The translations under genes were made by a program, and so were the position numbers. Positions 1 through 64,000 of a DNA stretch of 64,000 nucleotides are shown here, one piece after another; positions within the stretch are counted from its first letter, which is position 1, and each line of letters starts with the position of its first letter. The stretch is from the NCBI RefSeq assembly GCF_003019035.1, contig NZ_CP027447.1; one strand, given 5' to 3'. This DNA comes from Escherichia coli. Its GTDB lineage: Bacteria > Pseudomonadota > Gammaproteobacteria > Enterobacterales > Enterobacteriaceae. Under the pieces are notes generated by a model that was given only the letters and a program-made list of their open reading frames with translations, ran no database searches and had not been told where the DNA came from.

Positions 1-233
1 AAACGACTTCACAATTATTGTTTAAAATCTGGACTTTCATTTCATACACCTGCTTTAACATGAGTGCCTAGTGGCACAACATGATTCAACGAATCATCCT
101 GGACTTCATATGCCCCAGGCGGCTACTTCGTGGGCGTCCTGCCTGTTTGTTGTTTCTCTTGGGTACATTATGTATCTCAAAGGTACATTGTCAAGTATAA
201 AAAAACCTGCCGAAGCAGGTTCATAAACATTGA

Positions 234-908
234 TTAGGCTTTGATTTTGTATCTTCTTGGTTTTCCTGAGAAAATCACAGTTCCAATTATAGAGCAATTA
301 CCGTTGATCTTAATGTAAGGCTCAGGCCAGTTTGGGTTTAACGCTTTGAGATAACGCTGTGTCCCATCTTCTATCAACCTTTTGAAGGTGGTTTCACCTG
401 TATCGTGCATCAATGCAATAACGTCGTCACCGTGGCAGGCAGGTACTTCAGGATCGACAAAAATCATGTCTCCCGGGCGGTACTCATCAATCATTGAATC
501 ACCTATCACCCGCAAGATATAAGTCATTTCCCCACAGGGTACAGGGCAGGGGTACGTTTCTGCTGTGCTCAAATCAACCTCAGAATATCCAACTTCTTTC
601 CATGCTCCGGCCTGTACCCATGATATGACAGGGACTAATGTGATTTGTTTATTAGTGATTGAAACATCAGGTTTTTTTGTGATGTTCGTTGTCTGGTGTT
701 CTTGATCGAGCCATCCGACAGGCAGGTCGAAACATTTTTCGATGTGTCGTGCCATGCTGTCACCGATATTTTTAGTAGCACCATCTCCCATAAACCTGCT
801 GGTCTGGGTTGGCTCGCGATCAATCATAGTGGCAAAGGAAGAATTCCCGCCAACACCATCTCTCAGTTTTCTGGCGTTAGACCGCCGGATGTCATGGATT
901 GTTTTCAT
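234..908 (-). CDS. CI-like phage repressor (LexA/S24 peptidase family)
   Basis: 224 aa; C-terminal S24 signature (GDSM serine motif, FKRL lysine motif); divergent from a Cro-like gene. Confidence 0.85.
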   Translation of the reverse strand: MKTIHDIRRSNARKLRDGVGGNSSFATMIDREPTQTSRFMGDGATKNIGDSMARHIEKCFDLPVGWLDQEHQTTNITKKPDVSITNKQITLVPVISWVQAGAWKEVGYSEVDLSTAETYPCPVPCGEMTYILRVIGDSMIDEYRPGDMIFVDPEVPACHGDDVIALMHDTGETTFKRLIEDGTQRYLKALNPNWPEPYIKINGNCSIIGTVIFSGKPRRYKIKA

Positions 909-998
909 AACGAAATTAAAACCCTTGTACCGTTAAGGTACAAGTATCTTGAAGGTTCATTTCAATCATGTAATATGTACACCGGAGGTACATATTGT
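909..998. promoter_or_regulatory. Divergent cI/cro operator-promoter region with palindromic operators
   Basis: Inverted repeats CTTGTACC-n5-GGTACAAG (~925-945) and ATGTAC-n7-GTACAT (~973-991) between divergent repressor and Cro-like genes; SD GGAGGT before the ATG at 999. Confidence 0.5.
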
Positions 999-1199
999 AT
1001 GAAAGCGTATTGGGACTCTTTAACCAAAGAACAGCAGGGCGAGTTGGCCGGAAAAGTTGGCTCAACACCTGGCTACTTACGGCTGGTTTTCAATGGCTAT
1101 AAAAAAGCCAGTTTTGTGCTGGCTAAAAAACTTGAGCAATACACATCAGGTGCAATTACGAAATCTGACTTAAGACCGGATATCTATCCGAAAGATTAG
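999..1199 (+). CDS. Cro-like small HTH regulator
   Basis: 66 aa from ATG 999 with an SD; position divergent from the repressor; the longer 696..1199 frame overlaps the repressor and is rejected. Confidence 0.6.
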   Translation: MKAYWDSLTKEQQGELAGKVGSTPGYLRLVFNGYKKASFVLAKKLEQYTSGAITKSDLRPDIYPKD

Positions 1200-1230
1200 C
1201 AGAACACTTTCAATTTTTAACCACAGAACG

Positions 1231-1794
1231 ATGAGGCTAATCGTGGGTAAGCATCACTGGAAAATAGAAAAACAGCCTGAGTGGTACGTGAAAGCTGTCA
1301 GAAAAACTATCGCGGCGTTGCCGGGTGGTTACGCTGAAGCGGCTGACTGGCTCGATGTAACAGAAAACGCTTTATTCAACCGCCTTCGTGCAGATGGCGA
1401 TCAGATTTTCCCGCTGGGATGGGCAATGGTTTTACAGCGTGCTGGTGGCACTCACTTCATTGCTGATGCTGTGGCGCAGTCTGCAAATGGCGTCTTTGTG
1501 TCTCTTCCTGACGTCGAGGATGTAGACAACGCCGATATCAACCAACGCCTGCTGGAGGTCATTGAACAGATCGGCAGTTATTCAAAACAGATTCGTTCAG
1601 CAATTGAAGACGGTGTAGTGGAACCACATGAGAAGACAGCAATTAACGATGAGCTGTACCTCTCAATTTCGAAGCTGCAGGAGCATGCAGCACTGGTCTA
1701 CAAAATCTTTTGCGTTTCAGAAAGTAGTGACGCCCGCGAGTGTGCAGCTCCGGGCGCCGTGGCGTGTCGTGACTGTGGAGAAACTAACGCATGA
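1231..1794 (+). CDS. Early regulatory protein (YdaT/YmfL-like)
   Basis: 187 aa immediately after cro; size and position match e14 YmfL / Rac YdaT-type proteins (recalled, not aligned). Confidence 0.45.
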
Positions 1795-2129
1795 ACAGTT
1801 TAACAACACACTACCGTCGCTCGCAACTGATTGCGCTTCCGGTTCCGGGTGGAAAAGCGAAGGTGGAGTATTGCTATGCAGTGAATGTACCAGGTGACAG
1901 GGAAATTGTAACCCACAGCTTTGCAGAGTGGGCTGTGGGGGATTTCAACCGGCAGAAGGAGACAGTCCTTTGCGACAAGTTAACCGCTGGTTCAAAGATC
2001 ACTACGGAGTGCCCGTCAGAGTCATTCGTTGGGAGCCGGAAACACAACGGGTTATCTACCTCCGCGAAGGCTATGAGCATGAGTGCTTCAGCCCGCTCGA
2101 ACAGTTTCGTCGTAAATTCAGGGAAATAG
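1791..2129 (+). CDS. Hypothetical early protein (YmfM-like); overlapping alternative frame 1928..2149
   Basis: 112 aa; ATGA start/stop overlap with the upstream gene; C-terminus is low-complexity and a second protein-like frame overlaps, so the exact frame is uncertain. Confidence 0.35.
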
Positions 2130-2138
2130 AGGTCGGTC

Positions 2139-3080
2139 ATGAGCACTAAATTAACCGGCTATGTATGGGATGGTTGCGCTGCGTCAGGCATGAAGTTATC
2201 CAGCGTGGCAATTATGGCCCGCCTGGCTGATTTCAGTAATGACGAAGGTGTGTGCTGGCCATCAATTGAAACCATTGCCCGCCAGATTGGCGCGGGGATG
2301 AGCACCGTCAGAACGGCTATCGCACGGCTGGAAGCAGAAGGCTGGTTAACGCGTAAGGCGCGTCGCCAGGGTAACCGCAATGCGTCGAATGTTTATCAGC
2401 TTAACGTTGCGAAGCTTCAGGCAGCGGCATTTTCTCAACTGTCAGATTCTGACCCGTCAAAATCTGACGCATCAAAATCTGACCAGTCAAAATTTGATGC
2501 GTCGAAATCTGGCAAAAAAGCGGGTTTTCACCCGTCAGAATCTGGCGGGGATCCGTCAGTAAAATCAAAACATGATCCGTCAGATAAAAAACCTTCTCGT
2601 CCGGACGCTTCGCAACCGGACACGCAGACGGATGAACAGGATTTTTTAACTCGCCATCCTGATGCGGTTGTATTCAGCCCTAAAAAGCGCCAGTGGGGAA
2701 CGCAGGATGATTTGACCTGCGCACAGTGGCTCTGGAAAAAAATCATCGCCCTGTACGAGCAGGCCGCCGAGTGTGACGGCGAGGTGGTTCGTCCCAAAGA
2801 ACCTAACTGGACAGCCTGGGCAAACGAAATTCGCCTGATGTGTGTGCAGGATGGTCGTACTCACAAACAAATCTGCGAGATGTATAGCCGCGTCAGCCGC
2901 GATCCGTTCTGGTGCCGTAACGTGCTCAGCCCGTCGAAGCTGCGGGAAAAATGGGATGAGCTTTCCCTGCGCTTATCGCCGTCCGTCAGCACGTACACCG
3001 AAAAACGCGAAGACCCGTACTTCAAAGCCAGTTACGACAATGTGGACTACAGCCAGATCCCGGCAGGATTCAGGGGGTGA
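2139..3080 (+). CDS. Phage replication initiation protein (O-like, N-terminal winged-helix DNA-binding domain)
   Basis: 313 aa; an internal DNA repeat array (iterons) encodes an SKSD-rich linker; position after the cro-proximal genes. Confidence 0.65.
   Translation: MSTKLTGYVWDGCAASGMKLSSVAIMARLADFSNDEGVCWPSIETIARQIGAGMSTVRTAIARLEAEGWLTRKARRQGNRNASNVYQLNVAKLQAAAFSQLSDSDPSKSDASKSDQSKFDASKSGKKAGFHPSESGGDPSVKSKHDPSDKKPSRPDASQPDTQTDEQDFLTRHPDAVVFSPKKRQWGTQDDLTCAQWLWKKIIALYEQAAECDGEVVRPKEPNWTAWANEIRLMCVQDGRTHKQICEMYSRVSRDPFWCRNVLSPSKLREKWDELSLRLSPSVSTYTEKREDPYFKASYDNVDYSQIPAGFRG
2441..2590. repeat. Iteron array (putative phage replication origin) inside the replication gene
   Basis: At least 6 direct copies of a ~12-bp unit (c)GTCAAAATCTGA(c) and variants at ~14-15 bp periodicity. 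Confidence 0.7.
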
Positions 3081-3571
3081 TCATGAGTCTTTTGAATGAC
3101 GTTCAGAAATTCATTGAAGCCCATCCGGGGTGTACTTCCGGAGACATTGCGGATGCTTTTGCAGGTTACTCACGACAGCGCGTTCTGCAGTCAGCAAGCA
3201 AGTTACGTCAGAGTGGGCGTGTGGCTCACCGTTGTGAAGGGGATACACGCAGACATTTCCCGCGGCTGACTGAGATACCGCAGGAGCCGGAACCGCAACC
3301 AGTTCGTGAATCCAGACCTGTGCGCAATTTCTATGTCGGCACTAACGATCCCCGGGTGATTTTGTGCCTGACCCGCCAGGCGGAAGAACTGGAGTCCAGG
3401 GGCTTATACCGTCGTGCTGCAACGGTGTGGATGGCGGCATTCCGTGAAAGCCACTCCCAGCAAGAGCGAAACAATTTTCTTGCGCGTCGTGAGCGGTGTT
3501 TACGGAAAAGCAGCAAGCGCGCTGTATCGGGTGAAGAGTGGTATCTGTCAGGGAATTACGTGGGGGCTTAA
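3077..3571 (+). CDS. PerC-family-like transcriptional regulator (tentative)
   Basis: 164 aa; the YRRAATVWMAAF segment resembles the RRAAxxW core I recall from PerC/Pch proteins; not aligned. Confidence 0.35.
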   Translation: MIMSLLNDVQKFIEAHPGCTSGDIADAFAGYSRQRVLQSASKLRQSGRVAHRCEGDTRRHFPRLTEIPQEPEPQPVRESRPVRNFYVGTNDPRVILCLTRQAEELESRGLYRRAATVWMAAFRESHSQQERNNFLARRERCLRKSSKRAVSGEEWYLSGNYVGA

Positions 3572-3897
3572 TGACGACGTTAACTCAATGCCAGCAGCAG
3601 GTGCTGGATATGCTGATTTCTTATCAGAAAGAGCGTGGCTTTCCGCCAACCAATCAGGAGGTGGCAACCATGCTGGGATACCGTTCGGTGAATGCAGCGG
3701 TGGAGCATCTTCGCGCACTGGAGAAAAAAGGTGTCATCACGATAAAGCGTGGCGTGGCCCGGGGTATCACTCTTCATACCGCGGTGAAGGACGACGACAG
3801 CGAGGCGGTCGGGATTATCCGCTCACTGCTTGCCGGTGAGGAAAACGCAAGGCTGCGTGCAACCCACTGGTTACATGAGAGGGGCCTGAAAGTATGA
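3571..3897 (+). CDS. LexA-N-terminal-type winged-helix DNA-binding protein
   Basis: 108 aa from ATG 3571; pattern similar to the LexA DNA-binding domain without a peptidase domain. Confidence 0.5.
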   Translation: MTTLTQCQQQVLDMLISYQKERGFPPTNQEVATMLGYRSVNAAVEHLRALEKKGVITIKRGVARGITLHTAVKDDDSEAVGIIRSLLAGEENARLRATHWLHERGLKV

Positions 3898-4283
3898 AGC
3901 TGATCCTGCCTTTCCCGCCCAGCGTGAACACGTACTGGCGACACCCCAACAAAGGGGCGTTTGCTGGTAAGAGCCTGATAAGCGCGGCGGGGCGAAAATT
4001 CCAGAGCGCGGCGTGCGCAGCAATAGTTGAGCAGTTACGTCGTCTGCCAAAACCAACGTCGGCACCTGCTTCAGTGGAGATCGTGTTGTTTCCTCCGGAT
4101 AACCGGATCCGCGATCTGGACAACTATAACAAGGCGCTGTTTGACGCCCTGACCCACGCGGGTGTGTGGGAAGACGACAGTCAGGTGAAAAGAATGCTGG
4201 TGGAGTGGGGACCGGTTATCCCGGAAGGGAAGGTCGAGATCACTATCAGTAAGTACGAGAAACCGGCGGGTGCAGCCGCCTGA
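3894..4283 (+). CDS. rusA: Holliday junction resolvase RusA
   Basis: 129 aa; N-terminal PPSVNTYW and central RDLDNYNKALFDAL motifs characteristic of RusA. Confidence 0.85.
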   Translation: MKLILPFPPSVNTYWRHPNKGAFAGKSLISAAGRKFQSAACAAIVEQLRRLPKPTSAPASVEIVLFPPDNRIRDLDNYNKALFDALTHAGVWEDDSQVKRMLVEWGPVIPEGKVEITISKYEKPAGAAA

Positions 4284-4302
4284 TTAAGAGGAGAAACGAA
4301 GT

Positions 4303-5100
4303 ATGAATAATCTGATGGTCATTGATGGTATTGAAGTTCGTCGTGATGCTTATGGGCGTTACAGCCTGAACGATCTGCACAGGGCTGCCGGTTCTCTGGA
4401 TAAGCATAAGCCTGCATTCTGGCTCCGCAATGAGCAAACTGAACGTTTAATAAGCGAGTTGCAGATTTGCAACTCGGTCAATATAGAGCCAGTTAACGTT
4501 ATTCGTGGTGGAAATAACCAGGGGACGTATGTCTGCAAAGAACTGGTGTATGCCTATGCAATGTGGATCAGCCCGTCATTCCATCTGAAGGTGATCCGTA
4601 CTTTCGACATGGTAACCAGCGCACCTGAAAAATTATCCGGACAGGCTGCTGACAAGATGCAGGCTGGCGTGATTCTGCTGGACTTTATGCGCCGGGAGTT
4701 AAATCTGTCTAACTCTTCAGTGCTTGGAGCCTGTCAGAAACTTCAGGAGGCTGTTGGCTTACCGAATCTGGCACCGCGCTATGCCATTGATGCTCCTGCT
4801 GATGCACACGATGGCTCAAGTCGCCCTACGCTGTCACTGAGTGCACTGCTGAAACAGTATGGTATCCGCCTGACGGCTAATCAGGCATATCACCAGATGG
4901 TGAAGCTGGGGATCGTCGAGCAGCGCGAACGATACAGCCGTACCGCGATTAACAACATCAAAAAATTCTGGTCGCTGACAGCGAAAGGCTGCATGTTCGG
5001 CAAGAACATCACCAGTCCCGCAAATCCGCGCGAGACGCAGCCGCATTTCTTCGAGTCCCGATTCCCTGAGCTGTTAAAGCTGCTCGATACCGTTCATTGA
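4303..5100 (+). CDS. KilA-N domain protein
   Basis: 265 aa; N-terminal KilA-N-like region (YSLNDLHRAAG ... KPAFWLRNEQT). Confidence 0.6.
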   Translation: MNNLMVIDGIEVRRDAYGRYSLNDLHRAAGSLDKHKPAFWLRNEQTERLISELQICNSVNIEPVNVIRGGNNQGTYVCKELVYAYAMWISPSFHLKVIRTFDMVTSAPEKLSGQAADKMQAGVILLDFMRRELNLSNSSVLGACQKLQEAVGLPNLAPRYAIDAPADAHDGSSRPTLSLSALLKQYGIRLTANQAYHQMVKLGIVEQRERYSRTAINNIKKFWSLTAKGCMFGKNITSPANPRETQPHFFESRFPELLKLLDTVH

Positions 5101-5101
5101 G

Positions 5102-6097
5102 GTGACCGTGAGAGCACTACTGACCCCTGAAATTGCCCCGCGTATGGGGATCGTATTGTTCAGACCAGGTTCAGAGCTGATGCCCCTGTTTATGCAGGGG
5201 CGTGTCCTGCTGGAGCCTGAGCCGGAACGTTATTCATCTTTCGCCAGTGGTGCCGTTCCGGCGGCATCACAACCGCTGGCGGATGATCCTGCCGTTCGGG
5301 CCGTGTTCCGCAATGAGGCAGTGATCCGTCGTGCTGGTGGCGTGGAATGTCTTGAAAGCTGGTTACTTCGTGAAAAAGGCTGCCAGTGGCCTCATTCCGA
5401 CTGGCACAGCGAGAACATGACCACAATGCGACACGCTCCGGGCGCAATCCGTCTGTGCTGGCACTGCGATAACCAGCTGCGCGATCAGTTCACGGAACGG
5501 CTGGAATCAATGGCAACGGATAACTGTGCCCGCTGGGTGTTGTCTGTTGTGCGTCGGGATCTTGGTTTTGATGACAGTCACGTTGTGACAATGCCGGAAC
5601 TGTGCTGGTGGCTGGTTCGTAATGATCTGGCGGATGCCTTACCGGAAAGCGCAGCCCGTAAGGCACTGAGATTACCGAAGCCTGTTGTGCAGGCGGTCAC
5701 CCGGGAAAGTGACCTTGTACCTTCGGTTCCTGCCACCAGCATTATCCAGGATAAAGCGAAAAAGGTGCTGGCGCTGAAAGTGGATCCGGAGTCGCCGGAG
5801 TCTTTTATGTTACGCCCAAAACGCCGCCGCTGGGTTAATGAAAAGTACACGCGCTGGGTTAAGACACAGCCGTGTGCATGTTGTGGAAAGCCTGCTGATG
5901 ATCCCCACCACCTGATAGGTCACGGTCAGGGTGGAATGGGTACAAAAGCGCATGACCTCTTTGTGTTGCCTTTGTGCAGAAAGCATCACGACGAGCTGCA
6001 TGCGGATACCGTGGCATTTGAAGAGAAGTATGGCTCCCAGCTGGAGCTGATATTTCGTTTTATCGATCGTGCACTGGCAATTGGCGTGCTGGCCTGA
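5102..6097 (+). CDS. Phage protein, DUF968-like (zinc-binding C-terminus)
   Basis: 331 aa; C-terminal CxxC...HH cluster (CACCGKPADDPHHLIGHG ... CRKHHDELH) typical of the lambdoid DUF968 family. Confidence 0.5.
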   Translation: MTVRALLTPEIAPRMGIVLFRPGSELMPLFMQGRVLLEPEPERYSSFASGAVPAASQPLADDPAVRAVFRNEAVIRRAGGVECLESWLLREKGCQWPHSDWHSENMTTMRHAPGAIRLCWHCDNQLRDQFTERLESMATDNCARWVLSVVRRDLGFDDSHVVTMPELCWWLVRNDLADALPESAARKALRLPKPVVQAVTRESDLVPSVPATSIIQDKAKKVLALKVDPESPESFMLRPKRRRWVNEKYTRWVKTQPCACCGKPADDPHHLIGHGQGGMGTKAHDLFVLPLCRKHHDELHADTVAFEEKYGSQLELIFRFIDRALAIGVLA

Positions 6098-6114
6098 TTT
6101 TGTGGAGAAAGTTG

Positions 6115-6456
6115 ATGCGTGATATGTATGAAGTATTGGACCGCTGGGGTGCATGGGCTGCAGCAGATAACAGTGGTGTGGACTGGCAGCCTGTTGCTGC
6201 AGGGTTTAAAGGTTTACTACCTCATGGAAAGAAAACACGCCAACAATGCGATGATGATGAAGGAATCATGATTGACAGCTGTGTTGCGCGATTGCGGAAA
6301 TATAAGCCCGAAGAGTATGAGTTGGTTATTGCTCATTTTGTTATCGGCATCTCACTAAGAACTATTGCAAAGAAGCAGAAGTGTTCTGATGGGACAATAA
6401 GAAAAGAGTTGCAAACAGCTCTTGGTTTTCTGGATGGTGTGCTTTCAATGTTGTAA
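6115..6456 (+). CDS. Late-gene antiterminator Q-like protein
   Basis: ~113 aa; last early gene before the late region; DRWGAW-containing N-terminus resembles small Q-type antiterminators (recalled). Confidence 0.5.
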   Translation: MRDMYEVLDRWGAWAAADNSGVDWQPVAAGFKGLLPHGKKTRQQCDDDEGIMIDSCVARLRKYKPEEYELVIAHFVIGISLRTIAKKQKCSDGTIRKELQTALGFLDGVLSML

Positions 6457-6460
6457 TATT

Positions 6461-6486
6461 AGGGGGAATTACCCCCCTTTTTTTCT
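6461..6486 (+). terminator. Rho-independent terminator after the Q-like gene
   Basis: GGGGG-AATTA-CCCCC hairpin followed by a run of 8 T; overlaps the last codons of the convergent membrane-protein gene. Confidence 0.6.
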
Positions 6487-7017
6487 CTGTTGCTTTAATA
6501 AAATTTTGATATTTTGTCTGATTATGATGAGGCAATGTAATAAAAGAAATACCGTTAGTATTGCAAGCCATACGCAAAATAAGCATGCATATAAATTAGT
6601 TGAAAGTCCAATAGTGAATTGTGCAATTGCTGTTGTGATAGAACATAATATTGATGTATTAATAAATGAGGATAAATTGTCTAAAGGTTTATAAAGTACA
6701 CTATCATTGATTTTGTCAATAGGTATACCAGTGGCAATGCTATAAATTTCCTTATATTCCTGAGTTGCAAAAACCTTATCGCGTAAATTTATTATGACAA
6801 AGGTATGCAGGCTCAATAAAAATGAGCCCACGGAAATAAAACCGGAGAAGAGATAGCCTCGTAAGTTTTTATGATAAAAATCAAAAAAGTTAACACTTAC
6901 TTTAGGTGTGTTTCTGTACAATAGGTAAAGTGCAAGCAATGCCAGGATCGAGAATGCAAGCAGTGTAAGGTACTGATACCTCAATCTTTTATTTATTAGC
7001 CATTCATATAAAGGCAT
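6469..7017 (-). CDS. Small integral membrane protein with four predicted helices, downstream gene of the two-gene moron
   Basis: 182 aa; hydrophobic segments at about residues 16-34, 45-68, 117-137 and 142-165; basic C-terminus (QQRKKGG); translationally coupled to the 308-aa gene. Confidence 0.55.
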   Translation of the reverse strand: MPLYEWLINKRLRYQYLTLLAFSILALLALYLLYRNTPKVSVNFFDFYHKNLRGYLFSGFISVGSFLLSLHTFVIINLRDKVFATQEYKEIYSIATGIPIDKINDSVLYKPLDNLSSFINTSILCSITTAIAQFTIGLSTNLYACLFCVWLAILTVFLLLHCLIIIRQNIKILLKQQRKKGG

Positions 7018-7930
7018 TTTTATTCGTCCCGTTCAGCATTTCTTCTTTTATCATATCAAAAACAGGGTTTGTTGTATAATTATCGTTTGTCAATCCATTG
7101 ACTTTATCGGCAATTATATCGAAATCGTATGTTTCAAAAAAAACAGGGCAGTTCATAAAATCAATGGTTTTTTCTATTCCTGCATGGTTTACTGCAATAA
7201 CCTGTGCTTTAGTAACTCCACTCATAGAATTATAAATATTTGAAAGATTCTGAGATAGTTGTTGCACTTTTGTTCTGTCGCTAGAATTAAAATTCATATC
7301 TATTGTGGTGGTGTTAACAAATTGTTCAAGCGCAGTCATTGGTCCACCTTTAAAATCTATATAATTAAATTTAAAGCTTGTGCTTTTAATCTCTTTGAAT
7401 TGACATAAAACACTCTGAATGTTGTTTTTATTTGTCATAAGGCTGAAAGTCAGTCTTTCTTTGTATTTTTTATTTATTGCAGTTACTTCTTTTTGTTTTG
7501 GTTTATCACCAAGTTTTTTTATTTCTTCTTTATTTTGATTTCTGATAAATTCATTACTTATTGTTTCTAAATGAGAAAAGAGAGTGTTCAGACTGCATGA
7601 ACCGTGGTGATACATATAGAGACCAGAAAGATTAGATTTTTTAATTAAGAAAAAGTTGAAATTAGCAAGTTTGTCACTTCCTTGAAGATCTTCAATTTTA
7701 AGCTGGAATTTACCATCAACAAATTGCGACTTACAGTTCTTTTTTTGGTTTCTGAATGTGACAACTAATCCATAATAGAAATCATTCACATCCGAAATGA
7801 GAATTTTACGAGTATAGTCTGTGCGACTGTGTTCTCTGTTTGATGCGTTGATAAAAGCATTCATTACGTCAACGGTATTAATATTTTTGTTATTGTTATT
7901 TATTGTAAATCCTATGCTTCTAACTTTCAT
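7004..7930 (-). CDS. Hypothetical protein, upstream gene of a two-gene moron (candidate sensor/effector partner)
   Basis: 308 aa, Asn/Lys-rich and AT-rich coding sequence; its stop overlaps the start of the downstream membrane-protein gene by 14 nt; no recognisable catalytic motif. Confidence 0.55.
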   Translation of the reverse strand: MKVRSIGFTINNNNKNINTVDVMNAFINASNREHSRTDYTRKILISDVNDFYYGLVVTFRNQKKNCKSQFVDGKFQLKIEDLQGSDKLANFNFFLIKKSNLSGLYMYHHGSCSLNTLFSHLETISNEFIRNQNKEEIKKLGDKPKQKEVTAINKKYKERLTFSLMTNKNNIQSVLCQFKEIKSTSFKFNYIDFKGGPMTALEQFVNTTTIDMNFNSSDRTKVQQLSQNLSNIYNSMSGVTKAQVIAVNHAGIEKTIDFMNCPVFFETYDFDIIADKVNGLTNDNYTTNPVFDMIKEEMLNGTNKNAFI

Positions 7931-8049
7931 GTGTATTCCAGGACCGACTAAAGATAGCGAGAATGGGGACGCATAGTTTATAAAAATCCTAACGCGTACG
8001 CAAAAAGTATTATATCGTGTTAAGAGTGGTTACTTCGCCACACAACTTA

Positions 8050-8074
8050 AACCCGCCGCTGAGCGGTTTTTTTG
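8050..8074 (+). terminator. Rho-independent terminator (tR'-like) at the start of the late region
   Basis: GC-rich hairpin (CCGC-TGA-GCGG, extended by AAAC/GTTT) followed by 7 T; an AT-rich promoter-like stretch (TATTATAT) lies ~40 bp upstream. Confidence 0.5.
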
Positions 8075-8194
8075 TACCTGTAAACCTTGTGCAGTACAGT
8101 AAACACGCTGGTGGTCGTGAATACTGGCTTTTTATCTTGCTGGCTTTTTAGACAAGAGTTATTGGTATGTCATGTTAACCAGAAGGGAAAAGAC

Positions 8195-8398
8195 ATGCTA
8201 AAACAGCAAGATATGACAGAAACCGCCGCCGCAGTCCTTCATTTCTTACCTGCTGACAAGTGGGTAACGCCACGCATGATGACGAGAACTACCGGAGTAA
8301 GCGAAGCCCGGTGCCAGTTAATACTGACTCAGTTAGTTCTGGCGGGTCTGGCGAAGGATAACGGCGGGTACGGGAATAAATTCAGACGCTGCCAGTAA
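8195..8398 (+). CDS. Small hypothetical protein (possible winged-helix DNA-binding)
   Basis: 67 aa from ATG 8195 with SD AGAAGGGAAAAG; first gene after the tR'-like terminator. Confidence 0.4.
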   Translation: MLKQQDMTETAAAVLHFLPADKWVTPRMMTRTTGVSEARCQLILTQLVLAGLAKDNGGYGNKFRRCQ

Positions 8399-8548
8399 TG
8401 GCGGTTTCCTGCTGTGAAAATGGGCGGCTGGTGGGTGTTGGTAGCACCTGCCAGCCATTCGCTCATGCTTACTGGTCACAAGCGAACCACGGCCCACTGC
8501 TTTAGCGCAAAAGCAGAGTGAGCCTACCAGAGTTACGCTTACTGATCC

Positions 8549-9601
8549 ATGAAAAATACTGTAAAAATAAACAGTGTTGATTTAATCAACGCTGATTGCC
8601 TGCATTTTATTCAGTCCCTGCCTGATGATTCCATTGACCTGATTGTTACCGATCCGCCTTACTTCAAGGTGAAACCTAACGGTTGGGACAATCAGTGGAA
8701 AGGGGACGAAGATTACCTTAAGTGGCTGGACCACTGTCTGGCCCAGTTCTGGCGGGTGTTAAAACCTGCCGGAAGCCTTTACCTGTTCTGTGGGCATCGC
8801 CTGGCATCTGATATTGAGATCATGATGCGTGAACGTTTCAACGTGCTTAACCATATCATCTGGGCGAAGCCGTCCGGACGTTGGAATGGGTGTAATAAAG
8901 AAAGTCTGCGCGCATATTTTCCTGCCACAGAGCGCGTTCTGTTTGCTGAACATTACCAGGGGCCATATCGCGGCAAAAGTGACGGCTATGCGGCAAAAGA
9001 AAGGGAACTCAAACAGCACATAATGGCACCGCTGATATCGTATTTCAGGGATGCTCGTGCCGAACTGGGTATAACGGCAAAACAAATTGCCGAAGCCACA
9101 GGTAAGAAAAATATGGTTTCCCACTGGTTTGGTGCCAGTCAGTGGCAGTTGCCGAATGAGGCTGACTATCGGAAGTTACAGGCACTGTTTTCCCGTATAG
9201 CGGCAGAGAAGTTTCAGGAACAACAACTGGAACAACCACACCACCAGCTGGTGGCATCTTATGATTCACTGAATCGCAAATATTCTGAATTGCTGGATGA
9301 GTTTAAATCTCTCCGGCGCTATTTCTCCGTATCAGTCTCCGTGCCTTATACCGATGTCTGGACGCATAAGCCCGTTCAGTTCTACCCGGGTAAACATCCG
9401 TGCGAGAAACCGGCGGATATGCTCCGGCAAATAATCAATGCCAGTAGTCGACCTGGTGATCTGGTTGCTGATTTCTTTATGGGATCCGGTTCCACAATAA
9501 AAGCAGCAATGGCGCTGGGGCGTCGGGCGTTAGGTGTTGAACTTGAGTCAGAGCGGTTTAATCAGACGGTGAAAGAGGTAAGTGAACTGGTGGGGAAATA
9601 A
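8549..9601 (+). CDS. DNA methyltransferase (N6-adenine/N4-cytosine, beta-class)
   Basis: 350 aa; catalytic DPPY motif (IVTDPPYF) near the N-terminus and AdoMet-binding FxGxG (DFFMGSGST) near the C-terminus. Confidence 0.85.
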   Translation: MKNTVKINSVDLINADCLHFIQSLPDDSIDLIVTDPPYFKVKPNGWDNQWKGDEDYLKWLDHCLAQFWRVLKPAGSLYLFCGHRLASDIEIMMRERFNVLNHIIWAKPSGRWNGCNKESLRAYFPATERVLFAEHYQGPYRGKSDGYAAKERELKQHIMAPLISYFRDARAELGITAKQIAEATGKKNMVSHWFGASQWQLPNEADYRKLQALFSRIAAEKFQEQQLEQPHHQLVASYDSLNRKYSELLDEFKSLRRYFSVSVSVPYTDVWTHKPVQFYPGKHPCEKPADMLRQIINASSRPGDLVADFFMGSGSTIKAAMALGRRALGVELESERFNQTVKEVSELVGK

Positions 9602-9677
9602 TTCTGGTGGCCACGTTGCGTGGCCTTTTTATTTCCAACACAGCACCCGCAAATATCGCGAGGTGAGAGATGACGAA

Positions 9678-10004
9678 ATGCCTCATAACCCAAATACCTG
9701 GCTGGACTTGGTCCAGAGCTGGTGGCGTGGAGACACACCGCTGGGTGCAGTGATTATGTCGATCGTTATGGCTGGTTTGCGCATCGCCTATTTTGGCGGT
9801 GGTGGTGGCTGGAAGCGAAAAACGCTCGAGATTTTGCTATGTGGCGCTCTGACGCTGACCTTTGCATCCGCTCTTGAGTATGTCGGATGGCCTAAATCAC
9901 TATCTGTTGCCATTGGTGGTGGGGTGGGGCTGATCGGTGTCGATGCTATTCGTGGGGCTGCAATGCGAGTAATCGGTAACAAGTTTGGTGGCTCTAAGGA
10001 GTAA
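9678..10004 (+). CDS. Holin
   Basis: 108 aa; hydrophobic helices with a glycine-rich central segment and charged C-terminus; directly precedes the endolysin. Confidence 0.7.
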   Translation: MPHNPNTWLDLVQSWWRGDTPLGAVIMSIVMAGLRIAYFGGGGGWKRKTLEILLCGALTLTFASALEYVGWPKSLSVAIGGGVGLIGVDAIRGAAMRVIGNKFGGSKE

Positions 10005-10007
10005 TTT

Positions 10008-10484
10008 ATGCAGGTACTAAATTCCCAGCGTAAAGCTTTCCTTGATATGGTGGCTTGGTCAGAAGGAACGGATAACGGACGACAACCGACACGTAACCAC
10101 GGTTATGACGTTATTGTCGGTGGTGAACTCTTCACTGATTACTCCGATCACCCTCGCAAACTTGTCACGCTAAACCCGAAACTCAAGTCAACAGCCGCCG
10201 GACGTTACCAGCTTCTTTCACGCTGGTGGGATGCTTACCGTAAACAGCTTGGCCTGAAAGATTTTTCTCCAGAAAGCCAGGACGCTGTAGCTTTGCAGCA
10301 GATTAAAGAGCGTGGCGCTTTACCGATGATTGACCGTGGCAATATTCGTCAGGCAATCGACCGTTGCAGCAATATCTGGGCGTCATTACCTGGTGCAGGT
10401 TACGGTCAGTATGAACATAAAATCGGTGACCTGATTGCACGGTTTGAAGAGGCTGGTGGGGTGATAAATGAAGTTGAGCTATAA
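10008..10484 (+). CDS. Endolysin, lambda R-type lytic transglycosylase
   Basis: 158 aa, near-identical in pattern to lambda R (NSQRKAFLDMVAWSEGTDNGRQ ... WASLPGAGYGQ). Confidence 0.9.
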   Translation: MQVLNSQRKAFLDMVAWSEGTDNGRQPTRNHGYDVIVGGELFTDYSDHPRKLVTLNPKLKSTAAGRYQLLSRWWDAYRKQLGLKDFSPESQDAVALQQIKERGALPMIDRGNIRQAIDRCSNIWASLPGAGYGQYEHKIGDLIARFEEAGGVINEVEL

Positions 10485-10860
10485 GCTGGTTATCGCTGCT
10501 TTCTTCGTTACTGTCATTGGTTCTTTCATCTGGTCAGCCAACCACTACTACAGCAAATATCAGTACGAAAAGAAACGTGCTGATGAGGCTGAACGAAATG
10601 CTGGATCAGCAACAGCCATTACCAATAACGTCCTGCAATCACTGCAAATCGTCAATACAGTACTGGAGGCTAACCAGCGTGCAAAACAGCAGATCGCACT
10701 GGAGTCACAAAGAACCCAGGAAGATATCAAAATGGCCGTTGCGGATGATGATTGTGCTTCACGTCTTGTGCCTGCTGCCGCTGCTGAGCGGTTGCGGAAG
10801 TATGCGGACAGTTTACGTGAACACTCCGACGGTACCACTGCCAGCCAGCCTGACGGCTGA
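10468..10860 (+). CDS. Rz-like inner-membrane spanin
   Basis: 130 aa; N-terminal transmembrane helix then coiled-coil-like region; follows the endolysin. Confidence 0.65.
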   Translation: MKLSYKLVIAAFFVTVIGSFIWSANHYYSKYQYEKKRADEAERNAGSATAITNNVLQSLQIVNTVLEANQRAKQQIALESQRTQEDIKMAVADDDCASRLVPAAAAERLRKYADSLREHSDGTTASQPDG

Positions 10861-11014
10861 AACCCCTCAGCCTGATTTACCTGATCATTTTACGTGGGGC
10901 TCGAGCTTAGATCTGAATGCCGCCTTGTTGTCTGCATTGGCGCAGTGTAATACCGATAAAGCTGACATCAGAAGGATTGAAGTTGAGCGTGGTCACATCA
11001 TGCAAAAAAAATGA
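10745..11014 (+). CDS. Rz1-like outer-membrane lipoprotein spanin
   Basis: ~89 aa in the +1 frame of Rz; lipobox LLSGC after a signal peptide; Pro-rich mature region; extends past the Rz stop. Confidence 0.6.
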   Translation: MMIVLHVLCLLPLLSGCGSMRTVYVNTPTVPLPASLTAETPQPDLPDHFTWGSSLDLNAALLSALAQCNTDKADIRRIEVERGHIMQKK

Positions 11015-11106
11015 TGTTCACTTTATTTTGTTCCTTGATTTGATATGTGATGACCCAATAGATACAAAGCACCTGATTTGGGTGATTTTTTTGAAGGACT
11101 ATACAC

Positions 11107-11427
11107 ATGAAAGACGGCATTTATTTTGTTGTGTTCAGAAGCGGTCATAATGATGTTGGCAATGGCACGGTCGTTGTGAAGGATAATGCGGTTAATGGTG
11201 GTGATTTTGGGTTTACCTATCAGGGGCGTGTACAAGATGGGGTATTGAAACTTCATGTATCCCGCCATAACCCTTCAGCACAAAACGTTATTGCAGGCCT
11301 TAACGATTATGTGATGGATCTCTCTGTGAGAGATATTGGGGATGGTTATTACCTTGAAGGTGGAATTGCTGGTGTTCCTGGTGCGACTCTGTCTGTACAG
11401 GCGAAATTTATCGGCAATTTGATTTAA
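11107..11427 (+). CDS. Hypothetical phage protein
   Basis: 106 aa ORF after the lysis cassette, followed by a terminator. Confidence 0.4.
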   Translation: MKDGIYFVVFRSGHNDVGNGTVVVKDNAVNGGDFGFTYQGRVQDGVLKLHVSRHNPSAQNVIAGLNDYVMDLSVRDIGDGYYLEGGIAGVPGATLSVQAKFIGNLI

Positions 11428-11441
11428 ATCGATTCTCTCCT

Positions 11442-11472
11442 AAACCGCCCACTTTCCACGGGCGGTTTTTTG
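11442..11472 (+). terminator. Rho-independent terminator
   Basis: CCGCCC-n9-GGGCGG hairpin followed by TTTTTTG. Confidence 0.7.
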
Positions 11473-11522
11473 TTGCCATTACGATGGGTAGACCAGTAGT
11501 AATGATTGAAGGAGAAATTTAA

Positions 11523-11873
11523 ATGCCCCCACGAACCCCAAAAGCCTGCCGTGTTCGCGGCTGCCGCCATACCACCACTGACCCGTCAGGCTATTGCGAA
11601 AGCCACAAAAGCGAAGGCTGGAAGCAATACAAACCTGGACAATCCCGTCATCAGCGCGGCTACGGTTCGAAGTGGGACAGTATCCGCGCGCGTGTCCTGA
11701 AGCGTGACAAAGGCCTGTGTCAGTTATGTCTGCGTTCTGGTGTGGTGCGTGAGGCGAAAACTGTTGACCACATCATCCCTAAAGCGCATGGCGGCACTGA
11801 TGCTGACAGTAATCTGCAGAGTCTGTGCTGGCCGTGCCATAAGGCGAAGACGACCCGTGAACGGTTAAAGTGA
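11523..11873 (+). CDS. HNH endonuclease (terminase-associated)
   Basis: 116 aa; paired Cys and His motifs (CRVRGC...C ... DHIIPKAHGG ... CWPCH); sits directly upstream of the small terminase. Confidence 0.8.
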   Translation: MPPRTPKACRVRGCRHTTTDPSGYCESHKSEGWKQYKPGQSRHQRGYGSKWDSIRARVLKRDKGLCQLCLRSGVVREAKTVDHIIPKAHGGTDADSNLQSLCWPCHKAKTTRERLK

Positions 11874-11998
11874 TAATAATTCTCAACTGTCTGAGGGGAG
11901 GGGCGGGTCAAATCCCTGTGACCTGACGTCTTCCGGACTGCCCGCCCCATCGTTTTTTTATACCCGCGAAAAATGAAATTTAACCAGGAGTGCCGCAT

Positions 11999-12493
11999 AT
12001 GGCTGGAACGACGGGGCGTTCCGGGCGTCGCCCCAAGCCAACGGCGCGCAAGGCGCTGGCCGGAAATCCCGGCAAGCGAGCCCTGAACAAAGATGAACCT
12101 GTTTTTACGCCCATCAAAGGTGTTGAGCCACCGGAGTGGTTCGCTGAAGAAGATCTCCCTCTCGCCACGATCATGTGGCAACTGACAACCAAAGAACTCT
12201 GCGGTCAGGGCCTGCTGTGCGTGACTGACCTCGCGGTGCTTGAGCGGTGGTGCGTGGCCTACGAGTTCTGGCGGCGTGCCGTGAAAAATATTGCCAGACA
12301 GGGCAACACCATCACCGGTGCAATGGGTGGCATGGTCAAAAATCCGGAGCTGACCGCCAAGAAAGAACAGGAGTCCGAGATGAGCAGCACGGGGGCAATG
12401 CTCGGACTCGACCCCAGCATCCGCCAGCGTCTGATTGGCCTGGCGGGGCAGAAGAAAGCCACTAACCCGTTTCTGAAAATCATCGAATCATGA
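11999..12493 (+). CDS. Terminase small subunit
   Basis: ~165 aa from ATG 11999 (SD AGGAG); position before the large terminase. Confidence 0.75.
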
Positions 12494-14223
12494 GCCGGAA
12501 ATCTTACCCCAACGTAAATGCTGCCAATCAGTATGCCCGGGATGTCGTGCGCGGAAAGATTGTGGCCTGCCAGTTTGTGATTCAGGCCTGCCAGCGCCAT
12601 CTTGATGACCTGATGGCGGAAAAAAGTAAGTCGTTTCGTTACCGCTTCGACAAGGACCTGGCTGAACGGGCCGCGAAATTTATTCAGCTGTTGCCACACA
12701 CCAAGGGGGAGTGGGCATTCAAGAGGATGCCCATCACGCTGGAACCGTGGCAGCTCTTTGTGATCTGCTGTGCGTTTGGCTGGGTCAATAAAGGCTCCCG
12801 GCTGCGCCGCTTCAGGGAGGTGTATACCGAAATCCCCCGTAAGAACGGCAAATCGGCAATCTCTGCCGGTGTTGCCCTGTATTGTTTTGCCTGTGATAAC
12901 GAGTTTGGCGCGGAAGTGTATTCCGGTGCCACGACAGAGAAACAGGCGTGGGAAGTCTTTCGCCCGGCGCGACTGATGTGTAAACGCACACCCATGCTGA
13001 CGGAAGCGTTCGGGATTGAGGTTAACGCCTCAAACATGAACCGTCCGGAGGATGGCGCGCGGTTTGAACCGCTGATCGGTAACCCCGGTGATGGTTCATC
13101 ACCCCACTGTGCCGTGGTGGATGAATATCACGAGCACGCCACCGATGCGCTTTATACCACGATGCTTACCGGGATGGGCGCGCGACGTCAGCCACTGATG
13201 TGGGCCATTACTACTGCCGGGTACAACATTGAGGGGCCGTGCTACGACAAGCGGCGGGAAGTTATCGAGATGCTCAACGGGTCGGTACCCAACGATGAAC
13301 TGTTCGGGATCATCTATACCGTTGATGAAGGTGACGACTGGACCGACCCGCAGGTGCTGGAAAAAGCCAATCCAAATATTGGCGTGTCGGTTTATCGCGA
13401 ATTTTTGTTAAGTCAGCAGCAGCGTGCGAAAAATAACGCCCGTCTGGCAAACGTCTTTAAAACAAAACACCTCAATATCTGGGTGTCGGCGCGTTCGGCG
13501 TATTTCAACCTGGTGAGCTGGCAGAGCTGCGAGGATAAATCACTGACCCTTGAGCAGTTCGAGGGGCAGCTGTGCATTCTGGCCTTTGACCTGGCGCGTA
13601 AGCTGGATATGAACAGCATGGCGCGACTTTATACCCGCGAGATTGACGGTAAAACGCATTACTACAGTGTGGCCCCGCGTTTCTGGGTACCGTATGACAC
13701 GGTGTACAGCGTCGAGAAAAATGAAGATCGACGGACAGCCGAACGCTTTCAGAAATGGGTGGAAATGGGCGTTCTGACCGTTACCGATGGTGCGGAGGTG
13801 GATTATCGCTATATCCTCGAGGAGGCCAAAGCGGCGAACAAAATCAGCCCGGTCAGTGAGTCACCCATCGACCCCTTCGGGGCGACCGGGTTGTCACATG
13901 ACCTTGCTGATGAAGACCTGAATCCCGTCACTATCATTCAGAACTACACCAACATGTCCGACCCGATGAAAGAGCTGGAAGCGGCAATTGAATCGGGGCG
14001 CTTTCATCATGATGGCAATCCCATCATGACCTGGTGTATCGGCAACGTGGTCGGCAAAACCATTCCGGGTAACGATGATGTGGTGAAGCCCGTCAAAGAG
14101 CAGGCGGAAAACAAAATCGATGGTGCAGTTGCGCTGATTATGGCGGTTGGCAGAGCCATGCTGTACGAGAAAGGAGACACGTTGTCTGACCACATTGAGT
14201 CCTATGGGATCCGCTCGCTTTAA
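12490..14223 (+). CDS. Terminase large subunit
   Basis: 577 aa; ATPase-like N-terminus and nuclease-like C-terminus; ATGA overlap with the small subunit. Confidence 0.9.
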
Positions 14224-14234
14224 CTGAGGTAATT

Positions 14235-14417
14235 ATGATCATGCTGATTCTCGCGCCTCTGGTGGGCGTGCTGGGGGCGCTTTTGCTGGCGTATGGTGCC
14301 TGGCTGATTTATCCCCCGGCGGGGTTTGTTGTTGCCGGGGCGTTGTGCCTGTTCTGGTCGTGGCTGGTGGCGCGATATCTTGACCGTACACAGTCGTCTG
14401 TCGGCGGAGGTAAATAG
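14235..14417 (+). CDS. Small hydrophobic protein
   Basis: 60 aa with two hydrophobic helices, between terminase and portal. Confidence 0.3.
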
Positions 14418-15658
14418 TGTTCTTTTCGGGATTATTTCAACGAAAAAGTGACGCACCGATGACCACGCCAGCAGAGCTGGCGGAGGCTATCGGGTTGTCC
14501 TACGACACCTATACCGGAAAGCAGATCAGCAGCCAGCGGGCCATGCGACTGACGGCGGTTTTTTCCTGTGTCAGGGTGCTGGCGGAGTCGGTCGGGATGT
14601 TGCCCTGCAACCTGTATCACCTGAACGGCAGCCTGAAGCAGAGAGCCACTGGCGAACGTCTGCATAAGCTGATCTCCACGCATCCCAATGGCTATATGAC
14701 GCCGCAGGAGTTCTGGGAGCTGGTGGTCACCTGTCTGTGCCTGCGGGGAAACTTTTACGCCTACAAAGTGAAAGCATTTGGCGAAGTGGCTGAACTGCTG
14801 CCCGTCGATCCCGGCTGTGTGGTACCGAAGCTTAACAGTAGCTGGGAGCCGATCTATCAGGTCACATTCCCGGATGGCTCCACGGATGTACTGAGCCAGG
14901 AGGATATCTGGCATGTGCGCACGCTGACGCTGGACGGACTGGTGGGGCTGAATCCCATCGCCTATGCCCGCGAGGCAATATCGCTGGCAGCTGCGACCGA
15001 AGAGCACGGGGCCAGACTGTTCAGCAATGGCGCGGTGACGTCGGGTGTGTTGCGTACAGAGCAGACGCTGTCAGATCAGGCTTATGAGCGCCTGAAGAAA
15101 GATTTTGAGGAGCGTCACACCGGGCTTGGCAATGCTCACCGCCCGATGATCCTTGAGATGGGGCTGGACTGGAAGTCGATGGCGCTGAACGCCGAGGACA
15201 GCCAGTTCCTGGAAACCCGCAAGTTTCAGCTTGAAGAAATCTGTCGTCTGTTCCGGGTGCCGTTGCACATGGTGCAGAACACCGATCGCGCCACCTTCAA
15301 CAATATCGAAGAGCTGGGGCTGGGATTTATCAACTATTCACTGGTGCCGTATCTGACCCGCATCGAACAGCGGATCAACACCGGACTGGTACGAAAAAGT
15401 AAGCAGGGCGTTTATTACGCCAAATTTAACGCCGGGGCGTTACTGCGCGGGGATATGAAGTCCCGTTTTGAAGCCTACGCCACCGGGATCAACTGGGGAA
15501 TTTACTCTCCCAATGACTGCCGCGACCTGGAAGATATGAATCCGCGTCCCGGTGGTGATGTCTATCTCACACCGATGAACATGACCACGAAACCCTCCGA
15601 TGGCAGTAAAGCCGGTAAGCAGAAGGATAACGCCAATGCAGACGAAACAACGTCTTGA
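14417..15658 (+). CDS. Portal protein
   Basis: 413 aa after the terminase; start may be the internal Met at ~14459. Confidence 0.85.
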   Translation: MFFSGLFQRKSDAPMTTPAELAEAIGLSYDTYTGKQISSQRAMRLTAVFSCVRVLAESVGMLPCNLYHLNGSLKQRATGERLHKLISTHPNGYMTPQEFWELVVTCLCLRGNFYAYKVKAFGEVAELLPVDPGCVVPKLNSSWEPIYQVTFPDGSTDVLSQEDIWHVRTLTLDGLVGLNPIAYAREAISLAAATEEHGARLFSNGAVTSGVLRTEQTLSDQAYERLKKDFEERHTGLGNAHRPMILEMGLDWKSMALNAEDSQFLETRKFQLEEICRLFRVPLHMVQNTDRATFNNIEELGLGFINYSLVPYLTRIEQRINTGLVRKSKQGVYYAKFNAGALLRGDMKSRFEAYATGINWGIYSPNDCRDLEDMNPRPGGDVYLTPMNMTTKPSDGSKAGKQKDNANADETTS

Positions 15659-16286
15659 TGTACCGCTGAGTCTGAAATCTGTCAGTGACTCCGGTGAGTT
15701 TGAAGGGTATGGCTCCGTCTTTGGTGTAAAGGACAGCCACGATGATGTGGTGATGTCCGGGGCATTTGCTGCTTCCCTGCGGGCGTGGAGTGACAGAAAA
15801 GCGTTACCTGCGCTGCTCTGGCAGCACCGCATGGATGAACCCATCGGTGTTTACACCGAAATGAAGGAAGACGATGTCGGGCTTTACGTCAGGGGACGGT
15901 TGCTTATTGATGATGATCCCCTCGCAAAACGCGCACATGCACACATGAAGGCCGGTTCGTTAACCGGCCTTTCTATTGGGTACGTCCTGAAAGACTGGGA
16001 ATACGACCGGAGCAAAGAAGCCTTTCTGCTGAAAGAAATCGACCTCTGGGAAGTCAGCCTGGTGACGTTCCCGTCTAACGACGAGGCGCGGATCAGCGAC
16101 GTCAAGAACGCACTGGCCCGCGGGGAAATCCCCGAACAGAAAAAAATCGAAAGAGTCCTGCGTGATGTCGGACTCTCCCGTACCCAGGCCAAAGCATTCA
16201 TGGCCGGGGGCTATGGCGCACTGTCCCTGCGCGACGCTGAGGATGTGGGCTCTGCACTGAATGCACTGAAAAATCTGAACTTCTAA
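15636..16286 (+). CDS. Prohead maturation protease
   Basis: ~216 aa between portal and capsid genes; start uncertain (15600 or 15636). Confidence 0.75.
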   Translation: MQTKQRLDVPLSLKSVSDSGEFEGYGSVFGVKDSHDDVVMSGAFAASLRAWSDRKALPALLWQHRMDEPIGVYTEMKEDDVGLYVRGRLLIDDDPLAKRAHAHMKAGSLTGLSIGYVLKDWEYDRSKEAFLLKEIDLWEVSLVTFPSNDEARISDVKNALARGEIPEQKKIERVLRDVGLSRTQAKAFMAGGYGALSLRDAEDVGSALNALKNLNF

Positions 16287-16300
16287 TCAGGAGAAATACG

Positions 16301-17506
16301 ATGGCGGTTGATATTAAAGATGTCGAACAGGTCGCGCAGGAGCTGCAGCAGAAGTTTGACGACTTCAAAGCAAAGAACGACAAGCGCGTGGATGCGATTG
16401 AGCAGGAAAAAGGCAAGCTTGCCGGGCAGGTGGAAACCCTGAACGGGAAACTCAGCGAGCTGGAAAATCTCAAAAGCGACCTTGAAAAAGAGCTGCTTGA
16501 GCTGAAACGTCCGGCTGGTGGAGCGCAAAATAAACTGGCCACCGAGCATAAAGAGGCGTTTGTGGGCTTCCTGCGTAAAGGCCGTGAAGACGGTCTGCGC
16601 GATCTGGAGCGTAAGGCATTGCAGGTGGGTACCGATGAAGACGGTGGCTACGCCGTGCCGGAAGAACTGGATCGCAACATTCTTAACCTGCTGAAAGATG
16701 AAGTGGTGATGCGTCAGGAAGCCACGGTGATCACCGTTGGCGGTTCCGACTACAAAAAACTGGTGAATCTGGGCGGTACGGCTTCCGGATGGGTGGGGGA
16801 AACGGATACGCGATCCCAGACTGCCACCTCCAGACTGGAGCTGATTGAACCTCTCATGGGGGAAATCTACGGCAACCCGCAGGCTACCCAGAAAATGCTG
16901 GACGATGCCTTCTTCAACGTGGAGGCCTGGATCAACAGCGAGCTGGCAACCGAATTTGCCGAACAGGAAGAAATTGCCTTTACCTCAGGCGATGGCACCA
17001 AGAAGCCGAAAGGGTTCCTGGCGTATGAATCCACTGATGAAACCGACAAGGTCCGGGCGTTCGGCAAACTTCAGCATATTGTATCTGGCGAAGCGACCGC
17101 GGTGACCGCAGACGCCATTATCAAACTGATTTACACGCTGCGTAAGGCACACCGCACTGGCGCGAAGTTCATGATGAACAACAACAGCCTGTTTACCATC
17201 CGTCTGCTGAAAGACACCGAGGGTAACTATCTGTGGCGTCCGGGGCTGGAACTGGGGCAGCCGTCCTCTCTGGCGGGTTACGGTATCGCTGAAAACGAAC
17301 AGATGCCGGATATCGCCGCTGATGCGAAAGCCATTGCATTTGGTAACTTCAAACGGGGTTACACCATCGTTGACCGTATCGGTACCCGCATTCTTCGCGA
17401 TCCGTACACCAATAAACCGTTTGTCGGTTTTTATACCACCAAGCGCACCGGCGGCATGCTGGTCGATTCGCAGGCCATCAAACTGCTGAAGATTGCTGCG
17501 GCGTAA
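16301..17506 (+). CDS. Major capsid protein (HK97 fold family)
   Basis: 401 aa; N-terminal coiled-coil scaffold-like delta region followed by capsid core; canonical position. Confidence 0.9.
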   Translation: MAVDIKDVEQVAQELQQKFDDFKAKNDKRVDAIEQEKGKLAGQVETLNGKLSELENLKSDLEKELLELKRPAGGAQNKLATEHKEAFVGFLRKGREDGLRDLERKALQVGTDEDGGYAVPEELDRNILNLLKDEVVMRQEATVITVGGSDYKKLVNLGGTASGWVGETDTRSQTATSRLELIEPLMGEIYGNPQATQKMLDDAFFNVEAWINSELATEFAEQEEIAFTSGDGTKKPKGFLAYESTDETDKVRAFGKLQHIVSGEATAVTADAIIKLIYTLRKAHRTGAKFMMNNNSLFTIRLLKDTEGNYLWRPGLELGQPSSLAGYGIAENEQMPDIAADAKAIAFGNFKRGYTIVDRIGTRILRDPYTNKPFVGFYTTKRTGGMLVDSQAIKLLKIAAA

Positions 17507-17512
17507 TCACTC

Positions 17513-17534
17513 AGGGGCGCGGAACCGCGCCCCC
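17513..17534 (+). terminator. GC-rich stem-loop after the capsid gene (possible attenuator)
   Basis: GGGGCGC-GGAACC-GCGCCCC immediately after the capsid stop; no strong T-run. Confidence 0.35.
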
Positions 17535-17555
17535 TGTTCTGACGGGTGAAGAATC

Positions 17556-17756
17556 ATGATCCTGAAACAAGATCTGAAATGGTCACCGGACGGTATGCGT
17601 GTTGAGGTCATTCGGGCCGGTGAGTATGACGACGGGGCGCTTCCTGCCCGGGTGCAGGAGATTGCACTTCAGGCCGGGTTAGCAGAGCGCGGAACCAGTG
17701 CAAAAAGCAGTAAAGCGACAAAAGAGAAAAAAGCCACGACCAGTAAAGAGGGCTGA
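17556..17756 (+). CDS. Small hypothetical head-module protein
   Basis: 66 aa ORF between capsid and connector genes. Confidence 0.3.
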   Translation: MILKQDLKWSPDGMRVEVIRAGEYDDGALPARVQEIALQAGLAERGTSAKSSKATKEKKATTSKEG

Positions 17757-17758
17757 GT

Positions 17759-18082
17759 ATGCTTCTGACAATGGAAGAGATTAAAGCCCAACTCCGGCTG
17801 GATGAGGATTTCGATGCTGATGACCGTCATCTGCAACTGCTGGCCTGTGCGGCGCAAAAGCGGACGGAAACGTATCTGAACCGGAAGCTCTATGCTCCGG
17901 ATGAAACCATTCCGGACAGCGATCCGGACGGGCTGCACCTGCCGGATGATATTCGTCTGGGGATGCTGATGCTTATCAGCCATTTTTACGAAAATCGCTC
18001 GTCGGTTACGGAAGTGGAGAAACTCGACATGCCGCAGAGTTTTGGCTGGCTTGTCGGCCCGTACAGGTACTTTCCGCAATGA
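17759..18082 (+). CDS. Head-tail connector / DNA-packaging protein (gp6-like)
   Basis: 107 aa, canonical position after the capsid gene. Confidence 0.55.
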   Translation: MLLTMEEIKAQLRLDEDFDADDRHLQLLACAAQKRTETYLNRKLYAPDETIPDSDPDGLHLPDDIRLGMLMLISHFYENRSSVTEVEKLDMPQSFGWLVGPYRYFPQ

Positions 18083-18489
18083 AAATTCGTCAGGCGCAGA
18101 CCAGCGCAACCTACATTCTGCCGGACCCCGGTGAACTGAATAAACGCGTCCTGATCCGCCTGCGGGTGGATATGCCCGCGGATAACTTTGGCGTGGAGCC
18201 TCAATACCCGGTTACGTTCCGGACATGGGCGAAGGTTATCCAGACCAGTGCCACCACCTGGCAGGAAACCGCGCAGACCGGGGACGCCATCACCCATTAC
18301 ATCACCATTCGTTACCGCCGGGGGATCACCGCTGATTATGAGGTGGTCTGCGGTGACAGTGTGTACCGGGTGAAACGTCAGCGCGATCTGAACGGGGCGC
18401 GGCGCTTTCTGCTGCTGGAGTGTACGGAGCTGGGCGAATGTAGGCAGAGTCACGGAGGCAACAATGACGACTTCCTTTTTGCACGTTGA
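18079..18489 (+). CDS. Head closure / head-tail adaptor protein
   Basis: 136 aa, overlapping gene chain in the head-tail joining module. Confidence 0.5.
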   Translation: MKIRQAQTSATYILPDPGELNKRVLIRLRVDMPADNFGVEPQYPVTFRTWAKVIQTSATTWQETAQTGDAITHYITIRYRRGITADYEVVCGDSVYRVKRQRDLNGARRFLLLECTELGECRQSHGGNNDDFLFAR

Positions 18490-29512: not shown

Positions 29513-29953
29513 ATGAATTACATATATTCCGCGACTACAAACTCTTTCTATCCGCTGGAGATGAAAGAGGATTACACTCAAGCTGACTCATGGCCAGATG
29601 ATGCTGTTGAAGTTGATGAGCAAGTGTATATTGCGTTTTCCGGATTACCGCCGAAAGGAAAAATCCGTATCGCTGGAGAAAATGGTTTTCCTGCATGGTC
29701 TGAAATTCCACCGCCAACACATGAGGAACAGATTGCTGCAGCCGAACAGGAAAAGCAGCAACTGATTAATCAGGCCAACGATTATATGAACAGTAAACAA
29801 TGGCCTGGTAAAGCGGCTATTGGTCGTCTGAAAGGTGAGGAACTGGCGCAATATAATTTGTGGCTGGATTATCTGGACGCACTGGAACTGGTCGATACTT
29901 CCGGTGCGCCAGATATTGAATGGCCTACGCCTCCGGCAGTTCAGGCCAGATGA
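29513..29953 (+). CDS. Tail fibre assembly protein (Tfa)
   Basis: 146 aa; C-terminal ELVDTSGAPDIEWPTPP resembles the conserved Tfa C-terminus. Confidence 0.75.
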   Translation: MNYIYSATTNSFYPLEMKEDYTQADSWPDDAVEVDEQVYIAFSGLPPKGKIRIAGENGFPAWSEIPPPTHEEQIAAAEQEKQQLINQANDYMNSKQWPGKAAIGRLKGEELAQYNLWLDYLDALELVDTSGAPDIEWPTPPAVQAR

Positions 29954-30514
29954 CATCCGGCGCGGTGCTGGTATCTGTTGCCGTCACCGCGTCAATGTAA
30001 TCCAGCACGGCGTTTAGTCGGGTGGTTTCTGTTTGCGTCAGCTTCCGTCCGGCCTGCAATTTCAGTTGAATAAGACTAATGGACGCCATTGCAGCATTAA
30101 TCAGCGACTGGCGCTGTGTTTCTGCCGCTTCTACTGCAGCACCGTGCTGTGCCTCAGTATCTGTCACCCATTTTTCCCATCCATTTATCGTATGGCGTTA
30201 ACGGTGAAAGCGTGACATAACCGTCTTTGATGGCACCGATATAATCCACTGTAACGGCAGCGCCATTTTCGGTTGAGTAAACAGTCTCATGGCGATGGTC
30301 TTCTTCATGGTGCCATCCTTCCCGTAAATACTGCCACTTTCCCCGAAATGTTTTCGCCCGGGTCAATATAAGTGGAACAAGCGGGCATACTTACACCAGT
30401 ATTAATATATTCATCAGACCAACCCGTATATTCATACGTTACTGTATCATAATAAAAACAACGCATATCACCCGGTACTGTAGCCAGCCCATTTTCATCA
30501 AAAACAGGTTTCAT
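29925..30514 (-). pseudogene. Alternative tail fibre assembly gene (tfa') in the invertible segment, disrupted by two frameshifts
   Basis: Three overlapping minus-strand frames (30514..30305, 30366..30154, 30167..29925) carry the N-terminal (FDENG), middle (EDHRHETVY...YDKWMG) and C-terminal (TDTSTAPDVIWPELP) parts of a Tfa-like protein. Confidence 0.55.
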
Positions 30515-30722
30515 TATTTAGCCCTCACCAGAAAGTTAAATGCGATGTTACGTGGCCTGACGGCAATAAAATTCACACCATCACCCACTGAATTACTGGT
30601 GTAATGGTATCGAGAGAAACCCGGCTCGTGTGCTGATATTCCATCGTGATTAGCAATCGAATGGCCGGAGCCCTCTGGATAATTACCTCCAAATTGCGAT
30701 AAAGATGTTGCTGCCTGCCAGC

Positions 30723-30958
30723 TTAATAATGCTCGCCACTATCCACCCCGCACCCATCATCCCAGATACGAATGAAATCACCCCGTGCGTCAGGTAATAC
30801 CAGCGACGGAAACACTTTCGCCAGCACAGGGTAATCAGTGGCAGAAAATTTCGCTCCGTTGAACTTCAAAAACACCATACCGGACCAGCTGTTGATTACG
30901 GTATTTGGCATTGCAGCGGAGGGCCAGAAGAACGGAACTCCAATAGCCGGAGCACCTT
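30723..30958 (-). CDS. Alternative tail-fibre variable C-terminal segment (Sv'), possibly truncated
   Basis: Minus-strand frame whose N-terminus crosses the right crossover site with the same LGLGE junction residues as the plus-strand fibre gene; ends ~200 nt before tfa'. Confidence 0.45.
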
Positions 30959-30968
30959 CTCCCAAACC
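30949..30968. repeat. Invertase crossover site, right (inverted copy)
   Basis: CTTCTCCCAAACCAACGTTT, inverted repeat of the left site; ~70 bp upstream of pin. Confidence 0.7.
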
Positions 30969-31036
30969 AACGTTTATGAAAATGCAGAAATAACGAGCAA
31001 ATGGCATCATTCCTGCTTTTGTCAGGGAGATCTACC

Positions 31037-31591
31037 ATGCTTATTGGCTATGTACGTGTGTCAACAAATGACCAGAACACAGATCTACAACGTAATGCGC
31101 TGAACTGTGCAGGATGCGAGCTGATTTTTGAAGACAAGATAAGCGGTACAAAGTCCGAAAGGCCGGGACTGAAAAAACTGCTCAGGACATTATCGGCAGG
31201 TGACACTCTGGTTGTCTGGAAGCTGGATCGGCTAGGGCGTAGTATGCGGCATCTGGTCATTCTGGTTGAGGAGTTGCGCGAACGTGGCGTTAATTTTCGC
31301 AGCCTGACGGATGCTATTGATACCAGCACACCGATGGGGCGTTTTTTCTTTCATGTGATGGGTGCCCTGGCTGAAATGGAACGAGAACTGATTGTTGAAC
31401 GAACAAAAGCTGGACTGGAAGCTGCTCGCGCACAGGGACGAATTGGTGGACGTCGTCCCAAACTTACACCAGAACAATGGGCGCAGGCCGGGCGATTAAT
31501 TGCATCAGGCGTTCCTCGCCAGAAGGTGGCGATCATCTATGATGTTGGTATATCGACACTGTATAAGAAGTTTCCGGTCGGAGATAAATGA
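31037..31591 (+). CDS. pin: Site-specific DNA invertase Pin (serine recombinase, Hin/Gin/Pin family)
   Basis: ~184 aa from MLIGYVRVSTNDQ; near-identical in pattern to e14 Pin (catalytic Ser in YVRVST; C-terminal HTH). Confidence 0.9.
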   Translation: MLIGYVRVSTNDQNTDLQRNALNCAGCELIFEDKISGTKSERPGLKKLLRTLSAGDTLVVWKLDRLGRSMRHLVILVEELRERGVNFRSLTDAIDTSTPMGRFFFHVMGALAEMERELIVERTKAGLEAARAQGRIGGRRPKLTPEQWAQAGRLIASGVPRQKVAIIYDVGISTLYKKFPVGDK

Positions 31592-31629
31592 AACCGTAGC
31601 ACGTCGTATGCAAGATCGTGCTGCGGTTT
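31591..31629. repeat. Hairpin repeat copy A (AAACCGTAGCACG-n13-CGTGCTGCGGTTT)
   Basis: 13-bp inverted repeat with one mismatch, directly after the pin stop; core shared with copies at 32609..32720 and 37170..37270. Confidence 0.6.
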
Positions 31630-31648
31630 ATGCTTATCACTTAAAGAC

Positions 31649-32518
<870 letters not shown>

Positions 32519-32608
32519 CTAATCCTTTGAATTTACATAGTAAAAAAGATACTTTTCCTCATAGTGTGAGCTAATTTTATGTTTCGTTTGATGATCGGAC
32601 CGGTCTCA

Positions 32609-32720
32609 AAAACCGCAGGCACGTTGTATGCAAGAACGTGCTGTGGCTGGCTGGTGAACTTCCAATAGTGCGAATATTGAATGATTTCTATCTGTTATAG
32701 ATTTTACCGTATTTCGGCAT
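32609..32720. repeat. Repeat copy B (~110 bp) of a dispersed element
   Basis: Shares the core CCGCAGGCACGTTGTATGCAAGAACGTGCTG and the downstream GGCTGGTGAACTTCCAATAGTGCGAATATTGAATGATTTC with copy C (~70% identity by eye). Confidence 0.55.
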
Positions 32721-32981
32721 GAATGAAACTGAATATCCTCCCACCGATTCTCCATGACTTTACGCCACTGTCTCTAGGGCTGCTATGTGCCAGAGGCGGA
32801 CGTTGTTAAAATAGAAAATATCCCAACCTTGTATGAGTCGTGCAATAATTTCGAACTTTATACAAAGCTTTGGTTGTAAAGGTGTATAACCACAAGTGAC
32901 ATTAATCACATTTGTAAAGGCAAAATGCAACAAACTGAATTAGTTAATTGCGTAAATTTGAAGTTATGTTAAGGTGGTGAT

Positions 32982-33114
32982 GGTTTATGGGCAGATTTTG
33001 GGTCGCGTTTCGCGATCAGTGAAAAAAATGTCCGATAGGATTGCCTTTCAGGATCTCATGTTCCTCGCATTTCTTAAGGTTCTTGTCAAGTTTGCGTAAG
33101 AGTGCCCATAAACC
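32982..33114 (+). ncRNA. Candidate retron msr/msd non-coding RNA flanked by inverted repeats a1/a2
   Basis: 12-bp perfect inverted repeats GGTTTATGGGCA (32982..32993) and TGCCCATAAACC (33103..33114) bracket 109 nt; a G follows a1; small hairpin TCGCG-TTT-CGCGA at 33003..33015; ends 20 bp before the RT start. Confidence 0.4.
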
Positions 33115-33133
33115 CTTTTAGAGGCGATCTAAA

Positions 33134-34969
33134 GTGAAACGACTACAATCATTAAAAGAAGCAAAAACAAAACCAGACTTGGCTAAGCTATTAGGAATCA
33201 AACCTTCAGCGTTAACATACTGCCTATATGTATTAAAACCTGAAAATCAATACACACAGTTTAAGATACCAAAAAAAAATGGCGGCGAACGGATAATAAG
33301 TGCACCTAACGGAATATTAAAGACGATACAGTCATCCTTATCAAGACTGCTTCTAGATTGCTTAGACGAAATAGTTTGCATTAAGTTTCCAGACTCAGAG
33401 TTAGCAAGGCAGAAAGCAAAAAACTCAAAAATATTAAAGTTAAAATGTTCCAACTCAGAAATCAAACAACCCTCACTGTCTCATGGATTTGAAAGAAAGC
33501 GTTCAATTATTACAAATGCAATGATGCACTTGGGGAAAAAATATGTTTTTAATATAGACTTGGATAATTTTTTCGGCAGTTTTAACTTTGGTAGAGTCCG
33601 AGGTTTTTTCATAAAAAATAGAAACTTTGCACTCGATCCGGAAATCGCAACTGTAATTGCTAAAATTGCGTGCTACAACAATGAACTACCCCAAGGCAGC
33701 CCATGCTCCCCAGTAATCACTAATCTAATCACTCACTCGTTAGACATTAAACTGGCAGCGATTGCATCAAGAAACTCATCCACTTTTACAAGATATGCTG
33801 ATGATATTACATTCTCTACGAGGAAGGGGGAGTTTCCTTCTGCTATAGCAAAAAATCAAAATGGTAAATATATCGTTAGTAAGAAAATTAGGGGCGAGAT
33901 AACTCGCTCAGGTTTTATAATTAATGATGGGAAGACAAGAAATCAGTATAAAGACTCGAGGCAAGATGTAACAGGCTTAGTGGTTAATAAAAAGCCAAAC
34001 ACGAAAAAAGAATATTGGAGGCTTGTGCGTGCGCAATGTGACCATTTATTTAAACATGGTGAGTTCTTAGAGGTGATTGACGGCAAGGAAATAAAGGGGA
34101 ATGTTAATACCCTTGCAGGCAAACTTAACTTCATAGACCAAGTTGACCACTATAATAGATTGCGTCAAGGCGAAAAATTAAATCCAAAATATCACTTAAA
34201 AAAAGATGCCAATAAAAATGGCCATGCCAAAAAAAGGCGTTACTTACATAGTTCTAGAGAAAAAACGTTTAGTGAGTTTCTCTTCTATCGTTTATTTTAT
34301 GGCAATGAATTACCAACAATTCTTACGGAAGGTAAAACTGACAATATTTATCTGAAGGCAGCAATACATAAGTTAGCCTCATCATTCCCTAATTTGGCGG
34401 TCGCTGAAAGTCCAGGGCTCTCTTATAAGCCACGGACTAAATTTGTTAACTACAATGAGCGGACAAAATATTTACTTGAACTTTATGGTGGTGCTGATTA
34501 TTTAAAGGATTTTGTTATTCATTATAAACAACACTTTAATCGTTATAAGGCTCCCAAACCATCTAATCCAGTAATTATACTTGTTGATAATGATAGCGGA
34601 CCAAAAGATCTGATTAATTACGTTAGTAAAGTTGATAATATTGGTATTTTCCCCACAGGTGTTCCAGATATCCGCGCCTCTGAGTTTGTACATATTTTTT
34701 GTAATCTTTATTTAGTGCTTACCCCTCAAGTTAAGGGATATACAGGAACTGATATAGAGCATTTTTTTAAAGATGCAGATCGACTTAGACCACATAAAGG
34801 TAAGTTTTTCAATACAGTCTCTAAGCGTGATCATGATAATGATTTGAGCAAGGAATCTTTCGCAACTCATATTGTTCATGCCCACAAGCATGAAATTGAT
34901 TTTAGTGGATTTACAAGCCTGTTAGAACGGTTAGTAAAAGTCATAAATCACTTTGACACTGTTAAGTAA
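33134..34969 (+). CDS. Retron-type reverse transcriptase fused to a C-terminal Toprim-like domain
   Basis: 611 aa (GTG start). RT motifs: IPKKNGGER, NAMMH (retron NAxxH), FNIDLDNFF (A), LPQGSPCSPVITNL (B), YADD (C), VTGLVVN (retron VTG); core resembles retron Ec86 RT as recalled. C-terminus carries acidic motifs ILTEGKTD and IILVDND. Confidence 0.8.
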   Translation: MKRLQSLKEAKTKPDLAKLLGIKPSALTYCLYVLKPENQYTQFKIPKKNGGERIISAPNGILKTIQSSLSRLLLDCLDEIVCIKFPDSELARQKAKNSKILKLKCSNSEIKQPSLSHGFERKRSIITNAMMHLGKKYVFNIDLDNFFGSFNFGRVRGFFIKNRNFALDPEIATVIAKIACYNNELPQGSPCSPVITNLITHSLDIKLAAIASRNSSTFTRYADDITFSTRKGEFPSAIAKNQNGKYIVSKKIRGEITRSGFIINDGKTRNQYKDSRQDVTGLVVNKKPNTKKEYWRLVRAQCDHLFKHGEFLEVIDGKEIKGNVNTLAGKLNFIDQVDHYNRLRQGEKLNPKYHLKKDANKNGHAKKRRYLHSSREKTFSEFLFYRLFYGNELPTILTEGKTDNIYLKAAIHKLASSFPNLAVAESPGLSYKPRTKFVNYNERTKYLLELYGGADYLKDFVIHYKQHFNRYKAPKPSNPVIILVDNDSGPKDLINYVSKVDNIGIFPTGVPDIRASEFVHIFCNLYLVLTPQVKGYTGTDIEHFFKDADRLRPHKGKFFNTVSKRDHDNDLSKESFATHIVHAHKHEIDFSGFTSLLERLVKVINHFDTVK

Positions 34970-35298
34970 TATTATGATGCGCACTGATTATTCCTTATTC
35001 AGCTAAAATTTCTACTGTAGTCCCAACTTCCGTTCCTCGCTCATAACAGACATTCACTACAGTTATGGTAGAAGGTATGCATGCTGGGTGGGGAAAGTAT
35101 GAAGGAAAAGAAGACTGCTGCGCCGTTTGTTGTCACATTTATCTTCATTGGCTATGCAAGTCGTAATACAAGGTGGGACAAAACTGAGACACATAAGGCC
35201 TCGCAATGACTTGCAAGGCTTTACATGTTTTGATGTGGTGGGACGTGTGAGCGCAGTGTTGATGGGGTAATGCTTTGAATTAGAAGCGGATTCTTATA

Positions 35299-35343
35299 AT
35301 TCGTAATGCGAAGGTCGTAGGTTCGACTCCTATTATCGGCACC
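35299..35343 (+). other. Partial tRNA-Thr 3' end (thrW-like pseudo-tRNA), prophage attR core
   Basis: ATTCGTAATGCGAAGGTCGTAGGTTCGACTCCTATTATCGGCACCA matches the anticodon-stem-to-CCA portion of E. coli tRNA-Thr(CGU) as recalled; no matching 5' acceptor strand upstream. Confidence 0.75.
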
Positions 35344-35941
35344 ATTTAAATCAATAAGTTATCTCACATTTAAGTAAACTACGTTCTCCTCTTGTGCCTT
35401 TGATTTTGCTCGCGTGCGCGGTGAAATGCCTGACTGAAAGGTGAGCATATCGACGAACCATTTCGAGAGTTTCCCATCTGCTCATTTTTAAGTGCAAGCA
35501 GGAAAACACCGGACTAAACCAATCAGCTGTTCGAAAATGGCAAGCGGATTAATATGCCATGGCGGGGCAGCTTTGAGCCGCACGCATGGGGTGTGGCAAG
35601 CCTGATGGATTTTGCTGTGCCTGTGGTGGCGTGTTTGCTGGTTTGGCTGTTGGTTAAACGCGAAAGTCATAATGCCAGGGGAATACCGCAGGGTGTTCAG
35701 GTTTTGCATAAAAAAGCCCACCATTAAGGTGGGCAAAAGGAATGATTTATATTCTCTGAGAGAAACATTACATTTCTCCTTGTCACTTCTAACATAAAAA
35801 TATGGAGAAATAATGGAGCTTATATTAATTGGCGATTAGGTAACCATGTGGTTATACAAAACAATACAGTTCTTTACATTTGCCTTGTTTTATGAATACT
35901 CCTGAAGAGGTGTACAACATAATTAAACAAACAGGGTAAAT

Positions 35942-36556
35942 ATGAATATATTTGAACAAACTCCACCGAACCGCAGACGTTATGGTCTTGCTGCATTCAT
36001 TGGGCTGATTGCTGGCGTTGTTTCCGCATTTGTGAAGTGGGGGGCTGAAGTTCCATTGCCGCCACGTAGCCCGGTGGATATGTTTAATGCAGCGTGTGGT
36101 CCGGAATCATTAATCAGGGCTGCTGGGCAAATTGATTGCTCCCGTAATTTTCTCAATCCTCCGTATATTTTTCTTCGAGACTGGCTGGGGCTGACAGATC
36201 CCAATGCGGCTGTTTATACCTTTGCCGGGCATGTCTTTAACTGGGTTGGTGTTACGCACATTATCTTTTCGATAGTGTTTGCTGTCGGTTATTGTGTGGT
36301 CGCTGAAGTATTTCCAAAAATTAAACTCTGGCAGGGCTTACTGGCAGGTGCTTTAGCCCAACTTTTTGTTCATATGATTTCATTCCCTCTCATGGGACTG
36401 ACGCCACCTCTGTTTGATCTCCCGTGGTATGAGAATGTTTCTGAAATTTTTGGACATTTAGTCTGGTTCTGGTCCATTGAAATTATTCGCAGAGATTTAC
36501 GAAACAGAATTACTCATGAGCCAGACCCTGAGATCCCTTTAGGCTCAAACAGATAA
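35942..36556 (+). CDS. yagU: Inner membrane protein YagU (DUF1440)
   Basis: 204 aa, multi-helix membrane protein; recognised as the E. coli YagU sequence. Confidence 0.85.
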
Positions 36557-36805
36557 TGCATTGAATGATAAAAATGGCGCAAATACAGCGCCATTTTTAT
36601 AGGTTAAAAACATTGTTTTTAACTTTCTGATGGCAGATAGCCAGTGAGTACATCGCGCTACTTCAGGATGCTGTAGATCCGGAGAACACTATAGAGGAAG
36701 AGGCATTGTTGCTGGCAGATGGAAGAAGTTTCGGGTTTTGTTATCCCTGAAAAACGAAGCCCCGCGATTATAGCTGGCGGGGCAGTGCAATTAATTATTG
36801 CATAT

Positions 36806-37135
36806 TTATAACGGTGTCAGCCCGTATTTAGCTCTTGCACGATTGCAAGCCTCATTGACGACTCCGTTCTCACCAGACATGGCGAATTCTCTGCACGTGG
36901 AAGATCGATTTTTATATATCGTGCAGCAGGCATTTTTGCCCGGTGTTCCTGCAAGGGCAATACATCGGGGGTTTTTCTGATTGGTACCGCTCATGCATCG
37001 GTGAAAAGGGGATATTTGTTCAGTGAGCCTGGCGGGAATGGTACCGCCAGCATCGTCGGCTTCGGCCCAGTAAAAAGAGACGCGGAAAAATGCACAACAG
37101 GCACCACACGTCATGCATGGATTCAGATTGCTCAT
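36806..37135 (-). CDS. ykgJ: Cys-rich ferredoxin-like protein YkgJ
   Basis: 109 aa with CxxCxxCC and further Cys clusters; conserved neighbour of yagU and the ecp operon. Confidence 0.8.
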
Positions 37136-37169
37136 AATTCACCAGTACAGCTATAAATCGTAAAGAGAA

Positions 37170-37270
37170 CTGCGGTACGTCGTATGCAGGGACGTATCGC
37201 GGTTGGCTGGTGTACTTTCGATAGTGTGAGTATTGAATGATTTCCAGCCGTTACCGATTTTACGTCCTAA
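37170..37270. repeat. Repeat copy C (~100 bp) of the dispersed element, in the chromosome
   Basis: Aligns with copy B across the hairpin core and the ...TATTGAATGATTTC... tail; lies 35-135 bp upstream of the ykgJ start. Confidence 0.55.
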
Positions 37271-37447
37271 TTAGTGAAGAAACCACTCGTTAGCAGGCCG
37301 CCTGGTACCTTTCCGTGTCTCCTGAACACTATGGTGTACATATGAGAAAGCTCATCGTTACAGGTGACATTGACGATCGCTTCCACATCATTTAAACGAT
37401 TTTTGAGTCTCTGAGGTGGAATTCTTCCCTCGTCCGATGGATAAGTC

Positions 37448-38158
37448 TTAGTCCGCCGAAGGGGGCTTAGCAGGACAGGAATCGCTAATCTTAATGAATT
37501 TGTCGTTATAGACCAGATAATGATTCCCCGGCTGACGTAACTCAGGCTGATGAACCACGTCTCCCGGACGTAGATACCAGGCGTCGCCTTCCTCTTCGGT
37601 CGAATCACATCCTGGTTTAATCAGTAGCTTAAACCACGTGTTGCCGGTGTTACTTACCGTTCCTGTCACCTGGTCGAAGGACCATTTAAACTGAACCTGA
37701 CGTGGTCGTACTACCAGAATGGTATCCATCACCACCACCGGCTCCGTGCTGACCTCACCGCCGGTTGGGCTGCGTTTTGTCAGGTTACGAGTGGGGACCT
37801 CGCGAAATGAGACCCGGTAGTAGCGCTCGCGGTTATCCCGTGGACCATGATAGTAAAATTTAAAATACTCGCTCTCACCAGCCTGCAACGCCAGCTGGCG
37901 GGGGGCGAAAAGCAGTTCACCATCCACCGGTCGGGTGCGCAATTCACTGCTGCCCGGGCTATCAATAGCACTGATGGCAATACGGTATATCCGTGCGCTT
38001 TTGTTGTTATTCACTACACGTTTGCTGACAAAGTCAGTCTCGGACGGCAGCGAAAATGTCAGATTGCCGACCGAAATCGCCTGTGTCAAAGGTGCCGACA
38101 GCATACAGACCGCTGTCAGCAGGGCCTTAGTTAATGTTACGCCACGTCGCCTGAACAT
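37448..38158 (-). CDS. ecpE: E. coli common pilus chaperone EcpE
   Basis: ~236 aa from MFRRRGV; signal peptide; last gene of the ecp operon. Confidence 0.85.
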
Positions 38159-39770
38159 GAATTTCTCCTGAAGCGCTGACTTCGCCAAACCAGCCGTTAT
38201 CATCTACCGTACGCAGCGAAATGGCGTTATCCATTGGAATCGAAAATTTGACTGTGGTCTTATCCATCTGCCCCACTTCGCCAGAGATATCAGTCCACGG
38301 TGTAGTCAGCCACAGCGCATCGGTCATATCCCGCCAGCTATCATCGCACCCGGCATCGTAGGTTTTTGTAGCTCCGTTGCGGGTAATAAAGGAAAGCGTC
38401 GCCGGGAACGGTACTTTCGCCTTACCGTCATCGGAGCTGAGGACACAATAGGAGCGTCCGCCAATCACCTGCGCGGGTCCGGTCACCTTGATCAGCACTT
38501 CGTCGGCAGCTGTTTTACCGCTGGTGGTTACGATATAGCCGAAATCGAGTGCCGACTCGCCGCTGCCAACATATCCCTCCCGCGACGGTGTCTGAGTATA
38601 TTCATCGGAGATAATACTGATGCTGAAATCACGGGGTTTGATAATCAGCGTGTTGGAGGTAGAAAATTCATACCAGCCAGACTCCGGTGATGTGGTGTTC
38701 TGAAAGCGAAAGTTGAACAGATCTTTGGTGTTGATATCGCTGATCCCAAGGTTCACCATTTGCTTAAAGAAGTTGCTCGAGAAGAAAACATAGATCGAGT
38801 CTGCGCTCTTCATCTCGTTGAAGGTGTAGTAATAGGCGGTATTGCTCACCGGTTTCCATGAACTGCCATTCAGACTGAACTGCATATCGTACGCCCCGAC
38901 GGCCGAGGCTAACGACGAGTTGGCGATCGCCGGGAAGATATGGATTGAGGTGTTGCTGAGCCCGTTTGTTTGCAGGGTATAGTTAACCATCTTACAACTT
39001 AATCCTGAACGGCTGCCGATGGTTTGCGTCCGGCAGTCGGCGTTCCCTTCGCCCAGAGTCGGAACTCCGTCGCTGTTGATAAATACTTCCGCCAGCGAGT
39101 GGGTATTTATCAACCGCAGATTTGCTGCTTTCGTATGGGTGACGTTGCGAACATACCAGTTGCCGGAGGCCTGATCCTTACAGCGTGCGCCGCTGCTGGC
39201 ATCATAGTTCACAGAGGTCTGGCAGGCATTGATGGTCATTGTAAAGCTGCTGCCGACGGGCATTTGTTGCAGATACTGGTAAAACGCGTCTGACAACATG
39301 CCGTGCATCCACTTCGCGCCGCCGCTGGTCACCGTCGCGCCATAAAATCCACTGGCGTCGGTGGTTTGCGGCAGGATAAGACTGGTGGTCATATTACACC
39401 CAGCGTACCAGTTGATGCAGCGCAAGCCAGTTAAAGGAGATGAAACTGGTGAATTTTCCAGCCACATATCAAACTTCCAGTTGGTATAAAGGCCGGTGTT
39501 GTAACCGTTATCAATGTAGCCGAGGCTTTGCTGATAGATGGTTCCTGAACCATTGTATTTTAAACCGGTCCAGCGGTTGGCACCGGTCAGGCGCGGATCC
39601 AGCGCCCCGCCAGGAGTGACGAAAAAGTTGTCGTCTGAGTTGTTTTCGACAAACACAAACTCGCGTGCCGGAGCATCCGCCCAGGTTGTTTTGCTCACTG
39701 CCGCTCTGAGCGCGGTTGCAGGCCAGATTAGCGCAAAGATTATCATCGCTATCAGTAGGTTAACTCTCAT
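38127..39770 (-). CDS. ecpD: E. coli common pilus tip adhesin EcpD
   Basis: 547 aa with signal peptide; operon position. Confidence 0.9.
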
Positions 39771-53614: not shown

Positions 53615-56600
53615 ATGTCACGTTATAAAACAGGTCATAAACAACCACGATTTCGTTATTCAGTTCTGGCCCGCTGCGTGGCGTGGGCAAATATCTCTGT
53701 TCAGGTTCTTTTTCCACTCGCAGTCACTTTTACCCCAGTAATGGCGGCACGTGCGCAGCATGCGGTTCAGCCACGGTTGAGCATGGGAAATACTACGGTA
53801 ACTGCTGATAATAACGTGGAGAAAAATGTCGCGTCGTTTGCCGCAAATGCCGGGACATTTTTAAGCAGTCAGCCAGATAGCGATGCGACACGTAACTTTA
53901 TTACCGGAATGGCCACCGCTAAAGCTAACCAGGAAATACAGGAGTGGCTCGGGAAATACGGTACTGCGCGCGTCAAACTGAATGTCGATAAAAATTTCTC
54001 GCTGAAGGACTCTTCGCTGGAAATGCTTTATCCGATTTATGATACACCGACAAATATGTTGTTCACTCAGGGGGCAATACATCGTACCGACGATCGTACT
54101 CAGTCAAATATTGGTTTTGGCTGGCGCCATTTTTCAGAAAATGACTGGATGGCGGGGGTGAATACTTTTATCGATCATGATTTATCCCGTAGTCATACCC
54201 GCATTGGTGTTGGTGCGGAATACTGGCGTGATTATTTGAAACTGAGCGCCAATGGTTATATCCGGGCTTCTGGCTGGAAAAAATCGCCGGATGTTGAGGA
54301 TTATCAGGAACGCCCGGCGAATGGCTGGGATATTCGTGCTGAGGGCTATTTACCTGCCTGGCCGCAGCTTGGCGCAAGCCTGATGTATGAACAGTATTAT
54401 GGCGATGAAGTCGGGCTGTTTGGTAAAGATAAACGCCAGAAAGATCCACATGCGATTACCGCTGAAGTGAATTACACGCCAGTGCCTCTTCTGACCCTGA
54501 GTGCCGGGCATAAGCAGGGCAAGAGTGGTGAGAATGACACTCGCTTTGGCCTGGAAGTTAATTATCGTATTGGCGAACCCCTGGAAAAACAACTCGATAC
54601 AGACAGCATTCGCGAGCGTCGAATGCTGGCAGGCAGCCGCTATGACCTGGTTGAGCGTAATAACAATATCGTTCTTGAGTATCGCAAATCTGAAGTGATC
54701 CGTATTGCTCTGCCTGAGCGTATTGAAGGCAAGGGCGGCCAGACGGTTTCCCTGGGGCTTGTGGTCAGCAAAGCAACTCACGGTCTGAAAAATGTGCAAT
54801 GGGAAGCGCCGTCTTTGCTGGCCGCAGGCGGAAAAATTACGGGGCAGGGCAATCAGTGGCAAGTGACGCTCCCGGCTTATCAGGCAGGCAAAGACAATTA
54901 TTATGCGATTTCAGCGATTGCCTACGATAACAAAGGCAATGCCTCGAAACGTGTGCAGACAGAAGTGGTTATTAGCGGAGCTGGTATGAGCGCCGATCGT
55001 ACGGCGTTAACGCTTGACGGTCAGAGCCGTATTCAAATGCTTGCTAACGGTAATGAGCAAAAGCCGCTGGTGCTGTCTCTGCGCGACGCCGAGGGCCAGC
55101 CAGTCACGGGCATGAAAGATCAGATCAAGACTGAACTAACCTTCAAACCGGCTGGAAATATTGTGACTCGTACCCTGAAGGCCACTAAATCACAGGCAAA
55201 GCCAACACTGGGTGAGTTCACCGAAACTGAAGCAGGGGTGTATCAGTCTGTCTTTACTACCGGAACGCAGTCAGGTGAGGCAACGATTACTGTTAGCATT
55301 GATGGCATGAGCAAAACCGTCACTGCAGAATTGCGCGCCACGATGATGGATGTGTCGAAGTCTACCCTGAGCGTGAATGAACTCTCAGGAGACGTGGTTG
55401 CTGATGGTCAGCAATCCCACACGCTGACGCTTACTGCGGTGGATACTGATGGTAACCCGGTGACGGGAGAAGCCAGCCGCCTGCGACTTGTTCCGCAAGA
55501 CACTAATGGTGTAACCGTTGGTGCCATTTCGGAAATAAAACCAGGGGTTTACAGCGCCACGGTTTCTTCGACCCGTGCCGGAAACGTTGTTGTGCGTGCC
55601 TTCAGCGAGCAGTATCAGCTGGGCACATTACAACAAACGCTGAAGTTTGTTGCCGGGCCGCTTGATGCAGCACATTCGTCCATCACACTGAATCCTGATA
55701 AACCGGTGGTTGGCGGTACAGTTACGGCAATCTGGACGGCAAAAGATGCTAATGACAACCCTGTAACCAGCCTCACGCCGGAAGCGCCGTCATTAGCGGG
55801 TGCTGCGGCTGTAGGTTCTACGGCATCTGGCTGGACAAATAATGGTGATGGAACATGGACTGCGCAGATTACTCTCGGCTCTACGGCGGGTGAATTAGAC
55901 GTTATGCCGAAGCTAAATGGACAGGATGCGGCAGCAAATGCGGCAAAAGTAACCGTGGTGGCTGATGCATTATCTTCAAACCAGTCGAAAGTCTCTGTCG
56001 CAGAAGATCACGTAAAAGCCGGTGAAAGCACAACCGTGACGCTTATTGCAAAAGATGCGCATGGCAACGCTATCAGTGGCCTTTCCCTGTCGGCAAGCCT
56101 GACGGGTGCTGCGTCTGAAGGGGCGACGGTATCCAACTGGACCGAGCAGGGCGATGGTTCCTATGTCGCTACGCTGACCACAGGGGGAAAGACGGGTGAG
56201 CTTCTCGTTATGCCGCTATTCAACGGTCAGCCAGCAGCCACCGAAGCCGCGCAGCTGACTGTTATTGCCGGAGAGATGTCATCAGCGAACTCTACGCTTG
56301 TTGCGGACAATAAGGCTCCGACCGTCAAAGCGACGACGGAACTTACCTTCACCGCGAAGGATGCGTATGGGAACCCTGTTAGTGGCCTGAAGCTCGATGC
56401 ACCAGTGTTTAGCGGTGCCGCCAGCACGGGATCAGAGCGACCTTCAGCAGGAAGCTGGACAGAGCAAAGTAATGGGGTCTACGTGGCGACCTTAACGCTG
56501 GGATCGGCTGCAGGCCAGCTATCAGTCATGCCGCGCGTGAACGGCCAAAATGCCGTTGCTCAACCACTGGTGCTGAATGTTGCAGGTGACGCTTCCCGGG

Positions 56601-57868
56601 CAGTGATCAGTGATATGGCGGTGAAGGTGAATAACCAACTGGCAAATGGACAGTCTGCTAACCAGGTAACCCTGACCGTCGTGGACAGCTATGGTAACCC
56701 GTTGCAGGGGCAAGAAGTTACGCTGACTTTACCGCAGGGTGTGACCAGCAAGACGGGGAATACAGTAACAACCAATGCGGCAGGTAAAGCGGATATTGAG
56801 TTGATATCAACCGTTGCAGGGGAACTTGAAATCGCGGCCGCGGTGAAAAACTCTAAGAAGACGGTCACGGTGAAATTCAACGCGGATGCCAGCACCGGTC
56901 AGGCAAACCTGCAGGTAGACACCGCCGTTCAAAAAGTGGCAAACGGCAAAGATGCCTTTACGCTGACGGCGACCGTTGAGGATAAAAACGGTAACCCTGT
57001 TCCAGGAACTCTGGTGACCTTTAATCTGCCTCGGGGTGTCAAGCCGCTTACAGGCGATAATGTCTGGGTGAAAGCCAACGATGAGGGGAAAGCAGAGTTG
57101 CAGGTGGTTTCAGTGACTGCCGGAACGTATGAGATCACGGCATCGGCAGGGAATAGCCAGCCTTCGAATACGCAGACTATAACGTTTGTAGCCGATAAGG
57201 CTACCGCAACCGTCTCCGGTATTGAGGTGATTGGCAACTATGCACTGGCGGACGGCAAAGCCAAACAAACGTATAAAGTTACGGTGACTGATGCCAATAA
57301 GAATTTGGTGAAAGATAGCGAAGTGACGCTGACCGCCAGCCCGGCTTCGTTAAACCTGGAACCGAATGGCACTGCGACAACGAATGAGCAAGGGCAGGCT
57401 ATTTTCACCGCCACGACCACTGTCGCAGCGACATATACACTCACAGCGAAAGTGGAACAGGCCAACGGTCAGGAATCGACGAAAACTGCTGAATCTAAAT
57501 TCGTCGCGGATGATAAAAACGCGGTGCTCGCCGCATCATCTGATGTGACTTCTCTGGTGGCGGATGGGGTACAGACCGCAACAATGACGGTTACCCTGTT
57601 CTCGGCAAATAACCCTGTTGGGGGGAATGTGTGGGTCGACATTGAGGCTCCGGAAGGGGTGACAGAGGCGGATTATCAGTTCCTGCCGTCGAAGGCCGAC
57701 CATTTCGCGAGCGGGAAAATCACGCGTACATTTAGTACCAACAAGCCAGGTACATACACATTCACATTCAACTCTTTGACATATGGAGGGTATGAAATGA
57801 AACCAGTGACTGTGACCATTACCGCGGTGGATGCCAATACGGCAACGGGCGAGGAGGCGATGAAATAA
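53615..57868 (+). CDS. eaeH: Intimin/invasin-like adhesin with tandem bacterial Ig-like domains (EaeH/FdeC, full length)
   Basis: 1417 aa; N-terminal beta-barrel-like region then many ~90-aa Thr/Val/Ala-rich repeats; locus position matches eaeH. Confidence 0.8.
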   Translation: MSRYKTGHKQPRFRYSVLARCVAWANISVQVLFPLAVTFTPVMAARAQHAVQPRLSMGNTTVTADNNVEKNVASFAANAGTFLSSQPDSDATRNFITGMATAKANQEIQEWLGKYGTARVKLNVDKNFSLKDSSLEMLYPIYDTPTNMLFTQGAIHRTDDRTQSNIGFGWRHFSENDWMAGVNTFIDHDLSRSHTRIGVGAEYWRDYLKLSANGYIRASGWKKSPDVEDYQERPANGWDIRAEGYLPAWPQLGASLMYEQYYGDEVGLFGKDKRQKDPHAITAEVNYTPVPLLTLSAGHKQGKSGENDTRFGLEVNYRIGEPLEKQLDTDSIRERRMLAGSRYDLVERNNNIVLEYRKSEVIRIALPERIEGKGGQTVSLGLVVSKATHGLKNVQWEAPSLLAAGGKITGQGNQWQVTLPAYQAGKDNYYAISAIAYDNKGNASKRVQTEVVISGAGMSADRTALTLDGQSRIQMLANGNEQKPLVLSLRDAEGQPVTGMKDQIKTELTFKPAGNIVTRTLKATKSQAKPTLGEFTETEAGVYQSVFTTGTQSGEATITVSIDGMSKTVTAELRATMMDVSKSTLSVNELSGDVVADGQQSHTLTLTAVDTDGNPVTGEASRLRLVPQDTNGVTVGAISEIKPGVYSATVSSTRAGNVVVRAFSEQYQLGTLQQTLKFVAGPLDAAHSSITLNPDKPVVGGTVTAIWTAKDANDNPVTSLTPEAPSLAGAAAVGSTASGWTNNGDGTWTAQITLGSTAGELDVMPKLNGQDAAANAAKVTVVADALSSNQSKVSVAEDHVKAGESTTVTLIAKDAHGNAISGLSLSASLTGAASEGATVSNWTEQGDGSYVATLTTGGKTGELLVMPLFNGQPAATEAAQLTVIAGEMSSANSTLVADNKAPTVKATTELTFTAKDAYGNPVSGLKLDAPVFSGAASTGSERPSAGSWTEQSNGVYVATLTLGSAAGQLSVMPRVNGQNAVAQPLVLNVAGDASRAVISDMAVKVNNQLANGQSANQVTLTVVDSYGNPLQGQEVTLTLPQGVTSKTGNTVTTNAAGKADIELISTVAGELEIAAAVKNSKKTVTVKFNADASTGQANLQVDTAVQKVANGKDAFTLTATVEDKNGNPVPGTLVTFNLPRGVKPLTGDNVWVKANDEGKAELQVVSVTAGTYEITASAGNSQPSNTQTITFVADKATATVSGIEVIGNYALADGKAKQTYKVTVTDANKNLVKDSEVTLTASPASLNLEPNGTATTNEQGQAIFTATTTVAATYTLTAKVEQANGQESTKTAESKFVADDKNAVLAASSDVTSLVADGVQTATMTVTLFSANNPVGGNVWVDIEAPEGVTEADYQFLPSKADHFASGKITRTFSTNKPGTYTFTFNSLTYGGYEMKPVTVTITAVDANTATGEEAMK

Positions 57869-57988
57869 TATTAAGAGTATGAAAGTAACATTCTAATAAA
57901 CAATAATGGCGTTGACATCTTCAACGCCATTATTTATTGAATTGCCTGACAGTAGTCTCGTTATAAATTCATTTAGATATAGCGATAA

Positions 57989-58879
57989 CTAAACCGGACG
58001 AACAGGGATAAATATTTCGCAAACAACATCATTGCTATCCTTTTCTACGAAATCTTCATTGTAATAAAATCGCTCAATATCACTGCCGTTCATTCTGGCT
58101 AACCTCCTGGCGGGTAATTCCATCAGATAGAGGTTTCGCGCCCATTCAGGGTAGTGCTCCCACTCACCTTCATAGCGGAAAGAGGCATACAGTCCTCGGT
58201 TAATTGTCCACTCTTTCGACATCTCTGAATCGGTTTGTTTGCATACCGTACCGGCAAAAGTTTCAACTGTGAGCAAATCGACCGATTTTGTTGACGGTTC
58301 GAACGTGGAGACGAAATAGATATCCGTCTTAAAATTCTTCATACATCTGGCTAAATGATGACGTCGCAGTTTGACTTCTTCATCCGGTGATTTATTCGAC
58401 ACTTCAATATCATATTTAAATGAATTGCCAAAAATAGGTGTCTCAGGAAAGTTGACTAATCTACACTCCGTCTTTTGCTGTTGACGTATTAAAAAAGAAG
58501 GGAAGATATTTGCGAGATCCCAATAATCACGGTGGCGGTATTCACGGGGAGAGCAGCCGAATAACTTTTTAAATTCGCGGCTGAATGATTGCTGTGAATC
58601 AAAATGCAAAGAGAGTGCAATATCAAGCATAGATTTCGCGGAGAGCCGGACAAGAATGGCGGCACGACAAAGCCTTCGTTTGCGAATGTATTCTCCCAAA
58701 GGCACATGCATGAAATTTCGGAAAAGAAGCTGGATGTTGCGTCTGCTGTAGCCAGATTTCTGTGCGATATCTTCGATTGAAATAGGGTGCTCAAGATTGC
58801 ACTCAATCCACTCCAGGAGCTGCTGTAGAATCTTCTGCCTGATCATCACATTCTCCGTTAATTCTTTGTCATATCGCAC
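57989..58879 (-). CDS. AraC-family transcriptional regulator with ligand-binding C-terminal domain
   Basis: 296 aa (start uncertain); AraC HTH in the N-terminal half (IEDIAQKSGYSRRNIQLLF ... FKKLFGCSPREYR). Confidence 0.7.
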   Translation of the reverse strand: MRYDKELTENVMIRQKILQQLLEWIECNLEHPISIEDIAQKSGYSRRNIQLLFRNFMHVPLGEYIRKRRLCRAAILVRLSAKSMLDIALSLHFDSQQSFSREFKKLFGCSPREYRHRDYWDLANIFPSFLIRQQQKTECRLVNFPETPIFGNSFKYDIEVSNKSPDEEVKLRRHHLARCMKNFKTDIYFVSTFEPSTKSVDLLTVETFAGTVCKQTDSEMSKEWTINRGLYASFRYEGEWEHYPEWARNLYLMELPARRLARMNGSDIERFYYNEDFVEKDSNDVVCEIFIPVRPV

Positions 58880-59078
58880 ATTTTCGTTATGTCCTGGGCC
58901 CTAAGTGTATCAAAAACAGCAAGGGCGAAGGCAAAAGCACTGATAGCGTCTGCTTCATTGCCCCAAAAATAGAGAGATTTCTGCCCTACATTATTAATGA
59001 ATTTTTTGCATAAGTGATATCAAAATCCACATACTAATTTGAGGTTACGTTTTAACGTAGACTCATTGTTCATACCTA

Positions 59079-59963
59079 ATGGAGGGACTGACAGTGGAAT
59101 TTTCCGTATTAAGTAACAATCTGAAAATGCCGATGATGGGATTTGGTGTTTTTCAGGTTACCGATAAAGACGTGTGCAAACAGTCAGTGTTGAATGCTAT
59201 CCGCACGGGTTATCGACTCATCGACACTGCAGCGGTATACGGTAATGAAGATGCCGTCGGTGAAGCCGTTCGTGAAGCCATATCTGAAGGTTTATGTACC
59301 CGAGATGAGTTATTTATAACGTCTAAATTGTGGGTGCAGGATATGTTGAATCAGGATACGGCAAAAGCAGGTATTGAAGCGTCATTAAAAAAATCGGGAC
59401 TAGAATACTTCGACCTCTATTTATTGCACCAGGCTATGCGCGATTATTTCAGTGCGTGGCGTGCACTCGAAGATACCTATGAAGAGGGGAAATTAAAAGC
59501 AATTGGGGTTTCCAATTTCTATCCTCATGTTCTGGCGAACTTTTGTGAAACGGTAAGAGTTAAACCGATGGTCAACCAGGTCGAGTTGCATCCCTATTTT
59601 GCCCAACCAGAGGCGCTGGCTACCATGAAGTATTATAGCGTGCAGCCTGAAGCATGGGCTCCGTTAGGTGGTGGACGACATAAACCCTTTGAAAATAATC
59701 TGCTTCAGAGTATTGCAGATGCCCATCAAAAATCGATTTCTCAAGTCATTCTGCGTTGGAATATTCAACGGGGAGTAGTCGTTATTCCGAAATCGACACA
59801 TCAACAGCGTATCGAAGAAAATTTTGCTATCTGGGATTTCTCACTGACAGAGAAAGAAATGGCACAAATTAGCTCGCTTGATTTGGGTTATGTTGGCGAA
59901 TCGGTAAAACATTTTAATCCTGAGTTTGTTCGTGGTTGTCTTGCTGTAAAAATACATGGTTGA
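59079..59963 (+). CDS. Aldo-keto reductase
   Basis: 294 aa; MPMMGFGVFQV...[14 protein letters not shown]...LFITSKLW pattern. Confidence 0.75.
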   Translation: MEGLTVEFSVLSNNLKMPMMGFGVFQVTDKDVCKQSVLNAIRTGYRLIDTAAVYGNEDAVGEAVREAISEGLCTRDELFITSKLWVQDMLNQDTAKAGIEASLKKSGLEYFDLYLLHQAMRDYFSAWRALEDTYEEGKLKAIGVSNFYPHVLANFCETVRVKPMVNQVELHPYFAQPEALATMKYYSVQPEAWAPLGGGRHKPFENNLLQSIADAHQKSISQVILRWNIQRGVVVIPKSTHQQRIEENFAIWDFSLTEKEMAQISSLDLGYVGESVKHFNPEFVRGCLAVKIHG

Positions 59964-60124
59964 TATTAATCACTTATTTTACCTGAGATGACATAAATGT
60001 TTTAATAAGGGAGTTATATTGAACCTTACATTGTCCTGTTTCAGGTAATATGGCGTCAGGCTTCACCCATTAGCAAGGAAAGCCTGACGCCTGAAAAAGT
60101 GAACAACAGACAGTGTTCGGATTA

Positions 60125-60718
60125 TCAATATTCAGTTTTTAACGTTGAACTGGATTCATTACTGCGTTGTTTAAGAATGTCCCGCGCCGAATCTGCCATT
60201 ATCATGACAGCACCTGCCAGCATCAGAGTATCTTTCAATACCAGGCGACCAGCACCGGATAAATAAGGGAAACCATGATGAGCGTCACCCAATGCGGGTA
60301 CCCATGCCTCCGGGGTGGTGATTAAAAATGAGAGTGTTACCAGCGGCGTGGTAAATGCCATCAGCCCACCCAATAAACCTAACCAGCGATTGACAGGATT
60401 AGCCAAAACCAGCAGAGCAATAATCACCTCCACGACGCCAAGACCGTTGGAAAAACCATAGGTATTATTAGCCGTTTGCCATGCTCTTGCTTCTGGTTTG
60501 TATTCGCCTTCGTGAGTCAGATACTGTTTATAGTCTTCTGGGTGTTCATAAAAGAACGACATTAGTGGACTGTTTGCGACGAATGGTGTAATGCTGTCTG
60601 CCTCGTAAGGGACAAACTTTAATAACCCAATCCACATAAAAACAATCGCAATACTCAGACGAATCAATGTCAGGCCAATTTTATCTCCCCGACTTAACAG
60701 GTGCAGGTATTTCTCCAT
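60125..60718 (-). CDS. rclC: Reactive chlorine resistance inner membrane protein RclC
   Basis: ~197 aa from MEKYLHLL; multi-helix membrane protein; part of the rclCBA-rclR locus. Confidence 0.85.
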   Translation of the reverse strand: MEKYLHLLSRGDKIGLTLIRLSIAIVFMWIGLLKFVPYEADSITPFVANSPLMSFFYEHPEDYKQYLTHEGEYKPEARAWQTANNTYGFSNGLGVVEVIIALLVLANPVNRWLGLLGGLMAFTTPLVTLSFLITTPEAWVPALGDAHHGFPYLSGAGRLVLKDTLMLAGAVMIMADSARDILKQRSNESSSTLKTEY

Positions 60719-60729
60719 TGTAAACATCC

Positions 60730-60966
60730 TTATTTATACAATACTGCTGTTGCGGTTGAATTATTATCAATTCGCATCGATGTGACTTTCCAGGATGAAG
60801 CATTATATTTTCTGGCCATATCAGCAATGGCATCCTCAAGAACTGTCGGTGATGCTGATACTGACGAGACGCTGATATGTTTCAGAATTATTTTATCATC
60901 TGCATTGGTGGAAAATGCCATAACGCCAGATAATAGTGTTGCAAATAAAACAGATTTTTTAAACAT
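60730..60966 (-). CDS. rclB: Reactive chlorine resistance periplasmic protein RclB (DUF1471)
   Basis: ~78 aa from MFKKSV; signal peptide plus DUF1471-like domain. Confidence 0.8.
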   Translation of the reverse strand: MFKKSVLFATLLSGVMAFSTNADDKIILKHISVSSVSASPTVLEDAIADMARKYNASSWKVTSMRIDNNSTATAVLYK

Positions 60967-61074
60967 ATAAAATACCATCAATGAAGTGATTAAGAAGTTA
61001 TAAAGTAACAGGGAATTAATAAGATTCTTTTCTCTGAGACGCCAGAATATTTGTTCTGGCGTCTGATTTTGAGT

Positions 61075-62400
61075 TTATTTGACTAATGAAAATAGATCAT
61101 TGAGTGATTCGCTCATCGACGGATGAGTAAATATCTGATCGCGTAATATGCTATAAGGCAGCCCGGCATCCATCACCATTTTCACTATATTGATCATCTC
61201 GTGGGAGTCAACACACAGCAGTGATGCCCCTAATATACGTTGGGTTTTATTATCAACAATCGCTTTTAATACCCCACGAGTATCATTCATCACTCTGGCA
61301 CGCGGAATTGCAGCTACAGGCAATGTCACCACCTGAATATCAGCACCACTCTCTCTGGCCTGTTCTTCTGTCATACCAACCCTGGACAGTGGCGGTGTCA
61401 TGAATACGGAATAAGGCACATTTTTCCGATCATCAGTACTACGTCTGCCTTCTCCCAGCAATTCATCACGCACAATGCGGTAATCATCCAGTGAAATGTA
61501 AGTAAATTGCAGCCCGCCGGTAACATCTCCCATCGCCCAAATATTGTTTGCGGTGGTATGTAATTGCTTGTCAACGACAATTGCCCCGCGCTCGTTTACT
61601 GCGATACCTGCATTTTCTGGATGTAACGAAGCGGTAGCCGGTTGACGACCGGAAGCTATTAACAGTGCATCCACCGCCAGTTGGGCGTGCTCGCTATGCA
61701 CTTGCACTTGATTTTCATGGTGACTGATTCGCTCCACATGGGCATTGAGGATTATATCGACGCCCTGATCGCGTAAAATCGTCGCGATATTATCAGCAAT
61801 ATCCCGATCTTCCCGAGGCAAAAACAGCGAAGCTGCCTCTAAAATGGTTACTTTGCTGCCAAAATTAGCGAATATAGAGGCGAACTCAACGCCAATATAT
61901 CCGCCGCCCAAAATACCTAAATGTGCAGGCAATTCTTTTAGATGAAGTAATCCGGTGCTGTCATATACACCAGGCGTGGTGGTAATTCCAGGAATTGGCG
62001 GAACCACGGTTTGTGCACCGGTATTAATAAAAATTTTCTCGCCATGAATCTCCTGATTTCCCTCAGGCCGATGAACACGCAGGCTATGATTATTGATAAA
62101 CTCCGCCTGGCCGTCGATCACGTCGATATTGGGCATATCCGCAAGATTATGAAAATTCTTATTACGTAAAAAATTAACCACTTCATTTTTACGCTGTATG
62201 GCACGGACAAAATCTGTGTGCTGCTGTGCGTCATGAACCAATGTTTTGGTTGGGATACAGCCGATATTAATACAGGTCCCGCCATACATTGCATTTGATT
62301 GTTCGATGAGAGCCACACGCCAACCTGCTTTTGCCAGCGTGACGGCTAATGTTTTTCCAGCCTTGCCAAAACCAATAATAACTGCCTGATATTTATTCAT
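61075..62400 (-). CDS. rclA: Pyridine nucleotide-disulfide oxidoreductase RclA
   Basis: ~441 aa from MNKYQAVIIGFGKAG; FAD-binding GxGxxG and redox-active CINIGC motif. Confidence 0.85.
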   Translation of the reverse strand: MNKYQAVIIGFGKAGKTLAVTLAKAGWRVALIEQSNAMYGGTCINIGCIPTKTLVHDAQQHTDFVRAIQRKNEVVNFLRNKNFHNLADMPNIDVIDGQAEFINNHSLRVHRPEGNQEIHGEKIFINTGAQTVVPPIPGITTTPGVYDSTGLLHLKELPAHLGILGGGYIGVEFASIFANFGSKVTILEAASLFLPREDRDIADNIATILRDQGVDIILNAHVERISHHENQVQVHSEHAQLAVDALLIASGRQPATASLHPENAGIAVNERGAIVVDKQLHTTANNIWAMGDVTGGLQFTYISLDDYRIVRDELLGEGRRSTDDRKNVPYSVFMTPPLSRVGMTEEQARESGADIQVVTLPVAAIPRARVMNDTRGVLKAIVDNKTQRILGASLLCVDSHEMINIVKMVMDAGLPYSILRDQIFTHPSMSESLNDLFSLVK

Positions 62401-62626
62401 GATGATTTCCTGTCTAAACGCGTTCATTTGACATCATGACTATAGACGCAAAAGAGCAAATAACATTTCTTCACAACGCTTGATATTTTGTCTTATCGTC
62501 TGGTATTTTCTTTTTCTTAATCAGAATCACAAAACAAAAATCATGATTAACCATTTGATGGTATTAGATTAATTATTGACTAAGATTGTTGGTGTTTGTA
62601 ATCAAAAACCCACTCAGGAGTCTAAT

Positions 62627-63481
62627 ATGGATGCTCTTAGCCGTTTGTTGATGCTTAACGCTCCACAAGGAACGATCGATAAGAATTGCGTGTTAGGAAG
62701 TGACTGGCAACTTCCACATGGTGCCGGGGAATTGTCGGTTATTCGTTGGCATGCGTTAACGCAAGGAGCGGCGAAGCTGGAAATGCCGACGGGAGAGATT
62801 TTTACATTACGCCCGGGAAATGTGGTCCTGCTACCACAAAATTCAGCTCATCGCCTGAGTCATGTCGATAATGAATCGACCTGTATTGTCTGTGGCACTC
62901 TTCGGCTGCAACATTCGGCGCGTTATTTTTTAACGTCTTTGCCGGAAACGCTGTTTGTAGCACCAGTGAACCATAGCGTGGAATATAACTGGCTGAGGGA
63001 GGCGATCCCGTTTTTACAACAGGAATCCAGATCGGCAATGCCGGGAGTGGATGCTCTGTGTAGCCAGATCTGCGCTACATTCTTTATCCTCGCGGTGCGT
63101 GAATGGATTGCACAGGTTAATACAGAGAAAAACATTCTCAGTTTGCTTCTGCATCCACGTCTTGGTGCGGTAATACAGCAAATGATGGAAATGCCAGGAC
63201 ACGCCTGGACCGTCGAATCGCTGGCCAGCATCGCCCACATGTCCCGGGCAAGTTTTGCCCAGCTTTTCCGTGATGTTTCCGGAACCACGCCGCTGGCTGT
63301 ATTAACAAAGTTGCGTCTACAAATAGCGGCCCAGATGTTTTCCCGGGAAATGCTCCCTGTTGTGGTGATCGCTGAGTCAGTAGGCTATGCCAGCGAATCA
63401 TCTTTTCACAAGGCGTTTGTCCGCGAGTTTGGTTGTACTCCGGGAGAATATCGGGAAAGGGTCAGACAGCTTGCACCCTGA
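62627..63481 (+). CDS. rclR: AraC-family transcriptional activator RclR
   Basis: ~284 aa from MDALSRL; C-terminal AraC HTH; divergent from rclA. Confidence 0.85.
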   Translation: MDALSRLLMLNAPQGTIDKNCVLGSDWQLPHGAGELSVIRWHALTQGAAKLEMPTGEIFTLRPGNVVLLPQNSAHRLSHVDNESTCIVCGTLRLQHSARYFLTSLPETLFVAPVNHSVEYNWLREAIPFLQQESRSAMPGVDALCSQICATFFILAVREWIAQVNTEKNILSLLLHPRLGAVIQQMMEMPGHAWTVESLASIAHMSRASFAQLFRDVSGTTPLAVLTKLRLQIAAQMFSREMLPVVVIAESVGYASESSFHKAFVREFGCTPGEYRERVRQLAP

Positions 63482-64000
63482 ATAAAATCGCCAGAAATCG
63501 GGGCAAAGATAATCCGCATTCCGGGAGTTGTGAGCCTTTCGACTATTTCTATTTCCAACGGTGGTTTTGGGCTTTATATATTTTTTTGATGGACTCTAGT
63601 TCAGTTTTTAAATAAAAATGCAAACTAAATTGCTTCAATTAAATAAAATCCCGACTATTACTTGATACGTGATTATTGTCGGTGATTTTTTTGTACACCA
63701 TCAGTGTATATCTCAATAACCCCTGAATAAGTAGCTCTGAATAGGTATAAGGGATGTAGCCTTTTTAAATGGATTTCTTATGCCAAAAATGATCGTCGAT
63801 TTCCCTATAAAATGTGAGCGATGCCGAAAGAAATAAAATTAGTTATTGCATTTGAAGTTTAGATGAAAGATTATCATTTGTCATACAAATGAGGGGTGGT
63901 ATGTTGCTAGCCAATTAAAAAAGAACGCCATATTTATTGATGATTGATCCCCCGGAAGGGGGGAACCATCGGGCATAAATGGGTATGAAGTAATGGAGTA

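What the first reader, a model, noticed from the sequence alone, without database searches (positions are those of the whole stretch)
32982..33114. Candidate retron msr/msd flanked by 12-bp a1/a2 inverted repeats
Perfect 12-bp inverted repeats GGTTTATGGGCA and TGCCCATAAACC bracket 109 nt and end 20 bp upstream of the RT start, with a G directly after a1 and a small hairpin at 33003..33015. This is the geometry expected for a retron non-coding RNA with a short msDNA; I could not resolve the msd stem-loop by eye.
Basis: partly seen in the sequence, partly recalled or inferred. Interest (0 to 1): 0.65.

Follow-up and report, generated by a model that had tools for sequence, protein, structure and literature searches.

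The report
Retron non-coding RNA, Ec67 (I-C1) type
The inverted repeats mark the non-coding RNA of a prophage-borne E. coli retron (an anti-phage reverse-transcriptase system) related to the well-studied retron Eco2/Ec67; this is a correct call, but an ordinary new member of a known family.

Summary
GGTTTATGGGCA (32982-32993) and TGCCCATAAACC (33103-33114) are perfect inverted repeats. A G (32994) follows a1, a 7-bp hairpin lies at 33001-33017, and the reverse transcriptase (RT) ORF starts at 33134.

The ORF (611 aa) is a retron Ec67-family RT-Toprim fusion (type I-C1), about 50% identical to retron Eco2.

The same RNA lies upstream of the RT gene in 76 of 77 related loci from Gamma-, Beta-, Alpha- and Zetaproteobacteria and Acidobacteria.
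- The a1/a2 helix is 98.5% paired, and 11 of its 12 pairs show compensatory changes.
- The msr hairpin is 99.2% paired, with 6 of 7 pairs compensatory.
- The G after a1 and the opposing G before a2 are invariant.
- An extended -10 promoter sits at a fixed distance upstream.

The element aligns base-for-base with the experimentally mapped Eco2 ncRNA. That alignment predicts branching at G32994 and a 72-nt msDNA templated by 33101 down to 33030, which is not short.

No msDNA or defence has been shown for this locus. Verdict: interpretation supported; new member of a known kind; low interest.

The parts
32948..32975 (+). Predicted sigma-70 promoter of the retron transcript: -35 TTGCGT (32948-32953), 16-nt spacer containing TG (32967-32968), -10 TAAGGT (32970-32975). 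Predicted transcription start is about 32981.
   Evidence: An ungapped alignment of 74 loci anchored on the branching G gives the consensus TTGaat-17-TGnTAnaTT at a fixed distance. 66/74 have TAnnnT and 48/74 have TGnTAnnnT. The generic promoter scan missed it because its thresholds were not met. Inferred, not shown.
32981..33115 (+). Whole retron ncRNA (msr-msd) as matched by the family covariance model.
   Evidence: Model R1 scores 124.4 bits, E 6e-30, and this is the only real hit in 64 kb on both strands. The window sequence was in the seed alignment, but the model also recovers held-out loci L052, L056 and L071 at 72-77 bits.
32982..32993 (+). a1 inverted repeat (5' arm of the closing helix).
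   Evidence: The helix is 98.5% paired across 74 sequences and 11 of 12 pairs have changes on both sides.
32994..32994 (+). Predicted branching guanosine, whose 2'-OH primes reverse transcription. It is homologous to Eco2 rG15.
   Evidence: G is invariant in 74/74 sequences (alignment column 14). It aligns with Eco2 G15 (PMC12405507, PMC12916289). The role is inferred by homology.
33001..33017 (+). Single msr stem-loop (7 bp, UUU loop), homologous to the Eco2 RNA stem-loop G20-U42.
   Evidence: 99.2% paired, and 6 of 7 pairs have compensatory changes.
33018..33029 (+). Conserved AGU, then the single-stranded linker GAAAAAAAU (33021-33029), equivalent to Eco2 ssRb G43-U51. U33029 aligns with the flipped-out U51 at the termination site.
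   Evidence: Alignment A2. Eco2 anatomy from PMC12405507 and PMC12916289.
33030..33101 (+). msd template. The predicted msDNA is its reverse complement, 72 nt: 5'-TCTTACGCAAACTTGACAAGAACCTTAAGAAATGCGAGGAACATGAGATCCTGAAAGGCAATCCTATCGGAC-3'. Synthesis runs from A33101 to G33030.
   Evidence: The ends are placed by alignment to Eco2 (dT1 templated by the A two bases before a2; termination at G52:dC67) (PMC12916289). The sequenced RT-DNA of census retron 1016 (Mariprofundus, same ncRNA sub-type) spans the homologous interval within 1 nt at each end. The centre is variable in sequence and length across the family; predicted msDNAs are 60-85 nt, median 67.
33030..33041 (+). Small hairpin GUCC-GAUA-GGAU at the termination site. 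It is sub-family specific and only weakly supported.
   Evidence: 71% of cells are paired and compensatory changes are few. It was not included in the covariance model.
33102..33102 (+). Opposing G, immediately 5' of a2 and facing the branching G.
   Evidence: Invariant in 74/74 sequences. [quoted passage not shown]
33103..33114 (+). a2 inverted repeat (3' arm of the closing helix).
33134..34969 (+). RT-Toprim fusion gene (611 aa, GTG start, AGAGG Shine-Dalgarno at 33120-33124). Motifs present: NAMMH 128-132, YADD 221-224, VTG 279-281, Toprim EGKTD 399-403 and DND 485-487.
   Evidence: All of these residues are invariant across 26 homologues.

Best explanation
This is the msr-msd non-coding RNA of a single-gene type I-C1 retron (Ec67/Eco2 family). 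It is carried as the last gene of a prophage integrated at a tRNA-Thr gene.

Proposed mechanism:
1. A sigma-70 promoter with an extended -10 box starts transcription at about 32981. [quoted passage not shown]
2. a1 (32982-32993) pairs with a2 (33103-33114), which places G32994 opposite G33102.
3. The RT binds the msr hairpin (33001-33017) and uses the 2'-OH of G32994 to prime DNA synthesis on the msd template, from A33101 down to G33030.
4. This yields a branched RNA-linked msDNA of about 72 nt. Its 3' end stays paired to roughly 33030-33040 of the RNA.
5. By analogy with Eco2, the msDNA holds the RT-Toprim protein in an inactive oligomer and cages the Toprim nuclease.
6. Phage nucleases that degrade the msDNA free the Toprim domain, which nicks tRNAs and stops translation (abortive infection).

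Shown here: the sequence features, their conservation and covariation, homology to Eco2, and intact catalytic motifs.

Inferred by homology: the branching site, the msDNA ends, assembly, trigger and target.
For: (1) The RT is a full-length Ec67-family RT-Toprim.
- PADLOC RT-Toprim_I-C 736 bits; NCBIfam retron_Ec67_fus 742 bits against a cut-off of 450.
- E 8e-137 to the PDB Eco2 chains 9i2f/9lm3.
- RefSeq annotates identical copies as 'retron Ec67 family RNA-directed DNA polymerase/endonuclease'.

(2) The a1-G...G-a2 architecture is found upstream of the RT gene in 76 of 77 related loci that have upstream sequence. The a1 sequences differ but are always complementary to a2, for example GGCTCACATGCA, GGTGTGCAGGCA, GGGCCTACAGACA and GAACCCACCGGTA.

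(3) Covariation is strong.
- a1/a2 is 98.5% paired with 11/12 pairs compensatory; the msr hairpin is 99.2% paired with 6/7 compensatory.
- 0 of 500 shuffles reach the observed values, and slid controls pair only 30-38%.

(4) Both opposing Gs are invariant, as are GAU after a1 and GCnnAnGAG before a2.

(5) The element aligns base-for-base with the Eco2 ncRNA: branch G15, 23-nt stem-loop, 9-nt linker, termination at G52, 67-nt msd. The Eco2 sequence was verified at 100% in E. coli S10 and in the retron census supplement together with its RT-DNA. Its anatomy comes from PMC12405507 and PMC12916289.

(6) A census I-C1 retron with the same ncRNA sub-type (node 1016) has a sequenced RT-DNA covering the homologous span.

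(7) The family covariance model hits the window once, at 124.4 bits, and finds held-out loci.

(8) A promoter is conserved at a fixed distance upstream.

(9) No ORF of at least 50 aa overlaps 32982-33114.
Against: No experimental data exist for this locus.

In the retron census, the I-C1 retron whose a1 and msr are identical to the window's (node 991, Pseudoalteromonas) gave no RT-DNA by PAGE or sequencing when expressed in E. coli. Node 1016 gave 0 by PAGE although its RT-DNA was sequenced. msDNA yield may therefore be low or condition-dependent.

The msd has no stable stem-loop (z -1.5), and RNAalifold finds no consensus structure in it.

The RT is only about 50% identical to Eco2 and carries an insertion of about 25 residues, so oligomer state, trigger and target may differ.

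Rfam has no model that recognises the element.
Confidence: 0.93

Rival explanations
1. It is a real Ec67-type ncRNA by descent, but the locus is functionally silent or produces no stable msDNA. The cause could be decay, or a missing host or phage factor.
For: Census relatives with the same a1/msr gave 0 RT-DNA by PAGE, and node 991 gave none by sequencing either. The promoter hexamers in the window are weak: 3 of 6 matches in each, rescued only by the TG extension.
Against: Every catalytic and structural hallmark is intact. These are YADD, NAxxH, VTG, EGxxD, DxD, both opposing Gs, and a perfect 12-bp a1/a2. The locus is 99.6-100% conserved in 18 complete E. coli genomes. The census used heterologous over-expression and codon-changed RTs, not native loci.
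Confidence: 0.1
2. The a1/a2 helix is a cis-regulatory 5'-UTR structure (attenuator or translational control) of the RT gene and is not reverse-transcribed.
For: The helix ends 19 nt before the start codon. Covariation alone proves an RNA structure, not reverse transcription.
Against: It is homologous, position by position, to the Eco2 ncRNA, for which branching at G15 and a 67-nt msDNA are established (PMC12916289). The opposing Gs and the template-end motifs are invariant, which a simple attenuator would not require. The Shine-Dalgarno sequence lies outside the helix.
Confidence: 0.02
3. It is a chance inverted repeat with no function.
For: 12-nt inverted repeats within 200 nt are not rare in this window: 8 are found. 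The fold z-score is only -1.9.
Against: The helix is conserved with compensatory changes in more than 70 loci from several phyla, always upstream of the same RT family.
Confidence: 0.005

Closest known systems
Retron-Eco2 (Ec67), type I-C1, E. coli
   Same: - Single-gene architecture: ncRNA followed by an RT-Toprim fusion.
- The ncRNA is the same size (133 nt here, 131 nt in Eco2, from a1 to a2).
- Shared ncRNA layout: a1-G-AUUU, a single msr hairpin, CAGUG, a 9-nt linker ending in AAU, G at the termination site, GCG(U/A)A(A/G)GAG before a2, and opposing Gs.
- Both have a weak msd hairpin.
- Both are prophage-borne.
- YADD, EGxxD and DxD motifs are conserved.
   Different: - The protein is only about 50% identical, 611 aa against 586 aa. 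It has an insertion of about 25 lysine-rich residues between RT residues 85 and 114.
- The a1/a2 sequence differs: GGUUUAUGGGCA here, ACGCAUGUAGGCA in Eco2.
- The msr hairpin is 17 nt rather than 23 nt.
- The msd sequence is unrelated in its centre and 72 nt rather than 67 nt.
- The prophage differs. This one is a tailed prophage with a contractile tail at tRNA-Thr; the Eco2 locus is flanked by a replication endonuclease, portal and terminase genes.
Type I-C1 retrons of the Khan et al. retron census, nodes 991, 1000 and 1016 (Pseudoalteromonas, Mariprofundus)
   Same: - The a1/a2 core GG(U/C)UUAUGGGCA and the msr hairpin GGGUCGCGUUUCGCGAUC are identical or nearly identical.
- They are classified as clade 8, type I-C1.
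- The RT-DNA of node 1016 maps to the interval homologous to 33030-33101.
   Different: The msd centres and the hosts differ. RT-DNA was not detectable by PAGE for nodes 991 and 1016.
Retron-Eco1 (Ec86), type II-A
   Same: Both have a1/a2, a branching G, and msr-msd upstream of the RT.
   Different: - Eco1 has a separate effector protein and two msr hairpins.
- Its msd hairpin is long and stable (-23.6 kcal/mol, z -7.3, against -6.8 here).
- The RT match is only 103 bits.

Membership tests
Retron ncRNA (msr-msd) | Inverted repeats a1/a2 that close the transcript | tested here: met
   Perfect 12 bp in the window. 98.5% paired with 11/12 pairs compensatory in 74 sequences.
Retron ncRNA (msr-msd) | Conserved branching G immediately 3' of a1, facing a G immediately 5' of a2 | tested here: met
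   G32994 and G33102; both columns are invariant in 74/74 sequences.
Retron ncRNA (msr-msd) | One to three msr stem-loops | tested here: met
   One 7-bp hairpin at 33001-33017, 99.2% paired, 6/7 pairs compensatory.
Retron ncRNA (msr-msd) | Long stable msd stem-loop | tested here: not met
   The predicted msDNA folds at -6.8 kcal/mol, z -1.5, and the family mean z is -0.64. The validated member Eco2 fails the same test (z 0.05), and its msDNA forms a three-way junction in the complex (PMC12916289). The feature therefore does not define type I-C.
Retron ncRNA (msr-msd) | Located directly upstream of a retron-type RT, on the same strand | tested here: met
   a2 ends 19 nt before the RT start codon. 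The same arrangement holds in 76/77 related loci.
Retron ncRNA (msr-msd) | Production of 2'-5' branched msDNA | not testable with these tools
   This needs nucleic-acid extraction or RT-DNA sequencing. Only homologues have data (Eco2; census node 1016).
Retron type I-C1 (RT-Toprim) | Retron RT with YADD and the retron-type NAxxH and VTG motifs (the last two as retron signatures from my own knowledge) | tested here: met
   NAMMH 128-132, YADD 221-224 and VTG 279-281, all invariant in alignment A1. Pfam RVT_1.
Retron type I-C1 (RT-Toprim) | C-terminal Toprim domain with motif IV EGxxD and motif V DxD (DxE would indicate I-C2) (PMC7736814) | tested here: met
   EGKTD 399-403 and DND 485-487. PADLOC RT-Toprim_I-C and NCBIfam NF038237 above its cut-off. 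The census places the nearest ncRNA relatives in I-C1.
Retron type I-C1 (RT-Toprim) | No separate effector gene | tested here: met
   Nothing is co-oriented downstream; the prophage end (attR) follows 330 nt after the stop codon. The upstream neighbour is divergent and is an independent defence gene, PD-T4-3.
Retron type I-C1 (RT-Toprim) | [quoted passage not shown] | not testable with these tools
   Shown for Eco2 only (PMC12916289, PMC12405507).

The most novel reading that the evidence does not exclude
The 611-aa sub-branch to which this retron belongs has three distinguishing features.
- RT identity within it is at least 55%; it occurs in Enterobacterales, Vibrionales, Alteromonadales, Pseudomonas and others.
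- It carries a conserved lysine-rich insertion of about 25 residues in the RT (85-114).
- It has an invariant a1 core, a 4-bp hairpin at the termination site, and a conserved first ~22 nt of msDNA.

It could therefore be a mechanistically distinct I-C1 variant, with a different msDNA-protein assembly or a different phage trigger from the DenB/A1-sensing trimer of Eco2. That might also explain why its members gave little or no RT-DNA in the census.
Probability: 0.15. Interest if true: 0.4.

Novelty: new member of a known kind. Interest (0 to 1): 0.2.

Why it matters
The practical gain is precise boundaries for an unannotated ncRNA next to a gene that RefSeq already names. These are the branch point G32994, a predicted 72-nt msDNA and a promoter.

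It would be a second, divergent E. coli type I-C1 retron to compare with Eco2. That comparison could address trigger specificity and which msDNA features the Toprim 'cage' needs, and the retron is a possible retron-editing chassis.

It also shows the retron sitting beside PD-T4-3 at the attR end of a prophage, a typical prophage defence hotspot.

None of this changes current understanding of retrons.

Tried and rejected
- Rfam, at E up to 10 on 30000-37000 and at gathering thresholds on the whole window, has no match to the element. Absence there only reflects missing models.
- The generic promoter scan found nothing upstream of a1. The family alignment was needed to see the position-conserved extended -10.
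- RNAalifold gave no consensus structure for the msd, and its two extra pairs (columns 139-148 and 140-147) never vary, so they are uninformative.
- My first test of the termination-site hairpin used columns that were off by one (18.6% paired). Corrected, it is 71% paired with few compensatory changes, so it was left out of the model as sub-family specific.
- Single-strand DNA folds of all predicted msDNAs were tested for a hidden hairpin. None was convincing: mean z -0.64, with 11% of sequences below -2.
- L069 lacks a convincing ncRNA (13.7 bits), but only 186 nt of upstream sequence are available.
- I looked for a complete E. coli genome with the same retron-yagU junction and found none.
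- Rfam did not recognise the tRNA fragment at the prophage end. BLAST to annotated tRNA-Thr genes did.
- I considered and rejected a link between the retron and the neighbouring GIY-YIG gene. That gene is divergent and is the stand-alone PD-T4-3 system.

Full report
**Observation**

- a1 GGTTTATGGGCA lies at 32982-32993 and a2 TGCCCATAAACC at 33103-33114, with 109 nt between them.
- G32994 directly follows a1.
- a2 ends 19 nt before the GTG at 33134, which opens a 611-codon ORF.

The repeat finder reports the pair independently (I7). As an isolated feature it is not striking. The window holds eight inverted repeats of at least 12 nt within 200 nt, and the RNA fold of 32975-33125 is only 1.9 sd better than shuffles. 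The case rests on context and comparison.

**The gene downstream**

The ORF is a full-length retron Ec67-family RT-Toprim fusion.
- PADLOC RT-Toprim_I-C scores 736 bits over residues 1-609.
- NCBIfam NF038237 'retron_Ec67_fus' scores 742 bits against a cut-off of 450.
- Pfam finds RVT_1.
- The best solved structures are the Eco2 chains 9i2f/9lm3, at E 8e-137 and roughly 50% identity.
- Identical copies in 18 of 5,426 complete E. coli genomes are annotated by RefSeq as 'retron Ec67 family RNA-directed DNA polymerase/endonuclease'. No ncRNA feature is listed under those matches.
- NAMMH (128-132), YADD (221-224), VTG (279-281), Toprim EGKTD (399-403) and DND (485-487) are present and invariant among 26 homologues.
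- EGxxD plus DxD is the I-C1/I-C3 signature of Mestre et al. (PMC7736814).

**Comparative evidence for the RNA**

The RT has thousands of homologues. A scan of one genome per species returned 79 loci.

Upstream of nearly every one of them, the longest inverted repeat is an a1/a2 pair followed by GAU. It spans 117-148 nt and ends 10-57 nt before the RT start. The arm sequences differ but stay complementary: GGCTCACATGCA, GGTGTGCAGGCA, GGGCCTACAGACA, GAACCCACCGGTA, GGCTCGCGGACA and others.

I aligned 74 distinct elements, including the window and Eco2 (A2).
- RNAalifold recovers the a1/a2 helix and the msr hairpin.
- The a1/a2 helix is 98.5% paired, and 11 of 12 pairs have changes on both sides.
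- The msr hairpin is 99.2% paired, with 6 of 7 pairs compensatory.
- No shuffle in 500 reaches the observed values, and sliding the partners drops pairing to 30-38%.
- The G after a1 and the G before a2, the 'two opposing Gs' of retron ncRNAs (PMC7736814), are invariant.

A covariance model built from A2 hits the window once, at 32981-33115 with 124.4 bits. It also finds the element in loci left out of the seed: L052, L056 and L071 at 72-77 bits. Counting these, 76 of the 77 loci with upstream sequence carry the RNA.

**Homology to Eco2 fixes the anatomy**

I recalled the Eco2 ncRNA sequence from memory and then tested it.
- It is present at 100% identity in E. coli S10, the source strain of PMC12405507, at the 5' end of the Ec67-family gene call.
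- It is printed with its RT-DNA in the retron census supplement.
- Its residues match the numbering in the two structural papers: branch rG15, ssRa A16-U19, stem-loop G20-U42, ssRb G43-U51, and termination at G52:dC67 with U51 flipped out.

In A2 the window aligns to it column by column.

| Feature | Window | Eco2 equivalent |
|---|---|---|
| Branching G | G32994 | G15 |
| msr stem-loop | 33001-33017 | G20-U42 |
| Single-stranded linker | GAAAAAAAU, 33021-33029 | ssRb G43-U51 |
| Termination site | G33030 | G52 |
| Template of first DNA nucleotide | A33101 | A templating dT1 |
| Unpaired G before a2 | G33102 | G before a2 |

The predicted msDNA is therefore 72 nt: 5'-TCTTACGCAAACTTGACAAGAACCTTAAGAAATGCGAGGAACATGAGATCCTGAAAGGCAATCCTATCGGAC-3'.

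An independent check comes from census retron 1016 (Mariprofundus, type I-C1, same a1 and msr sub-type). Its sequenced RT-DNA covers the homologous interval to within one nucleotide at each end. The msDNA is thus not short; the family range is 60-85 nt with a median of 67.

**The missing msd stem-loop**

The predicted msDNA folds weakly (-6.8 kcal/mol, z -1.5). So does the real Eco2 msDNA (-6.2, z 0.05). The Ec86 msDNA, used as a positive control, gives -23.6, z -7.3. Across the family the mean z is -0.64, and no consensus msd structure emerges.

This agrees with the 2026 Eco2 structure. There, nucleotides 29-50 of the msDNA do not form a hairpin but join a three-way junction across the trimer (PMC12916289). 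The weak msd fold is a trait of type I-C, not evidence against the call.

**Promoter**

An ungapped alignment of the 55 nt upstream, anchored on the branching G, gives the consensus TTGaat-17-TGnTAnaTT at a fixed distance. 66/74 sequences have TAnnnT and 48/74 have the extended TGnTAnnnT.

In the window this corresponds to TTGCGT (32948-32953) and TGtTAAGGT (32967-32975). That predicts a start near 32981, which puts the branching G at about +14, compared with +15 in Eco2. This is inferred, not shown.

**Mechanism**

Shown here: the sequence parts, their covariation, homology to Eco2, intact active sites, and prophage location.

Inferred from Eco2 (PMC12916289, PMC12405507):
1. RT binding to the msr and 2'-5' priming at G32994.
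2. Removal of the template by a host RNase.
3. Assembly of an RT-Toprim:msDNA oligomer that cages the Toprim nuclease.
4. Activation when phage nucleases (DenB or A1 for Eco2) degrade the msDNA.
5. Nicking of tRNA acceptor stems, followed by translation arrest.

Caveats:
- The protein is only about 50% identical to Eco2 and has an insertion of about 25 residues.
- Census relatives with the same a1/msr gave no RT-DNA band on PAGE.

**Context**

Window positions 1 to about 35350 are a tailed prophage with terminase, sheath, tape-measure and baseplate genes and the pinE invertase.

Positions 35299-35346 are identical to the 3' 48 nt of annotated tRNA-Thr genes, and no complete tRNA is present in the window. 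This is an att-site copy. The retron is therefore the last gene before the prophage end.

Its divergent upstream neighbour (31649-32473, minus strand) is the single-gene defence system PD-T4-3 (464 bits). Type I-C retrons are reported to be frequently prophage-borne (PMC12916289).

**Verdict**

The element is an unannotated but recognisable member of the known type I-C1 retron ncRNA family. It is a new member of a known kind, of low interest to a specialist apart from offering a second, divergent E. coli I-C1 system for comparison with Eco2.

Noticed in passing
window 31649-32473 (-): The divergent neighbour of the retron is a GIY-YIG protein that matches the single-gene anti-phage system PD-T4-3 (PADLOC 464 bits; RefSeq calls it a 'LEM-3-like GIY-YIG domain-containing protein'). 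Retron and PD-T4-3 together form a small defence cluster at the prophage end.
   Followed up: partly
window 35299-35346 (+): A 48-nt stretch is identical to the 3' end of annotated E. coli tRNA-Thr genes, and ARAGORN finds no complete tRNA in the window. It is most likely the attR copy that marks the right end of the prophage, about 330 nt after the retron stop codon.
   Followed up: partly
window 35346-35942 versus L001 14699-20382: In strain EC7 and the other genomes that carry this retron, the prophage end is followed by a LysR pseudogene and paoDCBA before yagU. In the window, yagU follows after about 600 nt that other genomes annotate as an integrase fragment. None of the 5,426 complete E. 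coli genomes has the window's retron-yagU junction.
   Followed up: partly
window 33386-33475 (RT residues 85-114): The RT has a lysine-rich insertion of about 25 residues (FPDSELARQKAKNSKILKLKCSNSEIKQPS) that is absent from Eco2. It is conserved, with invariant P86, S88 and Q112, in homologues of at least 56% identity. Its function is unknown.
   Followed up: no
window 36562-36763 (+): There is a full-length match to the Rfam sRNA family IS009 (191.7 bits against a gathering score of 117), just downstream of yagU.
   Followed up: no
alignment A2 columns 70-138 (window about 33045-33093): The centre of the msd is hypervariable in sequence and length even between loci whose a1, msr and msd ends are nearly identical; census node 991 has the window's exact a1+msr but an unrelated msd. 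Window, Yersinia, Pantoea, Shewanella, Oceanimonas and Grimontia loci share the last ~22 nt of the template (TTCTTGTCAAGTTTGCGTA).
   Followed up: partly
L081 3050-4930 (E. coli S10, Eco2 locus): The RefSeq CDS for the Eco2 RT-Toprim starts at 3050, inside the ncRNA (3001-3132). This gives a 626-aa product, whereas the published protein is 586 aa and would start at 3170. It looks like an over-extended start call caused by the unannotated ncRNA.
   Followed up: no
window 31569-31625 (+): There is a sub-threshold partial match to the Shigella sRNA CssrB (32.4 bits against a gathering score of 76), essentially a terminator-like hairpin at the end of pinE. It is probably not meaningful.
   Followed up: no

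What the first reader, a model, noticed from the sequence alone, without database searches (positions are those of the whole stretch)
33134..34969. Retron-type reverse transcriptase fused to a Toprim-like effector domain
The 611-aa protein has the full RT motif set plus the retron-specific NAxxH and VTG motifs, and resembles the retron Ec86 RT core as I recall it. The C-terminal ~220 aa carry Toprim-like acidic motifs (TEGKTD, IILVDND). RT-Toprim fusions are the architecture of retron-Eco2 (Ec67)-type anti-phage retrons, so this is probably a known type rather than a new one.
Basis: partly seen in the sequence, partly recalled or inferred. Interest (0 to 1): 0.8.

Follow-up and report, generated by a model that had tools for sequence, protein, structure and literature searches.

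The report
Ec67-family (type I-C) prophage retron
This is an intact copy of a known kind of bacterial anti-phage system, a retron whose reverse transcriptase is fused to a Toprim nuclease, together with its non-coding RNA gene on a prophage of E. coli; it is ordinary and public annotation already names it correctly.

Summary

- **Protein.** Window 33134-34969 (+) encodes a 611-aa protein that passes NCBI's curated "retron Ec67 family RNA-directed DNA polymerase/endonuclease" model (742 bits, cut-off 450). It fits PADLOC's RT-Toprim_I-C models as well as Ec67 does.
- **Relation to Ec67.** It aligns end to end with the solved Eco2/Ec67 protein at 44% identity. The RT YADD box, the Toprim EGxxD and DxD motifs and the metal-binding glutamate are all kept.
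It lies at 32982-33114 and has 12-bp a2/a1 inverted repeats, the invariant branching-G context and an msr hairpin. A covariance model built only from distant relatives finds it as the single hit in the window (E 4e-22). Both helices covary across 29 loci.
- **Context.** The cassette is cargo at the right end of a prophage, next to a PD-T4-3 defence gene. It occurs at 99.5% identity or more in 19 of 5426 complete E. coli genomes.
- **Mechanism.** It is inferred from Eco2: msDNA cages the Toprim domain, phage nucleases destroy the msDNA, and the freed Toprim cuts tRNA.
- **Verdict.** Known type, low interest.

The parts
32948..32975 (+). Candidate promoter of the retron transcript: -35 TTGCGT (32948-32953), 16-nt spacer, extended -10 TGnTAAGGT (TG at 32967-32968, hexamer 32970-32975). 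Transcription would start at about 32982, the first base of a2.
   Evidence: The TGnTAnnnT and upstream TTGC positions stay conserved in 7 divergent type I-C loci whose surrounding sequence is not conserved. The generic sigma-70 scan did not report it, because each hexamer matches only 3 of 6 consensus positions. Inference only.
32982..33114 (+). Retron non-coding RNA gene (msr-msd), 133 nt.
   Evidence: A covariance model built from 24 distant I-C ncRNAs, with the window and its close relatives left out, gives one hit in 64 kb on both strands: 32981-33115, 93.7 bits, E 4.3e-22. The layout is the same as in the Ec67 ncRNA, which was verified in E. coli genomes.
32982..32993 (+). Inverted repeat a2 (GGTTTATGGGCA). 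The predicted branching guanosine is G32994, in the invariant AGATTT context.
   Evidence: It is exactly complementary to 33103-33114. All 12 pairs show changes on both sides across 29 distinct loci, with no broken pairs. A-G-A is invariant in the alignment. The homologous residue in Ec67 is rG15, the branch point seen in the cryo-EM structure (PMC12405507).
33001..33017 (+). msr hairpin (GGTCGCG-TTT-CGCGATC).
   Evidence: 7 pairs, 5 of them with compensatory changes, 100% of cells paired in 29 loci. It corresponds to the single RNA stem-loop of the Ec67 msr.
33030..33101 (+). Predicted msd template. It would give an msDNA of about 72 nt, starting with dT opposite A33101 and ending near 33030.
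   Evidence: The ends are placed by alignment with Ec67, where reverse transcription starts at the A of the conserved GA-G-a1 junction and stops at G52:dC67. Both ends are inferred, not measured. The interior is not conserved among relatives, as is usual for msd regions.
33103..33114 (+). Inverted repeat a1 (TGCCCATAAACC), preceded by the invariant GAGT.
33134..34969 (+). RT-Toprim fusion gene, 611 aa, retron type I-C1 (Ec67 family).
33134..34168 (+). Reverse transcriptase domain (about aa 1-345): NAMMH 128-132, YADD 221-224, VTG 279-281. It carries a Lys-rich insertion of about 25 aa (aa 85-114) that Ec67 lacks.
   Evidence: 51.5% identity to Ec67 residues 1-300. The insertion is conserved in the roughly 611-aa subclade and is predicted disordered (pLDDT below 50 for residues 97-123).
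34304..34966 (+). Toprim nuclease domain (about aa 391-611). E399, G400 and D403 form the EGxxD motif; D485 and D487 form the DxD motif; E542 is kept. D540 stands where Ec67 has S513. K573 is invariant.

Best explanation
This is an intact, single-gene type I-C1 retron of the Ec67/Eco2 family, carried as cargo at the right end of a prophage. It is a distinct member, about 44% identical to Ec67.

Shown here:
- A candidate promoter, a 133-nt msr-msd non-coding RNA gene and an RT-Toprim fusion gene lie in one transcriptional direction.
- All known catalytic residues are kept.
- The RNA helices are supported by covariation.

Inferred from the experimentally studied Eco2:
- The RT uses the 2'-OH of the branching G (G32994) to prime copying of the msd region into an msDNA of about 72 nt.
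- The msDNA holds RT-Toprim subunits in an oligomer (a trimer in Eco2) in which the Toprim active sites are caged.
- Phage-encoded DNA endonucleases (DenB of T-even phages, A1 of T5-like phages) degrade the msDNA.
- The freed Toprim domain then cuts tRNA or other RNA, translation stops, and the infection aborts.
For: Family assignment:
- NF038237 scores 742 bits against a cut-off of 450.
- PADLOC PDLC02966 and PDLC02963 score 736 and 734 bits. Ec67 has the same two top models at 718 and 717 bits.
- The full-length match to the solved Eco2 chains gives E 8e-137. The full-length model aligns to 9lm3 and 9i2f over about 617 columns.

Active sites:
- YADD, E399/D403, D485/D487 and E542 align with the Ec67 residues whose mutation abolishes defence or RNase activity.

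Toprim fold.

ncRNA:
- One covariance-model hit, E 4e-22.
- 99.8% of cells paired, against 26-47% when the partner columns are slid. 17 of 21 pairs have changes on both sides.

Selection and mobility:
- The cassette is 99.5% identical or more in 19 complete E. coli genomes, in at least three different prophage neighbourhoods.
- It sits beside another defence gene, PD-T4-3.

Mechanism of the prototype: PMC12916289 and PMC12405507.
Against: - Nothing about function was measured here.
- The Toprim domain is only about 37% identical to that of Ec67. The linker that holds the Eco2 trimer contact (Ec67 residues 325-347) is poorly conserved (34%), carries a 4-residue insertion and is modelled with low confidence. 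The oligomeric state and the trigger may therefore differ.
- The metal-B ligand S513 of Ec67 is D540 here.
- In the published retron census, a relative with the same a1/a2 and msr but a different msd ('Retron Terminal 991') gave RT-DNA '0 by PAGE' when expressed from a plasmid. msDNA production by this subclade is therefore not demonstrated.
- The candidate promoter is weak by consensus.
Confidence: 0.88

Rival explanations
1. It is the same retron, but the Toprim effector cuts DNA, as OLD, GajA and the Eco8 effector do, rather than tRNA or RNA. Alternatively it responds to a different phage trigger than Eco2 does.
Confidence: 0.1
2. It is a decaying or inactive retron remnant on a defective prophage. 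The sequence resembles a retron but the system no longer works.
For: A census relative made no RT-DNA visible by PAGE. One of the 19 E. coli copies is truncated (H57). The prophage end is flanked by integrase remnants.
Against: The ORF is full length, the same length as its homologues from many genera. All catalytic residues and every ncRNA pair are intact. Eighteen full-length copies are 99.5% identical or more, in different neighbourhoods.
Confidence: 0.05
3. The C-terminal domain is an RNase H-like maturation nuclease that trims the RNA template of the msDNA (the historical view of Ec67). It would then not be the immune effector.
For: The domain is RNase-H-like/Toprim and is fused to an RT, as in retroviral RT-RNase H.
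Against: For Eco2, the quadruple Toprim mutant makes normal msDNA and normal trimers but loses defence (PMC12916289).
Confidence: 0.02
4. It is not a retron at all but another defence RT (DRT/UG, Abi, or a group II intron RT) that happens to carry a nuclease domain.
For: Weak hits to group II intron RT and Drt2 models. Distant structural hits to DRT, Abi-P2 and group II RTs.
Against: Those scores are 10 to 20 times lower than the retron scores and far below their cut-offs. The retron-specific ncRNA with covarying a1/a2 repeats is present immediately upstream.
Confidence: 0.01

Closest known systems
Retron-Eco2 (Ec67), type I-C1; PDB 9lm3, 9i2f, 9i2g, 9s1f
   Same: Single-gene architecture: ncRNA followed by an RT-Toprim fusion. 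Same best PADLOC and NCBIfam models. YADD, EGxxD, DxD and the metal-B glutamate are conserved. Same ncRNA plan: a2, AGATTT with the branching G, one msr hairpin, msd, GAGT, a1. Both are carried on prophages.
   Different: 44% overall identity (RT 51%, Toprim 37%). A Lys-rich insertion of about 25 aa at residues 85-114. S513 is replaced by D540. The linker and trimer-contact region is divergent. The msd interior is unrelated and the predicted msDNA is about 72 nt rather than 67 nt. The gap between a1 and the start codon is 19 nt rather than 37 nt. The host is an SfV/e14-like prophage with a Mu-type tail module, with the cassette lying between the pin invertase and the att site; Ec67 sits in the P2-like hotspot next to the portal gene.
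'Retron Terminal 991' and 'Terminal 1000' of the experimental retron census (PMC10849725, supplementary file 3)
   Same: Terminal 991 has the same a2 and msr hairpin sequence (GGTTTATGGGCAGATTTTGGGTCGCGTTTCGCGATCAGTGAAAAAA...) and the same a1; Terminal 1000 is nearly identical over these parts. Both therefore belong to the same subclade.
   Different: Their msd interiors differ. Terminal 991 gave no RT-DNA by PAGE in that plasmid set-up. Their RT sequences were not compared here.
Retron types XII (RT-TIR) and XI (RT-protease), the other fused-effector retrons of RT clade 8
   Same: The RT domain is closely related: 315-325 bits to the PADLOC models over residues of about 83-354.
   Different: Only the RT part matches. 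The effector is Toprim, not TIR or protease. NF042941 scores 283 bits against a cut-off of 600.
OLD-family, Gabija GajA and PARIS AriB Toprim nucleases
   Different: There is no ATPase domain. About 10-15% sequence identity. Here the domain is fused to an RT and, by analogy with Eco2, is regulated by msDNA.

Membership tests
Retron (any type) | Reverse transcriptase with the catalytic YADD box and the retron-specific NAxxH and VTG motifs | tested here: met
   NAMMH 128-132, YADD 221-224, VTG 279-281. All are invariant in 26 homologues. The best profile hits are all retron RTs.
Retron (any type) | A non-coding RNA gene (msr-msd) next to the RT, closed by a1/a2 inverted repeats, with a conserved branching G just 3' of a2 | tested here: met
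   12-bp exact repeat at 32982-32993 and 33103-33114, and G32994 within the invariant AGA. Covariation in all 12 a1/a2 pairs and in 5 of 7 msr hairpin pairs. An independent covariance model hits at E 4e-22. Caveat: the segment ends used for the alignment were chosen by maximising the repeat. The hairpin and the covariance-model test do not depend on that choice.
Retron (any type) | Production of branched RNA-linked msDNA | not testable with these tools
   The length of about 72 nt is predicted only by homology. A relative with the same msr gave '0 by PAGE' in the census.
Retron type I-C / Ec67 family (NF038237) | Whole-protein score above the curated cut-off of the family model | tested here: met
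   742.1 bits against 450, covering model positions 1-572 of 572.
Retron type I-C / Ec67 family | RT fused at its C-terminus to a Toprim domain with motif IV EGxxD and motif V DxD (Mestre et al. 2020, Table 1) | tested here: met
Retron subtype I-C1 (as opposed to I-C2) | Motif V is DxD; DxE is the I-C2 signature | tested here: met
   The motif is DND. The top PADLOC models are the same as for Ec67, the I-C1 prototype. I-C3 also has DxD and was separated only by this shared model ranking. No phylogenetic tree was built.
Retron type I-C / Ec67 family | [quoted passage not shown] | tested here: met
   No further co-oriented ORF of 50 aa or more lies between 34969 and the att core at about 35300. 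The upstream neighbour is divergent and is replaced by other genes in other genomes.
Retron type I-C / Ec67 family | msDNA-scaffolded trimer that cages the Toprim domain; activation by phage nucleases (DenB, A1); tRNA/RNA cleavage; anti-phage defence | not testable with these tools
   Known for Eco2 only. The trimer-contact region is poorly conserved here.
Retron type XII (RT-TIR, NF042941) | Whole-protein score above the cut-off, and a TIR effector domain | tested here: not met
   282.8 bits against a cut-off of 600, and only the RT part (residues 85-338) matches.

The most novel reading that the evidence does not exclude
The large subclade of about 611-aa proteins (56-85% identical homologues in Enterobacterales, Vibrio, Aeromonas, Shewanella, Marinobacter and others) differs from Eco2 in three ways: a conserved Lys-rich finger insertion, an Asp at the metal-B position, and a divergent trimer-contact linker. 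One tested member made no msDNA visible by PAGE. These retrons might therefore be regulated differently from Eco2. They might make little or no msDNA until infection, as was recently proposed for type VI retrons, or assemble in a different oligomer with a different trigger or substrate.
Probability: 0.07. Interest if true: 0.5.

Novelty: already known. Interest (0 to 1): 0.15.

Why it matters
It matters little for discovery. The family has a curated NCBI model, PADLOC models, three cryo-EM studies and a worked-out mechanism, and this exact protein is already correctly named in public records.

The modest value is practical:
- The ncRNA gene, which genome annotation does not mark, is now placed to the nucleotide.
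- The cassette is shown to move as a unit (promoter, ncRNA and RT-Toprim gene) between prophage cargo sites.
- It is a second, divergent E. coli I-C1 retron (44% identical to Ec67). It could be compared with Eco2 to learn which features of the msDNA cage and of trigger specificity are general.

Tried and rejected
- **Rfam.** An E-value-threshold search over 30000-37000 found no retron RNA family. It found only the IS009 sRNA and a sub-threshold CssrB hit. The ncRNA was therefore found by hand and tested with a self-built covariance model.
- **Promoter scan.** The generic sigma-70 scan found no promoter upstream of a2. A conserved extended -10 appeared only on comparison of homologous loci.
- **Pfam.** It detects RVT_1 only and gives no Toprim hit. 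Sequence profiles of the general Toprim families do not reach this lineage, so a fold comparison was needed.
- **Phage collection.** It holds no full-length copy of the cassette. It matches only the downstream att/integrase remnant and a partial match in phage phi458.
- **Literature.** A full-text search for the ncRNA sequence found nothing in main texts. Relatives turned up only in the census supplement.
- **Ec67 ncRNA.** I recalled the sequence from memory and treated it as a lead until it matched 14 E. coli genomes at 100%, directly upstream of the Ec67 RT.
- **'Catalytic lysine K562'.** One Eco2 paper quotes this residue, but it does not map onto a lysine in the Ec67 sequence I extracted, where residue 562 is Asp. 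The lysine that is invariant in the family alignment is K573 here, which pairs with Ec67 K546 in the pairwise alignment. I did not resolve the discrepancy.
- **Rejected readings.** A non-retron RT, types XI/XII, and a decayed remnant; see the rival explanations.

Full report
**Observation.**
An AGAGG ribosome-binding site lies 9 nt upstream. A pattern search finds each quoted motif once: NAMMH 128-132, YADD 221-224, VTG 279-281, TEGKTD 398-403 and VDND 484-487. The region is AT-rich (35-37% GC, against 50-59% for the prophage structural genes upstream). That is typical of horizontally acquired cargo, and it makes an 1836-nt open frame by chance very unlikely.

**What the protein is.**
- NCBIfam's curated model NF038237, "retron Ec67 family RNA-directed DNA polymerase/endonuclease", matches over its whole length at 742 bits (cut-off 450).
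- PADLOC's RT-Toprim_I-C models PDLC02966 and PDLC02963 score 736 and 734 bits. Ec67 has the same two best models, at 718 and 717 bits.
- Other retron types match only the RT part. Non-retron RTs (group II intron, Drt2) score 43 and 31 bits.
- Against the PDB sequences the best hits are the Eco2/Ec67 chains (9lm3, 9i2f; E 8e-137), followed by the RTs of Ec86, Kva2, Ec78, Ec83 and Eco8.

I extracted the native Ec67 locus from E. coli 2012C-4502 (locus L002). I found it by searching with the Ec67 ncRNA sequence recalled from memory, which proved to be a 100% match in 14 genomes directly upstream of the RT. The global alignment gives 44% identity: RT 51.5%, linker 34%, Toprim 37%. The Ec67 residues shown experimentally to be essential are YADD 199-202, E374, D378, D460, D462 and E515 (PMC12405507 and PMC12916289). 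They map onto identical residues Y221-D224, E399, D403, D485, D487 and E542. S513 of Ec67 is D540 here.

**Fold of the C-terminal domain.**
- Pfam sees only RVT_1, so the Toprim claim needed a structural test.
- A full-length AlphaFold model (pLDDT 80) aligns with the Eco2 cryo-EM chains over about 617 columns (Foldseek E 3e-49).
The domain is a Toprim domain of the OLD-like kind.

- Immediately upstream, 32982-32993 (GGTTTATGGGCA) is the exact reverse complement of 33103-33114. The segment folds with the two repeats closing the structure.
- I collected 78 related loci from IMG/VR with an alignment of 26 homologues. Almost every full-length RT-Toprim locus has a perfect 11-16-bp inverted repeat of different sequence at the same place: 110-130 nt apart, ending 14-54 nt before the start codon.
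- Aligning 29 distinct sequences shows a common plan: a2, the invariant A-G-A-T/A-T-T (the G is the branching guanosine, rG15 in Eco2), one hairpin, GTGA, a variable msd interior, GCG-nAA-GAGT, and a1.
- On the RNAalifold consensus, 99.8% of cells are paired. All 12 a1/a2 pairs and 5 of 7 hairpin pairs change on both sides. Sliding the partner columns drops pairing to 26-47%.
- The segment ends had been chosen by maximising the repeat, so I made an independent test. A covariance model built from the 24 sequences whose RTs are 31-51% identical to this one in the tblastn table, with the window and its close relatives left out, gives one hit in the whole 64-kb window on either strand: 32981-33115, 93.7 bits, E 4e-22.
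- By homology with Ec67, reverse transcription should start opposite A33101 and stop near 33030, giving an msDNA of about 72 nt. This is inferred.
- A conserved TTGC-N-TGnTAnnnT pattern upstream of a2 in seven divergent loci suggests an extended -10 promoter at 32948-32975. It would start transcription at a2. The generic scan missed it.

**Context.**
- Upstream of the retron the window holds a prophage. It has a repressor and early genes at 0.2-6 kb, a methyltransferase and lysis genes at 8.5-10.9 kb, terminase and head genes, a Mu-type contractile tail and baseplate, tail fibres, and a pin invertase at 31001-31591.
- After the invertase comes a divergently oriented GIY-YIG gene that matches the PADLOC model PD-T4-3 (E 3e-140). 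The retron follows.
- At about 35300-35345 there is a copy of the 3' part of a tRNA-Thr-like sequence. It matches the attP region of SfII, SfV and P22-type phages. ARAGORN finds no complete tRNA. The retron is therefore the last cargo gene before the right attachment site.
- The cassette from promoter to stop codon occurs in 19 of 5426 complete E. coli genomes, always at 99.5% identity or more. Eighteen copies are full length.
- It has at least three neighbourhoods: beside PD-T4-3 (this window and strain EC7), beside a DUF262 gene in the same kind of prophage (strain TST3), and inside a Qin-like lambdoid prophage between a DUF977 gene and hokD (strain H6).
- The shared core is roughly 32782-35043. 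The exact protein is in NCBI on 192 contigs under the Ec67-family name.

**How it most likely works.**
For Eco2 the published model has five steps:
1. The RT makes a branched msDNA.
2. Three RT-Toprim subunits are tied together by their msDNAs, which form a three-way junction that cages the Toprim sites.
3. The phage endonuclease DenB starts msDNA decay; phage A1 is implicated by escape mutations.
4. The unblocked Toprim nicks tRNA acceptor stems.
5. Translation stops (PMC12916289; PMC12405507).

The family membership, the conserved active sites and the conserved ncRNA plan make the same scheme the best explanation for this retron (confidence about 0.88 for identity, lower for details).

Some details could differ:
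- The trimer-contact linker is poorly conserved and modelled with low confidence.
- A conserved Lys-rich insertion of about 25 aa (residues 85-114) sits in the RT and is absent from Ec67.
- The msd interior is unrelated to that of Ec67.
- In the retron census, 'Terminal 991' shares the a1/a2 and msr sequence and 'Terminal 1000' has a nearly identical one, but both have other msd regions. Terminal 991 gave RT-DNA '0 by PAGE' from a plasmid (PMC10849725 supplement).

**Comparison and novelty.**
- The locus meets every sequence-level criterion of retron type I-C, subtype I-C1: EGxxD, DxD rather than DxE, and the same best models as Ec67 (Mestre et al. 2020).
- It is a member of that family, distinct from Ec67. 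It belongs to a large subclade of about 611-aa proteins found in many Gammaproteobacteria.
- The family, its mechanism and this protein's annotation are already public. I therefore rate it as already known, with low interest.
- The only open point is whether the subclade-specific features change regulation.

Noticed in passing
window 31649-32422 (-) (the ORF list extends it to 32473 with a TTG start): A GIY-YIG protein matches the PADLOC single-gene defence system PD-T4-3 (E 2.7e-140) and phrog_5356, and RefSeq annotates it as 'LEM-3-like GIY-YIG domain-containing protein'. It lies divergently next to the retron. The two form a small defence islet at the prophage end.
   Followed up: partly
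L081 (strain H6), L082 (strain TST3), L001 (strain EC7): The same retron cassette (99.5% identity or more over promoter, ncRNA and gene) sits in different prophage cargo sites. It lies beside a DUF262 gene instead of PD-T4-3 in TST3, and between a DUF977 gene and hokD in a Qin-like prophage in H6. The shared core is about window 32782-35043.
   Followed up: partly
window 35300-35345 and 35351-35509 (-): A copy of the 3' part of a tRNA-Thr-like sequence matches the attP region of SfII, SfV and P22-type phages and marks the right prophage end. It is followed by a 52-aa remnant of an integrase C-terminus. No complete tRNA is found in the window.
   Followed up: partly
window 6469-7930 (-): A very AT-rich insert (31-38% GC) in the prophage early/late junction holds two co-oriented ORFs. 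One is a 308-aa protein of phrog_2802 (unknown function). The other is a 182-aa protein that looks membrane-spanning. Neither has a PADLOC hit. It could be an uncharacterised prophage moron or defence gene pair.
   Followed up: partly
window 8549-9601 (+): A prophage-borne type II-like DNA methyltransferase (PADLOC MTase_II, E 1.6e-152) has no adjacent restriction enzyme and is probably an orphan anti-restriction methylase.
   Followed up: no
window 29500-31600: Tail-fibre and tail-fibre-assembly ORFs lie in both orientations, followed by a pin/Gin-type serine invertase (31001-31591). This is the usual invertible host-range segment of e14, Mu and P1-type phages.
   Followed up: no
window 34970-35941 compared with L001 22497-28607: In strain EC7 a LysR pseudogene and the paoABCD operon lie between the retron and yagU, a gap of about 6.1 kb. 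In the window only 973 bp separate them. This strain therefore lacks pao at this position.
   Followed up: no
L002 5990-7930 (E. coli 2012C-4502): The RefSeq CDS for the Ec67 RT starts at 5990 and so runs across the whole msr-msd gene (6001-6132). The 586-aa protein of the literature starts at 6170. The ncRNA itself is not annotated in any of the records inspected.
   Followed up: partly
PMC10849725, supplementary file 3: Census retron 'Terminal 991' has an a2, msr and a1 identical to the window's, and 'Terminal 1000' has nearly identical ones, but both have different msd interiors. Terminal 991 is listed as RT-DNA '0 by PAGE'.
   Followed up: partly
window 36562-36763 (+): A full-length Rfam hit to the IS009 sRNA (RF02111, 191.7 bits, gathering score 117) lies between yagU and ykgJ.
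   Followed up: no
Ec67 residue numbering, L002 6170-7927: The 'catalytic lysine K562' quoted for the Eco2 Toprim in PMC12405507 falls on an Asp in the Ec67 sequence extracted here. The lysine that is invariant in the family alignment is K573 of the window protein, which pairs with Ec67 K546 in the pairwise alignment.
   Followed up: no

Follow-up and report, generated by a model that had tools for sequence, protein, structure and literature searches.

Several temperate phages of enteric bacteria have their attR in the tRNA-Thr gene thrW, among them SfI, SfII, SfV and SfX of Shigella, together with P22 of Salmonella. For SfI, the attachment sites attP, attB, attL and attR were determined via PCR and sequencing, revealing a core of 46 bases that is given as identical in SfII, SfV, SfX and P22, with attP sited between the cargo genes and int-xis (PMC3636060). 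The SfII genome runs in the order tail genes, oac, IS, gtrII-gtrB-gtrA, attP, int, xis and early genes, with its core at 24835-24880. In E. coli K-12, the same 46-nt core is present twice, once in thrW and once at the right end of the cryptic prophage CP4-6, where it forms the thrW pseudo-tRNA, 'ptwF' (K-12 297209-297254). In prophages, defence genes are known to occupy fixed cargo slots. Retron-Eco2 (Ec67), the closest described counterpart of a retron discussed below, is reported to have been originally described on a P2/186-like element.

Here we analyzed a 64-kb stretch of E. coli DNA (the window) that begins inside a prophage and contains half of a thrW-type tRNA. With high confidence, we identify this half-tRNA as the attR core of an SfV/SfII-like temperate phage, predicted to be about 39 kb long from comparison with its relatives, which integrated in thrW via a tyrosine integrase. 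The att site is already known, as its core has been published for this phage group, and the junction is an ordinary attR. The features of the locus are collected in Table 1.

Table 1 Features of the window at and around the attR junction.
Feature	Coordinates	Strand	Basis or remark
Part of the prophage within the window, SfV/SfII-like	1..35298	+	Lambdoid early region, late genes, invertible tail fibre, cargo
PD-T4-3, LEM-3-like GIY-YIG nuclease, anti-phage gene	31649..32473	-	PADLOC E 2.7e-140; Pfam PF22945
Candidate retron msr/msd non-coding RNA	32982..33114	+	Inverted repeat and predicted fold
Retron type I-C RT-Toprim fusion, Ec67 family	33134..34969	+	PADLOC RT-Toprim_I-C E 4.8e-222
P arm of attR (phage side)	35029..35298	+	Kept between prophages with different cargo
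att core, attR copy of the thrW tRNA-Thr(CGU) 3′ part	35299..35344	+	Alignment, motif search
17 extra bases TTTAAATCAATAAGTTA common to SfII attP and the chromosomal site	35345..35361	+	Alignment
Fossil of a tyrosine-integrase C-terminus, KMSRWETLEMVRRYAHLSVRHFTAHASKI, 29 codons	35402..35488	-	tblastn
yagU, first intact chromosomal gene past attR	35942..36556	+	ATG at 35942

A 3′-only thrW fragment of 46 nucleotides

Alignment of the window with the annotated 76-nt tRNA-Thr of MS6198 and K-12 revealed that thrW positions 31-76 are identical to 35299-35344. The sequence of this segment on the plus strand, ATTCGTAATGCGAAGGTCGTAGGTTCGACTCCTATTATCGGCACCA, equals the core reported for SfI base for base (PMC3636060). 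The 46 nt cover the last base of the 5′ anticodon stem, the CGT anticodon loop, the 3′ stem strand and the variable loop, followed by the T arm, the acceptor 3′ strand and the CCA end. The preliminary description had proposed a 45-nt match to tRNA-Thr(CGU) at 35299-35343 with no matching 5′ half. The match is real, although its given end leaves out one base, the terminal A at 35344, and the lack of a 5′ half was borne out by a search with the 30-nt 5′ part of thrW, which was not found anywhere in the 64-kb window at ≤3 mismatches.

No tRNA gene was detected by ARAGORN in the 64 kb, and Rfam returned no match within 32300-36000, even at E ≤ 1. Together with the absence of the thrW 5′ part, these empty searches define the segment as a half-tRNA, and a complete cloverleaf with acceptor and D arms is not formed by 35299-35344. 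A degenerate whole tRNA gene was ruled out by the missing 5′ 30 nt and by the lack of any Rfam match at this permissive threshold. The core was matched only once across the window when up to 3 mismatches were permitted, and in none of 100 dinucleotide-preserving shuffled controls, which rules out a chance match. The segment is thus confirmed as an exact 3′-only fragment of thrW.

SfII attP and the chromosomal site remain identical for 17 nt beyond the CCA end, to 35361, so that the full repeat is 63 nt long. This unbroken attP/attB identity (35299-35361) stops where the stop codon of the SfII int gene starts.

Phage DNA reaches the core from the left

The prophage occupies the window up to the core. 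Its early region, the first 11 kb, is lambdoid and starts from a cI-like LexA-family repressor (234-908, minus strand); this region is a different lambdoid mosaic from those of SfI, SfII, SfV and SfX. The late genes, from terminase to tail fibre, are located at 11523-29953 and are SfV/SfII-like with a Mu-type baseplate. All of the major late ORFs listed are open, and those compared are as long as the corresponding SfII ORFs: terminase (167 and 577 aa), portal (413 aa), capsid (401 aa), sheath (498 aa), tape measure (611 aa) and the baseplate proteins (456, 359, 182, 142, 352 and 194 aa). This late-gene backbone is shared with the Shigella flexneri phages, as window 11523-35361 is ~97-98% identical to SfII, SfI, SfIV and SfV, with the matches stopping at attP. 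Downstream of the late genes, a Pin-family serine invertase (31001-31591) adjoins opposed ORFs for a tail fibre and a tail-fibre assembly protein, and the stretch 29513-31591 resembles the host-range switches of Mu and e14.

Next to the core, the P arm is conserved in two comparisons. The ~125 bp at 35174-35298 are 96.8% identical to the SfII attP arm, directly abutting the core in the same register, and collinearity between the window prophage and SfII continues until SfII position 24897. In addition, 35029-35400 are 97.6% identical to the end of the prophage in LR-62-2, whose cargo genes differ. The identity of the P arm to both SfII attP and LR-62-2 reaches the core, indicating that the phage DNA is unbroken into the core.

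The chromosome resumes at the core

To the right, the window was compared with MS6198, a prophage-free strain in which the unoccupied site reads proB-proA-tRNA-Thr-(pseudo-integrase)-yagU-ykgJ-ecpE. A single 28.7-kb alignment with 98.5% identity covers 35299-64000 and begins at tRNA position 31, and 35299-36000 are 100% identical. The chromosome therefore resumes at the core itself, at 35299. An earlier estimate had placed its return only ~600 bp past the core; this does not hold, since prophage-free strains have the 597 bp that precede yagU as part of their chromosome. The gene past the junction, yagU in E. coli, differs from that in Shigella, where it is yaiC. Between yagU and ykgJ, an Rfam match to the IS009 small-RNA family was detected at 36562-36763 (plus strand, 191.7 bits).

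With phage DNA on its left and collinear prophage-free chromosome on its right, 35299-35344 is assigned as attR. The proposal in the preliminary description of an attR formed by integration into thrW is accordingly supported by three elements: an SfII-like P arm on the left, the published core, and the DNA of the unoccupied MS6198 site on the right.

A fossil integrase beside the site

Within these 597 bp and a short distance past the core, tblastn identified a fossil of 29 codons derived from a tyrosine-integrase C-terminus, which is 59% identical over 29 aa to residues 336-364 of SfII Int and retains the catalytic-Tyr motif RRYAHL. RefSeq annotates a pseudo-integrase at the fossil position in MS6198, beside an intact thrW. 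Two sources of the fossil were considered and rejected. Derivation from K-12 intF is contradicted by the lack of any similarity between intF and the fossil. The fossil could also have been part of the present prophage, in which case the site would be an uncut attP, but the same fragment follows the intact thrW of prophage-free MS6198. The unoccupied site thus already bears an integrase fossil, which points to repeated use of thrW; judging from sequence similarity, an older element with a related integrase probably resided in the gene.

Comparison with K-12 and the missing yagP-pao genes

The right end of CP4-6 lies at the same locus and carries the same 46-nt thrW 3′ fragment. K-12 DNA to the right of the CP4-6 relic core is 89% identical to window 35299-35398, and the likeness at this level includes ~54 nt downstream of the fragment. 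CP4-6 itself is decayed, is unrelated to the prophage studied here and has another integrase (intF). The two loci also diverge past the fragment, where K-12 has yagP-paoDCBA and the window has 382 bp (35399-35780) that include the integrase fossil. Homology to K-12 returns only 161 bp ahead of the yagU start, at window position 35781.

The K-12 genes yagP and paoDCBA (~5.5 kb) have no counterpart in the whole window, in agreement with the earlier observation that the genes lying between the thrW pseudo-tRNA and yagU in K-12 are absent here. The same yagP-pao gap is found in MS6198. Since this strain lacks the prophage, the absence of the pao genes represents a lineage polymorphism and not an effect of the prophage. 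In other strains, the same prophage end with the retron is followed directly by yagP/pao.

Relatives with both prophage ends at thrW

As the window begins inside the prophage, the far end was examined in three related prophages, those of LR-62-2, EP91B and 19SZHZ886Rt. All three carry tRNA-Thr, int and a xis-like HTH gene beside proA, and share with the Shigella phages the layout proA-thrW-int ... cargo-attR. The expectation in the preliminary description of an intact tRNA and an integrase at the other prophage end thus holds in each of these relatives. LR-62-2 has the same attR-fossil-yagU junction as the window (99.6% identity), and its far end reads HTH (xis-like), tyrosine integrase, tRNA-Thr, proA. 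The far end of EP91B has the same order, and its early region is 98.3% identical to that of the window; its retron end is 100% identical over 33300-35361 and 98.8% identical over 30957-35361. The closest early region was found in 19SZHZ886Rt (98.4%), which has the same late genes, and in which tRNA-Thr and the integrase are located 3.5 kb before the point aligned to window base 1. The 63-nt repeat is present at attL with 100% identity in LR-62-2 and 19SZHZ886Rt, and with one mismatch in EP91B. By analogy, thrW is expected to be intact ~3.5 kb to the left of window base 1, together with int and xis.

Among 5,426 complete RefSeq E. coli genomes, no record covered ≥80% of a query combining retron, attR, fossil and yagU. 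The junction of arm, core and fossil was present with other cargo in 13 of the complete E. coli genomes searched. A further arrangement was observed in 2018-05-5CC, where the thrW core recurs internally, without an annotated tRNA (L002 8031-8076), between two tandem thrW prophages; the int gene adjoining this internal core is frameshifted.

Proposed integration and alternative explanations

We propose a pathway analogous to that of other tyrosine integrases. The phage attP, lying between the cargo slot and int, would carry the 3′ 46 nt of thrW and 17 downstream bases, and would undergo site-specific recombination with the tRNA gene inside the shared identity. At attL, on the proA side and beside int and xis, the phage copy of the core would thereby be joined to the thrW 5′ part of the chromosome, where the phage-borne 3′ part would keep the tRNA gene whole. 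The original chromosomal 3′ part would be displaced to attR, without a 5′ half, behind the last phage gene. From what is generally known of Int and Xis, excision would proceed by recombination of the two 63-nt repeats.

The junction could instead be a relic from an earlier element, of the kind seen at the right end of K-12 CP4-6, with the present prophage merely abutting the core. Such a relic, built on the same 46-nt core, does exist in K-12; the integrase fossil beside the site speaks for earlier use of thrW; and tandem elements at thrW are known, as shown by the core copy between the two prophages of 2018-05-5CC. However, the match of 35174-35298 to the SfII attP arm (96.8%) runs up to a core in the same register without a break, and in the SfII phage genome, too, no gap separates this arm from the core. 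Furthermore, of 10 other contigs that encode this retron, 8 have the core exactly 330 nt past the RT stop, which is also the spacing in the window (34969 to 35299). The constant spacing between RT stop and core, and the contiguous arm, indicate that arm, core and cargo belong together as one phage end, and a relic junction is extremely improbable.

Doubt could also be directed at the element itself, which would be a decayed and immobile remnant if its left end (attL and int) had been lost or rearranged and thrW truncated. The left end is located outside the window, and one relative, 2018-05-5CC, has a frameshifted int. Yet the listed major late genes are open, with SfII lengths where compared, and the early region is collinear with that of intact relatives that retain int and thrW. 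We consider a decayed remnant very unlikely, and favor integration of an SfV/SfII-like phage in thrW as the origin of the half-tRNA.

Defence cargo beside attR

The cargo genes of the prophage are located at 31649-34969, between the invertase and attR. This slot holds gtrABC in the Shigella phages, whereas the window prophage has PD-T4-3 and a type I-C retron. The match of the retron protein to the PADLOC RT-Toprim_I-C model spans residues 1-609, with a reverse transcriptase fused to a Toprim nuclease domain, in agreement with the RefSeq name given to the protein in relatives, and its gene is the last before attR.

A perfect 12-nt inverted repeat, GGTTTATGGGCA / TGCCCATAAACC (32982-32993 / 33103-33114), flanks 109 nt upstream of the RT gene. 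In the predicted fold of the whole segment, the repeat forms the closing stem (dG -43.3 kcal/mol, z -2.5), without an Rfam match. The segment stops 20 nt short of the RT start and, based on this model, is a candidate for the retron msr/msd. The RT-Toprim fusion, with its full-length PADLOC match, is a feature in common with Retron-Eco2 (Ec67), and the upstream segment bounded by inverted repeats would be a second one. The settings differ: the retron here lies in an SfV-like lambdoid prophage, in the cargo slot nearest attR, as opposed to the reported P2/186-like element of Ec67.

In the cargo region, 90 nt (32618-32707) are 79% identical to 37174-37263 in the chromosomal ykgJ-ecpE intergenic region of the window, and 80% identical to the K-12 copy of this intergenic sequence. 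The edge of this 90-nt sequence coincides with a mosaic breakpoint, at 32714, relative to the prophage of LR-62-2.

The public collection lists a protein identical to this RT in 435 blocks. At the ten of these locations that were read, its gene is located at the attR-proximal end, on at least three phage backbones, and is paired with PD-T4-3 or GmrSD; yagU was directly downstream of the identical RT in none of these ten contigs. This distribution is suggestive of the carriage of defence genes in fixed prophage cargo slots. There is an even chance, in our estimate, that the invertase-attP slot of the thrW phages is an exchangeable cargo site, taking up either gtrABC, as in the Shigella phages, or anti-phage genes, as in the window prophage and numerous E. 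coli strains, and that the retron and the attP arm form one module, carried on at least three backbones and always positioned 330 nt before the core.

Implications

The right boundary of the prophage is fixed to the base, while its left boundary and the location of the integrase are predicted. For annotators, the half-tRNA is a junction scar and no gene. Beyond an att site that was already known, the locus adds that the pao genes were already missing before the prophage arrived, that thrW appears to have been used repeatedly, and that two defence systems replace the serotype-conversion genes.

Follow-up and report, generated by a model that had tools for sequence, protein, structure and literature searches.

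FdeC (EaeH) has been characterised since 2012 through structural, binding, biogenesis, regulatory and vaccine studies, and the truncation of its gene in K-12 is textbook annotation. The IHE3034 protein (ECOK1_0290; Nesta et al. 2012, PMC3324786; crystal structure 4E9L) was described as an adhesin that binds collagen and whose expression is induced by contact (PMC3324786). Binding to epithelial cells and to collagens I, III, V and VI, biofilm formation and colonisation have been reported for the proteins of IHE3034, 536 and EHEC (PMC3324786, PMC4943183). In CFT073, pulse labelling and proteinase K treatment demonstrated TAM-assisted assembly and surface exposure of FdeC (PMC4943183), and contact activation of EaeH and a role for it in ETEC have been described (PMC4309559). 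Published accounts also assign FdeC 10 Big domains (PMC4943183) and a conserved chromosomal position (PMC6714894), and report that FdeC alleles vary in adhesion strength (PMC11143625).

Here we examined the window, the whole 64,000-nucleotide stretch of E. coli DNA that was analysed, which carries at 53615-57868 what is almost certainly, from its sequence, an intact orthologue of FdeC, the prototype of the 'FdeC-type' type Ve inverse autotransporters. That fdeC is intact here is correct but ordinary and already known, since the gene is well studied, with solved structures and thousands of annotated orthologues, and roughly 85% of complete E. coli genomes contain it at or near its full length.

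Coding sequence, protein architecture and locus

The coding sequence and the parts of its product are as follows.

53601-53604, + strand: Shine-Dalgarno AGGA, 10 nt 5' of the fdeC ATG
53615..57868, + strand: fdeC/eaeH coding sequence, ATG start, 1417 aa plus stop, intact, the single ORF listed there
53615..53755, + strand: putative Sec signal peptide, aa 1-47, by visual inspection of the translation
53840..54685, + strand: inverse-autotransporter beta-barrel (PF11924), Pfam aa 76-350, plus linker up to aa 357
54686..55018, + strand: first passenger domain, an intimin-D00-like Ig domain, aa 358-468, by its match to 6TQD
55019..57865, + strand: nine tandem Ig-like (Invasin_D3/Big_1) domains plus a 12-aa tail, by self-profile iteration and Pfam

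The initial annotation had proposed a full-length FdeC/EaeH of 1417 aa, with a beta-barrel followed by a long Ig-like array, and each of these points held. The reading frame occupies exactly the proposed coordinates on the + strand, its translation contains no internal stops, and the RefSeq fdeC of E. coli SCU-301 (WP_096986500.1) is 100% identical at the DNA level with coincident start and stop. The protein aligns collinearly with FdeC of IHE3034, which has been studied experimentally, and the frameshift or stop relative to functional FdeC that had been named beforehand as the thing to look for is present nowhere in that alignment. Pfam likewise recovered the barrel (IAT_beta) and the array (nine Invasin_D3 and six Big_1 stretches).

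The putative signal peptide has basic residues at R3, K5, K9, R12, R14 and R20, then a hydrophobic core spanning aa 21-44, and lastly A-R-A (45-47) in front of Q48. Over aa 1-75, its identity to FdeC alleles with experimentally demonstrated surface display is 94.7-100%. The PF11924 match over aa 76-350 is strong (E 6e-110, 367 bits against a cut-off of 22.3), and the barrel also matches the solved structures of invasin (4E1T, E 4.6e-85, aa 113-357) and intimin (4E1S, E 9e-73). The domain at aa 358-468, which has no Pfam match and no sequence kinship with the later repeats, was recognised from the intimin D00 structure 6TQD (aa 358-466, E 6.5e-12). The nine Ig domains that follow lie at approximately aa 469-588, 589-692, 693-795, 796-896, 897-1001, 1002-1102, 1103-1205, 1206-1309 and 1310-1405; self-profile iteration returned 8-9 repeat units depending on the seed, and every segment matches Invasin_D3 or Big_1. 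Together with the D00-like domain, they make 10 Big domains, and the stretch aa 595-1008 matches the sequence of the crystallised FdeC fragment B (4E9L, E 1.6e-239). The last C-terminal domain is an Ig-like repeat and not a C-type lectin; Pfam found neither LysM nor C-type lectin anywhere in the 1417-aa protein. The order is thus inverted, with an N-terminal barrel to aa ~357 and then the D00-like and nine Invasin_D3/Big_1 domains to the C-terminus, and judged by the PF11924 barrel and this domain order, the product is an inverse autotransporter (type Ve).

The FdeC group was defined by Goh et al. (2019) as proteins with >75% amino acid identity over at least 80% of the length of a reference FdeC. 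Over its full length, the present protein is 92.6% identical to FdeC of IHE3034, 96.4% to that of SMS-3-5 and 93.2% to that of O157, and it shares the remaining features of the group (~1416 aa, 10 Big domains, no LysM and no C-type lectin cap). Locus, neighbours and domain plan are shared with IHE3034, whose FdeC has 1416 aa. The 105 amino acid differences from it are mostly distal: aa 76-357, comprising the barrel, are 100% identical, identity falls to 83.8% over aa 1009-1417, and the only gaps are a 1-aa indel at position 1311 and a C-terminus 2 aa longer here. FdeC of SMS-3-5 (EcSMS35_0331; Goh et al. 2019, PMC6714894) and of O157:H7 (Easton et al. 2014) are both 1417 aa in RefSeq, and the present protein differs from them only allelically, with no indels; the 1415 aa given for SMS-3-5 reflects an older start annotation (PMC6714894).

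The surroundings of the gene are those of the described fdeC locus.

46760..53063, no strand assigned: 6.3-kb block upstream of fdeC, absent from K-12 and present in IHE3034
57902..57934, no strand assigned: palindromic hairpin of 14 bp between the convergent fdeC and ykgA-like genes
57989..58846, - strand: AraC-family/GyrI-like regulator, ykgA homologue (RefSeq; Pfam HTH_18, HTH_AraC and GyrI-like)

Gene order matches that at the IHE3034 fdeC locus, with a reductase/LysR cluster adjoining rclCBA-rclR. The 6.3-kb block encodes an NADH-flavin oxidoreductase, an alpha/beta hydrolase, two LysR regulators and two aldo/keto reductases, and has been described as part of the fdeC locus (PMC3324786). 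The ykgA homologue, which belongs to the conserved 'fdeC cluster' (Nesta et al., PMC3324786), is intact here and convergent to fdeC, whereas the K-12 copy is truncated; the hairpin between the two genes is a probable bidirectional terminator. Window positions 35299-63868 are identical to SCU-301. The likeness does not extend to the whole window, because positions 1-35298 are a prophage absent there in SCU-301; since the match is confined to 35299-63868, the T6SS, Rhs, lafU and prfH-rtcB that SCU-301 carries beyond thrW are not in the window. The 'fdeC cluster' is thus complete in the source strain, with an intact allele, which is relevant only to studies of colonisation by this strain or to surveys of FdeC vaccine-antigen diversity.

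The truncation of K-12 eaeH, which the initial annotation had mentioned, was confirmed: in MG1655, eaeH (b0297) survives as a pseudogene of 888 bp cut off by IS3A, in keeping with its published pseudogene status (PMC3324786). Homology to the window, at about 96.6% identity, takes in the entire upstream region, where the final ~110 nt of the leader are identical, and the first 876 nt of the gene, ending at window position 54490. IS3A thus cuts the gene inside the barrel at codon ~293, leaving the first ~292 codons, and the remaining 3.4 kb is missing. Insertion of IS3A at this codon plus deletion of the rest would account for the loss of fdeC in K-12, from which window 54491-58241, spanning the remainder of fdeC and some of ykgA, is missing together with 46760-53063 (the reductase/LysR block) and 59110-59834.

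Function, expression and the structured leader

Orthology makes it a reasonable reading that the source strain probably retains a functional adhesin, given the intact ORF, a whole-gene dN/dS of 0.13-0.22, the intact ribosome-binding site and the conserved upstream region. If the protein behaves as established for its orthologues, the signal peptide would direct Sec passage, the 12-stranded barrel (aa ~76-350) would be placed in the outer membrane with the help of BAM and TAM, and the C-terminal passenger would be threaded through it to form a rod of ten Ig-like domains. This rod would then bind epithelial cells and collagens I, III, V and VI and promote biofilm. Expression is usually silent in the laboratory, which published work ascribes to repression of the AT-rich upstream region by H-NS, and induction has been reported at 39 C or above, at alkaline pH or upon host-cell contact; PMC11143625, citing Easton 2014, describes FdeC expression as pH-dependent and confined to at least 39 C.

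The upstream region contains the following features.

53050..53614, + strand: AT-rich intergenic/regulatory region of 565 bp separating fdeC from the divergently oriented aldo/keto reductase gene
53504..53606, + strand: structured leader, from RNA folding and the consensus fold of 9 leaders
53504-53525, + strand: hairpin 1 of the predicted leader fold
53526-53542, + strand: predicted hairpin 2, then a U-run
53543-53550, + strand: UUUUCUGA, predicted to pair with UCAGGAAA at 53599-53606 in the Shine-Dalgarno region
53554-53577, + strand: predicted inner hairpin 3

GC content is 0.374 at 53000-53499 compared with about 0.52 within the gene, and mean column identity across the upstream region of seven strains, including K-12, is 97%. 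A scan for the sigma-70 consensus gave no convincing + strand promoter upstream of fdeC, with counts at the level of shuffled sequence. A perfect TATAAT at 53420-53425 is retained even in the 87%-identical E69 lineage, and we infer that it acts as a candidate -10 box.

The leader RNA is predicted to be unusually stable (MFE -45.6 kcal/mol, z = -4.2, with 0 of 200 shuffles as stable), and in silico pairing of U-rich UUUUCUGA with the Shine-Dalgarno element in UCAGGAAA appears in the MFE, centroid and consensus folds. The consensus fold of nine Escherichia leaders contains the same stems, with a covariation term of +0.23 and only two compensatory pairs, both elsewhere than the anti-SD helix, which carries no covariation information because it is invariant in the nine leaders. 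For any assumed 5' end, the predicted probability that AGGA is unpaired is 0.05-0.09 at 25 C and reaches only 0.14-0.25 at 45 C, a gradual rather than sharp opening (0.06 at 30 C, 0.12 at 42 C), and the SD was equally occluded in 25 of 200 shuffled leaders (12.5%). An Rfam scan of the leader gave no match, and a search of the literature library returned no paper tying an RNA thermometer to fdeC or eaeH. RNA thermometers of the fourU type are found in Salmonella agsA and others. The leader resembles these in the predicted pairing of a U-run with AGGA and in the reported restriction of fdeC expression to at least 39 C, but is unlike them in the gradual predicted opening, the occlusion seen in shuffles too and the absence of covariation. 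It is doubtful, though conceivable on the modelled folds, that the invariant leader at 53504-53606 is a post-transcriptional control element, such as a fourU-like RNA thermometer or an attenuator (with the SD sequestered beside a terminator-like hairpin), which would help H-NS to confine FdeC expression to the reported range of at least 39 C. The conserved structured leader is the sole item that could open new biology.

These features bear on the most serious alternative, that fdeC is intact but effectively cryptic, being silent (through H-NS, according to the literature), contributing little adhesion and acting mainly on motility or biofilm when expressed. An AT-rich upstream region in which no consensus promoter was found and an SD predicted to be sequestered at every temperature would fit such silence, as would the isolation of SCU-301, with its 100%-identical allele, from the rectal swab of a healthy student. 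Moreover, in one APEC strain, deletion of fdeC increased adhesion in vitro and both adhesion and motility at 42 C (PMC11143625). However, the gene is under purifying selection, as follows from the whole-gene dN/dS; the ratio is lower for aa 1-357 (0.05-0.10) and higher for the distal domains (0.27-0.37). Of 5426 complete E. coli genomes, 4585 (~85%) contain DNA covering at least 80% of fdeC. Selection across the whole gene and this near-full-length prevalence argue for natural use, and orthologues are expressed on cell contact and help colonisation. We consider crypticity unlikely but deserving of more weight than the other alternatives, and a retained, functional adhesin remains the preferred reading.

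Mosaic origin and spread of the allele

The allele itself is rare, being present at 99% identity or above in one complete genome of the collection, and its two parts have different closest relatives.

55766..55795, + strand: intragenic recombination breakpoint, gene nt 2152-2181, codons 718-728

Over gene nt 1-2181 the sequence does not differ from the E7-1N7 allele, and over nt 2286-4254 it differs from the WP2-W18 allele by a single SNP. Of the 145 informative sites, all of the first 48 agree with E7-1N7, and 96 of the other 97 agree with WP2-W18 (mosaic test, Fisher p = 1.7e-31 and 3e-12). By these alignments, the fdeC allele is a clean recombinant of two known circulating alleles, each an intact full-length fdeC that is 97.7-98.8% identical to the window allele; homologous recombination between two such alleles would have produced it. 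The two-parent mosaic is an example of how new FdeC variants arise.

A chimera could in principle be intact only in appearance, with incompatible recombinant halves or inactivating missense changes giving a misfolded protein. The junction does lie inside Ig domain 3 of the repeat array, and the rarity of the allele could be read in the same way, but the parental alleles are both intact and nearly identical to each other around the junction, Ig-repeat passengers are modular, and natural FdeC variants number in the hundreds. Misfolding is thus very improbable, and we retain the reading of an intact FdeC.

Beyond E. coli, a DNA-pattern scan for W-L-G-K-Y-G-T-A in species-representative genomes found three Escherichia loci and 12 chance matches in unrelated phyla; E. 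albertii and E. fergusonii were unmatched, which is not evidence of absence because an exact-match pattern may miss them.

Distinction from other inverse autotransporters

No model specific to FdeC was among those listed by NCBIfam, and its best matches to the protein were N-terminal models of other inverse autotransporters, all under their cut-offs. Consequently, assignment to FdeC rests on identity, synteny and the PDB match and not on a curated HMM; no sequence evidence against fdeC identity was found. That the ORF instead encodes another inverse autotransporter (intimin, invasin, YeeJ, IatC or SinH) has next to no probability and was rejected: the top NCBIfam models were IatC, Ilp, YrIlm and intimin and the barrel family is common to all, but these scores are far below cut-off (633 against 2400 bits for IatC), the matches mainly cover the common barrel and juncture region, the LysM and C-type lectin cap found in YeeJ, IatC and IatD are missing, and the protein matches the FdeC crystal sequence, is 92-96% identical to FdeC and sits at the fdeC locus with its synteny. 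Intimin (Eae) was excluded individually, with 381 bits for intimin_all against a cut-off of 1400, a best stretch of aa 58-478 and neither LysM nor lectin. Like intimin and Yersinia invasin, the protein shows type Ve topology, with a 12-stranded barrel homologous to theirs (4E1S, 4E1T) and a passenger of Big domains that starts with a D00-like one; it differs from them in lacking LysM and the C-type lectin receptor-binding cap and in having 10 Ig domains compared with their 4-5.

Integrity, architecture and proposed function of FdeC

The initial annotation described an intact fdeC (eaeH) gene at 53615..57868 on the plus strand. Translation gave a single long open reading frame of 1417 amino acids that starts with ATG and has no internal stops, and alignment with functional FdeC alleles revealed neither a frameshift nor a stop, so the ORF is confirmed as intact. 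Its DNA is 100% identical to RefSeq fdeC of E. coli SCU-301 ("inverse autotransporter adhesin FdeC", WP_096986500.1), a strain obtained from a healthy student. The protein is 92.6%, 96.4% and 93.2% identical to FdeC of IHE3034 (the ExPEC strain in which FdeC was defined), SMS-3-5 and O157:H7, respectively; it is collinear with these and with three further alleles, the only gaps being a single-residue indel at position 1311 and a length difference of 2 aa at the C-terminus. The gene is preceded by an AGGA Shine-Dalgarno sequence (SD; 53601-53604), has a GC content of 0.47-0.57 versus 0.37 in the 565-bp upstream spacer, and is separated from the convergent downstream gene by a 14-bp palindromic hairpin (57902-57934).

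Gene order around fdeC is the same in the window and in IHE3034: genes for an NADH-flavin oxidoreductase, an alpha/beta hydrolase, two LysR regulators and two aldo/keto reductases precede fdeC, which is followed by a convergent AraC/GyrI-like regulator, another aldo/keto reductase, rclCBA and rclR. The same gene set constitutes the "fdeC cluster" of Nesta et al. (PMC3324786). A complete ecpRABCDE operon, encoding the E. coli common pilus, lies 9 kb upstream (37448-44241, minus strand), placing two conserved adhesin systems close together in this region.

The proposed N-terminal beta-barrel and Ig-like array were both recovered, with Pfam PF11924 at aa 76-350 (E 6e-110) followed by nine Invasin_D3 and six Big_1 stretches. 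PDB searches matched aa 113-357 to the barrels of invasin (4E1T) and intimin (4E1S), aa 358-466 to the intimin D00 juncture domain (6TQD), and aa 595-1008 to crystallised fragment B of FdeC (4E9L_A, E 1.6e-239). Iterated self-profiles delimited nine Ig-like units of ~100 aa from aa ~470 to ~1405, including the C-terminal unit, and each unit scanned separately matched Invasin_D3 or Big_1. On this evidence, the passenger consists of one D00-like domain and nine repeats; the total of 10 Big domains is the number reported for FdeC (Heinz et al. 2016, PMC4943183). Pfam scans of the whole protein and of segments found no LysM domain or C-type lectin cap, which sets FdeC apart from YeeJ, IatC, IatD, intimin and invasin (PMC6714894). 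With the NCBIfam models of intimin, IatC, Ilp, SinH and YchO, scores were far below the respective cut-offs and the matches fell mostly in the barrel region that these families share.

By analogy with its orthologues, FdeC would be exported by Sec, its 12-stranded barrel would be inserted with the help of BAM/TAM, and the C-terminal passenger would then leave by hairpin export and form a rod of Ig domains. TAM dependence and surface exposure have been demonstrated for CFT073 FdeC (PMC4943183). Recombinant FdeC bound epithelial cells and collagens I, III, V and VI (Kd ~1e-8 M), and FdeC expression is triggered by host-cell contact (PMC3324786); likewise, EaeH of ETEC is contact-activated and implicated in toxin delivery (PMC4309559). 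The suggestion that this strain probably retains a functional adhesin is supported by orthology with these proteins. In EHEC and APEC, FdeC is reported to be expressed only at 39-42 °C or above and at alkaline pH (PMC11143625). The role of FdeC is not simple, since deletion of fdeC in APEC IMT5155 increased motility and in vitro adhesion (PMC11143625).

Truncation in K-12, prevalence and allele history

As stated in the initial annotation, eaeH of K-12 is truncated: b0297 of MG1655 is annotated as an 888-bp pseudogene adjoining IS3A. Its frame departs from FdeC after "...YTPVPL" (codon ~293), inside the barrel. A BLAST comparison of the MG1655 locus with the window showed that K-12 retains window positions 53064-54490, comprising the upstream region and the first 876 nt of fdeC, and lacks three segments:

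46760-53063: a 6.3-kb block of six oxidoreductase, hydrolase and LysR genes
54491-58241: the last 3.4 kb of fdeC together with the 3' portion of AraC-like ykgA, with IS3A in their place
59110-59834: most of an aldo/keto reductase gene, whose K-12 remnant is ykgQ

An fdeC match was present in 5077 of 5426 complete E. coli genomes, 4585 of which carried 80% or more of its length as a single stretch; published prevalences are 67-83% (PMC6714894). Intact fdeC is the normal state in E. coli and K-12 is the exception, and the gene described here is already known, is widespread and has its usual intact form. In pairwise comparisons with four alleles, dN/dS was 0.13-0.22 overall, 0.05-0.10 in the N-terminus and barrel and 0.27-0.37 in the four distal Ig domains; selection on fdeC is purifying and becomes more relaxed towards the tip.

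Among complete E. coli genomes, only SCU-301 carried the window allele at 99% identity or above. Nucleotides 1-2181 of the gene are identical to the allele of E. coli E7-1N7, and the 3' 1969 nt (2286-4254) are identical, except for one SNP, to that of E. coli WP2-W18-ESBL-08. These two alleles differ at 145 sites, the first 48 of which all carry the E7-1N7 state, while 96 of the remaining 97 carry that of WP2-W18 (Fisher p = 1.7e-31 and 3e-12). Because the 5' and 3' parts match different alleles, the allele is a simple homologous recombinant, with a clean junction at codons ~718-728 (55766-55795). The allele is rare but not exotic: in a 2024 survey, 3069 non-pathogenic genomes yielded 630 variants of the FdeC protein (PMC11143625), and rare variants are therefore expected.

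A conserved leader with predicted structure

The region upstream of fdeC is 97% conserved across seven strains, with the final ~110 nt ahead of the start codon invariant even in K-12, and occurs as a single copy at 95% identity or above in ~5035 genomes. RNA spanning 53480-53640 was predicted to fold with -45.6 kcal/mol (z = -4.2), and none of 200 shuffled sequences was equally stable. The predicted fold contains three hairpins (53504-53525, 53526-53542 and 53554-53577), together with a helix between UUUUCUGA (53543-53550) and UCAGGAAA (53599-53606) that covers the SD; in this helix a U-run is predicted to pair with the SD. Hairpin 2 and the adjoining U5 run look like an intrinsic terminator in this model.

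Because FdeC has been reported to be heat-induced, we considered a fourU-like thermometer. Predicted SD accessibility was low throughout, at 0.05-0.09 at 25 °C with a gradual rise to 0.14-0.25 at 45 °C, and the outcome was the same for each of four assumed 5' ends; the SD was occluded equally well in 25 of 200 shuffled leaders. Rfam gave no matches to the leader, and no paper in the literature collection searched connects an RNA thermometer with either fdeC or eaeH.

Scanning species-representative genomes with a sequence pattern supplied three more leaders, those of E. whittamii, Escherichia sp. E1V33 and "E. coli" E69, for an alignment of nine. The helix over the SD is invariant in this alignment and so uninformative on covariation. 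Hairpin 3 carries one compensatory change (G-C to A-U), pairing in the 5'-most stem is lost in E69, and the alignment has a covariation term of +0.23. Conservation of the leader sequence is strong, and its structure is predicted.

A perfect TATAAT at 53420-53425, kept in E69 amid diverged flanks, might be the -10 box of fdeC, which would give a 5' UTR of ~185 nt. The E69 fdeC homologue (CP089930.1, locus 7066-8878, from the species-representative set) is 87% identical to the window at the DNA level; its upstream region is wholly diverged beyond about -230, and the final ~75 leader nucleotides are kept along with the TATAAT. E69 may be a member of a divergent lineage within Escherichia.

Prophage and other features of the window

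Direct comparison showed that the window is identical to SCU-301 only from 35299 to 63868. ARAGORN found no tRNA, though SCU-301 thrW would correspond to ~35269-35344; positions 35299-35344 correspond to the last 46 nt (3' end) of tRNA-Thr thrW, an att-type repeat. Everything to its left (35 kb) is prophage, including a terminase-sized ORF (12490-14223), portal and tail ORFs and tail-fibre genes, and SCU-301 lacks a prophage at that site. The 29000-37000 junction was found in one piece in no complete E. coli genome of the collection. The source strain is therefore an isolate distinct from SCU-301 with which it has the fdeC region in common; the fdeC finding is unaffected. The att-proximal end of the prophage carries a defence-gene cluster (31001-34966), for which a retron msr/msd RNA was not found (no Rfam matches at the gathering threshold). 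The three genes of the cluster, and three features to the right of the thrW repeat, are:

31001-31588, plus strand: Pin/resolvase-type invertase of the defence cluster
31649-32470, minus strand: PD-T4-3 GIY-YIG defence gene (PADLOC E 2.8e-140)
33134-34966, plus strand: type I-C retron RT-Toprim of the Ec67 family (PADLOC E 4.8e-222)
35359-35513, minus strand: frameshifted integrase fragment, pseudogene
36562-36763, plus strand: IS009 (RF02111), candidate small RNA (Rfam 191.7 bits, gathering 117)
45116-45290, plus strand: frameshifted ykgL-like ORF, pseudogene

Both pseudogenes are annotated as such by RefSeq in SCU-301, whose DNA is identical here. The IS009 match sits in the yagU-ykgJ spacer, and the integrase fragment, directly beside the thrW repeat, is probably the relic of an earlier island.
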